Positions 1-64,000 of a DNA stretch of 64,000 nucleotides are shown here, piece by piece. The position numbers and the translations under genes are program-made. The notes under the pieces were generated by a model. It saw nothing but the letters and a program-made list of their open reading frames with translations, did not search any database and had not been told where the DNA came from. This DNA comes from a virus (Duplodnaviria > Caudoviricetes): positions 1 to 64,000 of IMG/VR virus record IMGVR_UViG_3300026158_000083; one strand, written 5' to 3'. How positions within the stretch are numbered: position 1 is the stretch's first letter; each line of letters opens with the position of its first letter.

Positions 1-528
1 GGGCAGGATCAGACGGTGCTTGCGCCGCGTTACGGCAATTGGATCGGACCACTGCAAAAATATGATGGCCGATTGACGACTACGGGCTATAGTGTAGTAC
101 AGTTGTTACTGCCATTGATGAAGCGTGGCGGAGTCGCTAACATCGACGTGATCGGCATTGGCTCAGCCGTTGTTGATGCCGCGAATGAACACAATTTAGA
201 GTTGGTTGGCCTGAACGTGTCGTCGCCTAGCCTAAAAACCGATAAGTCTGGTAAAATTCGCATGACGAACTTGCGCGCGTATCTGTACTGGAAATTACGC
301 GAAGCGCTTGATCCGGAGGGCGACATCTTGCTGGCCTTGCCGCCTGATCCGGAATTGTTGGGTGATCTACGCGCAACGAAGTGGACGACATCGACGCGCG
401 GCATCAAGATCATTGACAAGGATGAAATTCGGCAGCGACTGGGTCGTTCGCCTAACTGCGGCGACGCGGTCGCGCTGGCAATTTATGAACCTGAACCCTT
501 AGTCGGCGGCGTAGGACGCATCTTTTAG
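1..528 (+). CDS. terL: Terminase large subunit, C-terminal nuclease domain (5' partial)
   Basis: Frame is open from base 1 (GQDQTVLAPR). RNase H-like terminase motifs IDVIGIGSAVVD and LGRSPNCGDAVALA. Directly upstream of the portal. Confidence 0.9.
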   Translation, partial: GQDQTVLAPRYGNWIGPLQKYDGRLTTTGYSVVQLLLPLMKRGGVANIDVIGIGSAVVDAANEHNLELVGLNVSSPSLKTDKSGKIRMTNLRAYLYWKLREALDPEGDILLALPPDPELLGDLRATKWTTSTRGIKIIDKDEIRQRLGRSPNCGDAVALAIYEPEPLVGGVGRIF

Positions 529-536
529 GAGTCAGT

Positions 537-2141
537 ATGCCATCACTTTCGCAGCAACCCCGTTTATCCAACACGCAAGAAGCGATTCAGTATATCTTCA
601 CGCTGTGGGAGTCATCTACCGGCATGCCCGCGTGGAGCAGTCCCGGTCGCACGGCCAAGCTGCGCGAGTTTGCGCGTTCGGAGCCGATTCTGTCGGGTGC
701 GCTGGCGTCGATGACTTCTAAAGTGCTGTCGCTGGACTGGCAGATCGTTGGCGGTCGCAATCGTGTCAAGCAGTATCAGGAGTTGCTGGCCCACGCGGAA
801 GACGGCAAAGGCTGGCAGTCGATGTTGGGACGTTGGGTGCAAGACTATCTCAACACCGACATTGGTGGCTTCATCGAACTGGCGCGTCAAGGCAAAAATG
901 GCCCCGTTGTCGGTCTGTATCATCTTGACTCCGAGTGCGTCGGTTTGACCGGCGCGGTCAATTATCCTGTCGTGTATGTGCCTAAACTCACCAGCGGCAA
1001 GCTGAATAAGGCTGGCGGCATTCGTTTTCGACCGCTTGACTATGCGCGCATTGTCGATATGGAATCGCCGGACGAATCAAAATTCGGCTTGGGTTTTTGC
1101 GCGGTGAGTCGCGCTTACAAAGCCGCGCGTGTGCTGCTCGCGCTCTACAACTACGACGAAGAAAAGTTGGCCGACATGCCAATGCCAGGTCTGGTCACGA
1201 TCACGGGTATGACGATGCCGGAAGTAGAAGCCGCGTTTGCGCTCTATAACGCGCATCGCGAATCGCGCGAACAAGCTGTCTTCAAGGGCTTGCTCTGGCT
1301 GGCTTCACAGAGTTCGCCGCTGAATCCGATTGACGCCAAGCTGGTGTCGTTCGCCGGACTACCGGAAAACTTCGACCGCGAACAGACTTATTCGCTGTAT
1401 ATCTACACGCTCGCGCTAGACTTTGGCGTTGATGCGCGTGAATTCTGGCCCGCCACGCAATCCGGCGCGACTAAGGGCGAAGCTGAAGTGCAGGCGCAGA
1501 AGGCTAAAGGCAAGGGTTTCGGCCAATTGCTGACCAGCATCGAATACACGCTCAACTGGAACGTACTGCCGGAAGGCATTGAGTTCCGCTTTGATCGCCG
1601 TAACGATGACGATGATCTGGCGCGCGAAATCTGGCGCGGGCAAACGATCAACAATATTCGCAAGCTCTACGATCCGCCGCCAGGCAGCACGATGGGCTTG
1701 ATCGACATCGACGAAGCGCGCCGCCTGCTAGTTGATGCGCAAGTTGTGCCGGATTGGATTTCTGAAACCGATAGCATTACGCTGCACTCGCAAGATCGTA
1801 CCTTCCCAGAAGAAGCGCCCGAAAAAGTGCTGTCAGAAAAGCTGGCCGCGGAAGAAGCCCAGGCTAAGGCCGAAGCCGCTAAGGCAGCCGCGCAAATAAA
1901 ACAACCGTCCGAAGAAAACACGACGCAAATAGAACAAAAAGCCGCCCGTGCCGGACTTGAGCGCGGCGAAGATTTGGTAGCGATCAATTTATCAGGTGGC
2001 GTGCAAACGCTGTGGACCAGTCGTAAGACTTTCTTGCCGCCGCGTCGTGAACTTGACGCGCAGCGCGCCGCCGCAATTGCGCATTTGCAAGCTGCGGGCC
2101 TACTGATTACAGAAGGAGCTAAAAATGAGCCATCGGCATAA
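537..2141 (+). CDS. Portal protein
   Basis: 534 aa, follows terL, GGAG RBS. Size, position and motifs (WQIVGG, LDFGVDAREFWP, IEFRFD) fit portals. Confidence 0.85.
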   Translation: MPSLSQQPRLSNTQEAIQYIFTLWESSTGMPAWSSPGRTAKLREFARSEPILSGALASMTSKVLSLDWQIVGGRNRVKQYQELLAHAEDGKGWQSMLGRWVQDYLNTDIGGFIELARQGKNGPVVGLYHLDSECVGLTGAVNYPVVYVPKLTSGKLNKAGGIRFRPLDYARIVDMESPDESKFGLGFCAVSRAYKAARVLLALYNYDEEKLADMPMPGLVTITGMTMPEVEAAFALYNAHRESREQAVFKGLLWLASQSSPLNPIDAKLVSFAGLPENFDREQTYSLYIYTLALDFGVDAREFWPATQSGATKGEAEVQAQKAKGKGFGQLLTSIEYTLNWNVLPEGIEFRFDRRNDDDDLAREIWRGQTINNIRKLYDPPPGSTMGLIDIDEARRLLVDAQVVPDWISETDSITLHSQDRTFPEEAPEKVLSEKLAAEEAQAKAEAAKAAAQIKQPSEENTTQIEQKAARAGLERGEDLVAINLSGGVQTLWTSRKTFLPPRRELDAQRAAAIAHLQAAGLLITEGAKNEPSA

Positions 2142-2346
2142 TCACTGCTGCCATGCAAATCTCAAATACTGCGCGCATTGCAACGTAGTCTATTGCGTAG
2201 ACTGCGGCAAGGAATGGATGTCGCCGACTTATACCTACAACATGCAGCCTTCTTGGACCTACACCACATCCGATTCCATGCCTAGTAACGACGACTATAC
2301 GCTAAGAATCACCTGCGCACACGCGACTTGTCATGTACCCGAATAA
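2125..2346 (+). CDS. Small Cys/His-rich hypothetical protein
   Basis: HCCH-CAHC-CVDC pattern, GGAG RBS, overlaps the portal stop. Confidence 0.6.
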   Translation: MSHRHNHCCHANLKYCAHCNVVYCVDCGKEWMSPTYTYNMQPSWTYTTSDSMPSNDDYTLRITCAHATCHVPE

Positions 2347-2569
2347 AGTCGCGCGCATGCGCACGTTAGTCGAAATTGGTCTGCTGCCTGAAATCGCCCA
2401 AGCCATCGTTGAGGAAGCCGATCAAGTTGACGATCTGCTAACAGAAGTGCAGATGAACGCCACAGCTTTCGTAAACGATTCAGATCGCGAACGCGCGCGC
2501 ACTTTTGTCCTCTATTCATCCATCGTGCCAGATCGCATCAGGCGCATGTTCGATGCGCTGAGCGTTTGA
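2333..2569 (+). CDS. Hypothetical protein
   Basis: 78-aa ORF overlapping the previous gene. Confidence 0.55.
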   Translation: MYPNKVARMRTLVEIGLLPEIAQAIVEEADQVDDLLTEVQMNATAFVNDSDRERARTFVLYSSIVPDRIRRMFDALSV

Positions 2570-2570
2570 G

Positions 2571-2786
2571 ATGGCGTCTAAATTCGCGGTCTGTAAACAT
2601 GCAGCTAGCGCGCCTCACGGTTGCGGTTTGGTTGCGGCGCAAGTCAGCGGCTACGAAGATGATGGTAAGCCTATCATTTGGCGCTGCAACTTTTGCGATT
2701 GCGAGAAGCTAAAAGCAACTAGCGGAAGCGAAGGTTCTGAAGCTGAGCAAAGTGCCCCCTGTTACGGGGGCACAACTAGCGTTTAG
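2571..2786 (+). CDS. Small Cys-containing hypothetical protein
   Basis: 71 aa, abuts the previous stop, CNFCDC motif. Confidence 0.55.
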   Translation: MASKFAVCKHAASAPHGCGLVAAQVSGYEDDGKPIIWRCNFCDCEKLKATSGSEGSEAEQSAPCYGGTTSV

Positions 2787-3049
2787 CGATAGGACTTTGC
2801 TTCGCTCGTTTACGCGCTTACGTTTTGCCGACCCAGGTGGTTGAATTTACTCGGCGACATTTTTGATGTTCTTTCAGCGCGGCCACACACCGACGGGGGA
2901 CGGCTTGTAGACCGTCAATCTGGATTTGTCCTTGTGGGACGACCATGCAGGGCCAACTACTTACCAGCTACGCTGGCGGACTGAGCCTCTTGTCCAATTG
3001 AGTAGTTATGTGACGTTCGCGCTCTGCATATTGCGAACCTTGTTAACGC

Positions 3050-3082
3050 AAAAAGTCTGGCTCACGCCAGACTTTTATATTT
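3050..3082. terminator. Bidirectional intrinsic terminator
   Basis: AAAAGTCTGG (3051-3060), loop CTCACG, CCAGACTTTT (3067-3076); T-tracts on both strands between convergent units. Confidence 0.85.
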
Positions 3083-3281
3083 TACGCTGCCAGCCGACTA
3101 GCTTTTCGCTATCAGCTAACGTATTAACCTGTTCTGTTACGGTAAAGCACTCGCTGCACTGCCACCAGTAAGCGATGGGAATTTGCATCGTAGGTTCGAT
3201 CTGCCGACAGAGCGTTAGGTATGCTTCGCCGCAGGTCGGGCAGACGGCTATCTCTACGTTGGAAGGTTGCTTTTTCAGCAT
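3075..3281 (-). CDS. Small zinc-ribbon protein
   Basis: CPTC and CSEC pairs; GGAG RBS; ends at the terminator. Confidence 0.6.
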   Translation of the reverse strand: MLKKQPSNVEIAVCPTCGEAYLTLCRQIEPTMQIPIAYWWQCSECFTVTEQVNTLADSEKLVGWQRKI

Positions 3282-3317
3282 GACAATAAAAGACTCCTGT
3301 GCTAAGGCCGGGACCGA

Positions 3318-4130
3318 TTAGTTAGCAAGTGATATTGTTGCGCGCTTTATTATGATATCCTCTATGCAGCATATCAGAGATACAAACTTTTCGCGTCGCG
3401 CTTTAAGTTCAAATTCAACTTCAAGTCGTGCGTCTGGATTGTCGTAAATCGATATACGCTTTTTGACGCGAGAAAAACTTTTAGCAGCTTGAATTTGTAT
3501 CTTTCTATTACGATGCGTCAACTGTTTTTCTAAAAGTTCTAACAATTTTACATCCTGTTCGCGCGTGATATCCCAATGTTTTACCCGCTCTAGGGTGCAG
3601 TCAATTTGCTTGATTATTGGTAGATAGCGCTCACGCCGTAATCGTAATTCAGCGATGTTGCAATTCCAAATTTCAGGGTAAGTCGTTTTTTCTCTGAGTA
3701 TAAGCTGATCCGGTGAAATATCATCTCGTTCAATAAAAACTTCTTTGCTCGGCTTATCTGATAAGTTGTTTTTTATTTCGCTAAAAAACAACTCGGCCTC
3801 ATCCGACGAGGCTATTTCATATAGTTTTATCCCTCTTAGTTGACACGTTTCACGCTTGAAGCGATCACGACGTAGACGACTTACGAAGTTTGCCTGATTC
3901 CCGTGAAAGAACGGCACATATATATAATGCTGAGCACCTTGTATCTCAACGGCTAAATCAAGCGATTGAACGTAAAAGTCTAATTCTAGTCGTTCTCCTT
4001 CTGATGTTATTAACCAATCTGGACGGCAATTCTCGCGCGGTTCGTATTCGATGAGATTGCTATAAATCCAATTGCTAACATACCGTTGTAGTTGCGATGT
4101 TGACATCCAATACTCCAGTTTGTGAAACAT
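3318..4130 (-). CDS. PD-(D/E)xK / DUF559-like (Vsr-fold) endonuclease, free-standing
   Basis: RPDWL-LELDFY-LAVEIQGAQHY-RDRFKR-GIKLYEI motif series. AT-rich and opposite in orientation to the head genes. Confidence 0.75.
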   Translation of the reverse strand: MFHKLEYWMSTSQLQRYVSNWIYSNLIEYEPRENCRPDWLITSEGERLELDFYVQSLDLAVEIQGAQHYIYVPFFHGNQANFVSRLRRDRFKRETCQLRGIKLYEIASSDEAELFFSEIKNNLSDKPSKEVFIERDDISPDQLILREKTTYPEIWNCNIAELRLRRERYLPIIKQIDCTLERVKHWDITREQDVKLLELLEKQLTHRNRKIQIQAAKSFSRVKKRISIYDNPDARLEVEFELKARREKFVSLICCIEDIIIKRATISLAN

Positions 4131-4215
4131 ATGTAATCGTATACTGTAATGACCGCGTTGTAAATGATCTGGATCATATCAATATAATTTTCACAATATG
4201 ATATAGATCATATTG
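4131..4215 (-). promoter_or_regulatory. Leftward sigma70-like promoter with palindromic operator candidates
   Basis: TTTACA (4164-4159), 17 bp, TACGAT (4141-4136), ATG 5 nt later with no RBS. Palindromes ATGATC-TG-GATCAT (4164-4177) and CAATATGAT-ATAG-ATCATATTG (4194-4215). Confidence 0.55.
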
Positions 4216-4259
4216 CTACAGCTTTCACAAGTCGCCATAAACGCACATCGGTTTACGTA

Positions 4260-4289
4260 TTGACCATTTGCCGCACTTGCGCTTACAAT
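4260..4289 (+). promoter_or_regulatory. Rightward sigma70-like promoter
   Basis: TTGACC, 18 bp, TACAAT, upstream of the holin-like and head genes. Confidence 0.5.
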
Positions 4290-4469
4290 AACGGCGCAGC
4301 CTGTTATGGCTGTTGTACTGCGCGTTGGGGCGTGCCGAGGTATTGTGTGGTGTACCGTTATGAGGCACTGGGGACCGCTTGGTGAAGGCACCTCCTACGA
4401 GCGTGTGGCTGGATGGCTGCCAACTTGGGGCCAGCGCCCCAACGCATATCTTCATAATGGAGGTTAGAA

Positions 4470-4829
4470 GTGGCTGAGTTTGCAACCGCGCTGTTTCTGG
4501 CAGTAGTTGTTAAGGCAATTCTGGACTACGTAGCCGAACCCCTGCGTACTAAGTTTCCGACACTTGATTTGTGGTGGTTCAACTATGTCGCGTTGGTGCT
4601 TGGCGCGCTGGTCAGTTGGCTGGCTGATTTGAATCTGTTTGTTGATTTCGTCGCTACTCCCTGGCTCGGCAAACTGCTTACGGCAATTCTGGTGGGCGGT
4701 GGCGCAAAGCTTTTGAACGACGTATTCTCCAACGCTCCTAATCGGGCGACTGCGACGCCGCTGCGCGAGATGCGCGGCACTGAATCCGTGCCGGTAGTCA
4801 AGATCAAAGAACGCAACAAAGGCTGGTAA
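4470..4829 (+). CDS. Holin-like membrane protein
   Basis: 119 aa, about three hydrophobic helices, basic C-terminus, GGAGG RBS. Confidence 0.6.
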   Translation: MAEFATALFLAVVVKAILDYVAEPLRTKFPTLDLWWFNYVALVLGALVSWLADLNLFVDFVATPWLGKLLTAILVGGGAKLLNDVFSNAPNRATATPLREMRGTESVPVVKIKERNKGW

Positions 4830-4831
4830 CA

Positions 4832-5476
4832 GTGGCAGATTTACCGAACTATGTCTGGGACACATCGGCTAAAGGCGGGCGTTATCGCACGCTGCTTGCT
4901 GATGGCCGCTTAGGTCGGTTTGTCGCTAACGAATTTATGGCTGACGCGCTGCGCGAGATGGCGACGAACGGTGAAGAAGCGCTGTTTCAGCTGGCTCGCG
5001 CAGTACGTGATGGTGTATTGAAACCCGTTGAAGTTCAACTGGCCTCGCAAATCGTCCTCAAAGACCTCTATAATGCCTTTACCGCACTGGCATACGGCGG
5101 CTGGTCGAATGTGCCTTTCGCCGCCTGGGGTCGTAACGGTCAAATCCTGCGCTACGAATACGCCTACTGGCGCGATTTTATGCGCGAAATTATGGCTGAC
5201 GGCGCAACCTGGACCGATAAGGCGCTGCGTGCGCGCGTCGCGCTGTACGTCGGTAAGGCTTTTTCGCGCTATTGGACCGAAGATCGCCTACAGAAGCTCA
5301 GTGATCTTGATTTCGCAGAAGAACGCTGGTACGATGTAGGCGATGAAGTCGAATGTAGCGACTGTCCCGCGCTAGCCGCTATGGGTTGGGTGCCATTAGG
5401 CACGATCAAAACTGTGCCAGGTGCTGGCGCTACCGAATGTCTCGGTAACTGTCGCTGTCGTATGAGTTATAGGTGA
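4832..5476 (+). CDS. Minor head morphogenesis protein (Mu gpF / SPP1 gp7-like)
   Basis: C-terminal CSDC-PG-ECLGNCRC motif typical of this family. Confidence 0.75.
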   Translation: MADLPNYVWDTSAKGGRYRTLLADGRLGRFVANEFMADALREMATNGEEALFQLARAVRDGVLKPVEVQLASQIVLKDLYNAFTALAYGGWSNVPFAAWGRNGQILRYEYAYWRDFMREIMADGATWTDKALRARVALYVGKAFSRYWTEDRLQKLSDLDFAEERWYDVGDEVECSDCPALAAMGWVPLGTIKTVPGAGATECLGNCRCRMSYR

Positions 5477-5479
5477 TAT

Positions 5480-6142
5480 ATGGCTACGCGCGGTTTGGTA
5501 ATTAATCGTTGGGTAAACACTATCCCGATTAAACAATTAGAAGCTAAGCAAGCAAAAATTATGCTACGCTACGCTACCGAAGTTAAAGAAGAAGCGCAAA
5601 GATTAGCCGTAAAACGTGTTCCGGATAGTATGGCTAAAGGCGTGAAAACTCGCAGACTTGTTAGCGCTATCAAAATCGACGGTCCTTATGAGGAGAATAG
5701 AACCACTAGAATTGGTATCTATGTTGACGAAGATGAGACGATAGCTGAAAGAGATGAAACGGGATCGTCTTACGCGAAGTTTCAAGAATTTGGTACAGGT
5801 ATGCACGGTCCTAAGGGTCACATGATTGTGCCCAAAAAGCGCAAATGGATGGTTTGGGATCAACCAAATTATCCATATCGCGGTAAAAGAGACAAAGTTA
5901 TCGCGCGTTTGACTTCGTTTAAGACGGTCAGACGTAAGGGTAGAACGCACAAAGAAAACAGAGTGTATACTATTTTCGCGCGCGAATTGAAAGGTGTTAG
6001 ACCAAAACTTTATATGAGAGGCGCGCGTCAAAATAAAATCATTAAGTCTAAATACGAACGCGAGCTAGCCTCACTTTACAGAACTCAAATAGTCAGTCTT
6101 GTTAGTGTAACGTCTAGCGCGCTACGAGCTTTTATGCGCTAA
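5480..6142 (+). CDS. HK97 gp10-like neck/tail completion protein
   Basis: YAKFQEFGTG motif and PKLYMRGA C-terminal segment; basic protein. Confidence 0.7.
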   Translation: MATRGLVINRWVNTIPIKQLEAKQAKIMLRYATEVKEEAQRLAVKRVPDSMAKGVKTRRLVSAIKIDGPYEENRTTRIGIYVDEDETIAERDETGSSYAKFQEFGTGMHGPKGHMIVPKKRKWMVWDQPNYPYRGKRDKVIARLTSFKTVRRKGRTHKENRVYTIFARELKGVRPKLYMRGARQNKIIKSKYERELASLYRTQIVSLVSVTSSALRAFMR

Positions 6143-6158
6143 TAAAGGAGAAATAATC

Positions 6159-6245
6159 ATGCCACCTACTACTCCGGTTCTTTTGTATTTCGATATTCAC
6201 GTCGAAATTGACAGTCTTGGCAGTAGTCAAGAATATATCAAATGA
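6159..6245 (+). CDS. 28-aa micro-ORF upstream of, and in frame with, the protease/scaffold gene
   Basis: AAGGAG RBS; MPPTTPVLLYFDIHVEIDSLGSSQEYIK then TGA, which is part of the next RBS (TGAGGT). Confidence 0.5.
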   Translation: MPPTTPVLLYFDIHVEIDSLGSSQEYIK

Positions 6246-6254
6246 GGTAAAATT

Positions 6255-7964
6255 GTGCCGTATCTAGGCATATCCGATCCTAATTTGCCGATTAGCGTGC
6301 AAAAGCTGCCCAAAGCCTTGCGCGAATTATGGGTTCGGGTGTTTAATGAGAATTACGATGCCGCAGATGAGGGCAAGACATTCAAGATTGCCTGGGGCGT
6401 AGTGCGAAAAATTCAGACGGCACAAAAGGCACGCGAAATGGTTCCGATTGATTTGGATGATGTGCGACCGTGGCTGCTAGGCGAAAAGGCTACTAAGACT
6501 GATGGCGGTCGCAAGTTCAGCAGTTCGGCGTATCTGTTTGTGCCGGATGCTGAGAAGCCGTCAACCTGGAAGATTCGCATCGAAGAAACTCCCGGCAATG
6601 TCACTGTCACGCAGCTTGGTCGCGCGGCGGCTGCGCTGAGTAATGGTGGTTTTAGAGGCAATCCAACGCAAGACATTTCTGATGAACGCAGTGCAATGGC
6701 TAAGAAGCTGATTGGACTTTATCGCAAGCACGACGTTGCTGATGCTGATATTCCGGATTATTTGTTTGACATCGCCGGTGTCAAGCCGCGCGGTGAAAAA
6801 GCGTGGGCCTTTGCGCCGAGCACTAGCTTCAAGGCTTATCAGCAACCTGATGGCCGCACGCGCTGGTCTTTGATTACTAGCGGTGCATTTGAAGATCGCG
6901 ATGGTGAAATTCTTTCGCACGCTTATCTGGCAGATGCGCTAGAATATGCCGAAGCCAGCGGCCATCGTGGCACATTGAATTTTTGGCATGTTAAGAACTC
7001 CGATATTGGCGTCTGCGATTTTCAGATGCTGATGGGACAGCCAGGATTGCTATTTGAGACAGGCTTATTCGATGACACACCCGCGGGGCGTAAGGCGGCA
7101 GCGTATTACACCGACCACGCTCCTGAAACTGGGGCAAGTCTTGAATTTCTATGGATCGACCGAACGCCAGATGGCGTTTATAATCCACCTGGCGTTATAG
7201 TCAGACGTAGCCTGCTTCCGCGCTCGGCTGCGGCCTTTCCCTGGTCGATCTTTTCATCTAAGGAGTCACTGATGGCTAAAAATAAATCAGAACAAGTTGC
7301 CGAATTGGCTAAAGTTCTTGATATCGGAGAAGATGAGGCCGCTAAGATGGTCGCGCATCTCGAATCAGGTGCTAAGTCTTTGGCCGATTACGGTGTCAAC
7401 TGGAAAGAAGTATCATCGGAAAGCGCAGACACCGCGTCTGTCGTAACCGATGACGTGGCAACAGATGCTCAACCGCCCGCGCTGGATGAGGAAACTGTGG
7501 TCACTGAAACTGTAGTTGCCGAAACCGTTGAGGAGTCCGCTGAGACGACTGTTGAAACAGAGGCAATTGCAGAGGAACCCGTTGCCGCGCCAGCAGCAGC
7601 GCCGGAAGCAGTTGAGGTTGTCTTTACGCCGGAGACCATTTCAGCATTGGCTGAACAGGTAATGGCTACGGTGGAAGGCAAGCTTACTGAACTGCGCACA
7701 GCATTGGCAGATATGGCGAAATCACTCACCGATTTGGCACAAGGTGCTCAGCAAACTGAACTGGCTATGACGGAGATCAAGTCTCATGTCAAGTCACTTC
7801 AGGAATCTGATGAAGCCAAGATCAGCGCTGCGGTCAAAAATCTGCCGCGCGCGACGGTCAAAAGCATGCAGATGCCCGAACGTCCGTCGCAGCGTCAGCC
7901 TGATCCTGAGCTGGCTAAAGACGAGTCAATGCTGGCAAAAGCCAAAGCTACACTCTACGGTTAA
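6255..7964 (+). CDS. ChaB-like domain + prohead protease + scaffold fusion
   Basis: N-terminal LPKALRELWVRVFNENY-AWGVV resembles ChaB. Central AFEDRDGEIL-LNFWH is protease-like. Acidic coiled-coil C-terminus. Directly upstream of the capsid gene. Confidence 0.7.
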   Translation: MPYLGISDPNLPISVQKLPKALRELWVRVFNENYDAADEGKTFKIAWGVVRKIQTAQKAREMVPIDLDDVRPWLLGEKATKTDGGRKFSSSAYLFVPDAEKPSTWKIRIEETPGNVTVTQLGRAAAALSNGGFRGNPTQDISDERSAMAKKLIGLYRKHDVADADIPDYLFDIAGVKPRGEKAWAFAPSTSFKAYQQPDGRTRWSLITSGAFEDRDGEILSHAYLADALEYAEASGHRGTLNFWHVKNSDIGVCDFQMLMGQPGLLFETGLFDDTPAGRKAAAYYTDHAPETGASLEFLWIDRTPDGVYNPPGVIVRRSLLPRSAAAFPWSIFSSKESLMAKNKSEQVAELAKVLDIGEDEAAKMVAHLESGAKSLADYGVNWKEVSSESADTASVVTDDVATDAQPPALDEETVVTETVVAETVEESAETTVETEAIAEEPVAAPAAAPEAVEVVFTPETISALAEQVMATVEGKLTELRTALADMAKSLTDLAQGAQQTELAMTEIKSHVKSLQESDEAKISAAVKNLPRATVKSMQMPERPSQRQPDPELAKDESMLAKAKATLYG

Positions 7965-7991
7965 GCGAAACATTTCGCTAGGAGCATTACT

Positions 7992-9395
7992 ATGGGTCTG
8001 CAAATTGATTCCGACCTGCTGATGAAGGCGTTGATGAATCTTGCTGTGAGCAGCAATGTCAATACGCCAGTCTTCGGTCGCAAAGAGTCTTCACTTACCG
8101 AATCGACCTTGGCGTCTATCAACGGCTGCTGCGGTCTGTTCGATCCGTGTGGCGACAACGATCTTCTGGCGTTTACGCTGGAAGGCGAAAAGTTGCTGGA
8201 CTGGATTGGCTGGAAGGCCAATAACGAATGCCGTCAGTTCGTCAAGCTGCTGTCCTACGTTGGACCCGCCGATACTTCAGTCGGTCGCGAGGCTAACGGC
8301 GCGATTGCGGCTTGTGCCGATGCGCCGGGTGTTGAATTCGGCACCTGCGAAGTGCTGCTGCCTGATAAGGGCCGCATTGCCCGCGCGGGTCCGGTGCGTG
8401 ATCTTACCGAGAACAATCGGCGTGTTTGCGATGAGTGGCCGGTATTCACCAAGCAGGGCGAACAGATCAACGATGAGTTGCTGTGGTCGCTGACCTTGGC
8501 CGGTATCGCGCTCAAACAGGACTTGAAGCGCATGGTCATCAATGGTAACGCGAGCAACACCGGCGAGTTCGCCGGACTGGAAGCGCTGGTCAATACCGGC
8601 TACGCTGATTACCGTTTCGGTCACGCTTGTTCGGCAATGGACTCGACCGTGATCGATTGGAACGATGCAGCCATTAGCGCAGTTGGCCCTAATGGCGTGC
8701 ATTATCTGGTTGATTACATCATCGACATCGTGCGTCGAATTCGCACGCGCGCTGCGTGGGCCAATCTTGGCGGCATCGGCGCTGGCGACATGATTTTGAC
8801 CATGCCAGCTTATCTGCGCGACGCCCTGCTGGATACGTTCACTTTCTGGACGATTCAGTCCGGTGCGCAGTATAACGAAGTCAACTTCTCTAACTATGAA
8901 ACGCGCACGTTCCGCAATAGCTTGAATGGTGGCGTTTATGGCGACGGTCAGATTTTCGTTGACGGCACCGCGATTCCGATTATCACTTACGATTGGCACT
9001 CGATGGGTCAGGTAGCTCCGTACTTCACCGGCGATATCTACGTGCTGACGCGTCGCATCGGCAACATGCCGGTGCTGTGGGGCCAGTACATCGACATGCG
9101 TGATCCAGCCAATGCCTTCGCTAATCAGGCGGGCTATGCACATTATCGCTCTACTGATGGCGGAAAGTTCTTGACCTACTGGAAGACCGACAATACTTGT
9201 ACCGAGGCCACGGTTCTGATGCGGCCTAATCTGTATCTGTCAGCTCCGTGGGCTTGCGCTCGTATTATGGATGTGGCTGCGCATCGGCCTCTGAATCCGA
9301 TCAGCCCTGATCCGACTTCCAGCTACTTCGTTGAAGGTACGCTGACTCCGGCAGCTTGTCCAGAAGATTATCTGGTAACGAGCATGGTTAGCTAA
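7992..9395 (+). CDS. Major capsid protein
   Basis: 467 aa after the scaffold, GGAG RBS, followed by a terminator. GEFAGLEALV matches the HK97-fold eF.Gl motif. Confidence 0.8.
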   Translation: MGLQIDSDLLMKALMNLAVSSNVNTPVFGRKESSLTESTLASINGCCGLFDPCGDNDLLAFTLEGEKLLDWIGWKANNECRQFVKLLSYVGPADTSVGREANGAIAACADAPGVEFGTCEVLLPDKGRIARAGPVRDLTENNRRVCDEWPVFTKQGEQINDELLWSLTLAGIALKQDLKRMVINGNASNTGEFAGLEALVNTGYADYRFGHACSAMDSTVIDWNDAAISAVGPNGVHYLVDYIIDIVRRIRTRAAWANLGGIGAGDMILTMPAYLRDALLDTFTFWTIQSGAQYNEVNFSNYETRTFRNSLNGGVYGDGQIFVDGTAIPIITYDWHSMGQVAPYFTGDIYVLTRRIGNMPVLWGQYIDMRDPANAFANQAGYAHYRSTDGGKFLTYWKTDNTCTEATVLMRPNLYLSAPWACARIMDVAAHRPLNPISPDPTSSYFVEGTLTPAACPEDYLVTSMVS

Positions 9396-9400
9396 ATGCT

Positions 9401-9431
9401 AAAGGGGACGGCTGCAAGGTCGCCCCCTTTT
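9401..9431 (+). terminator. Intrinsic terminator after the capsid gene
   Basis: GGGG-A-CGGC / GTCG-C-CCCC stem followed by TTTT. Confidence 0.7.
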
Positions 9432-9434
9432 ACT

Positions 9435-9524
9435 ATGAAAAACAATAAATCAAATGTAATTTCAACAGCGCTGTACATTATAGCGTGGTTGTTAGTGGTG
9501 ATTTTGTTATTTAGCGATCACTAG
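9435..9524 (+). CDS. 29-aa single-transmembrane peptide
   Basis: MKNNKSNVISTALYIIAWLLVVILLFSDH; no clear RBS. Confidence 0.35.
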   Translation: MKNNKSNVISTALYIIAWLLVVILLFSDH

Positions 9525-9564
9525 CGCAGTGCTGTATAATGCGCATGAACTTGGAAGTATAAAC

Positions 9565-9993
9565 ATGCGAATTACGCTAGGAAGACCACTACCAAATGGC
9601 GTTGGCCGTGTTTCACAGTGGTTCGATGAGCATCCAGAATGGTATAAGCGCTTTGGCTTATACGCTCACAATGGTCTGGATTACTCAGCGCCACTCGGCA
9701 CGCCGGTCATCGCCGCGCACATCGGGGTCGTGCAAACTGGCAGCGATCCAAGCGGCTACGGCAACTACGTCAAGGTGATCGGTGCGCGCATGACAACGCT
9801 CTACGCACACCTGTCGCAAGTCACGGTGACGACGGGCCAGCGGGTACAGGCGGGCGAGCAGCTCGGGCTGGTGGGCAGTACGGGCAACTCGACGGGGCCG
9901 CATTTGCACTTCGGGCTGCGGATCGCGGGCGTGCGCAATCAGGCGTATGGCAACTGGCTCGATCCGATGTTAGGACGCATAAACGAGGAGTAA
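9565..9993 (+). CDS. M23 family metallopeptidase (endolysin-like or virion-associated)
   Basis: HxxxD (HNGLD), YAHL and GNSTGPHLHF motifs. Confidence 0.9.
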   Translation: MRITLGRPLPNGVGRVSQWFDEHPEWYKRFGLYAHNGLDYSAPLGTPVIAAHIGVVQTGSDPSGYGNYVKVIGARMTTLYAHLSQVTVTTGQRVQAGEQLGLVGSTGNSTGPHLHFGLRIAGVRNQAYGNWLDPMLGRINEE

Positions 9994-9996
9994 CAC

Positions 9997-10320
9997 ATGG
10001 CACTTACACCAGAACAACAGAACATTGTCGCAGAGTACACCCGGCAGCAGCGGGCCACCGTGGGCGAGTTCGCACGGCTGCTCAACCACATGGCCGCGCT
10101 CGATGCGATGTACGACGGGCAGGTGACGGCAGCCTGGGCTTCGCTGGCAGTGGGCGACGTGATAGCGGACGGTTCGGGCCTCGCGGGTGTGTCCTCGCTG
10201 ACGAAAGCCGAGATTGCGTCGATTGCGACGGCGATGCAAGCGATCCTGACGACCTACAATGGCGAGGCGCTGCGGCAACTCTACGTGCGCATGGCAGGCA
10301 TTTCCAACACAGTGGGCTGA
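9997..10320 (+). CDS. Hypothetical protein, probably structural
   Basis: GAGGAG RBS; tightly coupled to the beta-helix gene. Confidence 0.65.
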   Translation: MALTPEQQNIVAEYTRQQRATVGEFARLLNHMAALDAMYDGQVTAAWASLAVGDVIADGSGLAGVSSLTKAEIASIATAMQAILTTYNGEALRQLYVRMAGISNTVG

Positions 10321-10323
10321 TAA

Positions 10324-11463
10324 ATGGCAATCACTCACAATTACGTGGACTATGGCGCTGGCAACGACACCACGGGGGACGGCACAGTTGGCACACCGTG
10401 GAAGACGCTGCAAAAAGCGTTTGACACGCTGACGCGCAACACCACCGACGGCAACCAGGTCAACCTGAAGGCTGGCACGGCGCACGTCAACGCGGCTGCG
10501 CTTGATCTGACGACGTTAATCGCAGGCGGAGCATTGTCTGGCGTCGCGCCGCTTATCATTCGCGGCTACACCTCGGCGGCTAACGATGGCGGCATCGGGG
10601 AGATTGACTGTGGCGGGGCGACGATGTTCGCGGCAACGACGTATGACTATATCATAATGGCTGACCTGGAAATACATACGTTTGGCGACAATAATGGCCT
10701 GGTGCTGGATCAATATGCCACCCTGTACCATTGCGAAATACACAAAGGGGTAAGTTCGCCATCTGGTAAATCTCTCGTCACGTTGGGTCTGTACTCTAAG
10801 GCATTGGCGTGTTATTTACACGACATTGGCGCGGCGGCTTCCAGGGGCTTGCGATTAAATAATAACGGGCTGGTTATGTCCTGCTACGTGGACATGGGGG
10901 CTGATTCTACGTCATACGGCATTGATTTATTTGGCACTTTTAGTTACGCAATTGGCAATGTCGTAAAGTGCAGCAATGTCAATCAGTACGCGCTGTTTTT
11001 GTCCGCCGCTGACACGGCAATCGGGAATATTGCGTATAGCTCCACGAGCAGCACGAAGTACGGCATCTTTTTAGACAGTGCTACCTCGCTTTGGAGCGTT
11101 GCATTGAATAATATCGTCGTCGGATGGAGCGGTGCAGGTGGCAGCAGTATAAAGTTTTCGGGTGATGCTCAACTGGTCGGGCACAACGCCTTCTACAACA
11201 ACACGGCAAACTATACCGTTGTCGGTCAAACCTTCATCGACCTGACCGCTAACGACGTGGCGCTCGCGGCTGACCCGTTCACGGATGCGGCCAACGGCGA
11301 CTTCTCGCTGACCGCGGCGGCCAAGACGGCGCTCGCGGCGAAGGGCTTTCCGCTGGCATACCTCGGCGCGCACGCGAACACGGTGCCGAATCTCAACATC
11401 GGGCCGATCCAGTTGGCGGCAGGTCGGCCTGCGTTCGGGGATCGCTCAGGGGGTAAGTTCTGA
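10324..11463 (+). CDS. Right-handed beta-helix (pectate-lyase-like) protein, possible head spike
   Basis: YVD-GND-GDGT-PWKT start motif, Asn-ladder repeats (IGNVV, IGNIA, LNNIV, GHNAFYNN), DPFTDAANGDFSL end motif. Confidence 0.7.
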   Translation: MAITHNYVDYGAGNDTTGDGTVGTPWKTLQKAFDTLTRNTTDGNQVNLKAGTAHVNAAALDLTTLIAGGALSGVAPLIIRGYTSAANDGGIGEIDCGGATMFAATTYDYIIMADLEIHTFGDNNGLVLDQYATLYHCEIHKGVSSPSGKSLVTLGLYSKALACYLHDIGAAASRGLRLNNNGLVMSCYVDMGADSTSYGIDLFGTFSYAIGNVVKCSNVNQYALFLSAADTAIGNIAYSSTSSTKYGIFLDSATSLWSVALNNIVVGWSGAGGSSIKFSGDAQLVGHNAFYNNTANYTVVGQTFIDLTANDVALAADPFTDAANGDFSLTAAAKTALAAKGFPLAYLGAHANTVPNLNIGPIQLAAGRPAFGDRSGGKF

Positions 11464-13253
11464 TGCAAGTTGCAAACGGTTCGACAGACGTAAGCACTTA
11501 CTTTGTCCTGCGCGACTCCACGACGCACGCGCCTAAAACGGACGTGACCGTAACCGACATCGACCTGTATTACGTCGAACAGGGCGCGGCGATCTCGGCA
11601 AAAGCCGACGCCACTGCGCTGGCTGCGGCTGACTCGGCACATGGCGACAATCAGGCGTTTCATGTCGGGCAAGGCTTGTACCGCATTGATTGGCCCGATA
11701 ACTGCTTCAATGGCGGTGTAGGTAAGCTATGCGAGTTGATCGTCGTGTGTACTGGCGTTGATACCACGTTCCTCGAAGTCGAATTGACAGGTGTTGCACA
11801 GACCGGCGACAGCTATGCCATCGTCAACCATGCCGACTACGGCAACGCCAAGCTGGTGCGCTCAACCACTCCGGCGAACACTTTGACCGTAGATGCCTCG
11901 CACCAGGCGCTGGCACTGACGAACGCCGTCACGAACGATGCGATCACGGCGGCGGCGATTGCGAACGGCGCGATTGATGCGGCGACGTTTGCGGCAGGCG
12001 CGATTGATGCGGCGGCGATTGCAGACAACGCGATTGACAACGGCGCATTGGCCGCGGATGCGATCAGCGCGGCGAAGATCGCGGCTGACGTGACGACCGA
12101 ACTGCAAGCGGGTCTTGCGACGGCAACCGCGGCCTTGATCCTGGCTACGCCTGCTAACAAGTTGGTTACAGATGCGAGTGGCTACGTCAAGGTTTCGGGC
12201 GTCAAGAATACATTAGACTCCCTGAATGACATTGCTGCTGGCGAAGCCATGACGCTGACTGCCGCCTACGACGCAGCTAAGACCGCCGCGACACAGACCA
12301 GCGTAAACGCGATTGATGATTACGTAGATGCCGAGGTTGCGGCAATCAAGACAGTCACAGACAAGCTGGATACGGCACTGGAATTGGATGGCGCAGTATA
12401 TCGTTACACTACAAATGCACTGGAACAAGCGCCAACTGGTGGTTCTGCGCCTTCAGTTGATGATATTGCAACCAGACTGCTTGTTACACCTGCTAATAAG
12501 CTTGCCACCGATGCTACTGGCAATGTCAGTCTTACGTCTGCCTATGATGCAGCTAAGACCGCAGCCACGCAAACAAGCGTCAACGATTTGCCGACTAACA
12601 GCGAACTGGCAACGGCGCTGGCCGGGGCCGATGATGCTGTGCTAGCTGCCATCACTGGTCTGAACGACTTTGATCCGGCGGCAGACGTGGTTGCACACGT
12701 CACGCTCGTTGACACGACGACGACGAACACGGACATGATCGCGGCTGCGCCAAGTGCGACGGACATCAAGACCGCATTGGAAGCCGATGGATCGAAGCTA
12801 GATCACCTGTGGGAGATGACAGAGGACGATGGAGGGGTGCGGAGGTTGACGGCTAACGCGCTTGAAGAAGGATCATCTGGTACTGGTTTGGACGCTGCTG
12901 GTGTTAGAACGGCAATTGGGCTTGCTACGGCAAATCTCGATACGCAGCTTGCCAATATACCGGCAGATGTTGATACAGAGCTTTCTGCAACACACGGTGC
13001 TGGTGCGTGGGGCGCAAGTATGGGCGCTAGTTCAGTTACGTATACTGTAACCGTAGACGGATTGCCAAAGGACGGCGTGTATTGTAGAATGACTAGCGAT
13101 GCAGATGGTCTTGTCAATATAGATGCCGGATACAGCAATGCATTGGGTCAGGTGACATTCTATCATGACGTACCTAGCGGTACTACGGTATATATTTGGC
13201 GACAACTGGCAGGTATTAGCTTCACGAACCCGGATACTGAGGTGATTCCGTGA
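11463..13253 (+). CDS. Ala/Thr/Asp-rich repetitive fibre-like structural protein
   Basis: Tandem AIDAAAIA-type repeats; duplicated TPANKLxTDA and AYDAAKTAATQTSVN blocks. Confidence 0.65.
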   Translation: MQVANGSTDVSTYFVLRDSTTHAPKTDVTVTDIDLYYVEQGAAISAKADATALAAADSAHGDNQAFHVGQGLYRIDWPDNCFNGGVGKLCELIVVCTGVDTTFLEVELTGVAQTGDSYAIVNHADYGNAKLVRSTTPANTLTVDASHQALALTNAVTNDAITAAAIANGAIDAATFAAGAIDAAAIADNAIDNGALAADAISAAKIAADVTTELQAGLATATAALILATPANKLVTDASGYVKVSGVKNTLDSLNDIAAGEAMTLTAAYDAAKTAATQTSVNAIDDYVDAEVAAIKTVTDKLDTALELDGAVYRYTTNALEQAPTGGSAPSVDDIATRLLVTPANKLATDATGNVSLTSAYDAAKTAATQTSVNDLPTNSELATALAGADDAVLAAITGLNDFDPAADVVAHVTLVDTTTTNTDMIAAAPSATDIKTALEADGSKLDHLWEMTEDDGGVRRLTANALEEGSSGTGLDAAGVRTAIGLATANLDTQLANIPADVDTELSATHGAGAWGASMGASSVTYTVTVDGLPKDGVYCRMTSDADGLVNIDAGYSNALGQVTFYHDVPSGTTVYIWRQLAGISFTNPDTEVIP

Positions 13254-14137
13254 GCGATTGGGTCGGCAGCGGTTCAGTAATTTCAACGCCTGAATCAAGA
13301 TCATGTCTTGAATACCTAACCGTTGCCGACGTACGCGCTGAGTTTGGTGACGAAGTAGCCGAAGATACCGATATCAGCATTCAGCGCCGCATCGATCAAA
13401 TGTCTGCGTTTCTGGAAGATCAGATCGGGCACACTTTTGGACGAGCCATGATTGCGCGCTCTAGCGACGCCGATACTGTGTTGGTTACAGCTACTGAATT
13501 AGAGATCGGCGGTGCGCACTATACATTCGCCGATTATCCGACTCTGTCAGAACTGGCTTCTGCCGTAAACGCTACTACGGGCAATTACAGCGTAGAACTG
13601 TTGCCGCGCGTTCGGCCAGACACACCATCTACGCTACTCGCGCTGCATAGCGTTTCGGCCTGCGGACCGGATTACGATGATCGTACGGTTTTGTGTACGT
13701 CGTCAATGTACACGCGACTTACCGGACAGTACCAGTCACACATATTCTTGCCACTGGCGCTAAATTCAGTTTCTGCCGTCGTCGAAGATTTGGTCGCGCT
13801 GGCAACAACCGACTATTGGGCTATTCCTGGTGATGCGTGGCTGATTCGCAAGGCTTGCGGTTGTAATACGACTTGCGTGCACGCGCGCGGTCGTTGGTCA
13901 GCCGCTTATCCTGGCAATATCGCAGTTAGTTTTGTACCGTCATTTTGGGGTCGTGTGCCGGGTTCATTAAGTGGACTATTGCTAGAAGCTTTTAGCGCAC
14001 GAACAGGTCTGGCACCATTCAACTCTGAAACGTTCGGTGACTACAGTTACAAGCGGCCAGCGGCACCCGTAGCTGGCTGGAACGACATTTTGGGCAGTGG
14101 CGCATTGCGACAATACGCAACGCGTTTTCAACCGTAG
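13250..14137 (+). CDS. Head-tail adaptor/connector-like protein
   Basis: YLTVADVRA start and SETFGDYSYK end motifs typical of gp6-like adaptors. Confidence 0.7.
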   Translation: MSDWVGSGSVISTPESRSCLEYLTVADVRAEFGDEVAEDTDISIQRRIDQMSAFLEDQIGHTFGRAMIARSSDADTVLVTATELEIGGAHYTFADYPTLSELASAVNATTGNYSVELLPRVRPDTPSTLLALHSVSACGPDYDDRTVLCTSSMYTRLTGQYQSHIFLPLALNSVSAVVEDLVALATTDYWAIPGDAWLIRKACGCNTTCVHARGRWSAAYPGNIAVSFVPSFWGRVPGSLSGLLLEAFSARTGLAPFNSETFGDYSYKRPAAPVAGWNDILGSGALRQYATRFQP

Positions 14138-14153
14138 GTTAGTTTGAGGTGCT

Positions 14154-16829
14154 ATGACTGCTAAAGACGGCACGCCGCAAGCGGTGTGCTTCTATCCTCG
14201 CTTTGCTTCGCACGAATTAGGTGGCGTAGCTGTACATATCCGCTATCTGGCGCGCCATCTACAAAAACTTGGTTTTACAATTGTTGATACACCAGACGAA
14301 AACACGCTTATTCACGCGCACGCACAAGCGCGACCTGAAAACATAACGGTTTACTCAAATCATGGGATTTACCCGATAAAAGACAAAATGCCAGCGTGGC
14401 AGATTGGCACCAATGCCGCGATCTTCGACAATCTAAAACTAGCTACTGAAATTATTGCTGTCAGTAACTGGACGGCTAATCAATGGCAGCATTTGGTCGG
14501 ACGTCAACCGCATATCATTCACAATTCAATTGACATGGATGAGTGGCATAGTGCGCCTGCCGGTCAGTGGCGCGCACGACTAAAAGTGCCGAACAAAACG
14601 CCGCTAATTTTGTGGGGTAAGACTTCGCTTAGCGATGTGCTTGATCCAACACCGCTTATTGAATTGGCGCTTCATCATCCTAATATGCGCTTTGTCGCGC
14701 CATTGACGCCGCGCATGTTAACGACAAGTCTAAAAAACCTTTCACTAATTGGTCAACAGCCGTTTGAAGATATGCGCGCCTTGCTACAAGATTGCGATGT
14801 CTACTTGGCTACTGTGCAGGAAAATCATAGTATTCAAGTTCTGGAAGCTATGGCGCTGAAAAAGCCAATTTTAGGTTATAATTGGGGCGGTACTGGTGAA
14901 ACGTTAAATATTTCAGGCCAAACGCGCGGTGGCATTTTGACAGAGCCGCGCGATCTTATCAAATTGATCGCGTTATTGCCTGAAGTTTACGAACAGCGCG
15001 TCAAACTCGGTCAAGACGGTCACGAACTTGTTGCTGAATATTTTTCAGCAGCCAAGCAGATGCCTAAACTAGTAGAGGTGTACAAGATGGCGCTAGAAAA
15101 GAAACCAAGACAGTCTCGCGCATCACCTATAGTGCGTTGTTCAATCGTTATTCCGGTTTATAATAAGGGTCCCTACATTGGCGAAACGGTCAACAGCGCA
15201 TTGCGTCAGATCAACGCGCCCAAGCACGAAGTCATTGTCGTCGATGACGGTTCCACGGATGATTCGCTACTAAATGCAAGACGTGCGGCTGAAGGTCGCA
15301 CCAATATTCGCTTTTACTCACTGCCTAATGGCGGTGTTTCAGCGGCGCGCAATTTCGGCATAAGTCACGCGAAGGGCGAATATATTTGCTGTCTTGACGC
15401 CGATGACTTGATCGATCCTAATTTTCTAAGTCGTCTTTCAGCAGCACTGGATGCCGATCCTGGTCTTGGTATCGCCTATAGCGATTTTGTAGCTTTTGGC
15501 ACAAATCAAAGAGGCATGCCATTTGAAGCGCCAATAACCTGTGAAGAATACGATTTTGAAAAACTCAAGCGCGGCAATCTCATGCCGTGCTGTAATCTGT
15601 TTAGGCGCACGGCTTGGGAACGCGCAGGCGGCTATAAGCCAATCAATCCGTCGTGGGAAGATTACGAACTCTGGCTGAACATGGGCAAGCTTGGCTGGTA
15701 TGGCCGACGTGTGCCGGGTCATTTGTTCAAGTATCGCAAAGTGCCGAAGACTGGACGCGATTATCAGTCGCAGGGGCTGGAATGGAAACTGCGCGCGACG
15801 GTCAATAGCTATCATCGCGATCTTTATCCGCCGCTAGTAAGCATTATCATACCATGCTACAAACACAGTCATTTTTTGCGCACCGCCATTGATAGCGTTC
15901 TGGCGCAGACTTTCAACGATTACGAAGTGCTGGTTGTAGATGACGGTAATGATGCTGATGAGCTAAACTCAATTCGCGAAATTGTTGAAAGTTACGCCAA
16001 TCCAAACGTACGCGTGGTGCGTCACACACAGAATATGGGTCTTGCCGCCGCGCGTAACACTGGCGTAGAGATGGCGCGCGGTCAGTGGATCGTACCGCTA
16101 GATGCTGACGACAAGCTTGCGCATGAGTTTCTGGAAGAAGTGTTGCGCGCATCTGAGCAGTTGAATCCCAATCGCTTTGTCTATGCAGACACCTATTTGT
16201 GGTGGCCGGATGCCGATCCGGAAACTAAGCTGTTAGCCGCCAACGATTACAATTTTGACGAAAGTCTTAGCAAGATAACGTGGTCATGCACGATTTTGTT
16301 TCATCGTGATGCATGGCAACGCGTTGGTGGCTACAAACCGCAGATGTCGGAACTTGGCGGTTGGGAAGATTGGGAATTCGCGATTTCGTTGGGCGAAAAC
16401 GGTATTTGCGGCGTGCATGTTGCTAAGCCGTTATTCTATTATCGCCAACATTCTAATACGCAGATGCGCATGCAGGCCGAAAGCAATAAGCCAGTCTTGC
16501 AAGAGGCGATTCGTCGCTTGCATAGCGAAGTTTATCGCGGGGAGAGAACTCAAATGTGTTGTGGAGCAGGTAAACGCACGCGTCCTGTAGCGACCGTAGA
16601 TCAGACCGTACCCGTTGCGCGTACTATGCCGCAAATCGCAGCCGCAACTTCAAACACGAATGATCGTGTTTTGATTCGCTATGTCGGCACGCATCTAGGT
16701 TCGCAGACCTGGGTCGCGCCAAGCGGCGAACGCTATCGTTTCGGCTTGAATGATCCGCTGCAAAGGGTGCGCTATGAAGATGTTGACTTCTTTATCAGCC
16801 GCGGGCCATTTAGACAGGTAACAGCATGA
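14154..16829 (+). CDS. Tri-domain glycosyltransferase (GT4 + GT2 + GT2) with a small C-terminal domain
   Basis: GT-B: ENHSIQVLEAMA. GT-A 1: SIVIPVYN-VVDDGSTD-LDADD. GT-A 2: SIIIPCY-VVDDG-LDADD-WEDWE. Confidence 0.9.
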   Translation: MTAKDGTPQAVCFYPRFASHELGGVAVHIRYLARHLQKLGFTIVDTPDENTLIHAHAQARPENITVYSNHGIYPIKDKMPAWQIGTNAAIFDNLKLATEIIAVSNWTANQWQHLVGRQPHIIHNSIDMDEWHSAPAGQWRARLKVPNKTPLILWGKTSLSDVLDPTPLIELALHHPNMRFVAPLTPRMLTTSLKNLSLIGQQPFEDMRALLQDCDVYLATVQENHSIQVLEAMALKKPILGYNWGGTGETLNISGQTRGGILTEPRDLIKLIALLPEVYEQRVKLGQDGHELVAEYFSAAKQMPKLVEVYKMALEKKPRQSRASPIVRCSIVIPVYNKGPYIGETVNSALRQINAPKHEVIVVDDGSTDDSLLNARRAAEGRTNIRFYSLPNGGVSAARNFGISHAKGEYICCLDADDLIDPNFLSRLSAALDADPGLGIAYSDFVAFGTNQRGMPFEAPITCEEYDFEKLKRGNLMPCCNLFRRTAWERAGGYKPINPSWEDYELWLNMGKLGWYGRRVPGHLFKYRKVPKTGRDYQSQGLEWKLRATVNSYHRDLYPPLVSIIIPCYKHSHFLRTAIDSVLAQTFNDYEVLVVDDGNDADELNSIREIVESYANPNVRVVRHTQNMGLAAARNTGVEMARGQWIVPLDADDKLAHEFLEEVLRASEQLNPNRFVYADTYLWWPDADPETKLLAANDYNFDESLSKITWSCTILFHRDAWQRVGGYKPQMSELGGWEDWEFAISLGENGICGVHVAKPLFYYRQHSNTQMRMQAESNKPVLQEAIRRLHSEVYRGERTQMCCGAGKRTRPVATVDQTVPVARTMPQIAAATSNTNDRVLIRYVGTHLGSQTWVAPSGERYRFGLNDPLQRVRYEDVDFFISRGPFRQVTA

Positions 16830-17503
16830 AGACGTGGTTTATACCAACTGTCATGGTGCGCAATGAAGAACATCATATTGCGCAAGTGTTGCGACCGCTT
16901 GTTGCAGTTTGTGGTCACGTCATGCTCGGCGATACAGGTTCGACTGACAATACCGTAGCGATTGCCAAGCAAATCGACGGCGTAGAAATTATCGAATACG
17001 GCCAGCAATCGCAAATCGGTCTTACTGAAACGCGGCATAATTTGGGTCTACGCGTCAAAGAAAAAGGCTGCAAATGGCAGTTGCTGTGCGATGGCGATGA
17101 ACTGTACAATGTAACTACGTTGCAACACATCGCGAATGAAGGTATGCCGAATGACAAGTTGACCGGCTTCACGAAAATGAAGTCCATCGATGCCGATACA
17201 GATGGCTCGCTTTGGGAAATGAACGACAAGTTTTCGCGTGCCGCGCTTCTGCCAGCCGATACAACCTGGCATGGCATCTATCCATTCGATGTACCGGACT
17301 GTTATCGTTACGATGCTAAATACTATTATTTTTCACTAGCGCAGGGCTATGAATATCACGCCGTGCATTTGCATCGCTTGACACGCAGCCCGCAGGACGC
17401 CGATGTAGTTTTGCGCATGACAAAACAAAAGCAGTTTGCCATGCGCGACGTAATTGTGCCGCGCACGATTATCTTCGATCTGGATTGGTGGTGCCGACAA
17501 TGA
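16826..17503 (+). CDS. GT2-like glycosyltransferase
   Basis: VRNEE-GDTGSTDNT-CDGDE (DxD) motifs. Confidence 0.85.
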   Translation: MKTWFIPTVMVRNEEHHIAQVLRPLVAVCGHVMLGDTGSTDNTVAIAKQIDGVEIIEYGQQSQIGLTETRHNLGLRVKEKGCKWQLLCDGDELYNVTTLQHIANEGMPNDKLTGFTKMKSIDADTDGSLWEMNDKFSRAALLPADTTWHGIYPFDVPDCYRYDAKYYYFSLAQGYEYHAVHLHRLTRSPQDADVVLRMTKQKQFAMRDVIVPRTIIFDLDWWCRQ

Positions 17504-18171
17504 GTTTGCCGAAAATCAGCGTCATCATTCCATCGCGTGATCGACCGCAGGGTTTACTGGCCGCAATTGAGTCAATTCGCGCCACGCAGGGCGCTTACGA
17601 CGTTGAAATTATTGCGGTGTTAGATGAGCCTGACGAGCTTAGCCAAAAGACTTTGCTGGACGAACATTCTGACGTGAAGATCGTCATTGGTGGTCCAGGC
17701 GATTATTATCTTGGCAAACCACAGGACAAATACAATCTCGGCTACGCAGCTTCGACTGGCGAATGGATTGTTACCGGATCAGACGATATCACGTTTGAGT
17801 CGCAAGATTGGATCGGTGAGTGTCTGCGCTGCAATCGCGGCGGCTTCGTCGGCATCAGCGATGGCGGTCAAGATGTAAACTGGTGCTGTGTTATCCATAT
17901 GGCGTCGCGCGCGTATATTGACACAGTGATGCGCGGCTATCTCGGTCTGCCCTGGTATCATGTCTGGTGGGCCGACGTTGAGTGGACACAGCGTGCTAAA
18001 ATGTGCGGCTTGCACGCCGCGTGCACGACGATCAAGTTGACGCACCATCACTGGCTGCGCGGTAATGCGACTAAAGATACAATCGCGGAACTGGTACAAC
18101 AATTAGCGCCGGAAGATCAGAAGACCTATACCAGGCGTGTCGCGCGGCGCTTTGCAGATGATTTGCCATGA
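17500..18171 (+). CDS. GT2-like glycosyltransferase
   Basis: ISVIIPSRDR-GEWIVTGSDD-WWADVE motifs. Confidence 0.85.
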   Translation: MSLPKISVIIPSRDRPQGLLAAIESIRATQGAYDVEIIAVLDEPDELSQKTLLDEHSDVKIVIGGPGDYYLGKPQDKYNLGYAASTGEWIVTGSDDITFESQDWIGECLRCNRGGFVGISDGGQDVNWCCVIHMASRAYIDTVMRGYLGLPWYHVWWADVEWTQRAKMCGLHAACTTIKLTHHHWLRGNATKDTIAELVQQLAPEDQKTYTRRVARRFADDLP

Positions 18172-19178
18172 GGTGTGTAATGGAAAATACTTTTGATCGG
18201 CTAGAACGCGTTGAAAATCTACTGCGCGCTATGCTAGGTCGTTCTTCGCAGCGGCTCAGCGTCTTGATTACAGGCGGCACTGGTACGTTAGGGATCGCTC
18301 TAACCGAAGCGTTTATTAATAGAGGTTATACCGTAACTGTTGTTAGTCGCAATCCGCATCGTCAGAGTCAGTTCAAACAAAAATATCCTAACGTCGAGCT
18401 ATATTTGGCCGATATTTGCGATTACGAAACCATGCTGCGCGCGTGTACCGGCAAGGATATTGTTATTCACGCGGCGGCTCTGAAGCGTGTTGATATTGGC
18501 GAAAGCGAGATTGCTGAATTCGCGCGTGTCAACATCGACGGCACTAAGACTGTAGCAGATGCCTGTCGTGCCGCAGGTGTTGAACGCGCGTTGTTCATAT
18601 CTTCGGACAAGGCCGTCAGCGCGCTGAACTTTTACGGTGTCACCAAGGCCGCTGGCGAACGTATCTGGCTAGACCATCATGAAGGCAACAGCAATCTTGG
18701 TGTGCGCTTCAGCGCAGTGCGTTACGGCAACGTAATGGGTTCCAACGGCAGTGTGCTGCAAATTTGGCGCGAACGTTTGGCTAAGCAGTTGCCCATTGTC
18801 GTGCGTTCACCAAGCACAACGCGTTTCTTTATGCGCGTTGAAGACGCCGTGCAAATGATTTTTGACGCGCTGCTCTACATGCAGGGTAACGAGATTTTCG
18901 TGCCGCTAACTACACCAGCCTTCGCATTGCATGATGTAGCTTTGTGCGTTGCACCGCGCAGCGAGTGGTGCATAGAACCGCTAGGCCCGCGCGAGAAGCA
19001 GCACGAACTGCTTGTCGCACCCGGCGAATATTATGAGACTGTCAGCGACAGGCTGTGTAAGATCATTCCAGATGTACCTGGTGACTTTACGCTACCTGAT
19101 TGGGCTTGTTCAAGGACGACGCGTCAGCTTGACGGTAAGACGGTGATTGAGATGCTGGAGAAAAGCGATCATGCTTGA
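18168..19178 (+). CDS. NDP-sugar 4,6-dehydratase, PseB/FlaA1/CapD-like extended SDR
   Basis: TGGTGTLG, HAAALK, S-SDK, YGVTK and RYGNVMGSNGSV motifs. Confidence 0.9.
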   Translation: MRCVMENTFDRLERVENLLRAMLGRSSQRLSVLITGGTGTLGIALTEAFINRGYTVTVVSRNPHRQSQFKQKYPNVELYLADICDYETMLRACTGKDIVIHAAALKRVDIGESEIAEFARVNIDGTKTVADACRAAGVERALFISSDKAVSALNFYGVTKAAGERIWLDHHEGNSNLGVRFSAVRYGNVMGSNGSVLQIWRERLAKQLPIVVRSPSTTRFFMRVEDAVQMIFDALLYMQGNEIFVPLTTPAFALHDVALCVAPRSEWCIEPLGPREKQHELLVAPGEYYETVSDRLCKIIPDVPGDFTLPDWACSRTTRQLDGKTVIEMLEKSDHA

Positions 19179-19521
19179 TATTTTGCTTATCGGTTTAGCG
19201 GCATGGCGTTTGGCGCATATGCTGGTCAAAGAGGATGGCCCGTTTGAAATGTTCAGCAAGCTGCGTAAGTTAGTTGGTATCGAGCAGATTGTTGTGCGAG
19301 ACGGCGATAAAGTTGACGTTGCGCTAACAGCCAAAAACACGCTGGCGGAAGGTTTGCTGTGCGTGTGGTGCGTATCAGTGTGGACGGCTACGCTGTTGTA
19401 TGTCGGTACGCTGATCCCGCCTTTGCACGCGCCGTTTATATGGTTTAGTAGCATTTTGGCGATTAGCGCGCTAGCTATCGTCGTGCAGGAGTTTGTTACA
19501 GCTTTGCGGGGAGAAGAATAA
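19171..19521 (+). CDS. DUF1360-like membrane protein
   Basis: AAWRLAHML-DGPF-LR and LLCVWCVSVW (CxxC) in hydrophobic helices. Confidence 0.7.
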   Translation: MLDILLIGLAAWRLAHMLVKEDGPFEMFSKLRKLVGIEQIVVRDGDKVDVALTAKNTLAEGLLCVWCVSVWTATLLYVGTLIPPLHAPFIWFSSILAISALAIVVQEFVTALRGEE

Positions 19522-20093
19522 TGATCGATTCGCCGTGGGATAGACCGAATGTAGCCAATGAAATCGATGCGTATTGGGCCTGTCAGGATGAAACTGCCGC
19601 GCGCAAAGTTGTCGTGGCAGATTTGAAGCCGCATTTGCATGATGGCGATATTATGGATATCGGTTGTGGTAGCGGGCGCATTTATGAGACGTTGCGCGAC
19701 TTTGACATCATCAAAGAGCATCGCTATCGTGGTTATGATAGTTCACGCGAGATGATTGCCATTGCTAAAGGTCGCTACAAGCGCGTCAAGTTTGAATATG
19801 CTGATCTTATGGATATCGATCAACCAGCAGCCAACGTAATTTGTATCAATGTTTTGCAGCATATCGATGATTGGCAGACGACTACCAGCAAGATGTTGGG
19901 ACTAGCCGAAAAGATGCTCTATGTCGTCGCGTGGTTTGGCAGCACGGCTAGTCGCAAATACGATAGCGGTACGGGTTTCTGGAATAACTGGCTGGATCAT
20001 CAGAAATTCGTAGATTTTTGTCAGCCACACGGTATAGTTATCAGCCGTATGAATCTATGGGGTACGGTGGGTTCTGTAACAGTCTACAAGTGA
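19521..20093 (+). CDS. Class I SAM-dependent methyltransferase
   Basis: IMDIGCGSG motif I, GYDSSREMI, VLQH. Confidence 0.9.
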   Translation: MIDSPWDRPNVANEIDAYWACQDETAARKVVVADLKPHLHDGDIMDIGCGSGRIYETLRDFDIIKEHRYRGYDSSREMIAIAKGRYKRVKFEYADLMDIDQPAANVICINVLQHIDDWQTTTSKMLGLAEKMLYVVAWFGSTASRKYDSGTGFWNNWLDHQKFVDFCQPHGIVISRMNLWGTVGSVTVYK

Positions 20094-20099
20094 GTTGCA

Positions 20100-20681
20100 A
20101 TGGATAAACCAGCATTTGTATATTCAATTCAACCGAATCCAGATTACGGTTACATCGTAGATGGCGAACACATTTTTTTGCGACCTATGCAGCCTAATCT
20201 ACGAGATGGTTATTACGTGACGCGCTGGCGCAATCACGATAGCGCGCGTGTGGCGTTTTGGAACACACAGATTGTCACGCCGGAAAGTCATATCAACTGG
20301 TTGAATAAAAAATCACCTTATGATATGGTGTGGATGGGTTGTAAGCACGGCACGTCTAAACCGATTGGTATGGTTGGCCTAATAATTGATCCGGCAACGC
20401 ATAGCGGAGAAGCTGGCCGTTACTTTGTCGATCAAGATGAGCGCGGTAACGGTTTTGGCGTCGATCTTGATAAGCTGGTTATCGCGACGGCATTTCAGTT
20501 GTTCAACCTAAACGCGATTTGGCTGGACGCTTGGGCGGCTAACGAAACCGCCATGAACATGCACATCAAGAACGGTTGGCGTGTAGCCGGTTACGATATT
20601 GCCGGTCACACACGCGTCGATGGTAGCGTAGTACACATGATAATCACTGCTAACGACTGGCATGTATTGCATGCGCCGTGA
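20100..20681 (+). CDS. GNAT N-acetyltransferase (PseH-like)
   Basis: WRN-HINW N-terminus as in PseH; ERGNGFG acetyl-CoA motif; NETAMNMHIKNGW. Confidence 0.8.
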   Translation: MDKPAFVYSIQPNPDYGYIVDGEHIFLRPMQPNLRDGYYVTRWRNHDSARVAFWNTQIVTPESHINWLNKKSPYDMVWMGCKHGTSKPIGMVGLIIDPATHSGEAGRYFVDQDERGNGFGVDLDKLVIATAFQLFNLNAIWLDAWAANETAMNMHIKNGWRVAGYDIAGHTRVDGSVVHMIITANDWHVLHAP

Positions 20682-20694
20682 ATAGTGGTATGAT
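20667..20694 (+). promoter_or_regulatory. Internal extended -10 promoter before the aminotransferase
   Basis: TTGCAT, 16 bp, TGnTATGAT. Confidence 0.45.
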
Positions 20695-20722
20695 ACTGTC
20701 ATTCTAGCGAAAGGCTGGTTTC

Positions 20723-21790
20723 ATGATTCAGGTTCTGCAACCGGCATATACCGAATCTGACATTGCCGCAGTTAGCGAAGCCATGCGCAGTTGCTGGTGG
20801 GGTTTGGGTCCGCGCTGCGTTGAGCTTGAAAAACAGTTGACCGAACGCAGCGGTTATAAGTACGCCGTAACTGTTAATTCGGCAACATCTGCGCTACATC
20901 TGGCCTTGCTGGCTAACAATGTTGGACCCGGCGATGAAGTAATCGTTCCAGCTCTGACATTCATTTCAACAGCGCTTGCAGTTACGTACACCGGCGCGAC
21001 GCCTGTATTTGCAGATATCGATCCAACAACGCTGACGCTGGATTGGCGCGATGTGCGTTCAAAAATTACTTGGCGCACAAAAGCGGTCATTCCGGTAGAC
21101 TATGCCGGACAGCCTGCGTGGCCGAGCGCGCTGCCTGCTAACATCACAATTGTTGAAGATGCGGCGCACAATGTGCTTGGTTCGCATTATGGCGATGCCG
21201 TTTGCTATTCATTCCATCCAGTCAAGCAACTGGCTACGGCTGATGGCGGCGCGATTCTTACCAACAATGCGCAACAGGCCGCTAGACTGCAAGCGCTGCG
21301 TTGGTGTGGTATAGATCGTTCAACGTGGCAGCGCAGCGGTAAACGCTATTCGTGGGATTATGATATTGCTGAAGTTGGTTATAAATACCAATTCAATGAT
21401 ATACAAGCTGCATTAGCGCTTTCGCAGCTAACACGTTGGGATGAGATTGTTGCTAGACGCCGCGCGATGGTAGATTACTATTTCAAAGAATTGCGCGGCA
21501 TCGATGGTTTAGAATTACCAGCAGATAGTGCCGGCCATACCTGGCATCTGTTTGTCGTGCGCGTCGCGTCAGAAAAGCGCGACGACTTACTGGACTATCT
21601 GGCCGCAAAAGGCATTGGCGCAGGCGTGCATTACAAACCATTGACGCACTATAAACCTTATCTGCAAGAGACGCCGCCGTTGACCGAAAAGGTTTGGCGC
21701 AGATTGGTTACGTTGCCGCTACATCTCAATCTTAGTGTCGAAGATCAGGCGCAGGTATGCACGGCTATCAAGGAATATTTGGCTAAGTGA
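20723..21790 (+). CDS. DegT/DnrJ/EryC1/StrS PLP-dependent sugar aminotransferase (PseC/VioA-like)
   Basis: NSATSALHLAL, EDAAH, YSFHPVK (PLP lysine), GYKYQFNDIQAAL. Confidence 0.92.
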   Translation: MIQVLQPAYTESDIAAVSEAMRSCWWGLGPRCVELEKQLTERSGYKYAVTVNSATSALHLALLANNVGPGDEVIVPALTFISTALAVTYTGATPVFADIDPTTLTLDWRDVRSKITWRTKAVIPVDYAGQPAWPSALPANITIVEDAAHNVLGSHYGDAVCYSFHPVKQLATADGGAILTNNAQQAARLQALRWCGIDRSTWQRSGKRYSWDYDIAEVGYKYQFNDIQAALALSQLTRWDEIVARRRAMVDYYFKELRGIDGLELPADSAGHTWHLFVVRVASEKRDDLLDYLAAKGIGAGVHYKPLTHYKPYLQETPPLTEKVWRRLVTLPLHLNLSVEDQAQVCTAIKEYLAK

Positions 21791-21791
21791 T

Positions 21792-22247
21792 ATGGCAACA
21801 CTAGCACAACTAGCACCACGCATTTTTCGTTTAGCTAATCGTCGTTACGGTAAGCCGTATATGACAGTAGTTAGACCAGTCGATGATTGGAATCTGCCGA
21901 ACGACTTTGCTTATGATCCAGACGTAGATGCGGTGCGCAATTCTAACGGTACAGTGTTGCCTAATCCCGAAGATTATTGGACATCTGATGTTGTCTATAT
22001 TGTGCCAACTAAAGCTGACTGGCGCGATGATGTAGCAGAACTCTTTAAGGTTGTCGCCGGTGGCATGCTAAACGAAGGTACATTGGAATTGTGGATTGCT
22101 CAGGGCGATATCAGTAAAGTAAGAGCCGCACATTCAGTTTTGCTGGATCGTCGATGGTATAATGTCGAAAATCAACAGGAAGCGCCATCAGGTTATCCTG
22201 GTACAGACGGCTTGTGGAGCCGGGTTAGATTGCGGGGTAGGTCATGA
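21792..22247 (+). CDS. Head-closure (stopper)-like protein
   Basis: Position before the tail terminator; beta-rich, about 150 aa. Confidence 0.55.
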   Translation: MATLAQLAPRIFRLANRRYGKPYMTVVRPVDDWNLPNDFAYDPDVDAVRNSNGTVLPNPEDYWTSDVVYIVPTKADWRDDVAELFKVVAGGMLNEGTLELWIAQGDISKVRAAHSVLLDRRWYNVENQQEAPSGYPGTDGLWSRVRLRGRS

Positions 22248-22639
22248 TACTGGAAGTTTTTGAAAGTATACTCGCGGCCTACAAGACTGAATTATCTGTT
22301 ACGACTAGCAAGGGCTATCCTAACTGGGCGCGGCCAGATTTGGTAACACCTTGCGCGGCGCTAGAGTTCGCCGGATTTCAGCCGTATAAAGATCGTATCG
22401 GCCAAACGCTCAGTACATCTAGCATTACATTTAGGGGCTGGCTTTTCGCGCGGGATGAGCCACAACTATGCGCAATGGTAGATGCATTGATCGAATGGCA
22501 CAGAACTGACGGCAGCGCGTTTGAAGCGGCAGCGCGACGCGTAGCCTGTATGCTGCAAGCTTTGGAACGCCATGATCCGTTGACTAGCAATATCAACGAG
22601 ACGCATGCCGTAACTTTCTTACTACAAGTAGTCTACTGA
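22244..22639 (+). CDS. Tail terminator/completion protein
   Basis: 131 aa directly upstream of the major tail gene. Confidence 0.6.
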   Translation: MILEVFESILAAYKTELSVTTSKGYPNWARPDLVTPCAALEFAGFQPYKDRIGQTLSTSSITFRGWLFARDEPQLCAMVDALIEWHRTDGSAFEAAARRVACMLQALERHDPLTSNINETHAVTFLLQVVY

Positions 22640-22654
22640 GACTAAGAGGTAAAA

Positions 22655-23164
22655 ATGGCTCGTATCGCATTTAATGCCGATTTGGACCTGCGACAGCAAT
22701 ATCTGTCCATGCTTTATCATAAGATTCCTGGCGAAGCAGCTTGGACGCTTATCGATCAGGGCAAGGTCAGCACGCCGTCGTCTAAGGCTGACGAAAAAAC
22801 CTACAACCGCATCGGCGATGAAAATCAGGTCAAGGTCGCTGGTCAGATTACCACTGACGTGACGCTGCAAGTCTATGTCGATGATAATCTTGACGAAGTA
22901 GCCCGCATGCTTGGTTTCGTTCGTCCTGGTAGCGGTTGGTCGGGCAGTGAGGTTATCAAGCTCGATCCGACTAAGGTAAGCGATCTCAAGCTTGAGAGCT
23001 ATAACGGTGTTACGGCGGGCAGCACGCTGCTGTACACCGAATACATCAATCAGTTCCGCCCGATGAACTTCTCGGTGCCTGAGGACGCTGATGGCGACGT
23101 GCGTATCGCTGAACTTAGTGGTTCGTGCGCCAGCTACTACATCGTACCTGAGTCCGGAACGTAA
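22655..23164 (+). CDS. Major tail tube protein
   Basis: GAGG RBS; precedes the frameshifting chaperone and the tape measure; followed by a stable hairpin. Confidence 0.75.
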   Translation: MARIAFNADLDLRQQYLSMLYHKIPGEAAWTLIDQGKVSTPSSKADEKTYNRIGDENQVKVAGQITTDVTLQVYVDDNLDEVARMLGFVRPGSGWSGSEVIKLDPTKVSDLKLESYNGVTAGSTLLYTEYINQFRPMNFSVPEDADGDVRIAELSGSCASYYIVPESGT

Positions 23165-23185
23165 GTTTGGCTGGTAAAAGCGGCA

Positions 23186-23207
23186 GGGGCGTTCGCAAGA
23201 ACGCCCC
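23186..23207 (+). other. GC-rich hairpin with GCAA tetraloop (possible mRNA stability element)
   Basis: GGGGCGTTC-GCAA-GAACGCCCC, no T-tract. Confidence 0.6.
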
Positions 23208-23226
23208 GGTGTCTGATAGGGGGAGT

Positions 23227-23778
23227 ATGGACAATAAAGTCACGCTGACCGATGCGGTCGGCAACGAAATGCTGTCGTTTGAGGTGGACGGCAAGCAATT
23301 CTATGTGCGCCAGCCGACGCCGGAAGAATATGACGACGCGATGGCGCTGCAATCCTTGGTGTATCGCAAGACGCTGGCCGCACCGCACATCAAAGACGTT
23401 GCTGATGTGCCGTGTTCTGATGGCGAACGCGCCATATTTCAGGCTATGATTGATGACGCACAGCGCAGGTTCGATGAATCTGAGGATGAGGTCGCAAAGC
23501 AGAGTCTGGCACAGGAGCTGGCTCGTCTGCAAACCGAACTTGAAGGACGCACGCTGGCGGAGGAAACGGCTTCCGATACCGCAGCGCTAAAACGCGACCG
23601 TTGGCTATGTGCGCGCTTGCTGTGCGACGCTAACGGTAAATCGTTGTTCGACACTGCCAGCAAAGACTTTGAAAAACGTTGGAACAAATTGCCGGTACGC
23701 ATCAAGAATGAGGTGCGACCGCTTATCTGGCGCGCATTGGCATTGGTGCGTGAAGCCCCTTTCTCGTTGGACCTCTAA
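23227..23778 (+). CDS. Tail assembly chaperone (gpG-like)
   Basis: GGGGAG RBS; ends just after an in-frame slippery heptamer. Confidence 0.8.
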   Translation: MDNKVTLTDAVGNEMLSFEVDGKQFYVRQPTPEEYDDAMALQSLVYRKTLAAPHIKDVADVPCSDGERAIFQAMIDDAQRRFDESEDEVAKQSLAQELARLQTELEGRTLAEETASDTAALKRDRWLCARLLCDANGKSLFDTASKDFEKRWNKLPVRIKNEVRPLIWRALALVREAPFSLDL

Positions 23779-24014
23779 CGCGCGCACACATCAGACTGGC
23801 CGAACGTTTTGGTCAGACGCCTTTTCGTGCTAGTTGGGCTGACATGAGTGCAGCTCAACTAGCCGTTATTTTAGCCGCACTACAAGACAGAGAGGTGGGC
23901 GAAGCTGATGCTAAGGCTAAGCCACTTAAGGAACAACCGCGCGTTTCGCGCAGTGTTATGCTAGAATTAGCAAAACGAACCAATCAAACAGTTGTTGACG
24001 CTAAGGCGGAATAA
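23757..24014 (+). CDS. -1 frameshift extension of the chaperone (gpGT-like)
   Basis: C-CCT-TTC at 23757-23763; the -1 frame stays open to TAA at 24012-24014. Confidence 0.8.
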   Translation, partial: PFLVGPLTRAHIRLAERFGQTPFRASWADMSAAQLAVILAALQDREVGEADAKAKPLKEQPRVSRSVMLELAKRTNQTVVDAKAE

Positions 24015-24017
24015 CGC

Positions 24018-27000
24018 ATGGCAGTAGATCAATTACGCTTCGATATCATTATCGGGTCTAAAGACTTCGATACCACCAATGCGAAGGTCGCTAAAAGCAT
24101 CACATTGATGGATGATCTTGGCAATGCTACGCAGTACGCCGTCAACAAGATGGCTGAGCTAGCGGCCAGGGATATCAAAGTCGATGTTACGGGCAATGTT
24201 ACACAAGCCTCATATAAGAAGCAGGTCGGCGATCAAGAACTAGCCGCCGCGCGTCTGCGTCAGCAAATTGAAAACGCAATTTTAGACCGTAAAGAGGTTG
24301 ATCGCGCGGCAGCCGCAAAACAACAAGCTGCAAGTGACGTTAGCGGAAACAAATTTGCGGTTGAAACGGAGCGTAAGCAAGCCAGAGATTTGCGCAAAGA
24401 AGCCGCAGATTTGCGCGACCTGGCAAAAGTAGTTGCTGCCGAAAACGCCACTGAAAAAGATGCCGCTAAGCAAAAAATGGTTGATGGCGCTCTGCTATTA
24501 GCCAAGCAAAAAGAATCAGCGGCTATTCGATTAGAAACCTCAGCGAAAGAAAAAGCAGATAATCAAGCTTACCTCAACTCGCGTTCCGCTGCATTGCGCG
24601 ACGAACTTAGACTCAAACAGTCGGCTCAGCAGAGGTCCACAGAACAGGTGGCCGCTGCGCAAAGGGAACTTGCGCAGAATATAGCTATAACTTCAGAGGT
24701 AAAGCGACAGTTAGACCTAAAGCGACAATCATCCGGGCCAGATACTCTTATTAAAGATACAAAAAGAGGTGGTCTGTCGCCAGAGCTAACGAACACGCAG
24801 GCTCTAAATGCCGAGTTGTCTGATACAGCGCGTATCAACGCCATCGTAGAACAAGCCGAAGCTAAACGCGCGGCCTGGGCAAACAAGATCACTACTGAGT
24901 ATCGCGGCACTAATGCCGAAGCGCAAAAATTAGCTGATATCAGCGCCAGTCAAGGTGCTTCAGGTACAATCGACGTACCGGAAGGTCTTACTGGCGGCAC
25001 ATATCAATCTGACTTGGCTAATTTCACGCGCGAATATGAGAAGACGGCTGGCAAGGCTGGTAATACTACTAAAAAGCTTGGCCGAGAAGTTAACGTGGCC
25101 GACGCAGAAATGCGCGACTTTTCCATTGGCCTGCGTTCTGCCGTCTCTATGCTTGGTCATCCATCACTAGAAGGTTCGCTGTATTTCTTCTCACAAATTG
25201 GTCGTAACCTAAAGGGTTGGCCGCTTGTATTGGGTCTCACTGGTTTTGCGCTTGGTGGTATCATTGCCGGTTTGACCAGTCTTATTGACGAAGGCGCTAA
25301 AATCGATGCTGTCAGTACGGCATTTGAAAATCTATCAAAGAATATCGGCACAGTTGGCACGGAACTTGCTAAACAGGTAAAGGGCGCGGCGGGCGATGCA
25401 ATAACGCTTGGCGAAAGCATGACGCAGCTGAATCGTGCCTATATGGCCGGTGGTGCAAGCTTTGCCAATGAATTGCCACGTCTGATGGAGATTGCGCGCA
25501 GCAGCGCGTTGGCTACCGGCAAAGATATCAACTACGTTTTCAACTCGCTAGTTACTGGTATTGCCCGCGGTTCGCCACGTCTCATTGATAATGCCGACAT
25601 CTATCTAAAACTTGGTGATGCAGCCGGTGAATATGCCAAACAAACTGGCAAAGCCATCACGCAGCTAACTGCTGAAGATAAAATTATGGCTACCTTGCTG
25701 GCTGTTTTGAAGCAGGGCGAAAAGTCCATACGCGATATTGGCCTAAGCGGAAAGACATCGGCTGAAGACCTACAAAGCTTTTCGTCCGCCCTTAAAGACC
25801 TAAAGGCCGGTGCTGGAAAAATTCTTATTGAGATAGGAATTACGAAAGCGGTAGGCGAAACTGGCGATGTGCTAAGTCAAGCCGCGGATCGTTTGGCTCT
25901 TATTTCGCAATTCAAAAAAGACCTTGAAATGATTAAGTTGTTCGGTGAAGGCATGCAAGCCACCGAACTTTCTGGACGAGCAGCAGCAGCCGAATTAAAC
26001 GCACTAAAGGCTTATCTGCTAGATGATGTTGAAGGCAGTCAGGAACTATATCAAATAGTTCTTGAAATTATGGCTGCCGCTGCTAAATTTAGATCAGAGC
26101 TAGAGGGTCAAGAACAAACCGACGTTGGTTGGGCAGAGCAAAGGACTAAAGATACTAAAGCGCTTGCTGCGTCTACCGATGAAGCCGCAAAGCGCATGGA
26201 AGAATTCAATACAGCCTTCAACGATGCCGCCGAAATGGATACGCCATTCAAGGAGATGGCTAAGGGTCTTGGTGATCTTGTCAAAAATATGACCGCCGCA
26301 CTTTCGGGACTGAGAATACCTGAAATGAAGGGCGGCATAATGGAGATCGATACTGGCAGTTTAGAAAGCTGGCTACTATACACGCGCGACATCATCGGCG
26401 TTGAATCTGACGCCTATATCGCCATAGCCAATCTAACCAATCAGATTCGCGAACAGCAAAAGGCCATTATTGCCAATGCATCTGCGTATGGCACCAATGA
26501 AGGTAAGATGCTGTCTTTCGCCCAAGCCGCTTTTGGTGTCGATGCAACTGCCAAGACCATCATTGAAAACTTCGACAGTCTAACGGTTGAGGCTAAACGT
26601 TTCGTAACTGAAATCGGTACACTGAGCTTTGCGCTAGATGAATTTTACGCGGCACGGCGCGAACCCATTAGTATCAAGGTCGTTTACGATGAAGTTACTA
26701 AAGCACAGGACGCGCTAGATGATCTGGCGACCCAGATTTCACTTGCTGGTGGCAAATCAGATGCTGAGGCTTTTCGCGCGCGCGGCGTGGCCGTTATCAC
26801 GGCCTTTGAACAAGGCTTGCGTGAACTTGGCGAAATCGATCCGATAACATTCCAGATACTGCTTGGCAACGCTTTGGCCGGTATTACTGCTGAGGGCGAA
26901 CAGCTGCGCGAGCGCTATGAGGGTATCAAGGAAATCGGTGATCAGATCAATAATCTGATTCGCGATTCTAAATTGCCGAAACTGCCAGACATCGGTGAAC

Positions 27001-29249
27001 TCACGCTGATGGTAGACACGTATGGACTAAATCAGTACATTACGCGTCTGCAAGAACTTGGGCTAATAGAGGCCAGTGCTGCCGCTAGTACCAGATCATT
27101 CATTTTTGAACTGGCAAATGAACGGCGAGCGCTAATGGACAGCGCCGCGGCGATTGCCGATCCTGCCGAACGTCTCCGCTTCCTAATTACGCAGCTATTC
27201 GGCGCTGATGCTGGTCTGCAAGAATTTGCCGATGGACTGAAAGACATTCCGGCAGACATCAGACCTGCTGTTTTGGCGCTTGGCGATTTGAGCGCGGCAA
27301 TTGCATTTCTAAATGCGCAGAAGCTTGCGCCAGTAACGCTAGATGTTGAAATTGGCGCGCTTATTTCTGGTCGCGAGGCTATCGAAAGCGCGACCGAAGC
27401 ATTTACAGATTACATGGAGCCAACGAAGGTTCTGAATCTGCGTCGCAACACGATTGCCGCTTACGAAGCCGATTTGAAAGCGCTTGGCAAACGGCAGACC
27501 ACAATGTCTGTCGAGCAATACAATCTGGAAGTTCGCGCTTTACAGGGCAAATACACCACCATGCTCAATGACGCGCAAAGTTATTACGATTCGCTGGATA
27601 GCCGATCTAAGGAATCGGCATCTGCGCGCACAAAAGATGCTGGTGCAATAAAAAGCGCGATTGAAGCAGCCATGAAGACCGGCCTTGAAGTTACTGAGGC
27701 CGACATGCTGGCTACGAAAGCTGGCACGTATGAAGACACAACAATGGAGTCTGCGCGCCGCCTAAATGCTATCGCTGAGCGTGGTTTTTCTGAACTAAAG
27801 GCGCATCCTGATTGGGCCGCTGCGCTACAAATTCCGCCAGATGTTTTGGGCGGAACTGAGGACGCACTAAAAGCGTGGGCTGCAAAGACATCGCAGGACG
27901 TGCAGGATTTAGCAGCCGATCCTAGCATGTATAATTGGGAAGCATTTGTTAAAAACTATAAAGAAGGCATAGACAAAGAAGCCAAAAAGGAGATTATTCT
28001 TGACATCGCGCTTGGCAAGCTAAAAGCAGCCGGTCTTATGGAAGGTAAGACCGATGCTGAAGCGCGCAAAGAAATTCTAAAAATGTGGGGCCTTGATGAA
28101 CCAGAAGTTACATTCAAGACTGAGTTTCCTGAGGCCACTACCAGCGACAAAGCCTTGAGCGCGTTTTTCAAACAGATGCGCGATGGCGAACCGATTAATA
28201 GCGAAATTCTGGTAAGCGTCAAATCGACAGAGGGCGCAGGAAGAATCGTTGACACAGAACAGACGCCAACGGAAAAACTAGAAAGTTCTAAACCGCTTAC
28301 TAGCACAAAAGCAATACAGACCGGTGTGGCGACTGGACAAATGGCACCAACTGCGGAGATGATAGCTAATTGGAATGCGCAGCTTGCCACGTTGTCCGGT
28401 GCTAATCCGGCGCAAGTAGCCACAATGCTGGCGCAGCCAGAAGCTGAAAAAGTATCTGTTTGGCGCGAACAACTCAATACGCTGATATCGGGTGATAATG
28501 CTGCTAAAGTCGTCACGACGCTGCTTATACCAAGTGAAGATAATCAAAAAAGTTTTCGCGATCAAATTAGCAGCGAATTCATCAATGATCCAATAACTGC
28601 TAACACCGCACTCGGTTTTCGCATGGAACAATTAGACGAATATCGCGGCGGTGCAGAGGCCGTGTTTATAGAACAACCTGTTACCGTAGATACAGCGCTT
28701 GGCGGCACGCTGGAAAGCATAGTGCTATTTCGCGATGGCGTAGAAAACTTATTCAAACTAGACCCTTTACAGATAGAAACTATTTTAGTCGGTCCAGACG
28801 GTTTGCCGCTTGGACCGTTACCTGAAAAGCCTGAACAGCCAGGATATCTAAGTAAACCAGAACAGCAAGCTAGTTATAAACCAACTGGCAAAGTTCCAGG
28901 TATGGCCTCGTTGATACCGGAAGATTATGCTAAAAGTTTGACGGAGACTATTGATTTGACGGGTCCAGGAGCAGACATTGCTTCGACGCTGTACACATCG
29001 ATAATCGAATCCGTAAAGCAGCAGGAACCTGGATTTATTATCGCCAACTTTTACGCCAGCGATTTTCAGGCCAGCAAGCCAATTTGGCAAGCCATAGGAA
29101 AATCGGCTGGTGAAGATATAGCGACTGCAATGGTGACGGCAATTGAAAAAAATGTAGGCGTTGTACGCAAAAGAATCGCTGAAATGATCGCGCCAGAAGT
29201 GGCAACCATTCTTGCTATGTCTAGTAAAGGCGGAGGTGCGTTACCGTGA
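24018..29249 (+). CDS. Tape measure protein
   Basis: 1743 aa, helical and Ala-rich, follows the chaperone pair. Confidence 0.92.
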   Translation: MAVDQLRFDIIIGSKDFDTTNAKVAKSITLMDDLGNATQYAVNKMAELAARDIKVDVTGNVTQASYKKQVGDQELAAARLRQQIENAILDRKEVDRAAAAKQQAASDVSGNKFAVETERKQARDLRKEAADLRDLAKVVAAENATEKDAAKQKMVDGALLLAKQKESAAIRLETSAKEKADNQAYLNSRSAALRDELRLKQSAQQRSTEQVAAAQRELAQNIAITSEVKRQLDLKRQSSGPDTLIKDTKRGGLSPELTNTQALNAELSDTARINAIVEQAEAKRAAWANKITTEYRGTNAEAQKLADISASQGASGTIDVPEGLTGGTYQSDLANFTREYEKTAGKAGNTTKKLGREVNVADAEMRDFSIGLRSAVSMLGHPSLEGSLYFFSQIGRNLKGWPLVLGLTGFALGGIIAGLTSLIDEGAKIDAVSTAFENLSKNIGTVGTELAKQVKGAAGDAITLGESMTQLNRAYMAGGASFANELPRLMEIARSSALATGKDINYVFNSLVTGIARGSPRLIDNADIYLKLGDAAGEYAKQTGKAITQLTAEDKIMATLLAVLKQGEKSIRDIGLSGKTSAEDLQSFSSALKDLKAGAGKILIEIGITKAVGETGDVLSQAADRLALISQFKKDLEMIKLFGEGMQATELSGRAAAAELNALKAYLLDDVEGSQELYQIVLEIMAAAAKFRSELEGQEQTDVGWAEQRTKDTKALAASTDEAAKRMEEFNTAFNDAAEMDTPFKEMAKGLGDLVKNMTAALSGLRIPEMKGGIMEIDTGSLESWLLYTRDIIGVESDAYIAIANLTNQIREQQKAIIANASAYGTNEGKMLSFAQAAFGVDATAKTIIENFDSLTVEAKRFVTEIGTLSFALDEFYAARREPISIKVVYDEVTKAQDALDDLATQISLAGGKSDAEAFRARGVAVITAFEQGLRELGEIDPITFQILLGNALAGITAEGEQLRERYEGIKEIGDQINNLIRDSKLPKLPDIGELTLMVDTYGLNQYITRLQELGLIEASAAASTRSFIFELANERRALMDSAAAIADPAERLRFLITQLFGADAGLQEFADGLKDIPADIRPAVLALGDLSAAIAFLNAQKLAPVTLDVEIGALISGREAIESATEAFTDYMEPTKVLNLRRNTIAAYEADLKALGKRQTTMSVEQYNLEVRALQGKYTTMLNDAQSYYDSLDSRSKESASARTKDAGAIKSAIEAAMKTGLEVTEADMLATKAGTYEDTTMESARRLNAIAERGFSELKAHPDWAAALQIPPDVLGGTEDALKAWAAKTSQDVQDLAADPSMYNWEAFVKNYKEGIDKEAKKEIILDIALGKLKAAGLMEGKTDAEARKEILKMWGLDEPEVTFKTEFPEATTSDKALSAFFKQMRDGEPINSEILVSVKSTEGAGRIVDTEQTPTEKLESSKPLTSTKAIQTGVATGQMAPTAEMIANWNAQLATLSGANPAQVATMLAQPEAEKVSVWREQLNTLISGDNAAKVVTTLLIPSEDNQKSFRDQISSEFINDPITANTALGFRMEQLDEYRGGAEAVFIEQPVTVDTALGGTLESIVLFRDGVENLFKLDPLQIETILVGPDGLPLGPLPEKPEQPGYLSKPEQQASYKPTGKVPGMASLIPEDYAKSLTETIDLTGPGADIASTLYTSIIESVKQQEPGFIIANFYASDFQASKPIWQAIGKSAGEDIATAMVTAIEKNVGVVRKRIAEMIAPEVATILAMSSKGGGALP

Positions 29250-29608
29250 CGCTAGAGCTAAAATTCGGCGAGACTACCATGCCAAATCCGCGTTACGATA
29301 CGCCTTACGATATGGAGTATCTTGGTTTTGGCGTGCAGTTCAGAACGCTAGACACGACACTGAAAACGCAATTAATGGGTCACAAATATCGAACGCGCAT
29401 TTACTGGAACGGACTTACCAAGGATGAGCGTGCGACTGTACTATCCGCGTTTGTTTCGCTGCTATCTACGGCTAGTGTTGTTACATTTCCAGACACGTCA
29501 ACATTGACGGTGCAATCTATTATCGGTTCGTGGTCTGAACAAGTATGGTATAGTCCGTGGGCCAAGATAGGCTATTATGACGTATCATTTCAGGTAGAAG
29601 AAGTCTAA
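29246..29608 (+). CDS. Distal tail (Dit)-like protein
   Basis: 120 aa directly after the tape measure; ends FQVEEV. Confidence 0.6.
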   Translation: MTLELKFGETTMPNPRYDTPYDMEYLGFGVQFRTLDTTLKTQLMGHKYRTRIYWNGLTKDERATVLSAFVSLLSTASVVTFPDTSTLTVQSIIGSWSEQVWYSPWAKIGYYDVSFQVEEV

Positions 29609-29609
29609 G

Positions 29610-31148
29610 ATGCAGACCGTTAGCTCAGAGTTTGCCGCCGCGGCAGCCAGCAACACGCAGCAACCGATTTCGTATCTGGAAATATCGTGGAACGAAGACG
29701 GCGATGTTACTGACGCGCGCGCGGCAGCGGATTGGACCGACGAGACGGCTTACATGATAAGCCACAACGGCGAAATCAGTATTGAGCCGCCAGGAGAAAA
29801 TCTTGTTGCCGCTGGCGATGTCGGTAAGCTAACGATCAGGCTGAACAATACTACGCAGCGCTATTCATGGCAAAACGAGGCTTCACCGCTGAACTTCTAT
29901 ATCGATACGGCAACTGGTCTAACTGGTAAACCGATAAGACTATGGCAGGGCTTTCGTCTTGCTACCGATGAATATGTTTGTATTTTTACAGGTATTATCA
30001 ATCAATGGACTGAAGATACGCGCGCTGGCGAAGTAGAAATATCTTGTCGCGATTGGGGCTTTCGCTTTTTACAAGACAAGCGTTCAACGGCCTTGGCAAC
30101 AGACAAACTGCCGAATGAGTGGACAGCAGAAATGTGCGCGCTAGCCGGTATTACATCGGTGACATCGGATGTCGGCATCTTTAGAATACCGTATTGCTGG
30201 ATGGATGACGAAAGCGTCGTCGAAGAAATATGGCAGGTGTGGGAAGCTGATGGCGGCTTAGCTTATTTCGATCAATGTGGCAAACTACACGGCGAAAGTG
30301 CGTTACACTGGTTTACTTCGGCTAACGATGTTATTCGCTGGAACTTCAACGAAGGCACGTATGTAAATTCTGATCCAGAATTCAATGCCGATGCGATTGC
30401 TACCAAAGTTATTGTGGAATGGTCTGGTCGTAGGCCAGGTCCAGCGACTATGGTCTATCAGCTAGAGCGTGCACGCGAGATCATGCCCGGCGAAACTATT
30501 AGCTGGACTGCGCGCTATCAGAACGCGGTCTATCGCCTCTTTACACCGACACCTGGCGATCCGTATAACGATTATTGGGCTGAAGGTTACGGCGGTAGAA
30601 ATCTTACCGATCAAATCTCGGTTACGCTGAGCGATGAATATGCGCAGCAGTGCAAAATAACCATTAAGAATAATTCCACATCGGCTATGGTTGTTGTTAC
30701 GTTTTTGCAGATACGCGGCTTTCCGCTGCTAGGTGGTCCGACAGAACAAGAAATAGCCTTGCCGCCAGCTAAGCCATTTTCTTTTGAAAGAACGCGTTCA
30801 TTTCGTGGCAATCCATATCTGCAAACTGAAAATCAGGGCGCGGCGCTTGCCAGTCTAAAGGCTATTCAATGCGCTAGAATTCATCCGACTTGGCGCATCA
30901 ACGACGTATTAGGCATACCGCACTTGGAGCTTGGCGATAAGGTGCGTTTTATCGATATGCGCGCGCAAGGTACAGGCAACACGATTGACGCCATTGTTAT
31001 TAGTATCTCTTGGGAGTGCAGCACAGAACGCGGTTTCGTGCAGCGCTTGAAGGTTTTCGACATTACAAGCATGATGGCTTACGACTACGATGATTACTTT
31101 ATCATCGGCGAAGATATCTTGGGCGAATATAAGAGGGCGTACTACTAA
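29610..31148 (+). CDS. Tail hub/baseplate (Tal-like) protein
   Basis: IRLWQG-IFTGII and HLELGDKV motifs; position. Confidence 0.7.
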   Translation: MQTVSSEFAAAAASNTQQPISYLEISWNEDGDVTDARAAADWTDETAYMISHNGEISIEPPGENLVAAGDVGKLTIRLNNTTQRYSWQNEASPLNFYIDTATGLTGKPIRLWQGFRLATDEYVCIFTGIINQWTEDTRAGEVEISCRDWGFRFLQDKRSTALATDKLPNEWTAEMCALAGITSVTSDVGIFRIPYCWMDDESVVEEIWQVWEADGGLAYFDQCGKLHGESALHWFTSANDVIRWNFNEGTYVNSDPEFNADAIATKVIVEWSGRRPGPATMVYQLERAREIMPGETISWTARYQNAVYRLFTPTPGDPYNDYWAEGYGGRNLTDQISVTLSDEYAQQCKITIKNNSTSAMVVVTFLQIRGFPLLGGPTEQEIALPPAKPFSFERTRSFRGNPYLQTENQGAALASLKAIQCARIHPTWRINDVLGIPHLELGDKVRFIDMRAQGTGNTIDAIVISISWECSTERGFVQRLKVFDITSMMAYDYDDYFIIGEDILGEYKRAYY

Positions 31149-32545
31149 TGGGTTATCACGGCGTAGCGCCAACATTTACTCAGGGTCAGATCATGTCATC
31201 TGGTGCGCATACCAACGCATTGCAGAGATATATTCAGGCGCTGCACGACAGTTACTGCGGCCCTAGAGTACCATTTCACGGCTTTTATCGTTATTGCAGC
31301 ATTGGTTGGGAACGTGGCTGTGATTATGTTGGAATGATAAGGCATAAGACCAATCGTCTGTCCTACATCTATGAGATACGCGACACTGGCACGGCGGAAA
31401 TTCAAATCGACTCGAAAACAGTTCCAGGCTCATCGCACACTGGCGCAGGCTCGTATCAAGCTGCGAATGTAGACATCAGTAGTCTTGGCTTAACGGTTAA
31501 CGATTTCTATTACGTGCAAGTTGTTGGTGACGCAGATTTCACGCTATTAGATATTCACGAAGTTTATAATCCTAGCTATCCGCTTTTGTCTGATTTTTCA
31601 GACGATGTGCAGCCAACGGAGGCGCAGTTTCAGGCATTGAGCACTTATGCGGACATGCTAGACGTTGTTCTAAGCGCGCCGCGCAACTGCGGCAACGACT
31701 GGAAACACGTAATTGCGTCGCTTTTACAAGGCAACGTTGAGCACAGTTGCCGCTATCTGTCGTACAGTATTCGCGTAGATGTGCCGCAAGCCGAACCTGG
31801 CAGTGGTAAACGCGCAACGTGGGTCGAACTTTTTATCAACGGCACTAAGGCTTTGCATTTGCGTGCTGGTAAAAACAACGGTCCGACAGGCGATTATGAT
31901 ACGTATTACCATTGGGCTGTGCCAGATTATGATTATATATTTGAAGGCACGCTTGATCTGGAAAAGTATCCTATTGGCTCAGTAGTTGACTATGGGGAAA
32001 TATATATAATATCAATTACGTGGGGCGAGGAGGGCCATCCGGATGATTCTGGTGAAACAGAACTAAACTATGTCTATGAAATACCAGAGCCAGACGCCAA
32101 GATAGATGGTTTTGTGTCTATGACTTCGTGGGCACACGGCGCGTTAGTTCGCGGCAACATCAATGCATATAACGATCCGTGTTTTACGGCCATAAAAAAC
32201 AATTTGGAATTGCTTGGTAGTCACGCCACCTATCTAAACTATCCCACGCGTGTAAAAGTTCTCAACGATGGTTTATACAACGTCAGACGTTATCGCTGGT
32301 TGCACGTATTGGCGACGTGGGACCCCACACCGGATGCAGAACATCCTAACGGCAAGTCGTTGGGTGGCGAAATTGTCTACACGTATCGAGGCGAGCTAAA
32401 GCAAGTAAATCTGCCATCGCCACCGGATCAAGCGACTTATGGCACATGGATCGCTTGCGATCTTGATTCGTTTGAAGGTCTTTACGTTGGTGTATACTAT
32501 TATCTGCACGATGTCGATTACGCCATTGAGGACAAGGACCCCTAA
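31148..32545 (+). CDS. Minor tail protein
   Basis: Tyr-rich, coupled to the hub gene. Confidence 0.6.
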   Translation: MGYHGVAPTFTQGQIMSSGAHTNALQRYIQALHDSYCGPRVPFHGFYRYCSIGWERGCDYVGMIRHKTNRLSYIYEIRDTGTAEIQIDSKTVPGSSHTGAGSYQAANVDISSLGLTVNDFYYVQVVGDADFTLLDIHEVYNPSYPLLSDFSDDVQPTEAQFQALSTYADMLDVVLSAPRNCGNDWKHVIASLLQGNVEHSCRYLSYSIRVDVPQAEPGSGKRATWVELFINGTKALHLRAGKNNGPTGDYDTYYHWAVPDYDYIFEGTLDLEKYPIGSVVDYGEIYIISITWGEEGHPDDSGETELNYVYEIPEPDAKIDGFVSMTSWAHGALVRGNINAYNDPCFTAIKNNLELLGSHATYLNYPTRVKVLNDGLYNVRRYRWLHVLATWDPTPDAEHPNGKSLGGEIVYTYRGELKQVNLPSPPDQATYGTWIACDLDSFEGLYVGVYYYLHDVDYAIEDKDP

Positions 32546-34869
32546 TGCCTAAGACCGATCTTGTCAGACGAATTGATCAGCGCAGTCTCATAGATGGCGC
32601 TGGTTTTGGCGCGGCAAGAGCTTATTTGTCTGGCGCTATCGAACAGCCGTCCGGTTCATTGGCGGGCTGGACGATAGAACTAGGTCATCTGTATTCTGGC
32701 ACGGGGCCGACGCGCACCGGACTCATGCCGGGTTCCTGGCCGTTCTACGCTGGCGCGGATATGCCAAACGACGCGCCATTCAGAGTTTCTGTTACGGGCG
32801 CGCTTTTCGCGAGCAACGCAACTATAGCTGGCGAGATTACAGCTTTGTCTGGTATCATCGGTGGTTGGACGATAGCTACTGACCGCTTATACGCTGGCTT
32901 GGGCTCTAACCGCGTAGGATTAGCTCCAGGCAGTTTCCCATTCTATGCAGGCGCAGAAGACCCTGCTATCGCGCCGTTCAGAGTAGATACACTAGGCAAG
33001 CTAACAGCAGCGGACGCGACGATTACTGGCACTGTCCTGGCTGCTGGTGGCACAATCATCTTGGGCGATAACGGCTTCTGGCTTGGCGATCCTGACTACG
33101 GCACTGGCTTGACGCTAAACGAAGTAAAAGATGTATATGGCGTAGGTACCGGCGACTTCGGTTTGCGCATCTACGATAGCGTGGGCGTGCCGCACATATC
33201 GCTAATAAGCCGCGAGGGCAACGTGCCATATTTCAGATTAGGCACGCAGAACGCAGAAACGTGGCTGCAATGGGACGAAAACGGACTGGAGCTGAAGGGC
33301 ACGATCACGGCGACGGATGGCCAGATCACGGGCGCGCTGTACGTCGGTGCTGCGGCACCGCGCATCCTGATCGACGGTACGAACAAACTGATCGAGAGCA
33401 CGAACTACGTGGCAGGATTCGCCGGTTTCCGCATGAGTGGAGTGACCGGGTCCGCCGAATTCGAGGACATTACTGCAAGGGGCGCCATCAAGACGGCGGT
33501 TTTTCAGAAGAGCCTTGTCACGGCATTCGCCGGTTCGCAGGTGGTCTCAAAGTCGGCGTCCACGGTCGCAGTCGCGGTCACGCTGTCCGGCACAACCTTC
33601 CCGTTGATCGTCAAAGCGCAGGATGGTGCACCGTTCGCGGACGGCGATCTGATCTACATCAAAACCGAGACGCTGGCAACGTATGCCATCGTCAACGCCG
33701 GAACTGCCAGTGGCGACAACTGGGCCTACACCGCCACCTATCACAGCGGCTCGGATACCGGGACTATTCCTGCCGGATCGACGGTTGTTGATTACGGGCC
33801 GGGTGGCGCGGGACGGATTTACCAAACGGCAGACGCGGAAAATGCACCTTATCTGTCGATTGCAACGCACGACATGGCCGCACCACCCGTGTGGACGGAG
33901 CGCGTCAGACTCGGCAATCTGTCAGGCATCAGTGGGGCGAGTGGCTACGGACTGTGGACTGACAACGGCTGGTTTACGGGGACGGTGACAGCTTCGGTGA
34001 TTCGCTCGGCGGCCACCGGGGCGCGCATCGAGATGAACACCGAGCGCATCTTCGGCATCGATGACGGCGGCAACGTGCAGTGGTATGCCGAGACTGCCGA
34101 TGGGAAATTGTATGCGGGCCAGGGATCGGTGGTACTGGATTATGGCGGTCTGCACATCAATTCTTCGAGCCTAAACGGCAACCAGCTGCAGTTCACCTCC
34201 GGCGGCTACGAGACCGGGAAGATCACGGGCTGGCTCGGCCAACGCTACACCGGCGATCCAGGCGTGGGCACGCAGCTGCGCATCGTAACAGGATTGGCGG
34301 GGGCGGCCGAGACCTCAAATATCAGTCTGCTTGCCAATGGTGACGCATCTGGTGACCTGGCCTCATTGACCATCACTTCCGGCGGTCTAGGCGATGAATC
34401 CACGATCATCCTGGGTGCAAATCATGCCCACATTACAGGTGATTTGGAGATCGGGGGCAGCCTCAAGGTTTACAACAATAGTGCGACTTATACCGGATAC
34501 GTCTTTGTGCCACTGACCACGGCGCGTACCAACACATCCTATGATGGCGATGCGGTCAACACTGGCGTCTACCCCATTAACTTGCAGGATGCGGCAGGCT
34601 ACAACTTGCCGGCTGGAATCAAGGCCATTGCGGCGCGTATCTCGGCAGTGTGGTCCGATATCGGTACTGCCCCGGCTGGCAACTATGCTTACCTGCGAGC
34701 GCGTGGTAGTACTGGCGCAGCGATTATCTGCCGCGCCCAGGCTGCTGGATATTACAACGATGCGTCTGGTGTCGTGGCGTGTGATACCACATATGGCGAT
34801 GTCGATCTGGTTGTCGGGGGTGCAAACGCATCCGGGATTGTCATCGAAATCTATGGTTACTGGATTTGA
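32545..34869 (+). CDS. Tail fibre / receptor-binding protein
   Basis: Two roughly 57-aa GWTI-PFYAGA-APFRV repeats, Gly-rich beta repeats, distinct C-terminal domain. Confidence 0.7.
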
Positions 34870-34877
34870 GGCGAGCC

Positions 34878-36839
34878 ATGAAAAAAAGAATCGCACTGCT
34901 CCTGCTCTTGACGCTGATCTGCGCAGCCTGCTATCCACCAGCGCCAGAGCTGCCGCGCAATTTCGCGGGCGACGCGCTGCTGGAGGCGGCCACTAACTGG
35001 TACGTGGATAACGCGGCCAGCGGTACGAACGCAGGCACCTCGTGGACCAATGCCTGGACATCATTCGCCACTGTCAATTGGACTTCGATTGCAGCCGGCG
35101 ATACGCTCTACATCTCTGGCGGATCAACCTCTAAAACGTATACCGTCAACACCACATTGGCAATCCCCGGTGGCGAAAGCAGCGTGACGATCACTAAAGG
35201 CGTTGACGCAGGCCACAATGGCGAGGTGATTCTGGTCCAGGGAACGGCGACTACCGCCATATCGTTGAGCGCCCGCACCTCCGCAATAACCGATATAACG
35301 ATCTCTAATCTGACCTTCCGAAACTTCTCACGCGCCATTTATGGCGACGGTGCGGGAACAGGTGGGATGCACAGCTTACTGATCGACAACTGCCGCTTCG
35401 AAAACTTTGGCCGAGCCGGGGTATTTCTCGAAGGCAACAACTACGCTTCGTACAACGAAGACATTGTTGTGCGAAATTCGTACTTTGATGACAACGATTC
35501 CCTCTGCACCCAGAGCGACGGCATCTACATTCAGGTTCTGGACGATTTCACGGCCGATGGCAATTACATCCTGCTGGACAACAACTGCACGTCCTCTAGT
35601 GACCTGCACTCAGACAACATACAGGCGTTTTGGGTCAATCATGTCGTCTACGCCAACAACGTGGTGATTCAGCGCAGCGATAAAACCTACGGCACGCAAG
35701 TGTTGTTTGCAGAGAACGCGGTTGACGGTACTGTGGTGATGTATAACAACATCATCATACGTGACACCCCCAACGCCCTGGATTCAGGCATCCGTCTCAA
35801 AACCGGTACAGGGTCCACTTATACCGGGACGGTTGTCAGCAACTCATACTACGGTTATGCCAGGTCGATCAACGCATCCGTGGCGACGACCATCAAGAAC
35901 AATATTCTTTATGGTCGTGGCACCACGGCCACCAGTTTCTATCTGGCGGGCAGCGGCAGCACGGTCAGCGATAACATCTTCTACGATCCTGACGGGGTCT
36001 TTTATTCGGCATCCGGCGGTATCGATGTCAATCCGCTGTTTGTAGATGATGATCCAGACACCTTTGATTTTCACCTGCAGGCGAGCTCACCGGCCATCAA
36101 TGCCGGGGCTGATTTGGGGTCCAGTTATGCCACCGATATTGAAGGCGCAGCCAGACCGGTTGGCGCGGGATGGGACATTGGCGCCTATGAGTATGGGTCC
36201 GATTCGGCCACCAGCACACCGGTGCCATCTAACACGCCAACCCAAACACCGACCGGAACTATCATCCCGCCAACCAGCACATCAACGAGTATAGCAACCA
36301 ACACGCCCACACCGACGCGCACCGCGACACCACTGCCGACGGCCACCGGCACGCGGACGCCGACCTATACACCCAGGCCGACGAACACGGCGACGACCGG
36401 ACCAACAGCTACCCGCACCCCTACGCATACACCGGTGCCGACGCCGGCCGCGGGGCTGTTCTTCAACGAAATCTCTCCGACCAACCTGTACGACTGGAAT
36501 CTGGATGGCTCAGTAACAGCAGCAGACAGGTGGGTTGAGCTGTACAACGCCGGAGCCGCCGCGGTCAACCTTGGCGGCTATACCATCAGCGATGGCACGT
36601 TCACGGGCACGGTGCGTGTCTGGGGCATGACAATCGGCGCAAGCGGCGGCAAGCGGGTCATCCTGGGCGAAGACTTTACGACTTTTCCGGCCTCGGGAAC
36701 GCTTACTTTGCGGAATGCACTGGCGACACCGGTCGCCACGGTTGTGTACAACGCCCAATCACCGGGCCTCTGTTACGCCAGGGTGCCAAGCGGGTCAACT
36801 AACTGGAAAGATAACCAGATTTGCACGCCAGGTCAATGA
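34878..36839 (+). CDS. Secreted or lipoprotein beta-helix protein with Thr/Pro linker and lamin-tail-like domain
   Basis: [18 protein letters not shown] signal; Asn-ladder repeats; [25 protein letters not shown]; TP linker; FFNEI-WVELYN. Confidence 0.75.
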
Positions 36840-36850
36840 GAGGAGATCGC

Positions 36851-37021
36851 ATGGAACGTCACGAAATCGAACAACGTCTGGAAGAACTGCGCAAGGAGCA
36901 GCGCCGCTTAGAAGCAGAGTTCAATTATCTAAATGGTAAGATCACTGGTAAGATGGATATGCTCAGCGAATTGCTGATCGCGACGCCGGAACTACCGGCC
37001 ACGGATGTACTCGCATCATAG
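36851..37021 (+). CDS. Small coiled-coil protein
   Basis: GAGGAG RBS, heptad pattern, 56 aa. Confidence 0.65.
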   Translation: MERHEIEQRLEELRKEQRRLEAEFNYLNGKITGKMDMLSELLIATPELPATDVLAS

Positions 37022-37030
37022 AGGTACGTC

Positions 37031-38638
37031 ATGAGCGCGATTATTGGGCCGCATATAGCTGGCAGTATTTCAGAGCATCTGAATCTACTCGCGCGTTGGC
37101 AACCTAGATTATCGTGGTGGCTTGACCCGGATAAAGATGGCGCGATTGAATATCATAAGCGCTGTCGCGGTAAACTAGGTGGCCGTATTTACGTGCCGGA
37201 TGATGAGATGACCTGGCGTATTGAAAGCGATCCTCTTGCAGCGGCCAATTTTGCGCACACTAAAATCATCACACATCCGGCGTGCTATCAGATCGACTAC
37301 TGGCAAATAGAGAACGAAGTCTGTCAATTCTGGCATCAACTTGGCCGACTCAACGATTACGTATGTGAACGTATGCGACTGGCTAATCAAGCCGGTTATC
37401 ACTGTGGTATCATAGCTACATCGGTTGGCAATCTGCATATGCCAGAAGACGACCGCATGGCTTATTATCGTCAGCTATATTCGGCTTTCGATATGGCTAT
37501 CGCGGGTCAGCATGTAGTAGTCAAGCATCTGTATGGTGCGCCTGATTTATACGGACCGTGGGAGCGCGGTGGCGCACCGTGGTTTATCAATCGACTGGAA
37601 GAACAGTTGCTGCCGCGCTTGCCTGAAAAATATCGCAACTTGCAGTTTGCCATTGCTGAATACGGCATTGACTACTTGTTGATTCAAAGCACACCGCAGG
37701 GCTGGCGCGGCAAGATGTCCGCCGACGACTATGCGCTTAGTCTGATTCAGATGGGTCAATGGCTAGAGCAGTTTAGTAAACAAGTTGTTGGTTACTGTGT
37801 TTATGAGTTGGGTTGCGTAGATGAGGCTAATTGGGGGACTTACAATATTGCGGGGTCAGTTGCGGAGCGCTTAGCAGATTACTATAGCAGCAGCAATCAG
37901 ACGCCGCCGCTGCCACCAGTACCAGCACCGGAGGAAAATATGACTCGCATTATCGATACTAACGGCGCAGAACACGATGAAGCATGGTTGACCTCTAAAT
38001 ATGGTGCAATCATCACGCGCGTCAGTTCAAGCGGCAAGCGTTTTACGCTTAGCGAAGTGCAAGTAACAGAAGGTCCGGCCACGCTGATCGCCATTGTCAA
38101 GGATAGTTCTGGCGTACCTCTCAACTCACACGCGGTTGCGCTGTATTGGCCGGACGCGCCTACCGATCTTACGACTCCTGAGACCGCAGTTTTCAAGACG
38201 CGTTTCAAGCCGCGCGCGAATGTACAGTGGACGGATACTAATGGCATGACGGGCTATGGCTTAGGCATGGGTTCGTACATCTATGAAGTTGCAACGGGTG
38301 GACCCCATGCTGTATGGTTGCTACACAATCTCTACGAATCAGACGCCATAGACCGTGTTGGCATGCTGGCAGGCACAAATCACGTCGGGCCGTTGCGTCT
38401 CACGTTTACGCTAACTGAAAAGACACAGGAAATCGGTCAATTGCCAGAAAGTGAGCCAATAGCGCCTGTTGCAATACTGGCCGACAAGGTGCGCTGGTGG
38501 ATGGAAGAATCTGTGCGTCAAGACGAAATCGGCAATAACGCGTATGCCAAAGCCATTCGTTACAGCCTCATCAAACGCGATGGCGGTCTGCTATACAGAC
38601 TTGAAGCGGCTTTGAAAGGCGGCATGGGGAGTAACTAA
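37031..38638 (+). CDS. Putative clan GH-A glycoside hydrolase with C-terminal beta-sandwich (endolysin position)
   Basis: WQIENE (acid/base candidate), HLYG, FAIAEYG (nucleophile candidate); Pro linker; second domain. Confidence 0.55.
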   Translation: MSAIIGPHIAGSISEHLNLLARWQPRLSWWLDPDKDGAIEYHKRCRGKLGGRIYVPDDEMTWRIESDPLAAANFAHTKIITHPACYQIDYWQIENEVCQFWHQLGRLNDYVCERMRLANQAGYHCGIIATSVGNLHMPEDDRMAYYRQLYSAFDMAIAGQHVVVKHLYGAPDLYGPWERGGAPWFINRLEEQLLPRLPEKYRNLQFAIAEYGIDYLLIQSTPQGWRGKMSADDYALSLIQMGQWLEQFSKQVVGYCVYELGCVDEANWGTYNIAGSVAERLADYYSSSNQTPPLPPVPAPEENMTRIIDTNGAEHDEAWLTSKYGAIITRVSSSGKRFTLSEVQVTEGPATLIAIVKDSSGVPLNSHAVALYWPDAPTDLTTPETAVFKTRFKPRANVQWTDTNGMTGYGLGMGSYIYEVATGGPHAVWLLHNLYESDAIDRVGMLAGTNHVGPLRLTFTLTEKTQEIGQLPESEPIAPVAILADKVRWWMEESVRQDEIGNNAYAKAIRYSLIKRDGGLLYRLEAALKGGMGSN

Positions 38639-39019
38639 GTGTTTTGCAGATTGCGGCTGAGCGACGGAATACGTGATCTTGTTGAGCAGTTGATACGACC
38701 AAATTTAGACGTTGATGGTCGCAAACTAACTGCCATCTACTTGATTTTGAATGGTATTTCGCGTATTACTTTGACGCCGATTGTTGCCCTTGATTTCGTA
38801 AATGATCGTTATTACGGCATAGCTGCCGTTATTTTAGGCGTGCTGATTGTTATTACGTCTTTCAAGGGCTACAATCGCACAGCGCTAGGCCGTATTACGG
38901 CCTTACTTGGTGCCAGTCTACTTATAGCATGGGGTTTTGATTTGACGTATCGCGCCAATGCATTTTGGTCGATGCAAATATTGGGTTTTGTTCTTTTCAG
39001 GGAAGCGATTCGCAGATAA
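38639..39019 (+). CDS. Membrane protein, holin-like
   Basis: 3-4 hydrophobic segments; abuts the hydrolase gene. Confidence 0.55.
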   Translation: MFCRLRLSDGIRDLVEQLIRPNLDVDGRKLTAIYLILNGISRITLTPIVALDFVNDRYYGIAAVILGVLIVITSFKGYNRTALGRITALLGASLLIAWGFDLTYRANAFWSMQILGFVLFREAIRR

Positions 39020-39021
39020 CT

Positions 39022-39876
39022 ATGGAACAAAACTTATCACTTAATTCGTCGATTGAGATAGGCTTGCTGGTTTGTTTTATCGGCATTGTTTGGTTGCTGA
39101 TACTATACGCTTCAGATAGACGACGTGCCGCAAATAGATTCTTTCAGTCTGCGGAGCGCGATATGTCAGCAGCTAAAATCACAGAACTTTCCAACACAGT
39201 AGCTACGCTGCTTGTTGAGCTAACCAGCGCGCGCCAGGAAATTGAAAATCTGAAGCTCCAGTTATCCAGGGCCAACGCGCGCATTACTGAACTGGAAATC
39301 ATGTATGAGTTTCCAGCAACGCAGGGCGGTCACGGTTCGTTGCATCGTCGTTTGTTGCGCCCGCTATTAGTTATTGGCGGAGATGACGCTAAGATTGCCG
39401 GTATGGATCAAGCTGTTTTAGACGGTATTGGCATACGTTACGTGCGGCTCGCCAACGCAACTAAAGACGTTGTCGTCAATGAACTAACAGCAGTAAGGCG
39501 CGAAAACAGGCTATATGATTGGGTGCTGATTTCGGCGCACGCCAATCAGGACGGCGTGCGCCTCTTTAGCGCTAATCAGCCCAACAAAAGCGAAATCGTT
39601 TCACCTGAATTCTGGTCGCGCGCCTTGACTGGCGTAAGCATGGTCGGTCTCGCAGCTTGTAGCGGCTCACAGTTAGCCGAAAAGATTAGTTGTGCGGTTG
39701 AATTCGTCTGGTATTTCAAAGAAGATGTGCCATCTGAACCGGCCAGTCGCTTTGTACAGAAGTTTTTTCAGCGTCTAAATGCTGGTGACAACTATAAGAC
39801 GGCGTTTGTCGCGTGCCTCGACGCCGTACCAGAAGTAGCGTCGTACGCCGATTATCGCTGCAAGTACGGCTGCTAG
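39022..39876 (+). CDS. Transmembrane + coiled-coil + CHAT/caspase-like peptidase
   Basis: N-terminal TM; heptads; YDWVLISAHA (His) and VGLAACS (Cys); ASRFVQKFFQRLNAG-AF C-terminal CHAT helix. Confidence 0.72.
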   Translation: MEQNLSLNSSIEIGLLVCFIGIVWLLILYASDRRRAANRFFQSAERDMSAAKITELSNTVATLLVELTSARQEIENLKLQLSRANARITELEIMYEFPATQGGHGSLHRRLLRPLLVIGGDDAKIAGMDQAVLDGIGIRYVRLANATKDVVVNELTAVRRENRLYDWVLISAHANQDGVRLFSANQPNKSEIVSPEFWSRALTGVSMVGLAACSGSQLAEKISCAVEFVWYFKEDVPSEPASRFVQKFFQRLNAGDNYKTAFVACLDAVPEVASYADYRCKYGC

Positions 39877-40487
39877 GGCGCTGGCGTTACCGAGCGCCAG
39901 ATGGAGTGCTGCGTAACCTCTATGCAGTTCATCACGCGCTGTGGTCCGGCAGACACGTTGAACGTTTCAATGCGATGCTGTGTCAGAAATGTTTCCCACG
40001 TCACGATGCCGATAAGATGAACGATTTTGCTTTCTTCGTTTAGGTACATCAGCGCCAGCTTTAGCGGTTCGCACTTGATGCTTTGGGGAACTTTTAGCAC
40101 AGGCGGCCAGTAAACGGTCGTCTTGATATCTGTGCCATCGGCAGCATCGTAACCAGCATCGCCGTAGGTATGCATCGCGCCATCAACCGTTTTGCCGGTC
40201 AGCAGCGCAAAACCTATTTCACCAGCCACGCCCGGTAAATGCGTTGACTTGCCATTGCGCCAATCGTGCGTCGAATCGCGCGACCGCTTATCATTCTCGC
40301 GGGTTTCGGCAATCAATTCAATGAATGACCAGATCGGCGCGAGATACAGCGCCCAATAATCGCGCGGCGCAGGGTCTGGCATAGTAAGATCGCTAGGTAA
40401 TCTCACGATCTTACTATAACCAGCCGCCGCGTCGGCAATACTATCAGGTTGGATTGGGAGTGTCATCGTATTCAGGCACACCATCAT
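39873..40487 (-). CDS. Restriction-endonuclease-fold (PD-(D/E)xK) protein
   Basis: GVAGEIGF-GDAGYD-DIKT motif series. True start uncertain. Confidence 0.55.
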   Translation of the reverse strand: MMVCLNTMTLPIQPDSIADAAAGYSKIVRLPSDLTMPDPAPRDYWALYLAPIWSFIELIAETRENDKRSRDSTHDWRNGKSTHLPGVAGEIGFALLTGKTVDGAMHTYGDAGYDAADGTDIKTTVYWPPVLKVPQSIKCEPLKLALMYLNEESKIVHLIGIVTWETFLTQHRIETFNVSAGPQRVMNCIEVTQHSIWRSVTPAP

Positions 40488-40689
40488 CGATACCGACTAG
40501 CGCATAAAACTGATTGCGCAGATCGATCAAGATGCGCATTTCGTCGCCTATACGTCCCTCATAAACTGCAAATTCTTCAGGCTTCAGGCGCGGCGTTTCC
40601 AGCTTGCCTTTGTTATAGCCCACGGCTTGCGCCGACGCGGCCAGTTCATCCAATAGATCGCGGAACTTTTGCGCTTGTTTAGTGTTCAT
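40444..40689 (-). CDS. Hypothetical protein
   Basis: GGAG RBS before the ATG at 40689. Confidence 0.6.
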   Translation of the reverse strand: MNTKQAQKFRDLLDELAASAQAVGYNKGKLETPRLKPEEFAVYEGRIGDEMRILIDLRNQFYALVGIDDGVPEYDDTPNPT

Positions 40690-40700
40690 GTGGCACACTC

Positions 40701-40967
40701 CTAATTGTATTTGTCGTGAAACATACCGCAAGCAGGCCAGATAGTCTTCCAGCGCACAATTTTATTTTGACTGCTATCGGCCATCGTAAATGCTGCACAG
40801 GTATAGCCGTAACGTTTACCAAGTTTCGATAACTTGGTGCAATCACCGCACATACGGTTTTCTTGTCGGCCAAAACGCGTATGCATCCAACGACAAGCCG
40901 GATGCAGGGTGACATCTTCTTCAGATGTGTCGAACAGTTCAAATTGTTCGCTCATATTTGTATCCAT
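40701..40967 (-). CDS. Small Cys-rich protein
   Basis: CGDC-C-C pattern, WPACG end. Confidence 0.55.
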   Translation of the reverse strand: MDTNMSEQFELFDTSEEDVTLHPACRWMHTRFGRQENRMCGDCTKLSKLGKRYGYTCAAFTMADSSQNKIVRWKTIWPACGMFHDKYN

Positions 40968-41558
40968 CTAATGACATTTAGCTGGTTTGCTGGCACCTAG
41001 CTTACGCAACTGCGCGGCATACGTGCTTTGATTCCAGCACTCGCACAAACTACCTGCGCCACCCATAACTTTGTTAGAATACGCGTCTACGGGACAGCCG
41101 TTAACCCAATGCCAGGTGAGCACCGCACCCGCGCCACCCAGTCCACCACCAGATGTGTATTTTGGCCTAACTAGCTTTTGCCACCACTGACCAGACGGAT
41201 CGACTTCTGGTGCACCTCTAGCCAGCCAGCCGCCAGTTCTGTAAGATCGAATGATATTCTCAAGCTGCGTCTTGCTGACCAAACGCCATTTACCTTTGAA
41301 GAAGCGCGAGACATTGATCCAGAGCACTTCTTGACCATTCGGCACAGGCTCTTGTATGACGACGCTATTCGTGTCGGCAGCCTGCGTAGACGCTGGCGAG
41401 CCGCCGAGCCACAGCAAAGCGCAGCAACTTGCCAGCAAAACCAGCCACAGTATGGAGTTGCCTGTGCGTCGCCTGCGCGTAGAGCTTGCCGCAGGACTCG
41501 CAGAACGTGAGTGCGATTGTCGGTCGCAGCCAGTTGACCATGATCCAGTGAGTTTCAT
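40968..41558 (-). CDS. Putative secreted protein
   Basis: RRRR followed by a hydrophobic stretch and STQAA cleavage-like site; paired Cys near the C-terminus. Confidence 0.6.
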   Translation of the reverse strand: MKLTGSWSTGCDRQSHSRSASPAASSTRRRRTGNSILWLVLLASCCALLWLGGSPASTQAADTNSVVIQEPVPNGQEVLWINVSRFFKGKWRLVSKTQLENIIRSYRTGGWLARGAPEVDPSGQWWQKLVRPKYTSGGGLGGAGAVLTWHWVNGCPVDAYSNKVMGGAGSLCECWNQSTYAAQLRKLGASKPAKCH

Positions 41559-41938
41559 TTTCGCTCCTTTGATGCATAATGTGCCTCCCATAGTTCGACA
41601 GAACGCGCCAGATATTCTTCGTGCGATAGTTCACCTCGCTGTTCATTGATACGTTGATACAATTCTGGTGAAACGTGCAGACAGCGTCTGCGGTCACGCT
41701 GATGTGGCGGCTTTAGCTTGATGATCTTTTCGTCGTGCAGCAGTTGAATCGGCGGTCGCAGCGGTTCAAGGCCGAGACGTTCTCGGACCCGATTCTCAGA
41801 TTGCAGACTGACATGCTCATGGCGTCCGGCGATAATGTCAGATAGCGTAGCAACAGGTATCTGTAGTTCTTTGGCTAGCTGGCACATAGAGCCTGTCAAG
41901 CGTGCGCGCAGCGCGCGCCGCGTGCTGATGTCAATCAT
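41555..41938 (-). CDS. Helix-turn-helix DNA-binding protein
   Basis: MCQLAKELQIPVATLSDIIAGR. Confidence 0.6.
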   Translation of the reverse strand: MIDISTRRALRARLTGSMCQLAKELQIPVATLSDIIAGRHEHVSLQSENRVRERLGLEPLRPPIQLLHDEKIIKLKPPHQRDRRRCLHVSPELYQRINEQRGELSHEEYLARSVELWEAHYASKERK

Positions 41939-42287
41939 TCCGCAACTGTCCACCGCGATGTAGATAGCCGCGTTTTTCATCGGCTGCCAGCTTCATAGCG
42001 ATAACGTCTTCCGCATCACTGGCAACATTGACTGCTTGGCGCAGTAAACAGACTGCGGCAATCACAACATCTGCCGCCTCATGCGCGATCATGGCTCTAT
42101 CAACTTCATCGACGCCTTGCTTGGAGCGACGCAGCATACGACTTATTTCACCCAGTTCCTCTACCACGGCATGAAACTGAATATCAACGGCAAGTTTAGC
42201 TTGTTCGTCGGTTAGTTCATGATCGGCAGGTGCAAAACCGCGCCGATACAGCGATTTGATAATATCAGTTATGGCGATGTGGCTCAT
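41931..42287 (-). CDS. mazG: MazG-like nucleotide pyrophosphohydrolase
   Basis: EELGE and HEAADV acidic motifs. Confidence 0.8.
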   Translation of the reverse strand: MSHIAITDIIKSLYRRGFAPADHELTDEQAKLAVDIQFHAVVEELGEISRMLRRSKQGVDEVDRAMIAHEAADVVIAAVCLLRQAVNVASDAEDVIAMKLAADEKRGYLHRGGQLRND

Positions 42288-42295
42288 ATTCGGCG

Positions 42296-42844
42296 TTATT
42301 CCTTTGACCGCGTCGGAAATATTTGATAGTCAAGAAGCATGGTCGGGAAATACATGGTATAGGCTTGCTTCACCGTTACGTGATAGGTGTGACACAGCAG
42401 CGGATCGAAATAAAGGCCATCGATTACCGCTTGATACGCGCCAGACTCTTTTGCCCTAAACATGGTTCGCGAAGCGCAGTATTGTTCATCCACGAAATGC
42501 ACACCGTCGTCGTAGTACGAACACAAAACATCGTCTATGTCATCGTTCGCGTCGATTAGATTACCAATCTGACTGAACACACGCAGGAACGTATCCGTTT
42601 TTGGTGCCAAGTCAAACGTCTTGACGACATAGAATTTACCGATTTCAAGCTCGTCAAACGTGAGCCAATCCCTATCGCCATCGATATGAAAGGTGCGAGT
42701 CTGCGTTTCGTCAAGTGCAATAGCCTTAGCCTCAAACAAATTCTGATCTGGTTCGTAAGCATCTGGCCCGCACGTCTGCGCCGCTACGTTATTGGCAGTA
42801 ATTAGCAATAGCGCAAGCACGGCTAGCGCATAACCTATCTTCAC
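42296..42844 (-). CDS. Secreted PPC (pre-peptidase C-terminal)-like domain protein
   Basis: Signal peptide (VAA-Q), DAYEPD-GDRDW-DTFLRVF-NDD, C-terminal MYFPTML. Confidence 0.7.
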   Translation of the reverse strand: MKIGYALAVLALLLITANNVAAQTCGPDAYEPDQNLFEAKAIALDETQTRTFHIDGDRDWLTFDELEIGKFYVVKTFDLAPKTDTFLRVFSQIGNLIDANDDIDDVLCSYYDDGVHFVDEQYCASRTMFRAKESGAYQAVIDGLYFDPLLCHTYHVTVKQAYTMYFPTMLLDYQIFPTRSKE

Positions 42845-43419
42845 TCTTGCTCCTTCTGCGCATGTCTTTCAAGCGCGCGCAATATGGCTACGGTCTGTTC
42901 AACGCAGCCGACGGGATCGCTGTACAACATGCGCGTCGTAAAGCGGGCGACACGCCAGCCGAGTTCGCACGCGAGGTTCGTTTTTTCGTAATCGCTATCC
43001 TTAGTATGACGACCTACGACAACGGGTTGACCGCTACGACTCATACGCACCATGTCGTTTCCGCCATCAATTTCTAATGCAAACATCAAATCCGGCCATG
43101 CGCAATCGAACATGAACTTGCGTTTAGGATGAAATTTATAATCCGCCTTTGGCTGCGGCAGACTCGGTGCTAGTTGTGCAAACAGCAAGCGGAACTGAAT
43201 GGCCTTATCCGGCGTCTTATTAGGGTTATCTTCAGTTGCCTCATACCAGCGCCATTCAGGTTGTTCTTCCGTACCGACATTATGCGCCCACGCACCGCAG
43301 TTTTTGCAGCGGTGCGTATGTCTGAACGCGACGGGCTTTACCGTACGCGTAGCGTGACAAAAGGCACACGTTACTGCTATTCGATCCATATCACTCCCTT
43401 CGCATAGGATCGGTAACAT
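42841..43419 (-). CDS. Zinc finger + DUF559/Vsr-like endonuclease
   Basis: CAFC-CKNC; YKFHPKRKFMFDCAWP-LEIDGG-YEKTN-GWRVARFT. Confidence 0.75.
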   Translation of the reverse strand: MLPILCEGSDMDRIAVTCAFCHATRTVKPVAFRHTHRCKNCGAWAHNVGTEEQPEWRWYEATEDNPNKTPDKAIQFRLLFAQLAPSLPQPKADYKFHPKRKFMFDCAWPDLMFALEIDGGNDMVRMSRSGQPVVVGRHTKDSDYEKTNLACELGWRVARFTTRMLYSDPVGCVEQTVAILRALERHAQKEQE

Positions 43420-43633
43420 CTTTGACGACGATATTGACGGTGCGTCCTAGCAGCAGCGCGACATTTTCGACAAGGTCTTTCTTCAGCACGCGCGATAGGC
43501 TAAGGTCCATATTGGTTATATCGCCGAATTCATCAGCCCACAAAGTGATGCCAGTTATCTTACACAGGAAGTCAGCAAGTATCATCGGTGCTCCATACGC
43601 GGATATCATAGTTAAGCGCGGAAGTAGTTTCAT
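43391..43633 (-). CDS. Hypothetical protein
   Basis: ORF in a tightly packed operon. Confidence 0.45.
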   Translation of the reverse strand: MKLLPRLTMISAYGAPMILADFLCKITGITLWADEFGDITNMDLSLSRVLKKDLVENVALLLGRTVNIVVKDVTDPMRRE

Positions 43634-43844
43634 CGGGGTCGGACAAAATCTCTATCGTGTTTTTATCTACCGCGCTTAACAGCGATTCAAGTCGTCGTTC
43701 CAATAATGCGACTTTATCGCACAGTTCGCAATGCGCCTTCAACAGCGCAGGATAACCGCCGATGAGCAATTCCATCGGGCAATCATAGTCATCATCTAGT
43801 TCTTCGACATATTCGGCATAGAATATTGGTTTGTTAAATGTCAT
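43572..43844 (-). CDS. Hypothetical protein
   Basis: GAGG RBS before the ATG at 43844. Confidence 0.5.
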   Translation of the reverse strand: MTFNKPIFYAEYVEELDDDYDCPMELLIGGYPALLKAHCELCDKVALLERRLESLLSAVDKNTIEILSDPDETTSALNYDIRVWSTDDTC

Positions 43845-44175
43845 GCATTTCCTCACGTCTGGCGATTTTATCGTCGATCTGTTGAATGATTTGGATTGTT
43901 TCATCGTAACCGTTTTCGTCGATGGATTTGCATAGCGCGTCGATAAGTTGGTCGCCAGATGCGCTGCGTTTTTGAAACTGCTCTTTCAGCAAACTTATTT
44001 CATCCTGCGCCTGCGCTAGTTTTGCCAGCGCGCAGGCATGATGATGCCATTCGCAACCGTCCCAATGCGTCTCACCGCGATTAGTAGCGTGAGCCAAAAA
44101 GCGTTTTATAGCATGTTCTGTCACATCGTCTACCGCATAGACTGATTCATCTTTGAAGATAATTATATGCGTCAT
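43834..44175 (-). CDS. Hypothetical protein
   Basis: AAGGAGG RBS. Confidence 0.65.
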   Translation of the reverse strand: MTHIIIFKDESVYAVDDVTEHAIKRFLAHATNRGETHWDGCEWHHHACALAKLAQAQDEISLLKEQFQKRSASGDQLIDALCKSIDENGYDETIQIIQQIDDKIARREEMHDI

Positions 44176-44215
44176 CGATCCTCCTTTTCCTAATACCGTC
44201 TTAGCGGTACTATCG

Positions 44216-44518
44216 TCAGATTTCCAGTTGATCTGTCAACGCGTTGATGAGTTCGACGTGCATTGCTGCGATGTTGCACATTTCTGCGATACGACACGCC
44301 AGCGGTGCGGATGGCTGTCTTACCGTACTCTCCTTTGCTATCTGTGGAGGCCGCGGTGACATCACAGATTCAAGTTTGTGCGCCATGCGTTCAATGGCTT
44401 GTTTCTGCATTTCCAAAGCTTCTGCCATTCGTTTCAGTTGTGCGATAACTTCAGGATCGCGCGACTGTGCAAGCTGCTCAGTAGCAGGTGCCGATGTAGC
44501 CCAATTGTTGTAGTCCAT
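44216..44518 (-). CDS. Hypothetical coiled-coil protein
   Basis: TGATG overlap start with RBS supplied by the junction repeat. Confidence 0.6.
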   Translation of the reverse strand: MDYNNWATSAPATEQLAQSRDPEVIAQLKRMAEALEMQKQAIERMAHKLESVMSPRPPQIAKESTVRQPSAPLACRIAEMCNIAAMHVELINALTDQLEI

Positions 44519-44700
44519 CACTCCCCTCCCGCCGCTGGCTTGTGCAGCATGATTTCGAGCGGCCCGGCGCAAAACCAGAACCAGCGCCGCCAATGCCATG
44601 ACCACATATGCGGTTTTTTCCAAATTGAGATCGACAACGACCGAATGTCTATGATGATCCTATCGGGTGTCTGGTAGATTGTGCTCGTCGTATAGCCCAT
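44518..44700 (-). CDS. Trp-rich micro-protein (60 aa)
   Basis: MGYTTS-WSWHWRRWFWF-AAGGE, bounded by two junction repeats. Confidence 0.5.
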   Translation of the reverse strand: MGYTTSTIYQTPDRIIIDIRSLSISIWKKPHMWSWHWRRWFWFCAGPLEIMLHKPAAGGE

Positions 44701-44870
44701 CACTCCCCTCCCGCCGCGTCCAGCGCGGCTTGTTCTCCGCTGCGTATCCAATCGTCGGCGTTCTCAATCATCGTGAGTAGCATCATTCCATCACTAACAT
44801 AATTTGGATCAGGTTCGTCTGCGTAATAATCTGGTATTCCAGTATAATGTGGACAGTTCCCCCTTCTTTC
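44700..44870 (-). pseudogene. Probable 5'-truncated gene remnant
   Basis: Open frame ending AALDAAGGE; begins at the 20-bp repeat with no well-placed start codon. Confidence 0.35.
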
Positions 44871-44886
44871 TACCGTCTTAGCGGTA

Positions 44887-45516
44887 CTATTCGGCTTCAA
44901 GATATCGTTCTGAGAAGTTGTACGTGTGTCGTCTTTCAGGTTCGACAAGATTCACCACGCCATTACTGTCGATCCACGATTCACTGTCGAACTCGATGTG
45001 ATAGGTGAAGGTGTCCTTGTACACATCCACATCTCGTATCTCGCCGCGTGCGCCAACGACAAGAAAATGCTTACTACCCATCCATCCGGGCGAATCTGCC
45101 TCACTGATTTTTGGCGTAAGCACCAGCCGCACACGATCTCCAACGTGAAACTTGGCATACTTTGATAACAGCAGCTTATAGGCGTTCGCGTACTTATTGA
45201 ACTGGTATGACAGGTCAGACAGCCCACTCAACGCGTTTCGCAATTCGTGGAGCTTGGCGATGTGTGGGTTTTGCAAAGCCGGATCAGTCTTGGTTTCCTG
45301 CTCAATCACGTTGGACGCGGCTAAACATGCCTCGCACCATTCATACGAGCAACGCCGACAATAACGGTGCAGATGTTCGTTTTCACGGTAGCTTTTGAAC
45401 TCACATGGTTGCCCGTAACGACCGCCATGCGCGACATATCGTGTGTGAATGTCATCGTGTCCGCATTTTGGGCATTTGGTGCACGGGCTGTATGGCGGTA
45501 ATTTGTCGCCACTCAT
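44887..45516 (-). CDS. Zinc ribbon + SH3/KOW-like two-domain protein
   Basis: CPKC-HLHRYCRRC; KFHVGDRVRL-GEI-YHIEFD. Confidence 0.6.
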   Translation of the reverse strand: MSGDKLPPYSPCTKCPKCGHDDIHTRYVAHGGRYGQPCEFKSYRENEHLHRYCRRCSYEWCEACLAASNVIEQETKTDPALQNPHIAKLHELRNALSGLSDLSYQFNKYANAYKLLLSKYAKFHVGDRVRLVLTPKISEADSPGWMGSKHFLVVGARGEIRDVDVYKDTFTYHIEFDSESWIDSNGVVNLVEPERRHTYNFSERYLEAE

Positions 45517-45656
45517 TCTTGACCTCCCGCCGCGTCCAGCGCGGCTTTACATCCCTTCACACAACCGCTCTTGCGGTGACGCACTAGCCAGTGTATGGCA
45601 ACCCACCTGCCGCACCTGGCGCATTGCACGTACTCGTAGGTGTGGCCCTGCTTCAT
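45513..45656 (-). CDS. 47-aa C2HC zinc-finger micro-protein (paralog A; below the ORF-track cutoff)
   Basis: MKQGHTYEYVQCARCGRWVAIHWLVRHRKSGCVKGCKAALDAAGGQE; ATGA overlaps at both ends. Confidence 0.75.
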   Translation of the reverse strand: MKQGHTYEYVQCARCGRWVAIHWLVRHRKSGCVKGCKAALDAAGGQE

Positions 45657-46072
45657 GTTAGGGCTTCTTCCAGGATTTTCGCCATCAACACGGAAATTAC
45701 GTCATCATCGGCGGGGTCAGTGCCGCCATGCTTGAAGGTGTCATGCGCCGCCTGGATGATGTCGAGTAACTGTTCGATGCGTTCGTCCTGCGCCTGGATG
45801 ACGGCCCTTTGCTCATTAATGAGCTTGGTTCCAGCATTCCCGGCCTCAATCCACTGGATGATCTCGGCGCGCAAGGCACTCTCGCCGGGCCGCGTGTTCC
45901 ACTTCTCGATGGCCCCGCTTTCGCCCAAATCCCAATCGCCTACTGCATCACAAGCGTTGCATTCGACGGCATACCACATCCGCGCATGTGGCGTATCTGG
46001 ATACTGCACCTCTTTGACAACGATTGGCGCTTTGCCGCCACAGAACGGACACGGCTTGAGTTCGTCAAACAT
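45653..46072 (-). CDS. Lar-like (restriction alleviation) zinc-finger protein with coiled-coil tail
   Basis: LKPCPFCGG-VECNAC-AIEKWNTR. Confidence 0.75.
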   Translation of the reverse strand: MFDELKPCPFCGGKAPIVVKEVQYPDTPHARMWYAVECNACDAVGDWDLGESGAIEKWNTRPGESALRAEIIQWIEAGNAGTKLINEQRAVIQAQDERIEQLLDIIQAAHDTFKHGGTDPADDDVISVLMAKILEEALT

Positions 46073-46074
46073 GG

Positions 46075-46329
46075 TCAGCCTCCCTGTGCTTCCTGTTCGG
46101 CCAACCGCATCCGCTCATGCTCGGCCCATTCCTGTTCGACATCTTGCAGTTGGATTTCCGCGCCGACCAGGGCGAGCGCCAGTCTGCCAAGATTGCCAAA
46201 ACGGGACAGCATTGCGTGGAGATCGCTGGCCCGCCACTCAACGATCATCTGGTCACGCGATGGTAGGGTTGCGATCAGGGCCTTGATTTCAGCGAGGGTC
46301 TGCATTGCTTCTTCGAGTTGTTCGTTCAC
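46075..46329 (-). CDS. Hypothetical coiled-coil protein
   Basis: GGAG RBS, operon packing. Confidence 0.55.
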   Translation of the reverse strand: MNEQLEEAMQTLAEIKALIATLPSRDQMIVEWRASDLHAMLSRFGNLGRLALALVGAEIQLQDVEQEWAEHERMRLAEQEAQGG

Positions 46330-46330
46330 G

Positions 46331-46711
46331 TCAAACTCCTACTGCCGCAAGTGCGGCCCGACAGATCGCCAGCGGCGCGGTCTTTGCATAGGCGCTTCGC
46401 ACCGGTCCATCACCGCCATTTAGATCGATGTCGCAGCGCCAATTTCCTTTTTCCGTGCGCACCAGTCGCGTGTAAAACTGCGGCCAAGTAAATTCCTCAA
46501 GTACACGCCAGGCGTGGTCAATCTTTGTGCTTGGTTGAAATGGCTTCCACTCGTAGAACTCGACTTCGATAAATTCTGGAGCCGGGTCACTATCATTGGT
46601 CTCAAACCATGCCATGCGGCCCCACTGGTTCATCTGATAGAACCAACCCATGACGTGTACGGCTACGGCATTGTCTGTCTCTGCCCCGGCACACCTATCG
46701 TGTGGATTCAT
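46331..46711 (-). CDS. Phage ABA-sandwich-like domain protein
   Basis: DNAVAVHVMGW-PSTKIDHAWRVLE-APLAICRAAL. Confidence 0.65.
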   Translation of the reverse strand: MNPHDRCAGAETDNAVAVHVMGWFYQMNQWGRMAWFETNDSDPAPEFIEVEFYEWKPFQPSTKIDHAWRVLEEFTWPQFYTRLVRTEKGNWRCDIDLNGGDGPVRSAYAKTAPLAICRAALAAVGV

Positions 46712-46845
46712 TCTCCCCCTCCCGCCGCGTCCAGCGCGGCCTTGATTCCCTTCATACAACGGCTCTTGAGATGCCTCACAAGCCAATTTTCAGCAACTAG
46801 TTTGCCGCATTTTTGGCAACGCACGCGCCCATAGGTTTTCTTCAT
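46708..46845 (-). CDS. 45-aa C2HC zinc-finger micro-protein (paralog B; below the ORF-track cutoff)
   Basis: MKKTYGRVRCQKCGKLVAENWLVRHLKSRCMKGIKAALDAAGGGE; ATGA overlaps. Confidence 0.75.
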   Translation of the reverse strand: MKKTYGRVRCQKCGKLVAENWLVRHLKSRCMKGIKAALDAAGGGE

Positions 46846-47138
46846 CGTTGTATCATCCTGCGGAGGCATTCGATCTCGGCCTGTTGCTCGTTGATGATAG
46901 TGGTCGCGGCATTATTTGCGGCGATCCACTTGACGATCTCGGCACGCAGGCCGGGAACACACGTACAATGCACTTCGTCTTCACACGGCTCATTCATAAT
47001 ATCCGTATACGCCCGCCTGATCTCGTCAAGTTCATTGCGCAGCCGTTCGTTCTCAGCGCGCAACCTGGTAATCTCGGCGCGGTCCTTGTTGGCATCGTCA
47101 AGCAAATCCTGACATGCCTCACGATAGGATGTTTTCAT
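46842..47138 (-). CDS. Coiled-coil protein with HCTC motif
   Basis: LRAEIVKWIAANNAATTIINEQ resembles the C-terminal half of 45653-46072. Confidence 0.6.
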   Translation of the reverse strand: MKTSYREACQDLLDDANKDRAEITRLRAENERLRNELDEIRRAYTDIMNEPCEDEVHCTCVPGLRAEIVKWIAANNAATTIINEQQAEIECLRRMIQR

Positions 47139-47183
47139 TGCTCCCCTCCAGAGGTCCTACTGAATATTGGCCCCGCCCATTCA

Positions 47184-47534
47184 CTATGGGCCGTTACCGA
47201 TCTCCCCCAGTGCTTTTTCAACTTGATCTAAGGTGTTCCTGGTAATGTAGCGTCGAGCATCGGCATCATAGGTAAACTCGTCATATACCGTTTGTAGCGC
47301 GGCGCGTAGCCGTGCGTTCTCGGCACGCAATGTGTCTTCCGCGAAGCGGGTGTTCCACTGCTCCGCGCTGCCATAGAATGATCGTTGCGGACAACTGCTA
47401 TTCCAATCCTCGTGCGAGATATAATGCTCGCCGGTCATGGTGTTATACCGGATTACGACGGGTTGACCACAGAAGCCGCAGGGCTTCAGGCTTTCAAATA
47501 GGTTGCACGCGTCGCACTTGGGATCATCAGTCAT
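47184..47534 (-). CDS. Second Lar-like zinc-finger protein
   Basis: LKPCGFCG-EQWNTR. Confidence 0.65.
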   Translation of the reverse strand: MTDDPKCDACNLFESLKPCGFCGQPVVIRYNTMTGEHYISHEDWNSSCPQRSFYGSAEQWNTRFAEDTLRAENARLRAALQTVYDEFTYDADARRYITRNTLDQVEKALGEIGNGP

Positions 47535-47814
47535 CACACTCTCCCGCCGCGTCCAGCGCTGCTTGCAGTTTTGCGTTTGCCCGTTCAACAGCTTCGGCGG
47601 CTGAATAGGCCGTCACGCTGAGAGTCTTCTGTAGTCCATGACCGATGATGTAATAGCGTTGTGGTCTGCCGCACTTGCGGCGTCCGGCAGACAATGATAG
47701 GTAGCAATCTGGATTGTCGGGGTCCTGTGCGATGCGCCCCATCAGTACCATGCCGATGCGCTCTTTCTCAATCGGGTATTCCTTCCACAAAACTAGTCTC
47801 ATGCGTCCTCCCAT
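47527..47814 (-). CDS. Hypothetical protein
   Basis: Ends AALDAAGECDD. Confidence 0.55.
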   Translation of the reverse strand: MGGRMRLVLWKEYPIEKERIGMVLMGRIAQDPDNPDCYLSLSAGRRKCGRPQRYYIIGHGLQKTLSVTAYSAAEAVERANAKLQAALDAAGECDD

Positions 47815-47824
47815 CCCCTAAGAA

Positions 47825-48109
47825 TCAATTAGCGCCAGCGCTAGCTGCGGCGTCGCAGTAATTGCACTGATACTTGCCGGGTCGCACGGCTTCTAGTTCA
47901 TTGCCGCATACGCTGCACTTGCCGGTAAATTCGTCCATGTGATTAGTAAGCGTGTCGATAACACGGAGCCACTCAGAAGGCAGCAGGCTAATCACTCGCC
48001 AGGATTGATTGTCGTGACGATACAGCAGTACCATTTTCTTTTGCCCATGCCGATATTCTACATCAACATCGGCTTCAAACGTATCGGTACTTTTCGTATG
48101 GTTGTCCAT
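47825..48109 (-). CDS. Hypothetical protein with C-terminal zinc ribbon
   Basis: CSVC-CNYC. Confidence 0.6.
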   Translation of the reverse strand: MDNHTKSTDTFEADVDVEYRHGQKKMVLLYRHDNQSWRVISLLPSEWLRVIDTLTNHMDEFTGKCSVCGNELEAVRPGKYQCNYCDAAASAGAN

Positions 48110-48113
48110 GCTT

Positions 48114-48758
48114 CTACCTTATCCTTACTGCAAAATCACGGTGCTTGATCTTAGTAATAATCCTGTTACCGGCGCGCGACTTTAGTTCCACAGCGGGTCT
48201 AGCCACAATACCTTCGGCTTTGAAGTCGCCCCATAGGGAGTTGAATCCAGCACGCGTCATTTCTACCATATCGTACAGCGTGCCGGTGCCGATTATTGGC
48301 ACGACATCGATTTGAAGGGCTAGTGATATTTCTTCTACGTCCAGTCGGTTTAGCCACCAATCGCCGATCTTGACATCAAAAAGAACAAAGCTTTGATCTT
48401 GACGATACTTTTGACCGGCTTTTTGAATCTTAGCGCCGTAACCCTCGCCATAAAGACATACACCAGAATCAAACTTGGTTCTAAACGTCGCTAGTTGCGG
48501 TAGAAAAATGTCGCTCAAACTCGTCAATAGAAAATCAGGGATTTCCGATTCATCGCCTTTACCACCAAATGTGATTTGCTGACCATCGAACATTACGCGA
48601 ATGTTCGTGCCATCAACTTTCTCCGTAAACACCCACTGATTATTAGCCAGATACGCAAATTCAGGCAGCGCAAATTGGCCTTCCAGCAGCGTCTTCATTT
48701 TTGTCTGCGGATCACGCAAAAATACAGTTTGGATTTTGTGATAGTGTTCCATGTGCAC
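48114..48758 (-). CDS. RNA ligase (Rnl2-like nucleotidyltransferase domain)
   Basis: YHKI, EKVDGTN (motif I), LYGEGYG, FVLFDV, EGIV, KIK. Confidence 0.85.
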   Translation of the reverse strand: MHMEHYHKIQTVFLRDPQTKMKTLLEGQFALPEFAYLANNQWVFTEKVDGTNIRVMFDGQQITFGGKGDESEIPDFLLTSLSDIFLPQLATFRTKFDSGVCLYGEGYGAKIQKAGQKYRQDQSFVLFDVKIGDWWLNRLDVEEISLALQIDVVPIIGTGTLYDMVEMTRAGFNSLWGDFKAEGIVARPAVELKSRAGNRIITKIKHRDFAVRIR

Positions 48759-48773
48759 CTCTCCTAAATGTGG

Positions 48774-50090
48774 TTAGTGTAGTTCGCTTAGTATCAAACC
48801 GGATGACGGATTGATCGCGTAATCGCAGTAGCCAGGTTGCGCGCGTCGCGAATGTTTCAGTCGCAGACGCAATACATCGGGCGACTTTTCGGCATCGTAT
48901 TCGGATATCAGAATGTGATCGGCGGCAGCAGGCAACGCACCACCACCTTTAGCACCTGGGCTATAAGAACTGCCGCCTAGACCAATCGTGGCTTCGTTCT
49001 GCTGCGATAGAATCACAGCCACAACGCCCTCAGTTACGGCAAAGTTCTGAATCAGACCGACTGTGGCTTCCACGTTTTCAAAAAGTCGATCTGCGCGTCG
49101 TGAGTTCATCAACTGCATGTGGTCAACGATAATCATGTCCGTGTTATAGAGAAACTTGTCGCGGGTAATACGGGCGTTGAAGCGTTCCAAATTCGTGATG
49201 CCGTCACGTCCATCGCAGACACGAATGTACTGACCTAGATGATTCAGTTCTGCGCGCGCCTCAACCAGCGCCTTGTGTTGATTGGCTGTGCGCAGAGCCG
49301 CGCGCAGATGCAGACCATCCAAACAGCCTTCAATCGCAAAGTCGTCCATATCTAGCCATCGATGCAGCCGCTCGGTCGCCAACATCGCCCACATATCAGT
49401 AAAGATATCCTTGCGCTCGCCTTCCAATGCGAACATGCCGACTTGCTTGTTAGCACGCGCCGCAGCTAGTGCCATGTTGCGCGCCACAGTGGATTTGCGC
49501 GACTTGTACGGTGCGATCAGCGCAATGATTTGACCTGGTTTGAAACCGCCACCGATACGATCTGTTAGCCAGCCAAAGCCAGTTGGTATCGACGTGATAA
49601 CATTATCGTCGGCGATTTCGGCATCAACCTCACGTCCGATATCGGTCAGACCAGCAGGACGATCACTCTGACCTTCGACGGCCATGCTCAGCATGGTGAT
49701 GCTGTGAAAGATAAAGCCGTTGACATCTTTAGGACGGGTTAACGAGTCTGTCCTAATCGATTCTGTAACTTCTGCTACGCGTCGATATACGGCTTCTTGG
49801 CGAATAATATCGGCCAGCGATAGTACTTCGGTGATGATTTGCGGATTAGCTTTGGACTGCAAATCCAGCAGCACGTCGATGGTCAGAGACGGTATCTCAG
49901 CTACAACCGTGTATGGATTTGGCACCTTGCCAGCATGCGCTAAGTTTAGACAGGTGTCATAGACTTGGCGACATAGTTTATCGTGAATATCTTCTGGCTT
50001 GATGACGCCCCACACCGGAATGATGGTGCGTGGTTCGGCCAGCAGCGCACTAATCAACGCGCGTTCAATGTCTAGTAGCGGCACGTCCAT
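48774..50090 (-). CDS. dnaB: DnaB-like replicative helicase with atypical Walker A
   Basis: N-terminal IERALISALL; IIVDHMQL; LSQ; GGGALPAAAD. Walker A reads APYKSRKS. Confidence 0.85.
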   Translation of the reverse strand: MDVPLLDIERALISALLAEPRTIIPVWGVIKPEDIHDKLCRQVYDTCLNLAHAGKVPNPYTVVAEIPSLTIDVLLDLQSKANPQIITEVLSLADIIRQEAVYRRVAEVTESIRTDSLTRPKDVNGFIFHSITMLSMAVEGQSDRPAGLTDIGREVDAEIADDNVITSIPTGFGWLTDRIGGGFKPGQIIALIAPYKSRKSTVARNMALAAARANKQVGMFALEGERKDIFTDMWAMLATERLHRWLDMDDFAIEGCLDGLHLRAALRTANQHKALVEARAELNHLGQYIRVCDGRDGITNLERFNARITRDKFLYNTDMIIVDHMQLMNSRRADRLFENVEATVGLIQNFAVTEGVVAVILSQQNEATIGLGGSSYSPGAKGGGALPAAADHILISEYDAEKSPDVLRLRLKHSRRAQPGYCDYAINPSSGLILSELH

Positions 50091-50099
50091 AGTCGCATC

Positions 50100-50390
50100 C
50101 TATTTTTCAGGCCAGCGCAACGCCTTTTGGCGCATACAGTCTGTTCTGTGTTGTCCGCTCCATGAAGTCTCATTGCACCACGGACAACGCCGACCATCAC
50201 TAAGCGACACATATTCTACGGCTAATAGCGTAGCCCGTAGCACGGCAATTTCGTCGTGCAATTCGCGCAGCGCTTTTTGTTGGTTCTTAATCATTTCATG
50301 GTTGGTGTCCATGAGCCTTCCTATCAAACGTGTTGTGGATTTAGATTCGGCGAGAATTGCGCAGGCGCGTTGCAGTTCGGTATCAGTCAT
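50100..50390 (-). CDS. Hypothetical protein, coiled coil + CPWC
   Basis: ORF packing; CPWC-HRTDC. Confidence 0.55.
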   Translation of the reverse strand: MTDTELQRACAILAESKSTTRLIGRLMDTNHEMIKNQQKALRELHDEIAVLRATLLAVEYVSLSDGRRCPWCNETSWSGQHRTDCMRQKALRWPEK

Positions 50391-50802
50391 GATCTGCGAC
50401 CGTAGCATCTGCTAATGTGTAGGCGTCGATATAGTCCAGCAGATGCTCAATTAGGCCAATAGTGCTGCGGCGCTTGGCGTTAGGCATATCGTTCATGCGC
50501 CGCACGAAGCGCCACATGTCCGGCTTGGGCACCGGATAGTTTGGCTCAGCAGAAATGCTCGGATCATCAGTGTTGCCAAATAGATATTCAGTGCTGGTGT
50601 TGAGCGCCTTGGCTAGCGCCAATACTGTCCATGAATCGGCGCGCGTATGATCGTTCTCAACGCGCGAAATACTCTCGCGCTGTAGACCTTTACCTTGCGG
50701 CACGTATGCGCGTGCTATCTCTGCCAAACCTTCTTGCGAAAGGTTCTTTTGCAAGCGTAGTTGTTTGATGCGTTCACCCATTGTGGTCATTTTGTTCACC
50801 AT
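50383..50802 (-). CDS. XRE-family HTH transcriptional regulator
   Basis: GERIKQLR-LSQEGLA-ISRVEN-LAKALNTSTEYLFG. Confidence 0.88.
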   Translation of the reverse strand: MVNKMTTMGERIKQLRLQKNLSQEGLAEIARAYVPQGKGLQRESISRVENDHTRADSWTVLALAKALNTSTEYLFGNTDDPSISAEPNYPVPKPDMWRFVRRMNDMPNAKRRSTIGLIEHLLDYIDAYTLADATVADHD

Positions 50803-51023
50803 TCAAACTTGTAGCGATGCGCCTTGCCGTAATGTATGTGCAAAACGCGCTTGCTTTTGAATACGCGCCGACAGTCAGGATGCCAGCAGCGCCAGACGTT
50901 AGGACCGTCGTTTTCGTGATCCGCAGCGTGTTGTGCAGAATTTTCCTGCGGCACAAACTCGGCGCAGATAGGACATTGCGTCCAGCTTGTGACTGCGAAA
51001 TCTTCGGTAGTTTTACTGCTCAT
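50796..51023 (-). CDS. Tandem C2H2 zinc-finger protein
   Basis: CPIC-x11-H-x3-H and C-x4-C-x3-F-x5-L-x2-H-x4-H. Confidence 0.75.
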   Translation of the reverse strand: MSSKTTEDFAVTSWTQCPICAEFVPQENSAQHAADHENDGPNVWRCWHPDCRRVFKSKRVLHIHYGKAHRYKFEW

Positions 51024-51402
51024 CTTGACATGGTCCCCACTGAATGGCTTGTCTGCGCCAGTTCACCATATCGCCGCCACTGTGCGCAGTCCAGTTGCTA
51101 GAATGACTCAGTGCGCCCGTGATTGAAGCGTATTTGGCGTTGAAGTAATCGGCTAATTCGCGACTCGTAAACGGTCGTCCGACGCGCTCATAAAATTCAG
51201 CGGCCATTCGCTCGACTTCATCGACGGTCAGATTGACTTCGACCTTGCGAACCACCTCGTCTATTTCGGCGGCGTCGTTAGCGGCTTCTTCTTCGGCCCA
51301 GTTAGTCAAGGCCAGCCACGGACGAACAGAACGCCATGCGACATCATTATTGACGCGTCGCGCGGCGTTGAGCATCGCCTTCACAATGAAATCAGTCGCC
51401 AT
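51013..51402 (-). CDS. Putative winged-helix protein
   Basis: FTSRELADYFNAKYASITGALS. Confidence 0.5.
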   Translation of the reverse strand: MATDFIVKAMLNAARRVNNDVAWRSVRPWLALTNWAEEEAANDAAEIDEVVRKVEVNLTVDEVERMAAEFYERVGRPFTSRELADYFNAKYASITGALSHSSNWTAHSGGDMVNWRRQAIQWGPCQDEQ

Positions 51403-51664
51403 AGGATAAACTCGTTTCGGATAGCGGCAGACACGACAGACCCGCGCGACCTTGATTTGACGGTGCGTAAAGATAGCAAACTACACCGGCATCATTGTCG
51501 ATAATGCGCACTATGGGCCAGTCGGCGATTACTTCGCTAGTTGACTTGTCTGTGCCGATGTAAGCAGATGGCACAGCACAACTGCTAAGTAGCGACGCGC
51601 TTGCTAATATAGCAATTACTGAAAACATCACTAGCGTGAACCACGCATACGTTTTAGGACTCAT
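51392..51664 (-). CDS. Putative lipoprotein
   Basis: Hydrophobic signal ending LSSC; GVVCY-LSC motif. Confidence 0.6.
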   Translation of the reverse strand: MSPKTYAWFTLVMFSVIAILASASLLSSCAVPSAYIGTDKSTSEVIADWPIVRIIDNDAGVVCYLYAPSNQGRAGLSCLPLSETSLSYGD

Positions 51665-51681
51665 GCACCCTCCTGTTGTGG

Positions 51682-52725
51682 TTAAACTTCGGCAATTAGT
51701 TGTCCGTTTTGCACCATTTTCTTGCGCAGTTCGCGCGCCCGCGCCTGCATAGGCGGATCAGGACGCGTGGGTGCTTTGTTGTGTTGTTCTTCCGCAGCCG
51801 CAGCTGCAACGCTTACGGCAATGCTGTCAAGCAGTTGCGCGTACGTGGGTATTGGCGTGTTAGTCGCACGCCATCTATCGCCCAGCCACCATTTCTCAAA
51901 GTCAAGAATCTGTTGCGGTAAGTAGCCAGCCTTGACTAATTCCGACGCGCATTTACCAATGCGCGCAGCGACGGACTTGAGTTTGCCGTCTTTGTGACAG
52001 ACTGTCGCAACGGCCTCAAACATCGCCTGTTGCTCAGTCGGCTCACGTTCACTAACGGCAGCTTGCACTGGTTCGCTCGGCGCAGACTTTGCGGCAACAA
52101 ACTGCGAAGCAGTTTGTTTAACCGTAATATTCTCTGTAGTAGTCTCTGTATTTGTATCTGTTGGCGAAAGACGGCCTATCTGTTGATCGACCACCCCCCT
52201 ATCTGTTGATGAACAGATAGCTATCAGTTGATCGTCTGCATCGTCCATGTCACACGCCACAGGTTGATTGATATGCGCCAATGCGTTGACAACTGGCTCA
52301 ACAAACATGACATTGGAGACGACTACATCGCTAATGACTAGGGTGCGAAACTCTAACGTAATTAGACCTTTTTCGCTTAGCCAGAGCAATGCGTTACGCG
52401 CTTGATCTTTTCCCATGCCGAATTTATCGGCAAATGCTTGGTAATTGCGTTGCAACTTGTCATGTGCAAAACGCCGTTCAACGGCAACGATTTTGCCGCT
52501 AGTTTCATCGCGCGTAATTTTTGGTCGATACCAGTAACAGATTTCTGCCAGAATTATGATTGCTTCTAAATATGGCCGTTCGCATACGATGTTGGTTTTA
52601 CTTTGCCTAATCGGTTTAGTTAGATAGTGATACCATGCTTCTGGTATTACGTTGCCGCTAAAATGCAGCTCGCCCATAGCTGTTACAGTGTTCGTTGGTG
52701 GACGCGTGCTATTTTTTTGATTCAT
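51682..52725 (-). CDS. Replication initiator protein
   Basis: FSGNVIPEAWY-LAEICYWYRP-YQAFADKFG-GLITLEFRT winged-helix N-domain; contains iterons. Confidence 0.8.
   Translation of the reverse strand: MNQKNSTRPPTNTVTAMGELHFSGNVIPEAWYHYLTKPIRQSKTNIVCERPYLEAIIILAEICYWYRPKITRDETSGKIVAVERRFAHDKLQRNYQAFADKFGMGKDQARNALLWLSEKGLITLEFRTLVISDVVVSNVMFVEPVVNALAHINQPVACDMDDADDQLIAICSSTDRGVVDQQIGRLSPTDTNTETTTENITVKQTASQFVAAKSAPSEPVQAAVSEREPTEQQAMFEAVATVCHKDGKLKSVAARIGKCASELVKAGYLPQQILDFEKWWLGDRWRATNTPIPTYAQLLDSIAVSVAAAAAEEQHNKAPTRPDPPMQARARELRKKMVQNGQLIAEV
52155..52232. repeat. Iteron cluster, probable replication origin
   Basis: TATC(T/A)GTTG at 52155, 52177, 52200 and 52222, plus inverted AACAGATAG (52212-52220), beside an AT-rich tract. 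Confidence 0.7.
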
Positions 52726-53149
52726 GTCGAATCTCCGCGACGTATGCGTCAAGCGCCTGCCTCACTGCATTTTTGTTGAGTAGATATTGGTCTATCTCAT
52801 TTGATTCAGCGCGGGTGTTCAGGCGTCGCTCAATAAAGCCATTAGTCGATAAACATTCTAAACCGATATAGATTTCTGATTCGTCAAATATGTTGAAACA
52901 AGCGCCTTTCAAACCATTTATAGAAGCAGAAATCCAAAAAGAGCTATGCAGCAAAGGTTGACCTGCTCTAGCGCGCCGTTTGTTTTCTTCTTTGTCCAAA
53001 ACTATGTTCAGCTCTATTGTGCGAGTTTGATAATCAAAGATGTCCAGCAAAACCGCGGCTGAAAGTTTTCCGGTAATCGTGAGAAAGTCTTTGCGCAAAT
53101 TGATTATCGAATTGAATGGACTATCTCCAAAACAAGTAATTTCAATCAT
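52709..53149 (-). CDS. Second winged-helix initiator-like protein
   Basis: RKDFLTITGKLSAAVLLD-FW-GFIERR-QYLLN. AT-rich. Confidence 0.55.
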   Translation of the reverse strand: MIEITCFGDSPFNSIINLRKDFLTITGKLSAAVLLDIFDYQTRTIELNIVLDKEENKRRARAGQPLLHSSFWISASINGLKGACFNIFDESEIYIGLECLSTNGFIERRLNTRAESNEIDQYLLNKNAVRQALDAYVAEIRHESKK

Positions 53150-53339
53150 TTTTTTGCGCCTCTTTTCTTGGCGAACCACCGCGTTCAAGAAATGCTTCAA
53201 ACTCGCTAACTGGTACGCGATAAAGACGACCGACACGGATACTCTTGATTTCGCGACTGGACACCAGCTTATAAATCATAGCAACGCTAACGTCCAGCTT
53301 TTTAGCCATTTCTTCAAGCGATATATATGCTTCCGACAT
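53142..53339 (-). CDS. Excisionase-like HTH (HTH_17) protein
   Basis: ISLEEMAKKLDVS-IYKLV-IKSIRVGRLYRVP. Confidence 0.85.
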   Translation of the reverse strand: MSEAYISLEEMAKKLDVSVAMIYKLVSSREIKSIRVGRLYRVPVSEFEAFLERGGSPRKEAQKND

Positions 53340-53344
53340 GCTAC

Positions 53345-53402
53345 GTTATACTCCTTATAAATTAGTTTAGTGGAGTATAACACACGACATGAAACTTGTC
53401 AA
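53345..53402 (-). promoter_or_regulatory. Near-consensus sigma70 promoter with 10-bp inverted repeat
   Basis: TTGACA (53402-53397), 17 bp, TATACT (53379-53374). GTTATACTCC / GGAGTATAAC arms cover the -10 box and the RBS. Confidence 0.8.
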
Positions 53403-53446
53403 ATACAGTATTGAGGCGTCGTAGGCCGCGTGTTGTGTGCGTTAGG

Positions 53447-53635
53447 TCACATATCTGGAGAGTTGTGCGGCTCGTTGTGTAGGCGCAGGCGCGCTAGTTG
53501 TTCCTGTTCATGCAGACGTTGTAGGATATTGCGCCAGTAGTGGCGCGACGCGCTGAAGGTTGGGTTAGTTTCGCAATGCTGAATTTGGGTTTCGGCATTG
53601 GCAATGCAGACGCGAAGATCGGTGAGTTCATCCAT
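53447..53635 (-). CDS. Small helical protein
   Basis: AGGAG RBS just after the ncRNA terminator. Confidence 0.55.
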   Translation of the reverse strand: MDELTDLRVCIANAETQIQHCETNPTFSASRHYWRNILQRLHEQEQLARLRLHNEPHNSPDM

Positions 53636-53651
53636 AGCGACTCCTGTGACT

Positions 53652-53977
53652 AAAATCAAGCCGGGGGACACCTTGCGGCATCCCCCGGCAATCTAGGAGG
53701 GAGACGGTCGTCACTCCGTCCGGGAGAAAACGACTGCTAACAGTCTGAGAAAGAGCGCATCAAACTTGGCCGTAGCAGTCGCTCCCGCACGGAACGACTA
53801 GGTTTTATCAGGGCCACGTTGGCACGCAGCCCTGAATCCTCTTGCACGTTCTCTACCATTCTGTTGTATTAGGTTGTTACTGTCCTCTGCCAAGACTTAA
53901 GCGAGCGCACCTCCTTTCTTGTTGGGAAAGACACTGTACCGACTCGCCTATATCCTCAGGACTAAGCGCGCTTGATC
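53652..53977 (-). ncRNA. Candidate structured non-coding RNA, about 320 nt
   Basis: Upstream promoter, several stems and a terminal GC hairpin with TTGATTTT; no ORF with a well-spaced RBS. Confidence 0.5.
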
Positions 53978-54012
53978 GTCTCTACGTTAGCACTTTCAAG
54001 CGCGCCTGTCAA
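53966..54012 (-). promoter_or_regulatory. Sigma70 promoter with flanking inverted repeat
   Basis: TTGACA (54012-54007), 17 bp, TAACGT (53989-53984); GCGCGCTTGA (53966-53975) / TCAAGCGCGC (53996-54005). Confidence 0.65.
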
Positions 54013-54039
54013 GACCTACAAGCTTAAAGTTTCGGCAGT

Positions 54040-55068
54040 TCAGATGTTCAAAAGTTGGCCGCGCCACGGTACGTTTGTGCTGGTCTGCGGCGTGATTGAC
54101 TCAGGCGCAGCGAATAACGCTTCCAACACGTTATCAGTCACGGAAACAAGCTCTTTGCGTGCTTCGCCAAAACGCCTGGACGTGCGCAGCAGGCTTCTGA
54201 AGGCTAACGCACTATGCGTTAGCAAAAAGTCGTCCGGTTTATCAGGACAGTCTACTAGACGCGCTCTAGCGCCGATTTGCTTAGCCAGCGCTAAGGCAGC
54301 CTGTTCTTCGCCAGGGTCAAAAGCCAGGAAAACGTGCTTGCAGTATTGCAGTTTTGCCAGCCATTCCGGCAGCCAATTGTTGCAGCCAGCAGTCGGACTT
54401 ACGGCTGCAAAACCGGCTTGCCACAGACCGACAACTTTTAGTTCGCCTGCGACAACGATGATGTAGGTTTGTTCAGGTGTCAAGATGTCACCGTTGAACA
54501 GATGCGTGCCGCGACCTGTGTCATATGGTCGATACTTGTCTTTGACGCGCTGCGCATCAGCCATGCGCAGTCGAATGTTGACCAGCAGACCGTTCTCAAT
54601 TACGGGAATGCTGTAGGTTTTGCCGTAATTGTAGTGGTCGCAGACGCCTAATTTGAAGTGCGCTTGCGCGGCCAGACTGATGCCGCGATCCACCCACCAG
54701 TTGATGTCGGCTTGGTTCATGGCCGCGTGCAGCTTCAGATGCAAGTCTGGCGGCAGCGCGGGTGGGCGCACCGGCTCCGGTCGCGGTCGCGCGGGTAGCG
54801 GTGTTAGGCCGACGTGACTGCTGAGGATTTCACAGGCGCGCGCAAAATCCACGTTCTGCGTGAGCATGACCCAATCAATGACTGTGCCGCCGCAACCCCG
54901 GCTGTACCAGAAAAATGAGTTGGTGTTCACAAACAGTTTGAGTGAGTCATGCTCTTTGGTTGAGAGTGTGTGGCCGTGCCCGATGATGGTCAGACCGCTG
55001 AGCGTTACCAGTTTAGCGATGGGCACGGTCTTGATTTGTTCCAGATCGAACTTCTCATGTTGGTCCAT
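54040..55068 (-). CDS. DnaG-like primase (degenerate zinc-binding domain + Toprim) with altered acidic motifs
   Basis: GCGGTVIDWVM-DFARACEIL; WWVDRGIS; IPV; VVAGELK; LAFDPG; DKPDDFL. Confidence 0.75.
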   Translation of the reverse strand: MDQHEKFDLEQIKTVPIAKLVTLSGLTIIGHGHTLSTKEHDSLKLFVNTNSFFWYSRGCGGTVIDWVMLTQNVDFARACEILSSHVGLTPLPARPRPEPVRPPALPPDLHLKLHAAMNQADINWWVDRGISLAAQAHFKLGVCDHYNYGKTYSIPVIENGLLVNIRLRMADAQRVKDKYRPYDTGRGTHLFNGDILTPEQTYIIVVAGELKVVGLWQAGFAAVSPTAGCNNWLPEWLAKLQYCKHVFLAFDPGEEQAALALAKQIGARARLVDCPDKPDDFLLTHSALAFRSLLRTSRRFGEARKELVSVTDNVLEALFAAPESITPQTSTNVPWRGQLLNI

Positions 55069-55291
55069 CGTCCTGTCCGTTCAGGTAGCGCACATTGGCG
55101 TGCCATGACAAGATGCCCATGCGCAGCACGGAACGCATGGCAACTGAGAGATTGTTGCCGAAGCTGCGGCGTGCGATATCGGCGAGCAACGCCTTGTCAT
55201 CGGCAGATACGCGCAGATGCAGCGTTTCGCCTAACTGTTCACCGGACGCATCGCGCAGCGGTCGGCCTTGCCGCGCACCAGTCTTAGCCAT
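55055..55291 (-). CDS. Ribbon-helix-helix regulator
   Basis: TLHLRVSADDKALLADIA-NLSVAMRSVL. Confidence 0.65.
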   Translation of the reverse strand: MAKTGARQGRPLRDASGEQLGETLHLRVSADDKALLADIARRSFGNNLSVAMRSVLRMGILSWHANVRYLNGQDDGPT

Positions 55292-55484
55292 GACTGACCT
55301 TCGCGACTGGCAGATCGACAGGCGCAGGCGCAGCTTTGACTCTAACGCAGACGGTGCAGCGCCGGCCTGCACTGCCATTCAGTCCTTTTGTTGCAAAGTT
55401 GTGCACGCGCAGGCCCGCGCCGTAGCGCTCATCTTGGAACTTGTTGGCACAAGTGCAGGACAGGATTTTTGTGTTTTGTGACAT
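55284..55484 (-). CDS. Small Cys-rich protein
   Basis: CTC-HN-CTVC; GGAG RBS. Confidence 0.6.
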   Translation of the reverse strand: MSQNTKILSCTCANKFQDERYGAGLRVHNFATKGLNGSAGRRCTVCVRVKAAPAPVDLPVAKVSHG

Positions 55485-55494
55485 GCTGTGGCTC

Positions 55495-55707
55495 CTAATC
55501 TTTGAAGTGACCGAGTCTTTTGGCTTCGCGCAGGGCGTACCAAAAGCACAGTTCGAAAGACAGTTGGGTAGTCAGATAGCCGAGTGTCAAAAGACGCGTC
55601 GGGCCATCGGTGATTTCGCAGACGCCCATCGCAATCTGATACCAGATGGGTAGCGGATAGCGATTGAAGTATAGCAGTTTGGTGTGTGGTCGTAGTTCGT
55701 CAGGCAC
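55495..55707 (-). CDS. Hypothetical protein
   Basis: AAGGAG RBS, GTG start. Confidence 0.55.
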   Translation of the reverse strand: MPDELRPHTKLLYFNRYPLPIWYQIAMGVCEITDGPTRLLTLGYLTTQLSFELCFWYALREAKRLGHFKD

Positions 55708-55728
55708 TTAGCACGCTCCTTATGGGTT

Positions 55729-55762
55729 CCCGTTAGCGCGCTAAGCACCACGCGCTAACGGG
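55729..55762. other. 12-bp intergenic hairpin without T-tract
   Basis: CCCGTTAGCGCG-n10-CGCGCTAACGGG. Confidence 0.6.
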
Positions 55763-55777
55763 ACGCAGACTCCTTTC

Positions 55778-56902
55778 CTAAATGTCTTGCAGCGTCATCT
55801 TACGCCGCACCATGCTGAACAACTCGGTTGTGTCGATCAGCATATCACCGGCAATGACTTCCATAGCAATTTGTTCGTCCTGCGTCGCGCAGCTTTGGGC
55901 GGCAAACGTGACGCCGCTAATCAGGCCCGCAACCGTGGCTTCGCCGCGCGCACCGAGCGTGATCTGCGTGCGTTGTTCTTCGTTCCAGCCATACTTCTTA
56001 GCCAGACCGGTCAGGATGCTACTGAAGTCGGGTAGGCGCTGTGTTTCGGCGGCGATCATCTTGTTGATAAACTCTGCCGATGCACCGAGCGATTGGCCGA
56101 TGGTTTCTTTGAGCACGAACAGCAGCTTATCGCGTTCGCCGCGATGCACCAATGACACGCCGACGAAGTTGCCCTGTTGATCGGCTTCCTCATCGTAGGC
56201 GTTCATGTCGGCCACGTTGAACAACGCTTGCTGGCGCACATCGCGCAGCGGGCGCAGCACGATGGAGTTCGTGCAGCCCGTCTGTTGAATCAGCGGCCAG
56301 ACCTTGCTGCGGCCTGCGCCGATTTCGTCATTAGCGATGAACGTGCCGAGCGCGTAGTGGCCGCCACGATTATCGGGTCGATCTGTGACGCTCCACATGA
56401 TGCGCAGCACCAGCTTGTTCTCGGTCAGATACGGTCGCACCAGTCGCATTTGCGGCGGCACGTTGTCGCCGATAGCGTCTATCGTCGCCAGCAGCAGATC
56501 GCTATTCGGAATGATCGGATAGCGTTCGTGCAGCACGGCGCGGCAGCTTTCGCAAAAACAGCGCACAAGCCAGCGGCGTTCGGCTAATAGTTGACTGTTC
56601 AGGTGCGTGTTGAGCAGACCGGCGCGCAGCGCGTGTGTGTGGGCTTGTAGATAATCGAACGGCAGACTCTTGTTAGAGCCTGCGCCGAAGTGACCCGGCC
56701 CTAGCTTTTGATATAGCTGACGCAGCGCATGATCGGTCATCTCGACGGGCGGCACGATTTCTGCACCGTCGCGTCGCAGATTCAGATTGCAGTCCAAATC
56801 GAACGACATTTCTGGGCAGGACACGACATGATCGTGTTTGTACTCGTCGTCTTCCTGACTTTGGCTTAACAGCCAGTAAAGTTCCTCTATAGGGGTTCTC
56901 AA
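55778..56902 (-). CDS. DUF932-like protein
   Basis: HALRQL-RAVLHERY-IANDEIG-CTNS-HRG pattern. Confidence 0.7.
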   Translation of the reverse strand: MRTPIEELYWLLSQSQEDDEYKHDHVVSCPEMSFDLDCNLNLRRDGAEIVPPVEMTDHALRQLYQKLGPGHFGAGSNKSLPFDYLQAHTHALRAGLLNTHLNSQLLAERRWLVRCFCESCRAVLHERYPIIPNSDLLLATIDAIGDNVPPQMRLVRPYLTENKLVLRIMWSVTDRPDNRGGHYALGTFIANDEIGAGRSKVWPLIQQTGCTNSIVLRPLRDVRQQALFNVADMNAYDEEADQQGNFVGVSLVHRGERDKLLFVLKETIGQSLGASAEFINKMIAAETQRLPDFSSILTGLAKKYGWNEEQRTQITLGARGEATVAGLISGVTFAAQSCATQDEQIAMEVIAGDMLIDTTELFSMVRRKMTLQDI

Positions 56903-56912
56903 TGGTCCTCCT

Positions 56913-56946
56913 AAAACAAGCAGGCGCGGTGTGTGACCGCGCCTGC
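56913..56946 (-). terminator. Intrinsic terminator
   Basis: GCAGGCGCGGT / ACCGCGCCTGC 11-bp stem followed by TTGTTTT on the - strand. Confidence 0.75.
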
Positions 56947-56962
56947 AACACTGCGGCTGCGC

Positions 56963-58231
56963 TTATTTTGTGTTCAGCGCAGACATGACGACTTGCCAGT
57001 CCTTGCGGCACTGTTCATTGATTGCGTACTCGCCGTCAGGACGCTTTTCAACACCTGACCATTCGTAGATGGCCTTGGCTTGGCCGACAGTCAGTTCGTC
57101 TTGCTCAAAGCCCCACAGCCAGTCCATGAAGGCTTCGCGCTCCTCAACCTTGTCGCTGAGCAGCGTCATCGCGGCAGTAATCCAGGTGCGCTGGCGCTCC
57201 GTAGCTGGCGCATTAGGATTATTTACCGTCGCAGCCGTGGCGCGCAGACCGTCGCGCAGCGGTTGAATACCTTGCAGGTGTTCCGGCACCTGTTCCGGCT
57301 CAGGCGCTTTGAGCAGCGCCAGATTCGGTGCGATCAGGCGAAAGATGCACTCTGCCGTATGTGCGCGCAGACCATACAGCGCGCCGCAGCCGGGACAGGG
57401 CGTCTCATCGCCCATTGCACAGTCATAGGCCCACGACCGGAACTTGTTCTGCATTTCCAGCAGGGCTTGCTTATCGGCCTCAGCCTGCTCATCGGCGGCA
57501 ATTTCTTCCGGCGTACGCGCGGCTTGGGCCTGTTTGATAACCGCTTTGTCGATAGCCGCAGCCATCTGTTCCTGATTGATGACTGCGCCATTTTCCTGCA
57601 TGGCCCGGATTTCGGCCACATCGACACCGTGCGCTTCGGCTTCTTCCAAGTCTTCGTCGCCGGACGTTTGTTCGCCGACTTGCCGCAGCGCATCGACGCG
57701 GGCTTGCTTTTCCATGAGCCAGACGCTGTCGCGGAAAGCTGGTGAGTTGATCTTGTCGCCCTGCCGTACGATGCTGACACCGATAATGGGCTGATACTCC
57801 ACGCCCATCTCGATGCATTGACGCCGCGCCGCCAGCACGTCTAGTTCGCAGACGGTCATACGATCCTGCGGGCCGATGTGATGGCGCGCCATCTCGTCAG
57901 GCGTTGGCGGACGATAGCGCCACTGATACTTGCTCATGTCCAGCTTGCGCGCAACGCCGCGATAGCCTTCCAGAACGCGGCCCGCGACGTTGCCCTTAGT
58001 GCCGACATACGCATGTCGCCCGATCACTTCGCCGGTTTCGTAAAAGTGATAGGCTGCGGCTAGCGCCTGGGGCGGTGTAATGCTGCCACCGTTAGCCATG
58101 ATCTCAGCCGCGATAGATGCAGCGCGCGACAGCACGGGTAGCGGCACGCCGCTGAAGTCTAGCTGTGGTGCGCTGACCTGCACCGCTTTTTCGCCAGTCG
58201 TCGCTGGCAAGTTGCGATTGAAGTCTGCCAT
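56963..58231 (-). CDS. Putative RecT/Red-beta-like ssDNA annealing protein with extended C-terminus
   Basis: EGYRG-MEKQARVDALRQ resembles the M.kK...R.AlR motif; location next to the DUF932-like gene. Confidence 0.5.
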   Translation of the reverse strand: MADFNRNLPATTGEKAVQVSAPQLDFSGVPLPVLSRAASIAAEIMANGGSITPPQALAAAYHFYETGEVIGRHAYVGTKGNVAGRVLEGYRGVARKLDMSKYQWRYRPPTPDEMARHHIGPQDRMTVCELDVLAARRQCIEMGVEYQPIIGVSIVRQGDKINSPAFRDSVWLMEKQARVDALRQVGEQTSGDEDLEEAEAHGVDVAEIRAMQENGAVINQEQMAAAIDKAVIKQAQAARTPEEIAADEQAEADKQALLEMQNKFRSWAYDCAMGDETPCPGCGALYGLRAHTAECIFRLIAPNLALLKAPEPEQVPEHLQGIQPLRDGLRATAATVNNPNAPATERQRTWITAAMTLLSDKVEEREAFMDWLWGFEQDELTVGQAKAIYEWSGVEKRPDGEYAINEQCRKDWQVVMSALNTK

Positions 58232-58257
58232 CCTGTGTCACCTCCATTTATGCGTAT

Positions 58258-58302
58258 AATGTAACACAAAAAGCGCAGACCGTCAAATCGACTGTCTGCG
58301 CT
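58258..58302 (-). terminator. Terminator overlapping a sigma70 promoter
   Basis: AGCGCAGAC / GTCTGCGCT stem plus TTTT; TTGACG (58286-58281), 17 bp, TACATT (58263-58258). Confidence 0.7.
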
Positions 58303-58309
58303 GATTGAG

Positions 58310-58918
58310 TTAGCCGTTTTGCAGCTGGTTGAGTCGATCTTGAATCGCCGCGATGTCGGCTTGCAGCTTGTCGATTTCCTGCTGCTTAGCCGACTTGGGC
58401 CGCGTGACGACGCACCAGTGTGTGCCGCGATCTTCCAGCACAAAGCCGAGTTCGGCGCAGATTTCGCGCCGGGCGCGATTGAAGCCGGATGGTGTCAGGC
58501 CGGTGAAGTGCGCCAGAGCTTCGGCTTTGGGCAGCACGTCGTTGTTCTTCAGCCAGGCCAGCATGGCTTCCTTGATCGTATCCGCGTAAACGACGCGGCG
58601 CTGGACGTGGTTATCCGTGAGTTCGCTGGCTTGCGCGGGTTGTGCCGGTTCCGGTTGCACGCAGCAGCGTTTTGAATTGCGGCGCGTGGGCGGCATGGGC
58701 CTGCCGGTGAACATATTGATCTGTCCTTTCTTGATCGGTCCAAGATAGCTGCGTAGTTCCTGCGCGGTCGTTGCCGGTTGAATGAGATTTAGCAGGTCGT
58801 CGATAGCCAATGCATAAGCTTCCTTATGCGTGCAACCTGCTCTGCGCCGGTGTTCGTGCAGTTTGGTTTGCAGCAGCGAACAGATCGTGCCGTAGTTTTC
58901 GGGTGTAAGATCGTACAC
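58310..58918 (-). CDS. Hypothetical protein, possible winged helix + coiled coil
   Basis: GGAG RBS, GTG start. Confidence 0.65.
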   Translation of the reverse strand: MYDLTPENYGTICSLLQTKLHEHRRRAGCTHKEAYALAIDDLLNLIQPATTAQELRSYLGPIKKGQINMFTGRPMPPTRRNSKRCCVQPEPAQPAQASELTDNHVQRRVVYADTIKEAMLAWLKNNDVLPKAEALAHFTGLTPSGFNRARREICAELGFVLEDRGTHWCVVTRPKSAKQQEIDKLQADIAAIQDRLNQLQNG

Positions 58919-59014
58919 TTGCCTCTCCTAGTGTGCTATAAGGTGCGTTGACGCGCGTGCGCCGCAACTACGCACCCCGCTGCGGCGCACGAAATACGGC
59001 TCAAAACTTGTGCA

Positions 59015-59122
59015 TCACCTCCCTGCTAGTATCAGTAGTGCAATGCCAACTGCGACGATGACGACGGCAATCAGAAAACCTTTGATTGCGGCTAGCAGCA
59101 GTTCTTCAAATGCGCTATGCAT
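59015..59122 (-). CDS. 35-aa single-transmembrane peptide
   Basis: MHSAFEELLLAAIKGFLIAVVIVAVGIALLILAGR; overlaps the upstream stop. Confidence 0.6.
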   Translation of the reverse strand: MHSAFEELLLAAIKGFLIAVVIVAVGIALLILAGR

Positions 59123-60344
59123 TGCCAATCACCGCTTGTAAGCCTTCCTCGCAGTAGATGCAGACCGGATTGCCGGAGTTGATCGTACCAACGCGAATCC
59201 AGTCCCACTTGCCACAGAACTTGCAGTCGCCGAGCAGATAGATATTGTAGGCGAACAGTTCGCGTGCGCATTTTGCGCAGGCAAACAGGTACTCTTTGTT
59301 TTTGGATTCGTTGGCGTACAGTTCTTCGCTGCGCTCACCGCAGAAGTCGCACTTGTCATCGACGGGATACTGGTTAGCCAGCACGTCCAGTTCTGGTGCT
59401 TGCTTCATCAGTTTTTCAGGGTCTTGTTTGACCGTCTTGACTTTGGCTCTGCGATTGTGTCCATTGTTGTGCGCTGGCTTTTCAGGCACGACTTCGCCGG
59501 TAACTGCTTTTACGATGGCCGTTGTAGGCTCTGCTGGACCCTTGGGGACGGCTGAACTTGCCGTATACTTGCCGTAATAGTACGGTGCTTCGTCATCGTC
59601 CTTGTCATTCCATTTGCCACCGTAATACTTGTGCTGGCCGTTGTACCACACAAACTTCTTGGGCTTAGGTTCAAACGGCAGTTTCTTGCCGACGTTTTGT
59701 TCGTAGAACGTCATGAAGCCGTACAACTGTTGACGCAGTTCCAGCATTTCGACGTGGCAGTAAGCCGTGTGTTCGTTGTGATAGCCGATGCCCCAATTGA
59801 AGCACAGAACCTTCATGAACTCCAGATCGACGATATCGGTGTATGAGCCGTTGCCGACCGTCATCTTGGCCGCCCGCACTAGCTTGGACCACTCGCAATC
59901 GTCGTCCTGATATTGATAGCCCACAACGTCTGTGCCGCGCCGGTCAAATTCGACGACCCAATCGTAGCTCTTGATTGGCGCAAACACCTTAGCCGACGAT
60001 TTGTGTGTTTCTTCGCCGGTCGTGTACAGGATATCGACGCGCACGCCGTATTTTGGCAGCACGTCGCCGATGATGTAGGCACCGAGCCGGTCGTCCAGCG
60101 CGGGATGAAAGATCAACTCGCGATCTGCACCCTGCGCGGGCTTAAGCGTAATGCGTTGCGGTGCATGACTCGCTGAACCAACGTAGTCAAGATGCGCGAC
60201 CGCCAGAACTTGCGAGCCGTTGTCTTTGAAGTACCACGGCGACGCATCTGTGCCACAGCGCTGCGCACCGGCTAGTGCCGCGACTTCTGCTTCCGTCGCG
60301 GTCAAATAGCGACTGAGACCGCGATACGATATAAAGTTATTCAA
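59115..60344 (-). CDS. M28/M20-like zinc peptidase with C-terminal CxxC repeats
   Basis: AHLD, ALDDRLG, GEE, EFDRRG, SYTD, GYHNEH; TTG start after GAGGTG. Confidence 0.8.
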   Translation of the reverse strand: MNNFISYRGLSRYLTATEAEVAALAGAQRCGTDASPWYFKDNGSQVLAVAHLDYVGSASHAPQRITLKPAQGADRELIFHPALDDRLGAYIIGDVLPKYGVRVDILYTTGEETHKSSAKVFAPIKSYDWVVEFDRRGTDVVGYQYQDDDCEWSKLVRAAKMTVGNGSYTDIVDLEFMKVLCFNWGIGYHNEHTAYCHVEMLELRQQLYGFMTFYEQNVGKKLPFEPKPKKFVWYNGQHKYYGGKWNDKDDDEAPYYYGKYTASSAVPKGPAEPTTAIVKAVTGEVVPEKPAHNNGHNRRAKVKTVKQDPEKLMKQAPELDVLANQYPVDDKCDFCGERSEELYANESKNKEYLFACAKCARELFAYNIYLLGDCKFCGKWDWIRVGTINSGNPVCIYCEEGLQAVIGNA

Positions 60345-60345
60345 T

Positions 60346-61890
60346 TTACACCTCGCAATTCTTGCACAGCACCTCTGTGCTTTGTCCGTTAAGCAGCAGA
60401 TAGCGATTGCAATAGTTACACTCGGTGGCCTGCGGTCGAATAGTGCCATGACATCTGCCGCATTTTCGATTGTTGTAGGAATCGGTGTACGCGCGCGTGG
60501 AGAACCGATAAGTATCGCACGCCGGACAGTGCACCAGTGGTGGTGTCAAACTTTCTGCGCAGGTCTTGCAGTAGTACGTCCAGCGCACCATATCTTCCGG
60601 TATTTCGTCCAGCATATCCGACTCCGTCTGGAAGGTTTTGATCCGATAGGCTTTTTCGTCCGGCGTTTTAGTCAGCGAACCCAGACAACACGCGCACCTT
60701 GTACGTCTGACTGCGATACAACTGGGACAGGTGTAGTGGCTGTAGGGCGGTTCTTCTTCACGATCATACGTGTTGCCGCATTCCGCACAGAACCAGAACC
60801 ATTCGTCGTAGCAACTTTTGCAGTAGAAATAGCCGTCGTGGCGATAGCCGTTAGTTGTGTCGTAGCGACCATCGCACGCGATGCAGTCCGCGGTATAGAT
60901 GTCCCAGCAGTATTGGCAGTAATAGCTGCTATCGTCGTTATCCTGCATGATGTAGAGGTCCGGATTAGCCGGTCGATCACAGTAACAACACACATAGTGT
61001 GTTTGTTCGGTAATTTCTAAATCGACACGCGCTATTTTACGAAACTCTCCGCTATCACGCGGATGCAGCACTATGCCGCAGCCGTTGTTGATCCACAACA
61101 TACCGTTCGGTGTGTCATTGTTGCAGAGATCGATGAGCGCGCTTCCGCCTTTCAGATGCGCGCGTAATACCATGCCCGCCATCTTGGTGCAGTTTGAGCC
61201 ACCGCCGTAGTCGTGATTCATAGTGTGATTCGCGCCAGCGGCCCAATAGCCGTTGAACAGTATGGGGCATAGCACGCCGTCAATTGTGCGTTGCACGATC
61301 CAAGCTCGACCAACACCCTTCCCTGAACCGTAATAGCGCTCATCTGCGTCGCTGGCCGCGTAGAAACGCATTGCCAGGAACGTTGGATCAGACATGAGCA
61401 TGTCTTTGGCTTCGGCATGATCGCCCCAAAAGCACGCACCGGCTTCGCCGAAATCGCCTCGCTCCCAATCGATTGTTTTGACGAAATCGAAGGCAAACTC
61501 ACCCTGTTGACCGAGCCAGTTTTCGGTCAGTTGAGCCAACTCGCTGGCCATGCCATCACATAGGTTGAGTCCGGCTCGCACCAGCAACGCCTTACGGAGT
61601 CGCTTGACGATCCGACCGCTGTACAACGCGTGTTTGCTGGCGTAGCAGAGCGGGTCGCGCTGTGGTTCAAGATAGTCTGGATCAACTACTTTCGCGTCGC
61701 GTTCCCAACTCCACCAATCTGCTTCCAGAAAATTCAATTTGTGATAGTGGCTACTGGCTAGTTCACCGGTCATATTCAGCGCGTTACGAATCGCGTCGGC
61801 GATGGCCTGACGATCTAGCGGCACAACTACCGTATACAGTTTAGCCGTCTGAAGTTTGGTCGCCAGACGGCGTTCCCATGTAGTTGGCAT
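60346..61890 (-). CDS. Conserved globular domain + multi-CxxC zinc-ribbon array (paralog 2)
   Basis: DWERGDF-C-RFY-GKGVGRAW-FNGYW; more than eight CxxC pairs. Confidence 0.75.
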   Translation of the reverse strand: MPTTWERRLATKLQTAKLYTVVVPLDRQAIADAIRNALNMTGELASSHYHKLNFLEADWWSWERDAKVVDPDYLEPQRDPLCYASKHALYSGRIVKRLRKALLVRAGLNLCDGMASELAQLTENWLGQQGEFAFDFVKTIDWERGDFGEAGACFWGDHAEAKDMLMSDPTFLAMRFYAASDADERYYGSGKGVGRAWIVQRTIDGVLCPILFNGYWAAGANHTMNHDYGGGSNCTKMAGMVLRAHLKGGSALIDLCNNDTPNGMLWINNGCGIVLHPRDSGEFRKIARVDLEITEQTHYVCCYCDRPANPDLYIMQDNDDSSYYCQYCWDIYTADCIACDGRYDTTNGYRHDGYFYCKSCYDEWFWFCAECGNTYDREEEPPYSHYTCPSCIAVRRTRCACCLGSLTKTPDEKAYRIKTFQTESDMLDEIPEDMVRWTYYCKTCAESLTPPLVHCPACDTYRFSTRAYTDSYNNRKCGRCHGTIRPQATECNYCNRYLLLNGQSTEVLCKNCEV

Positions 61891-63464
61891 CAGACGATCC
61901 CCCGATCTGCGGCACACTTATTGCAGTAGTGTCGCGTGTAGTAGTCCCAACTGCCTTTGTACTTAAGGGGCGTCAAGGTCTTACGCGAGCAGCCGGTGCA
62001 CGTCGTCAGACTGTACGGATCAAATGGCTGACCCGCAGTCAGCATACGCTCCTTGACGCACAGCAGACATTCGGGTGTGCCATCGGCGTGCACCAGAATC
62101 ATTTCGTTGGCGGCAAGTCGCCCGCAGACTTTGCAGCGCAAATAGTCTGCATGGTTTTCGATACACTCGCGACAAATGTGGCCGCGGCGCAGCGGCGCGT
62201 TGAGCGCCTGTTTGCCGATCAACCAATCTGAAGTCGCGCGTGCGACACGACAACCGCAAATCTTGCAGTCGCAGGTCAACTTCGTATGGCATTCACCGCA
62301 CACTCGCTGGCCTTCGACGTAATAGGCCGCGCGGCGATAGGCATCAACTTCAACGTTGCATTGCGCGCAGTTGAAGAAGTACCGTTCGTGACATTCGCGA
62401 CACATGGTGTTGCCGTTACTGACAACTTTCCATTCGTTACGCAGGTGTCTGCCGCAGCGTGGGCAGTAGAAGTATTCGCGCGCGTAGCACGCGTTGCAGT
62501 AAATCCGGTAATCGCACACGATGCGTTCCGCCTCGCCGACCAACACGCCGCACTCGCAGCATGGCTTAGGACGCCGGTGCTTATCGGTGCGCAGGTCGAT
62601 ACGATTTGGAATCACTACATGCGCAGGTGCGATCACGAAACCTGTGCCATGATTCACGTACAACGTACCGCGGTCTGAGCCACAGTTTGACAGATACACC
62701 TGCTGCGCCGTGAGTCCAAGATGCGCCGCGAAACCATTAGCGGCCAACTTGGTGCAGCTATTGCTGTCGCTGCCGAGCCGGACCGAGTCGTGATTCATGA
62801 TGCCATCGCCGCCCGCGTACCAGTAGCCGTTGAATATGTGCGGCACACGATAGCCCGCGTATTCACGGAACAGAATCCAAGCGCGCCCGATGCCCTTGCC
62901 GCTGCCATAATAGCGATCTACTGAGCCTTCTGGTGCGTAGAAGCGGATCGCCAGAAAATCGTCCTCAGCCAGCATATCCCGCGCCGCAGCATTGCTGCTG
63001 AAGTAGCAGGAACGATGGTCGGCAAAGTCGCCTTCGCGCCAGTCGATGGCATTGTGAAAGTCGAAGCGGTACTCACCGGCAGATGACTTAAGACTGCCGA
63101 TAACATTGCCGATCATCTCCACAAGCTTTTCCGGCAGTTCAAGATAGACAGAACGCCGACGCAGCGCCTGCGCTATCCGCCTGGCGATTGGACCGCGATA
63201 TTCGACAAGCTTAGTGGTAAGCTTGCCATCGCGGTTAATCGCATAGTAGTCCGGATCGATTGCGGTTTCGTCCGGATTCCAGGTCCACCAATCTTCATAC
63301 AGGAAGTCGGTGATCGAACTGTCTAGCGTTTCGCTAAGGTAGCGACCGACATGCTGTGCGAGATCGAGGTCCGTGATTTCGGCACGCGCGGTGTAGAGTT
63401 GCTTCATGCGCGTGCGCTCCGTCAGCCATGCATTCCACTCTGCAAGGCTCATTTCGTCTGCCAT
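61890..63464 (-). CDS. Conserved globular domain + multi-CxxC zinc-ribbon array (paralog 1)
   Basis: DWREGDF-SC-RFY-GKGIGRAW-FNGYW; AGGGAGG RBS; TGATG coupling to paralog 2. Confidence 0.75.
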   Translation of the reverse strand: MADEMSLAEWNAWLTERTRMKQLYTARAEITDLDLAQHVGRYLSETLDSSITDFLYEDWWTWNPDETAIDPDYYAINRDGKLTTKLVEYRGPIARRIAQALRRRSVYLELPEKLVEMIGNVIGSLKSSAGEYRFDFHNAIDWREGDFADHRSCYFSSNAAARDMLAEDDFLAIRFYAPEGSVDRYYGSGKGIGRAWILFREYAGYRVPHIFNGYWYAGGDGIMNHDSVRLGSDSNSCTKLAANGFAAHLGLTAQQVYLSNCGSDRGTLYVNHGTGFVIAPAHVVIPNRIDLRTDKHRRPKPCCECGVLVGEAERIVCDYRIYCNACYAREYFYCPRCGRHLRNEWKVVSNGNTMCRECHERYFFNCAQCNVEVDAYRRAAYYVEGQRVCGECHTKLTCDCKICGCRVARATSDWLIGKQALNAPLRRGHICRECIENHADYLRCKVCGRLAANEMILVHADGTPECLLCVKERMLTAGQPFDPYSLTTCTGCSRKTLTPLKYKGSWDYYTRHYCNKCAADRGIV

Positions 63465-63579
63465 TTTGACCTCCCTAGATATGTGGTTCATGACAAGCGA
63501 CTGCCCAGGACAATTCCTGGGCAGTCTATTGGCATAAACGATTAGGGCGCGCAACTCGCGTCACGCGCCCTGGTTTGAT

Positions 63580-64000
63580 CTACGACTCCTGTGGTAGTCT
63601 CGCGCCGAAGCGACGCAGCAGATCGTTTTTCACCGTAAGCGCAACAGCCATGTCGTTTAGGTTACTGCGACTGTGATCCCAATACGACGCAGTAGGATTG
63701 AGTCCGAGAATCATATTGACGGTTTCCAGCGCAGCTTCCAGCCAATCTTGGCGCACATCGTCTGGCACGCAACACAGATCAGACCGATCATACAGACTGT
63801 AAACGTACTCAATGGTCATGTCGGCCAAACGCGTTTGCAGTTCGGCCTCAGTTGTCGGTGCGAGTCGGCGATAGATGCTATGTTCGTATTTGAAGTTGTA
63901 CCTTGCTTCATCGGCCGCGAGGCTGAGATTCCACTTTTCGGCTTCGGCGTTGTGGGCCGCGACCAGCGTCGCGTAATCGTAGCCATCTTCCGGAATAACT
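63580..64000 (-). CDS. Hypothetical protein (5' partial)
   Basis: Frame is open to the window end. Confidence 0.6.
   Translation of the reverse strand, partial: VIPEDGYDYATLVAAHNAEAEKWNLSLAADEARYNFKYEHSIYRRLAPTTEAELQTRLADMTIEYVYSLYDRSDLCCVPDDVRQDWLEAALETVNMILGLNPTASYWDHSRSNLNDMAVALTVKNDLLRRFGARLPQES

What the first reader, a model, noticed from the sequence alone, without database searches (positions are those of the whole stretch)
14154..21790. Phage-encoded rare-sugar biosynthesis and glycosylation operon inside the neck module
Seen: eight translationally coupled genes between the adaptor and stopper genes, encoding five glycosyltransferase domains (one GT4, four GT2-like), an SDR dehydratase, a DegT-type aminotransferase, a GNAT, a SAM methyltransferase and a DUF1360-like membrane protein. 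Established: PseB, PseC and PseH convert UDP-GlcNAc to a UDP-2,4-diacetamido-2,4,6-trideoxyhexose. Some actinobacteriophages glycosylate their virions with their own glycosyltransferases, and giant viruses such as Mimivirus make 4-amino-6-deoxy sugars. Inference: this tailed phage makes its own methylated or acetylated amino-deoxy sugar and builds a multi-residue glycan on the virion. Host-surface modification is the alternative.
Basis: partly seen in the sequence, partly recalled or inferred. Interest (0 to 1): 0.92.

Follow-up and report, generated by a model that had tools for sequence, protein, structure and literature searches.

The report
Phage capsid-linked sugar-coating gene cassette
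An uncultivated tailed phage carries, inside its virion-assembly operon, eight enzymes that make a rare amino sugar and attach sugars; hundreds of related phages keep the core in the same place, so it most likely sugar-coats the virus particle, but this is untested.

Summary
Window 14154-21790 carries eight tightly coupled + strand genes: a GT4-GT2-GT2 fusion (891 aa), two small GT2-like proteins, a PseB-like dehydratase, a 3-TM DUF1360 protein, a SAM methyltransferase, a PseH-like GNAT and a DegT aminotransferase. The record is a 73.7-kb IMG/VR phage. The 467-aa upstream gene is an HK97-fold capsid protein.

The triple transferase is a core gene of a large uncultivated phage lineage, not a host capsule gene. 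At least 259 IMG/VR contigs encode full-length relatives, and 185,579 species genomes gave only one full-length match. It always lies after the capsid gene and has diverged in step with it (r = 0.87). DUF1360 usually follows it. The sugar-tailoring genes around this core vary widely (aminotransferases, dehydratases, methyl-, sulfo- and acetyltransferases).

None of 49 related records encodes a lipid-carrier priming enzyme, Wzy/ligase or PMT_2-type GT-C enzyme, and only 4 have an integrase. Virion glycosylation is therefore the best reading (about 0.6), but no glycan or acceptor is shown.

The PseB/C/H-like enzymes all score below the curated equivalog cut-offs, and no PseI- or PseF-type gene is present.

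This scan has reported the same kind of cassette on other phage DNA at least seven times.

The parts
7992..9395 (+). Major capsid protein (467 aa, HK97 fold); candidate acceptor. Its C-terminal tail is conserved, Ser/Thr-enriched and modelled with low confidence.
   Evidence: AF2 model from 54 sequences, pLDDT 81. Foldseek PDB top hits are all phage capsid proteins: Sf14 9c2d at E 3e-11, then SU10 and HK97. Atlas features match SU10_MCP. Ser+Thr make up 19% of the C-terminal 30 residues against 13% overall across homologs.
13250..14137 (+). Probable head-completion / head-tail adaptor protein (295 aa), directly upstream of the cassette
   Evidence: Atlas features match HCP / Phage_connect_1 clusters at 0.96. 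It is conserved upstream of the triple transferase in close relatives at 49-62% identity. There is no Pfam, PHROG or PDB sequence hit.
14154..16829 (+). Triple glycosyltransferase GT4-GT2-GT2 with a C-terminal ~65-aa beta domain (891 aa, no TM segment). This is the conserved core gene.
   Evidence: Pfam. Forty homologs keep E223/E231 in the GT4 domain and the DxD-type motifs D415xD417D418 and D650xD652D653. At least 259 IMG/VR contigs carry it. It co-diverges with the capsid gene, r = 0.87.
16629..16826 (+). C-terminal beta domain of the triple transferase (residues ~826-891), with invariant Tyr and Asp; no known fold or family
   Evidence: AF2 pLDDT 83. There is no significant fold match and no PDB sequence match. 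The profile finds 1048 cluster representatives, either stand-alone, on single GT2 proteins or on triple transferases. Stand-alone copies lie next to the transferase or next to DUF1360.
16826..17503 (+). Small GT2_4-like glycosyltransferase (225 aa)
   Evidence: Pfam PF13704 at 26.2 bits, cut-off 27.5. The L002 homolog passes at 27.9. Homologs occur in L002, L003, L005 and L010.
17500..18171 (+). Small GT2 glycosyltransferase (223 aa from the ATG at 17500)
   Evidence: Pfam PF00535 at 26.2 bits, over the cut-off. PHROG 14945 glycosyltransferase at 2e-11. The start was re-placed.
18168..19178 (+). Soluble UDP-HexNAc 4,6-dehydratase of the PseB/FnlA/CapE branch (336 aa)
   Evidence: Polysacc_synt_2 at 1.7e-57. 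Best NCBIfam model is PseB at 193 bits, below the 408 cut-off. Best PDB match is H. pylori FlaA1 2gn4 at 7e-42, with the TGGTGxxG, SxDKA and YGxTK motifs kept.
19171..19521 (+). DUF1360 membrane protein (116 aa, 3 TM-like segments; invariant Glu and CxxC); conserved partner of the transferase
   Evidence: Pfam PF07098 at 3.7e-10. TM scan. BLAST finds it after the transferase in 35 of 56 distinct loci. Alignment of 36 sequences.
19521..20093 (+). SAM-dependent methyltransferase (190 aa); probably methylates a sugar or the glycan
   Evidence: Pfam Methyltransf_25/12/31/11. DIGCGSG motif. Methyltransferases recur in related cassettes.
20100..20681 (+). GNAT N-acyltransferase, PseH-like (193 aa)
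   Evidence: Pfam Acetyltransf_1/3. Best NCBIfam model is PseH at 56 bits, below the 93 cut-off. RGNGFG CoA motif.
20723..21790 (+). DegT-family nucleotide-sugar 4-aminotransferase (355 aa)
   Evidence: Pfam at 4.2e-91. NCBIfam PseC 278 bits and ArnB 273 bits, both below cut-off. Best PDB match is ArnB at 2e-64. SFHPVK lysine motif. Homologs at 50-60% identity lie on the same contigs as triple-transferase homologs.
21792..23164 (+). Three small genes (151, 131, 169 aa) taken as neck and tail-tube genes from position only
   Evidence: They are conserved after the cassette in close relatives. A weak tail-chaperone hit follows at 23167-23778, then the 1743-aa ORF at 24018-29249, taken as the tape measure by length and position. 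No family hit for the three genes.

Best explanation
This is a phage-encoded virion glycosylation system, expressed with the late structural genes.

Proposed steps, all inferred from families and motifs:
1. The soluble PseB-like dehydratase converts a UDP-HexNAc, most likely UDP-GlcNAc, to the 4-keto-6-deoxy sugar.
2. The DegT aminotransferase adds a 4-amino group.
3. The GNAT acylates it. The product is a UDP-2,4-diacetamido-2,4,6-trideoxyhexose-type donor that is not processed further to a nonulosonic acid.
4. The methyltransferase adds a methyl group to a sugar or to the finished glycan.
5. The conserved cytoplasmic GT4-GT2-GT2 enzyme, with the two small GT2 enzymes, builds a short glycan directly on a virion protein without a lipid carrier. 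The capsid protein is the first candidate acceptor.

The C-terminal beta domain and the DUF1360 membrane protein are conserved accessories of unknown role, perhaps docking, carrier or localisation.

The core (transferase plus DUF1360) is inherited vertically with the capsid gene. The sugar-tailoring genes are swapped between relatives, which would diversify the particle's surface glycan.
For: - The record is a phage (IMG/VR, CheckV 88%), and the cassette is translationally coupled inside the structural operon.
- The 467-aa gene is an HK97-fold capsid protein.
- Full-length triple-transferase relatives occur in at least 259 IMG/VR contigs and in about 60 long metagenome contigs at 50-66% identity. 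In every locus that also carries the capsid gene, the transferase lies downstream of it.
- Capsid and transferase pairwise distances correlate at r = 0.87 (Mantel p = 0.001), and at 0.84 within the distant group. This marks a core gene.
- The catalytic motifs of all three transferase domains are invariant in 40 homologs.
- A scan of 185,579 species genomes returned only partial generic GT2 matches, plus one full-length hit that itself has phage-like synteny.
- 0 of 49 related phage records encode Bac_transf, WecA-type, Wzy/ligase or PMT_2 (GT-C) proteins, with positive controls in 9-12 of 14 reference genomes.
- Only 4 of 49 records have a tyrosine integrase. This record has no integrase of either type.
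- The transferases have no TM segments.
- Active-site motifs of the dehydratase, aminotransferase, GNAT and methyltransferase are intact.
- Related cassettes hold DegT (14), GT2 (13), epimerase/dehydratase (9), methyltransferase, sulfotransferase, GNAT, hexapeptide acyltransferase and GT10 genes.
- Precedent: mycobacteriophage glycosyltransferases modify capsid and tail-tube subunits (Freeman et al. 2023, as cited in PMC11600133 and PMC12619734).
Against: - No glycan, acceptor or expression data exist. The phage is uncultivated.
- The conserved DUF1360 partner is a membrane protein, which cytoplasmic capsid glycosylation does not obviously need. This keeps a membrane-linked process possible.
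- The phage could use the host's lipid-carrier enzymes, so their absence from phage genomes is weak evidence.
- The capsid and putative tube proteins have no obvious C-terminal Thr/Ser tag.
- One relative (L169) has a 439-aa non-homologous gene after the adaptor where the transferase is expected.
- The PseB/PseC/PseH assignments are all below the curated cut-offs, so the sugar's identity is uncertain.
- The key paper could not be read directly.
Confidence: 0.6

Rival explanations
1. Host-envelope modification during infection. The enzymes build a glycan on a lipid carrier or an envelope polymer of the host, using host priming and export enzymes. DUF1360 would act as a small membrane partner or flippase-like protein, comparable in size to GtrA. 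The effect would be to mask receptors, block superinfection, or stop progeny sticking to debris.
For: - DUF1360 is a 3-TM protein conserved next to the transferase.
- The GT2 domains give PHROG hits to 'GtrB-like O-antigen conversion' families.
- GT2 and GT4 enzymes that act on undecaprenyl-linked acceptors are also soluble or peripheral proteins (general knowledge).
- Prophage genes that alter capsule sugars are known (PMC12053666, seen).
Against: - No GT-C (PMT_2), Wzy/ligase or priming transferase occurs in 49 related phage records.
- Most records lack an integrase.
- The gene is a vertically inherited core gene tied to the capsid gene, and it is coupled within the late structural operon. 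Conversion genes are usually stand-alone morons.
- The fusion is essentially absent from cellular genomes.
Confidence: 0.2
2. The beta domain is itself the acceptor or carrier. The small domain, with its invariant Tyr, would be glycosylated either on the enzyme's own C-terminus or on stand-alone copies. It would then act as a glycan-bearing decoration or primer, possibly handled at the membrane with DUF1360, rather than the capsid protein being modified directly.
For: - The domain occurs fused to triple transferases and to single GT2 enzymes, and as stand-alone 65-200-aa proteins.
- Stand-alone copies lie directly after the transferase in six distinct loci (seven loci, two of them identical).
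- One stand-alone copy is coupled to a DUF1360 gene.
- Tyr and Asp are invariant in 38 sequences.
- There are weak fold resemblances to phage head-module proteins: YqbF N-domain at Z 4.7, lambda gpFI C-domain at Z 4.1.
Against: - All fold matches are below significance.
- This window has no stand-alone copy.
- Nothing shows that the domain is glycosylated or that it is part of the virion.
Confidence: 0.12
3. DNA hypermodification. The transferases would glycosylate modified bases in phage DNA, as T-even phages and other phages do.
For: - Some distant homologs carry helix-hairpin-helix-like or Lys-rich C-terminal tails, which could bind nucleic acid.
- Viral transferases that build glycans on DNA are known (Pyle et al. 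2024, as cited in PMC12619734).
Against: - The record has no thymidylate-synthase-like hydroxymethylase.
- The gene sits in the head module, not the nucleotide-metabolism module.
- The window's own protein has no such tail.
Confidence: 0.03

Closest known systems
Mycobacteriophage virion glycosylation cassettes (Che8, Corndog, Myrna; Freeman et al. 2023, Cell Host Microbe 31:1216). Read only through citing papers PMC11600133 and PMC12619734.
   Same: The glycosyltransferase genes, with a neighbouring methyltransferase, are phage-encoded. They modify capsid and tail-tube subunits. Tandem transferases sit downstream of an O-methyltransferase gene.
   Different: - The phage lineage is unrelated: there is no nucleotide or capsid-protein match to any of 50,697 phage records searched.
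- The three transferase domains are fused into one conserved 890-aa protein with a novel C-terminal domain.
- A DUF1360 membrane partner is conserved.
- The cassette includes its own nucleotide-sugar dehydratase, aminotransferase and acetyltransferase.
- Nothing here has been tested experimentally.
Pseudaminic acid pathway, first three steps: PseB, PseC, PseH (Helicobacter / Campylobacter)
   Same: The same three enzyme families are present, and each has its best NCBIfam hit to the Pse model. The dehydratase's best solved relative is H. pylori FlaA1/PseB. The SFHPVK lysine motif is present in the aminotransferase.
   Different: - All three score below the equivalog cut-offs: 193 against 408, 278 against 423, 56 against 93.
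- The aminotransferase's best solved relative is ArnB.
- PseI- and PseF-type genes are absent, and no PseG-like gene was seen in the cassette. The UDP-sugar is presumably used directly as a donor.
Cytoplasmic O-glycosylation of serine-rich repeat adhesins (GtfA/GtfB GT4 initiation, then GT2-type elongation); from general knowledge
   Same: Soluble GT4 plus GT2 enzymes act stepwise and directly on a protein in the cytoplasm, without a lipid carrier.
   Different: There is no sequence-level relation beyond the GT families, no serine-rich repeat acceptor, and the context is a phage.
Autonomous glycosylation of giant viruses (chloroviruses, Mimivirus; PMC4691112, listed, not read)
   Same: The virus encodes both nucleotide-sugar synthesis and transferases to glycosylate its own capsid or fibres.
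   Different: Those are eukaryotic viruses with double-jelly-roll capsids and unrelated enzymes. This is a 74-kb tailed phage.
GtrABC serotype-conversion modules of temperate phages
   Same: A GT2 domain lies next to a small multi-TM protein of about 120 aa.
   Different: There is no GtrC or other GT-C enzyme. DUF1360 is not the GtrA family. The GT2 domains have no C-terminal TM anchor. The cassette lies in the late structural operon of mostly integrase-less phages.

Membership tests
PseB (TIGR03589, UDP-GlcNAc 4,6-dehydratase, inverting) | Score over the curated equivalog cut-off (407.75 bits) | tested here: not met
   192.8 bits. It is still the best-scoring model, ahead of FnlA at 135 bits.
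PseB (TIGR03589, UDP-GlcNAc 4,6-dehydratase, inverting) | Extended-SDR motifs: Gly-rich NAD(P) site, Asp-Lys of S/TxDKA, and Tyr-x-x-x-Lys | tested here: met
   TGGTGTLG, SSDKA and YGVTK align with FlaA1 2gn4.
PseC (TIGR03588) | Score over the curated cut-off (423.5 bits) | tested here: not met
   277.8 bits. The ArnB model scores 272.8, and the best PDB match is ArnB. The Pfam DegT family is met at 306 bits.
PseH (TIGR03585) | Score over the curated cut-off (93.1 bits) | tested here: not met
   56.4 bits. The GNAT fold family is met.
Complete pseudaminic acid pathway | PseI (NeuB family) and PseF (CMP-transferase) are present | tested here: not met
   No PF03102 or PF02348 match in the 73.7-kb record. 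The controls were positive. The record is 88% complete.
Phage virion glycosylation system (mycobacteriophage type) | Glycosyltransferase genes are phage-encoded, lie within the virion structural operon, and are conserved in related phages | tested here: met
Phage virion glycosylation system (mycobacteriophage type) | Glycan is demonstrated on capsid or tail subunits | not testable with these tools
   This needs virions or recombinant co-expression followed by MS.
Phage virion glycosylation system (mycobacteriophage type) | Sequence homology of the transferases to the mycobacteriophage enzymes | tested here: inconclusive
   tblastn against phage records gives only generic GT2 matches at 22-33% identity, none covering 80% of the query. 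No Mycobacterium phage appears among the 25 records listed or the most frequent organism names; 101 records and three organism names were not shown.
Lipid-carrier (Wzx/Wzy or ABC) surface polysaccharide locus | Initiating phosphoglycosyltransferase and polymerase/ligase are present in the locus or genome | tested here: not met
   0 of 49 related phage records for PF02397, PF00953 and PF04932. Flippase families were not searched.
GtrABC serotype conversion | A GT-C enzyme (GtrC-like) plus GtrA is present, in a temperate phage | tested here: not met
   PMT_2 in 0 of 49 records. This record has no integrase. The small membrane protein is DUF1360, not GtrA. PF04138 itself was not searched.
HK97-fold major capsid protein (for the 467-aa gene) | The predicted fold matches solved phage capsid proteins | tested here: met
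   Foldseek E 3e-11, probability 1.00, and the top 30+ hits are capsid proteins.
gp6-like head-tail adaptor / head completion protein (for the 295-aa gene) | Family-level sequence or fold match | tested here: inconclusive
   Only language-model features support it (0.96). Pfam, PHROGs and a PDB profile search give nothing. No structure was predicted.

The most novel reading that the evidence does not exclude
The GT4-GT2-GT2 enzyme, its uncharacterised C-terminal beta domain (invariant Tyr and Asp; 1048 cluster representatives; fused to transferases or stand-alone beside them) and the DUF1360 membrane protein together form a previously undescribed, capsid-gene-linked glycosylation machine. It would be shared by hundreds of uncultivated phage lineages, including one contig binned in a Methanomassiliicoccales archaeal MAG. 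The interchangeable sugar-tailoring genes would give each phage its own particle 'serotype', as O-antigen loci do for bacteria. The beta domain would serve as the glycan carrier or as the docking module on the capsid.
Probability: 0.3. Interest if true: 0.8.

Novelty: new variant of a known kind. Interest (0 to 1): 0.66.

Why it matters
Virion glycosylation by phage-encoded enzymes has been shown only for a few actinobacteriophages. If this cassette does the same, then glycan-coated particles are a hard-wired trait of a large, environmentally widespread and uncultivated phage lineage. It would come with a conserved enzyme core and a fast-changing sugar toolkit.

That would bear on several questions: how phages avoid sticking to non-host surfaces, how they evade host or grazer recognition, and how stable their particles are. 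It would also provide a compact set of soluble enzymes for rare amino sugars and for lipid-free protein glycosylation. Finally, it gives two unknowns, DUF1360 and the transferase-linked beta domain, a concrete testable context.

Tried and rejected
- Single-protein scans of IMG/VR with the transferase and the capsid protein found nothing. Alignments were needed. The 54-sequence capsid alignment was too diverse to scan with.
- Megablast and tblastn against cultured phages gave no relatives, only generic GT2 hits.
- Pfam and PHROGs gave nothing useful on most flanking genes, even at E <= 1.
- Complex prediction of the transferase (residues 10-891) with DUF1360 returned no verdict (score 0.00). 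This counts neither for nor against binding. Two earlier attempts met a busy machine.
- Freeman et al. 2023 (PMC10527164) is not held. It is used only through citing papers.
- The C-terminal domain gave no significant match with Foldseek PDB (best E 0.05), BFVD (best 1.5e-3, uncharacterised proteins), VIA wide (best Z 4.8) or a PDB sequence profile.
- A C-terminal Thr tag on capsid or tube proteins, suggested by an earlier scan note for other phages, is not seen here.
- DNA glycosylation was considered and set aside: the record has no hydroxymethylase homolog.
- Lysogenic conversion was considered and set aside: the record has no integrase, and only 4 of 49 relatives have one.
- Literature searches for DUF1360, phage capsid glycosylation, Chloroflexota phages and phage-encoded Pse-type sugars found no description of this lineage.

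Full report
**What is there.** The window is the first 64 kb of a 73,690-bp IMG/VR virus record (linear, CheckV 88%). Between 14154 and 21790 lie eight + strand ORFs. Their junctions are 4-nt ATGA overlaps, an 8-nt overlap, a 1-nt overlap, or gaps of 1 to 41 nt. Three starts are better placed at 17500, 19171 and 21792.

Pfam gives:
- an 891-aa protein with GT4 (residues 13-287), GT2 (330-488) and GT2 (559-760);
- a 225-aa Glyco_tranf_2_4-like protein, 26.2 bits against a cut-off of 27.5 (its L002 homolog passes);
- a GT2 of 223 aa;
- a Polysacc_synt_2 SDR (1.7e-57);
- DUF1360;
- a SAM methyltransferase;
- a GNAT;
- a DegT aminotransferase (4.2e-91).

Terminator-like sites are no more frequent than chance and none lies in an intergenic gap of the cluster. 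GC content (0.48-0.51) is within the window's range.

**Flanks.** Pfam and PHROGs barely recognise the structural genes.
- The 467-aa gene at 7992-9395 is a major capsid protein. An AF2 model from 54 homologs (pLDDT 81) matches only phage HK97-fold capsids: Sf14 at E 3e-11, then SU10 and HK97.
- The 295-aa gene just upstream of the cassette resembles head-completion / gp6-like connector clusters by language-model features (0.96). It has no sequence-level support.
- Downstream come three small genes, a weak tail-chaperone hit and a 1743-aa ORF that I take as the tape measure from its length and position.

So 'between head and tail genes' is shown. 'Between adaptor and stopper' is plausible but only partly tested.

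**The enzymes.**
- The best NCBIfam models are PseB (193 bits), PseC (278) and PseH (56). All are below the curated cut-offs of 408, 423 and 93.
- The dehydratase's closest solved relative is H. pylori FlaA1/PseB (7e-42), with the NAD site, SxDKA and YGxTK kept. It has no N-terminal membrane domain.
- The aminotransferase's closest solved relative is ArnB (2e-64; PseC 3e-33). It keeps the SFHPVK lysine motif.
- The GNAT keeps RGNGFG and the methyltransferase keeps DIGCGSG.
- The record has no NeuB/PseI or CMP-transferase gene.

Inference: the enzymes make a UDP-4-acylamino-4,6-dideoxy-HexNAc-type donor that is used directly by a transferase. The stereochemistry is not determined.

**The decisive comparative result.**
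- The 891-aa fusion has about 60 full-length homologs at 50-66% identity on 60-107-kb metagenome contigs, some labelled Anaerolineae MAGs. At least 259 IMG/VR contigs encode full-length relatives at 27-56% identity.
- In contrast, the best 80 of 504 hits in 185,579 species genomes are partial generic GT2 matches. The one exception is a Methanomassiliicoccales-binned contig that itself has the phage synteny.
- All three catalytic motif sets are invariant in 40 homologs.
- In close relatives the order is capsid ... adaptor, triple transferase, variable genes, DUF1360, three small genes, chaperone, tape measure.
- In about 50 distant relatives the order is capsid, variable genes, triple transferase, DUF1360, further structural genes, tape measure.
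- Capsid and transferase distances over 57 phages correlate at r = 0.87 (Mantel p = 0.001), and at 0.84 within the distant group. The transferase is a vertically inherited core gene of the head module.
- Starting from the capsid gene, 5 of the 7 loci long enough to judge have the transferase downstream. One (L169) has a different 439-aa gene there.

**The variable part.** Cassettes hold 0 to 12 extra genes. A Pfam census of 150 of them gives:

| Family | Members |
|---|---|
| DegT | 14 |
| GT2 | 13 |
| Epimerase/dehydratase | 9 |
| Methyltransf_24 | 7 |
| Sulfotransferase | 4 + 2 |
| GNAT | 2 |
| Hexapeptide acyltransferase | 2 |
| Phosphodiesterase | 2 |
| GT10 | 2 |

. Two relatives carry expanded sets. 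L175 has one GT1, one GT2, one GNAT, two methyltransferases and one DegT. L176 has one GT1, two GT2, two GNATs, three methyltransferases and one DegT. The window's aminotransferase has homologs at 50-60% identity on the same contigs as transferase homologs. The window's eight-gene set is therefore one version of a diversifying cassette built around a fixed core.

**Tests between virion and host-surface targets.** Across this record and 48 related records, 18 of them at least 90% complete:
- no Bac_transf, WecA-type, Wzy/ligase or PMT_2 GT-C gene is found, with controls positive;
- only 4 records have a tyrosine integrase, and this record has no integrase of either type;
- no hydroxymethylase is present that would support DNA glycosylation.

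The transferases lack TM segments. Together with the late-operon coupling, this favours direct cytoplasmic glycosylation of virion proteins. The precedent is the mycobacteriophages, where phage transferases modify capsid and tail-tube subunits (Freeman et al. 2023, through PMC11600133 and PMC12619734).

It remains an inference. No acceptor is identified. The capsid's conserved C-terminal tail is flexible in the model and mildly Ser/Thr-enriched, which makes it a candidate only.

**Two unexplained conserved parts.**
1. DUF1360 has three TM-like segments and an invariant Glu and CxxC. BLAST finds it after the transferase in 35 of 56 distinct loci. A membrane protein is not expected for cytoplasmic capsid modification, and this keeps the envelope-modification rival alive.
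2. The last ~65 residues of the transferase form a small beta domain (pLDDT 83). It has no significant fold or sequence match. The weak resemblances are to the YqbF N-domain and the lambda gpFI C-domain.
   - Its profile finds 1048 cluster representatives.
   - It occurs on triple transferases, on single GT2 enzymes (7 of 8 mid-size hits scanned match GT2 families, some perhaps fragments), and as 65-200-aa stand-alone proteins.
   - Several stand-alone copies lie directly after the transferase, and one is coupled to a DUF1360 gene.
   - It may be a docking or a carrier module.
   - A predicted-complex job for the transferase with DUF1360 gave no verdict.

**Comparison and novelty.** The system works like the mycobacteriophage virion glycosylation cassettes. 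It differs in four ways: an unrelated phage lineage, a fused and conserved three-domain enzyme with a new C-terminal domain, a conserved membrane partner, and an on-board amino-sugar pathway. It is not a member of the Pse pathway in the strict sense. Literature searches found no description of this lineage. I rate it a new variant of a known kind.

Earlier notes of this scan describe the same kind of capsid-linked cassette on at least seven other phage genomes. They are unchecked AI notes that agree with, but do not add evidence to, what was tested here.

Noticed in passing
window 9529-9993 (+): A 154-aa M23-type metallopeptidase gene sits in the head module between the capsid gene and fibre-like genes. 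Its best PHROG hits are the peptidase domains of tape-measure proteins and endolysins.
   Followed up: no
window 10324-13253 (+): Two genes lie between the capsid and adaptor genes. The 379-aa one has a weak pectate-lyase-like DUF5123 hit, and the 596-aa one has a weak tail-fibre hit. They may be head fibres or depolymerase-like appendages. Relatives have different genes here, for example a Pel9A-like beta-helix in L004.
   Followed up: partly
L031, L042, L046, L062, L068 and others: C-termini of triple-transferase homologs: Many distant homologs extend past the beta domain. The extensions are Pro-rich linkers followed by a helix-hairpin-helix-like motif or a Lys/Arg-rich tail, which suggests nucleic-acid or surface binding.
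   Followed up: no
L176 13748-13972 and 20701-21507: A relative's cassette also holds an Acb5-family gene and a 268-aa protein with an ADP-ribosyl-exotoxin-type domain (PF03496). A tyrosine integrase gene lies directly after that phage's capsid gene.
   Followed up: no
L086 (contig CALKWP010000011.1, binned as Methanomassiliicoccales): This is the only full-length match among species genomes. It shows the phage synteny: triple transferase, DUF1360, then 349/147/118/485/188/724-aa genes. It is either a mis-binned phage contig or an archaeal virus of the same lineage.
   Followed up: partly
L178 8001-17518: A 1930-aa protein gives 14 partial matches to the beta-domain profile. It lies next to a 1057-aa PMT_2/GT87 GT-C glycosyltransferase on a 109-kb contig that looks cellular. 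This may hint that the repeat is a glycosylation acceptor.
   Followed up: no
L169 (IMG/VR 3300022556_000188): A close relative (capsid 63% identical, adaptor 57%) has a 439-aa gene with no similarity to the triple transferase directly after the adaptor. It is a possible natural replacement or loss.
   Followed up: no
L011 and L015 (both in IMG/VR 3300031566_000001, 143 kb): One 143-kb record carries two diverged copies of the whole portal-like (g534 homolog)...capsid-transferase block, about 75 kb apart. It may be two related phages joined in assembly.
   Followed up: no
window 6255-7964 (+): A 569-aa gene with no known family (only PHROG 19463, function unknown) precedes the capsid gene in most related loci. 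It may be a scaffold or protease equivalent.
   Followed up: no

What the first reader, a model, noticed from the sequence alone, without database searches (positions are those of the whole stretch)
39022..39876. Membrane-anchored caspase-like (CHAT) protease ending the lysis cassette
Seen: TM helix, coiled coil, then a domain with ISAHA and LAACS at CHAT His/Cys spacing. It is the last + strand gene, after a hydrolase and a holin-like gene. Established: CHAT domains are clan CD proteases, known in bacteria from defence and signalling systems, while this position in diderm phages holds spanins. Inference: a protease-assisted lysis step against a proteinaceous envelope such as an S-layer, or a decoy for host caspase-like defence. 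The usual HG dyad reads HA, so activity is not certain.
Basis: partly seen in the sequence, partly recalled or inferred. Interest (0 to 1): 0.82.

Follow-up and report, generated by a model that had tools for sequence, protein, structure and literature searches.

The report
Phage membrane-tethered caspase-like (CHAT) protease
An uncultured phage, probably of Chloroflexota, encodes a small caspase-like cysteine protease tethered to the inner face of the host membrane and always paired with a small holin-like membrane protein beside the cell-wall hydrolase genes, a kind of lysis-cassette gene I found described for no studied phage.

Summary
Window 39022-39876 (+) encodes a 284-aa protein with four parts:
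- an N-terminal transmembrane helix
- a long coiled coil
- a flexible linker
- a C-terminal CHAT/caspase-fold domain

The fold match is strong: VIA Z 19.0, rmsd 2.3 A over 166 residues, and Foldseek E 1.5e-9, both to SAVED-CHAT 8tl0. His173 and Cys213 align with that enzyme's catalytic dyad H375/C422.

The gene belongs to a metagenomic family of at least 130 clusters at 50% identity. Cys is invariant (146/146) and His is present in 138/146. Fifty of 124 members hit Pfam CHAT.

In 11 of 12 other gene neighbourhoods the gene follows a 118-163-aa gene, tightly coupled and usually with an 11-nt overlap. Where DNA could be read, that gene encodes a 4-TM protein. Cell-wall hydrolase or binding genes (Amidase_2, GH clan-A TIM barrel, SH3_3) lie close by in eight of them, so the link to lysis genes holds.

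Charge bias (124 of 126 members) predicts N-out/C-in, so the protease sits in the cytoplasm. That is the opposite of a spanin and does not fit an S-layer-directed enzyme.

My best reading is a lysis-cassette protease working with the holin-like partner. Its substrate is unknown.

The scan has noted similar genes on other DNA (e1-3017915, e1-4292103). I found no published description.

The parts
39022..39876 (+). Gene for the 284-aa TM / coiled-coil / CHAT protease (P0001), including stop TAG 39874-39876
   Evidence: ORF and translation; 22 close homologs and 132 representative clusters
39052..39111 (+). N-terminal transmembrane anchor (residues about 11-30), predicted N-out/C-in
   Evidence: Hydropathy 2.59. 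K+R bias after the TM helix in 124 of 126 members
39154..39300 (+). Coiled-coil stalk (residues about 45-93)
   Evidence: AF2 continuous helix 5-93; coiled-coil-type matches only
39301..39360 (+). Flexible linker (residues 94-113), pLDDT below 50
   Evidence: AF2 low-confidence segment 93-108. The sequence is conserved only among close relatives
39361..39873 (+). CHAT / caspase-hemoglobinase-fold domain (residues 114-284) with His173 (39538-39540) and Cys213 (39658-39660)
   Evidence: VIA Z 19.0 and Foldseek E 1.5e-9 to 8tl0. Profile alignment places the dyad on H375/C422. Cys in 146/146 and His in 138/146 members. Codons checked
38639..39019 (+). Partner gene: 126-aa holin-like membrane protein with an amphipathic N-terminal helix and four hydrophobic helices. 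Its stop lies 2 nt before the protease ATG
   Evidence: Homologous proteins sit upstream of the protease gene in L001-L004, with 15 invariant columns, and weakly in L022. AF2 helices. No Pfam or PHROG family
37031..38638 (+). 535-aa putative endolysin: N-terminal GH clan-A-like TIM barrel (residues 1-290), Pro-rich linker, second domain. No signal peptide or TM helix
   Evidence: Atlas structural look-alikes are GH5/GH42/Asl1-like, and viral proteins carrying GH108, M23 or Amidase_2. A 47%-identical domain is fused to Peptidase_M23 in L024. No TM helix

Best explanation
The gene encodes an active clan CD (CHAT-type) cysteine protease of a tailed phage.

Proposed mechanism:
- A short N-terminal tail crosses the membrane. 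One TM helix anchors the protein, and a roughly 50-residue coiled coil probably pairs two chains.
- A flexible linker holds the protease domain at the cytoplasmic face of the membrane.
- The gene is co-translated with a 4-TM holin-like protein. Together with a signal-less cell-wall hydrolase, the three genes form the phage's lysis cassette.
- The TM/coiled-coil half most likely behaves like the N-out/C-in single-TMD 'second holin-like' proteins of actinophages (LysF1b).
- The protease adds a proteolytic step at the membrane, coupled to hole formation. It would cut its 4-TM partner, its own linker in trans (as proposed for DdvA), or membrane-proximal host proteins, and so set or reinforce the lysis trigger.

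Shown here: fold, aligned dyad, family-wide conservation, gene pairing, and neighbourhood with wall hydrolases.
Inferred: topology (from charge bias), dimerisation, protease activity, a role in lysis, and every candidate substrate.
For: Fold and active site:
- VIA Z 19.0, rmsd 2.3 A over 166 aa to SAVED-CHAT; Foldseek E 1.5e-9.
- Family profile to 8tl0 at E 1.1e-7, with His173/Cys213 on the residues mutated in dead SAVED-CHAT, H375/C422.
- 50 of 124 relatives hit Pfam CHAT, best E 1.3e-11.
- Cys in 146/146 and His in 138/146 members.

Topology: 124 of 126 members carry more K+R after the TM helix than before it.

Gene pair:
- In 11 of 12 other gene neighbourhoods a 118-163-aa gene lies directly upstream, usually with an 11-nt overlap.
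- These upstream proteins are homologous 4-TM proteins wherever DNA could be read.

Lysis link:
- Amidase_2 lies directly downstream in L022, followed by Glyco_hydro_cc.
- Amidase_2 lies upstream in L003 and in the P0024 contig.
- SH3_3 lies directly upstream of the partner gene in four contigs.
- In the window, a GH TIM-barrel protein without an export signal sits upstream. Its homolog is fused to Peptidase_M23.
- The partner and this protein are the only TM proteins in the window's cassette.

Precedents:
- LysF1b, an N-out/C-in holin-like protein needed for efficient lysis (PMC13056207).
- The DdvA dimer, whose CHAT site faces the TM-to-CHAT linker of the other chain (PMC11506125).
Against: - There is no experimental data for any family member.
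- The partner is called holin-like only from its size, TM helices and position. It matches no holin family.
- Eight of 146 members replace the catalytic His (N/D/E/R/V) while keeping the Cys. One of them (P0155, His to Glu) keeps the gene pair. The canonical dyad is therefore not strictly required in every lineage.
- The end of a late operon is also a common site for accessory (moron) genes.
- In one distant member (P0098, L023) the upstream gene does not encode a membrane protein.
- The host and its envelope are inferred, not known.
Confidence: 0.55

Rival explanations
1. Accessory (moron) module. The 4-TM protein and the tethered protease form a phage-carried superinfection-exclusion or abortive-infection pair. 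It kills or blocks the cell when a competing phage arrives, and is not part of the phage's own lysis pathway.
For: The pair sits at the boundary between the late operon and the divergently transcribed genes, a typical moron site. Cellular CHAT proteases work in defence and cell-death circuits. Chloroflexota genomes hold small CHAT proteins paired with membrane proteins.
Against: The pair persists across members only 33-50% identical, in phages whose other genes differ. It stays with wall-hydrolase genes even where the order is rearranged: in L022 it lies before Amidase_2 with a 4-nt overlap. It matches no PADLOC defence model. No sensor domain is present.
Confidence: 0.17
2. Counter-defence or host-takeover protease. 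It cleaves a host membrane-associated immune effector or signalling protein, or acts as a decoy for host caspase-like systems.
For: The likely host phylum carries many CHAT proteins: 27 of 401 sampled genomes match at E <= 1e-8. Membrane tethering would suit membrane-bound targets.
Against: The tight coupling to a holin-like gene and to endolysins is not what anti-defence genes usually show. The gene sits in the late-gene block. An invariant catalytic Cys argues against a pure decoy. Weak Tad4-like hits in downstream genes are below threshold.
Confidence: 0.13
3. First reader's model. The protease acts outside the membrane on a proteinaceous envelope layer (S-layer), taking the place of a spanin.
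For: The position after the hydrolase and the holin-like gene, and a TM plus coiled-coil shape superficially like an i-spanin (weak PHROG 89 Rz-like hit at E 0.046).
Against: Charge bias predicts the opposite topology in 124 of 126 members, and N-tails have essentially no positive charge. There is no lipoprotein partner ORF. A thiol protease is better suited to the reducing cytoplasm (my own knowledge).
Confidence: 0.05
4. Non-catalytic scaffold. The CHAT fold serves only as a binding or oligomerisation module on a holin-like or antiholin protein.
For: The His is lost in 8 of 146 members while the gene pair is kept. The DdvA CHAT site is incomplete.
Against: The Cys is invariant, the His is kept in 95% of members, and small residues follow the His as in active clan CD enzymes.
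Confidence: 0.1

Closest known systems
SAVED-CHAT of Haliangium ochraceum (PDB 8tl0; type III-B CRISPR/CBASS protease)
   Same: It has the closest fold (Z 19.0, rmsd 2.3 A over 166 aa) and the only significant sequence-profile hit in the PDB (E 1.1e-7). The His/Cys dyad aligns with H375/C422.
   Different: It has no SAVED sensor, is about 17-18% identical, and is phage-encoded. It is membrane-tethered through a TM helix and coiled coil, and its gene context is lysis genes rather than CRISPR/CBASS.
DdvA of Myxococcus xanthus (PDB 8rot/8rw5; transmembrane anti-sigma factor with TPR-CHAT)
   Same: It is a single-pass membrane protein with a CHAT domain joined to the TM helix by a flexible linker. 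It forms a dimer, and trans-autocleavage of the linker has been proposed. Fold Z is 14.9.
   Different: The DdvA CHAT domain is periplasmic, preceded by TPRs and has an incomplete site. The protein is about 1000 aa and cellular. Here the domain is predicted cytoplasmic, has no TPR, and the protein is 284 aa.
HetF of Anabaena PCC 7120 (membrane-anchored CHAT protease at the divisome)
   Same: It is a CHAT protease with one TM segment in a filamentous bacterium, and its function is tied to septal peptidoglycan synthesis through FtsI.
   Different: HetF is large (its CHAT region spans residues 1-555, followed by TM and TPR), cellular, and has a different domain order. No sequence relation beyond the CHAT fold was tested.
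LysF1b-type holin-like proteins of cluster F1 mycobacteriophages
   Same: [quoted passage not shown] It is encoded next to another multi-TMD holin-like protein and endolysins, and is needed for efficient lysis (PMC13056207). This is an analogue for the N-terminal half and the gene position.
   Different: It has no protease domain. No sequence homology was shown or tested.
Rz-type i-spanins
   Same: It has an N-terminal TM helix followed by a coiled coil, and its gene lies at the distal end of a lysis cassette.
   Different: Spanins are N-in/C-out with a periplasmic coiled coil, and they need an outer-membrane lipoprotein partner. Here the predicted topology is the opposite, there is no partner ORF, and an enzyme domain is added.

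Membership tests
CHAT domain proteases (Pfam PF12770; clan CD) | Caspase-hemoglobinase alpha/beta fold | tested here: met
   AF2 model has pLDDT 82 overall and 80-96 in the domain. VIA Z 19.0 to 8tl0, 14.9 to DdvA, 12.0 to Csx29, about 11 to separases and caspases. Foldseek E 1.5e-9.
CHAT domain proteases (Pfam PF12770; clan CD) | Catalytic His and Cys at the ends of adjacent core strands, aligned with a proven dyad | tested here: met
   The profile alignment puts His173 and Cys213 on the His and Cys of 8tl0 that are 47 residues apart, matching H375/C422. The strands end at residues 175 and 213. The 3D distance between the two residues could not be read, because no model coordinates are available.
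CHAT domain proteases (Pfam PF12770; clan CD) | Score above the Pfam gathering cut-off | tested here: inconclusive
   P0001 alone scores 12.4 bits against a cut-off of 24 (E 0.11). However, 50 of 124 family members hit CHAT at E < 0.01, best 1.3e-11.
CHAT domain proteases (Pfam PF12770; clan CD) | Cys-dependent peptidase activity | not testable with these tools
   This needs a biochemical assay.
i-spanin (Rz-like) | N-in/C-out topology with a periplasmic coiled coil | tested here: not met
   124 of 126 members have more K+R after the TM helix than before it (3.4 against 0.07). This is a prediction only.
i-spanin (Rz-like) | Cognate o-spanin lipoprotein gene, embedded, overlapping or adjacent | tested here: not met
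   No lipobox ORF lies within or next to 39022-39876. The next gene is convergent on the minus strand.
LysF1b-type N-out/C-in holin-like lysis proteins | Single N-terminal TMD, N-out/C-in, encoded beside another TMD protein and endolysin | tested here: met
   This is a functional class, not a sequence family.
LysF1b-type N-out/C-in holin-like lysis proteins | Lysis defect on deletion | not testable with these tools
   This needs phage genetics.
Bacterial gasdermin / protease cell-death operons and other known defence systems | Adjacent gasdermin or another known effector, or a match to defence-system models | tested here: not met
   No PADLOC match for the protease, its partner or its neighbours. 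The neighbours are a 4-TM protein and a glycoside hydrolase.

The most novel reading that the evidence does not exclude
Phages of Chloroflexota, and perhaps other monoderm-type hosts, use a caspase-like protease as an integral executioner or timer of lysis. The tethered CHAT enzyme would proteolytically arm its 4-TM partner, or release itself, to trigger membrane holes. That would be a viral protease-plus-pore death module analogous in logic to caspase-gasdermin, and a new class of lysis protein beside holins, endolysins and spanins.
Probability: 0.3. Interest if true: 0.85.

Novelty: new variant of a known kind. Interest (0 to 1): 0.68.

Why it matters
Phage lysis is currently explained by holins, endolysins, spanins and a few regulators. 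No protease is part of that scheme.

This family has at least 130 clusters at 50% identity and is strictly paired with a holin-like gene inside lysis cassettes. A role in lysis would add a proteolytic step to the pathway. It would also extend caspase-like enzymes from host defence to the virus's own killing programme.

It would give a first handle on how phages lyse Chloroflexota, an abundant and poorly studied phylum with an atypical envelope.

The protein is small, and the catalytic Cys offers a clean mutant, so the question is directly testable by heterologous expression.

Tried and rejected
- Pattern scans of IMG/VR and GTDB genomes with the close-family alignment found no further loci. 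The wide alignment was too diverse to scan.
- tblastn against GenBank phages (INPHARED) found nothing.
- PHROGs gave only a weak Rz-like coiled-coil hit.
- PADLOC and NCBIfam gave only coiled-coil noise.
- A search for longer, fused forms of the CHAT domain found none, which is weak evidence.
- Larger or TM-less representatives carry only CHAT.
- The holin-like partner has only three close homologs by word search. Its AF2 model has pLDDT 65, too poor for a fold search.
- Promoter and terminator scans gave no more sites than shuffled sequence.
- The 183-aa 'short forms' (P0021, P0022) are not soluble variants. In L002 and L003 the N-terminal half lies in another frame, probably through assembly indels.
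- The 204-aa convergent neighbour is unrelated to the 205-aa gene downstream of homologs.
- Literature searches for CHAT or caspase in phage lysis cassettes found only a passing annotation of a CHAT protein in a B1 mycobacteriophage.

Full report
**What is there.** The window is part of a 73.7-kb IMG/VR virus record, estimated 88% complete. All long + strand ORFs from about 500 to 39876 form one block. It includes a 1743-aa ORF, probably the tape measure by its size, and beta-helix tail-fibre proteins. After 39876 the genes run on the minus strand.

The last three + strand genes are packed with gaps of 0 and 2 nt:
- 37031-38638, 535 aa
- 38639-39019, 126 aa
- 39022-39876, 284 aa (P0001)

The ISAHA and LAACS motifs are present. 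Their His173 and Cys213 codons lie at 39538-39540 and 39658-39660.

**Fold and family.** Pfam on the single sequence gives only a sub-threshold CHAT hit (E 0.11, 12.4 bits). Homolog searches found 22 close relatives and 132 representative clusters at 50% identity, nearly all 250-300 aa.

An AF2 model built from 21 sequences (pLDDT 82) shows three regions:
- one long helix, residues 5-93
- a disordered linker, residues 94-113
- an alpha/beta domain, residues 114-284

Foldseek against the PDB ranks the SAVED-CHAT filament 8tl0 first (E 1.5e-9), followed by C11 proteases, caspases and DdvA. The Foldseek-independent aligner gives these scores:

| Target | Z | Detail |
|---|---|---|
| 8tl0 | 19.0 | rmsd 2.3 A over 166 residues |
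| DdvA | 14.9 | |
| Csx29 | 12.0 | |
| separases, caspases | about 11 | |

A profile of 124 family members hits 8tl0 at E 1.1e-7. It aligns the family His with the His of an 'HG' motif and the family Cys with the first Cys of 'NACC', 47 residues apart. The dyad mutated in catalytically dead SAVED-CHAT is H375/C422, also 47 apart.

Fifty of the 124 members hit Pfam CHAT on their own, best E 1.3e-11. Membership of the CHAT superfamily is therefore established through structure, profile and transitive hits, although P0001 alone stays below Pfam's cut-off.

**Is it an enzyme?** Over 148 members the Cys is present in all 146 that cover the column. The His is present in 138.

Eight members replace the His with N, D, E, R or V and keep the Cys. 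One of them, P0155 (His to Glu), still has the full gene pair. I have no explanation for the Cys being more conserved than the His. It leaves some room for a non-canonical or non-catalytic role in those lineages.

**Topology.** A strong N-terminal TM helix is present in 122 of 143 full-length members. In 124 of 126 members with such a helix, the 15 residues after it hold more K+R than the N-tail (mean 3.4 against 0.07). The N-tail has a median length of 5 residues and is often acidic. By the positive-inside rule this predicts N-out/C-in, so the coiled coil and the protease are cytoplasmic. This is a prediction, but a very consistent one. It is the opposite of an i-spanin.

**Neighbours.** The 126-aa protein has an amphipathic N-terminal helix and four hydrophobic helices and matches no known family.

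The 535-aa protein has no signal peptide or TM helix. Its residues 1-290 resemble GH clan-A TIM barrels (GH5/GH42/Asl1-like). They also resemble viral proteins that carry GH108, Peptidase_M23 or Amidase_2 modules. Chloroflexota is the commonest phylum among the look-alikes.

A 47%-identical copy of this domain is fused to Peptidase_M23 in a Caldilineaceae MAG. That MAG also holds a family member of the protease, HXF60308.1.

An endolysin-like enzyme without an export signal needs a holin. The only membrane proteins in the cassette are the 126-aa protein and the protease itself.

**Conserved gene pair.** Twelve other gene neighbourhoods were read. In eleven of them a 118-163-aa gene lies directly upstream, usually overlapping the protease start by 11 nt. 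The twelfth (L006, P0130, no TM helix) lacks it.
- Where DNA was available, the upstream proteins are homologous 4-TM proteins: 15 invariant columns at about 25% identity, with a weaker match in L022.
- The upstream gene of the distant member P0098 (L023) is the exception: it does not encode a membrane protein.

Cell-wall genes are close by in eight of the twelve:
- Amidase_2 two genes upstream in L003 and four genes upstream in the P0024 contig.
- Amidase_2 directly downstream with a 4-nt overlap in L022, followed by Glyco_hydro_cc.
- A small SH3_3 protein directly upstream of the partner in four contigs.
- The distant, TM-less P0130 lies two genes from a weak Phage_holin_6_1 hit.

The pair thus moves together, and it stays with lysis genes even where the gene order is rearranged. 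This is the main argument for a lysis role over a moron role.

**Host.** Four lines of evidence point to Chloroflexota, perhaps Caldilineaceae-like. None is decisive.
- The atlas taxa for the hydrolase.
- The Caldilineaceae MAG that carries relatives of both the hydrolase and the protease.
- CHAT-domain matches in 27 of 401 sampled genomes of that phylum.
- Thr/Pro-rich linkers in the tail-fibre protein.

Chloroflexota are generally held to lack an outer membrane (my own knowledge). That would make spanins unnecessary.

**Mechanism.** I commit to this reading: the protein is a lysis-cassette component in which a LysF1b-like N-out/C-in anchor (PMC13056207) carries a caspase-like protease at the inner membrane face. 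Coiled-coil pairing would bring two protease domains together, as caspases and DdvA dimers require. The flexible linker is a candidate trans-cleavage site, as proposed for DdvA (PMC11506125). The partner's cytoplasmic N-terminal helix and host membrane-proximal proteins are further candidate substrates. HetF shows that a membrane-anchored CHAT protease can act on septal wall synthesis. All substrate proposals are inference, and the complex predictor was closed.

**Known or new?** I found:
- no match in PHROGs, GenBank phages, PADLOC or NCBIfam
- only uncharacterised caspase-fold phage proteins in BFVD
- no paper on caspase-like proteases in phage lysis cassettes, only a passing CHAT annotation in a mycobacteriophage

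Earlier notes of this scan describe similar genes in other genomes. They are AI notes. I treated them as leads only, and my conclusions rest on the tests above.

**Verdict.** I class it as a new variant of a known kind, a CHAT protease in a new architecture and viral lysis context, with a 0.3 chance of being a new class of lysis protein.

Noticed in passing
window 14154-21790 (+): A sugar-modification cluster lies inside the structural/late gene block. It holds an 891-aa double GT2 glycosyltransferase, two further GT2 genes, a Polysacc_synt_2 dehydratase (E 1.7e-57), a DUF1360 3-TM protein, a methyltransferase, a GNAT acetyltransferase and a DegT-like aminotransferase. It may glycosylate the virion or modify the host surface.
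   Followed up: partly
window 37031-38638 (+): The putative endolysin is a GH clan-A-like TIM barrel rather than a muramidase or amidase. Related domains are fused to Peptidase_M23, Amidase_2 or GH108 in other phages and in a Caldilineaceae MAG. Its C-terminal 230-aa domain has no match.
   Followed up: partly
window 39873-39900: The protease stop (TAG 39874-39876) and the stop of the convergent 204-aa minus-strand gene overlap in a CTAG palindrome. A GC hairpin (GGCGCT...AGCGCC) follows, so there is no intergenic space for a terminator.
   Followed up: no
family members P0019, P0022, P0027/P0155, P0036, P0045, P0110, P0120, P0152: The catalytic His is replaced by N, D, E, R or V while the Cys is kept in every member. 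The His-to-Glu variant P0155 retains the holin-like partner and the SH3_3 neighbour.
   Followed up: partly
L012:1327-2016 (+) and L016:1435-2184 (-): Chloroflexota genomes carry small cellular CHAT proteins (229 and 249 aa, with canonical HG and AC motifs). Each is adjacent to a conserved 421-432-aa membrane protein. This is a separate two-gene cellular system of unknown role.
   Followed up: no
L002:9771-10552 and L003:9736-10552: The two 183-aa 'short' homologs are frameshifted copies. The TM/coiled-coil part lies in another frame just upstream. These are probably indel errors in the assemblies.
   Followed up: yes
L001:10864-11478, L002:10585-11190, L004:8874-9524: A roughly 200-217-aa protein near the protease gene gives sub-threshold Tad4 (Thoeris inhibitor) hits in all three loci and a CED4 winged-helix hit in L001. 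It lies just downstream in L001 and L002, and upstream of the partner gene in L004. None reaches the cut-off.
   Followed up: no
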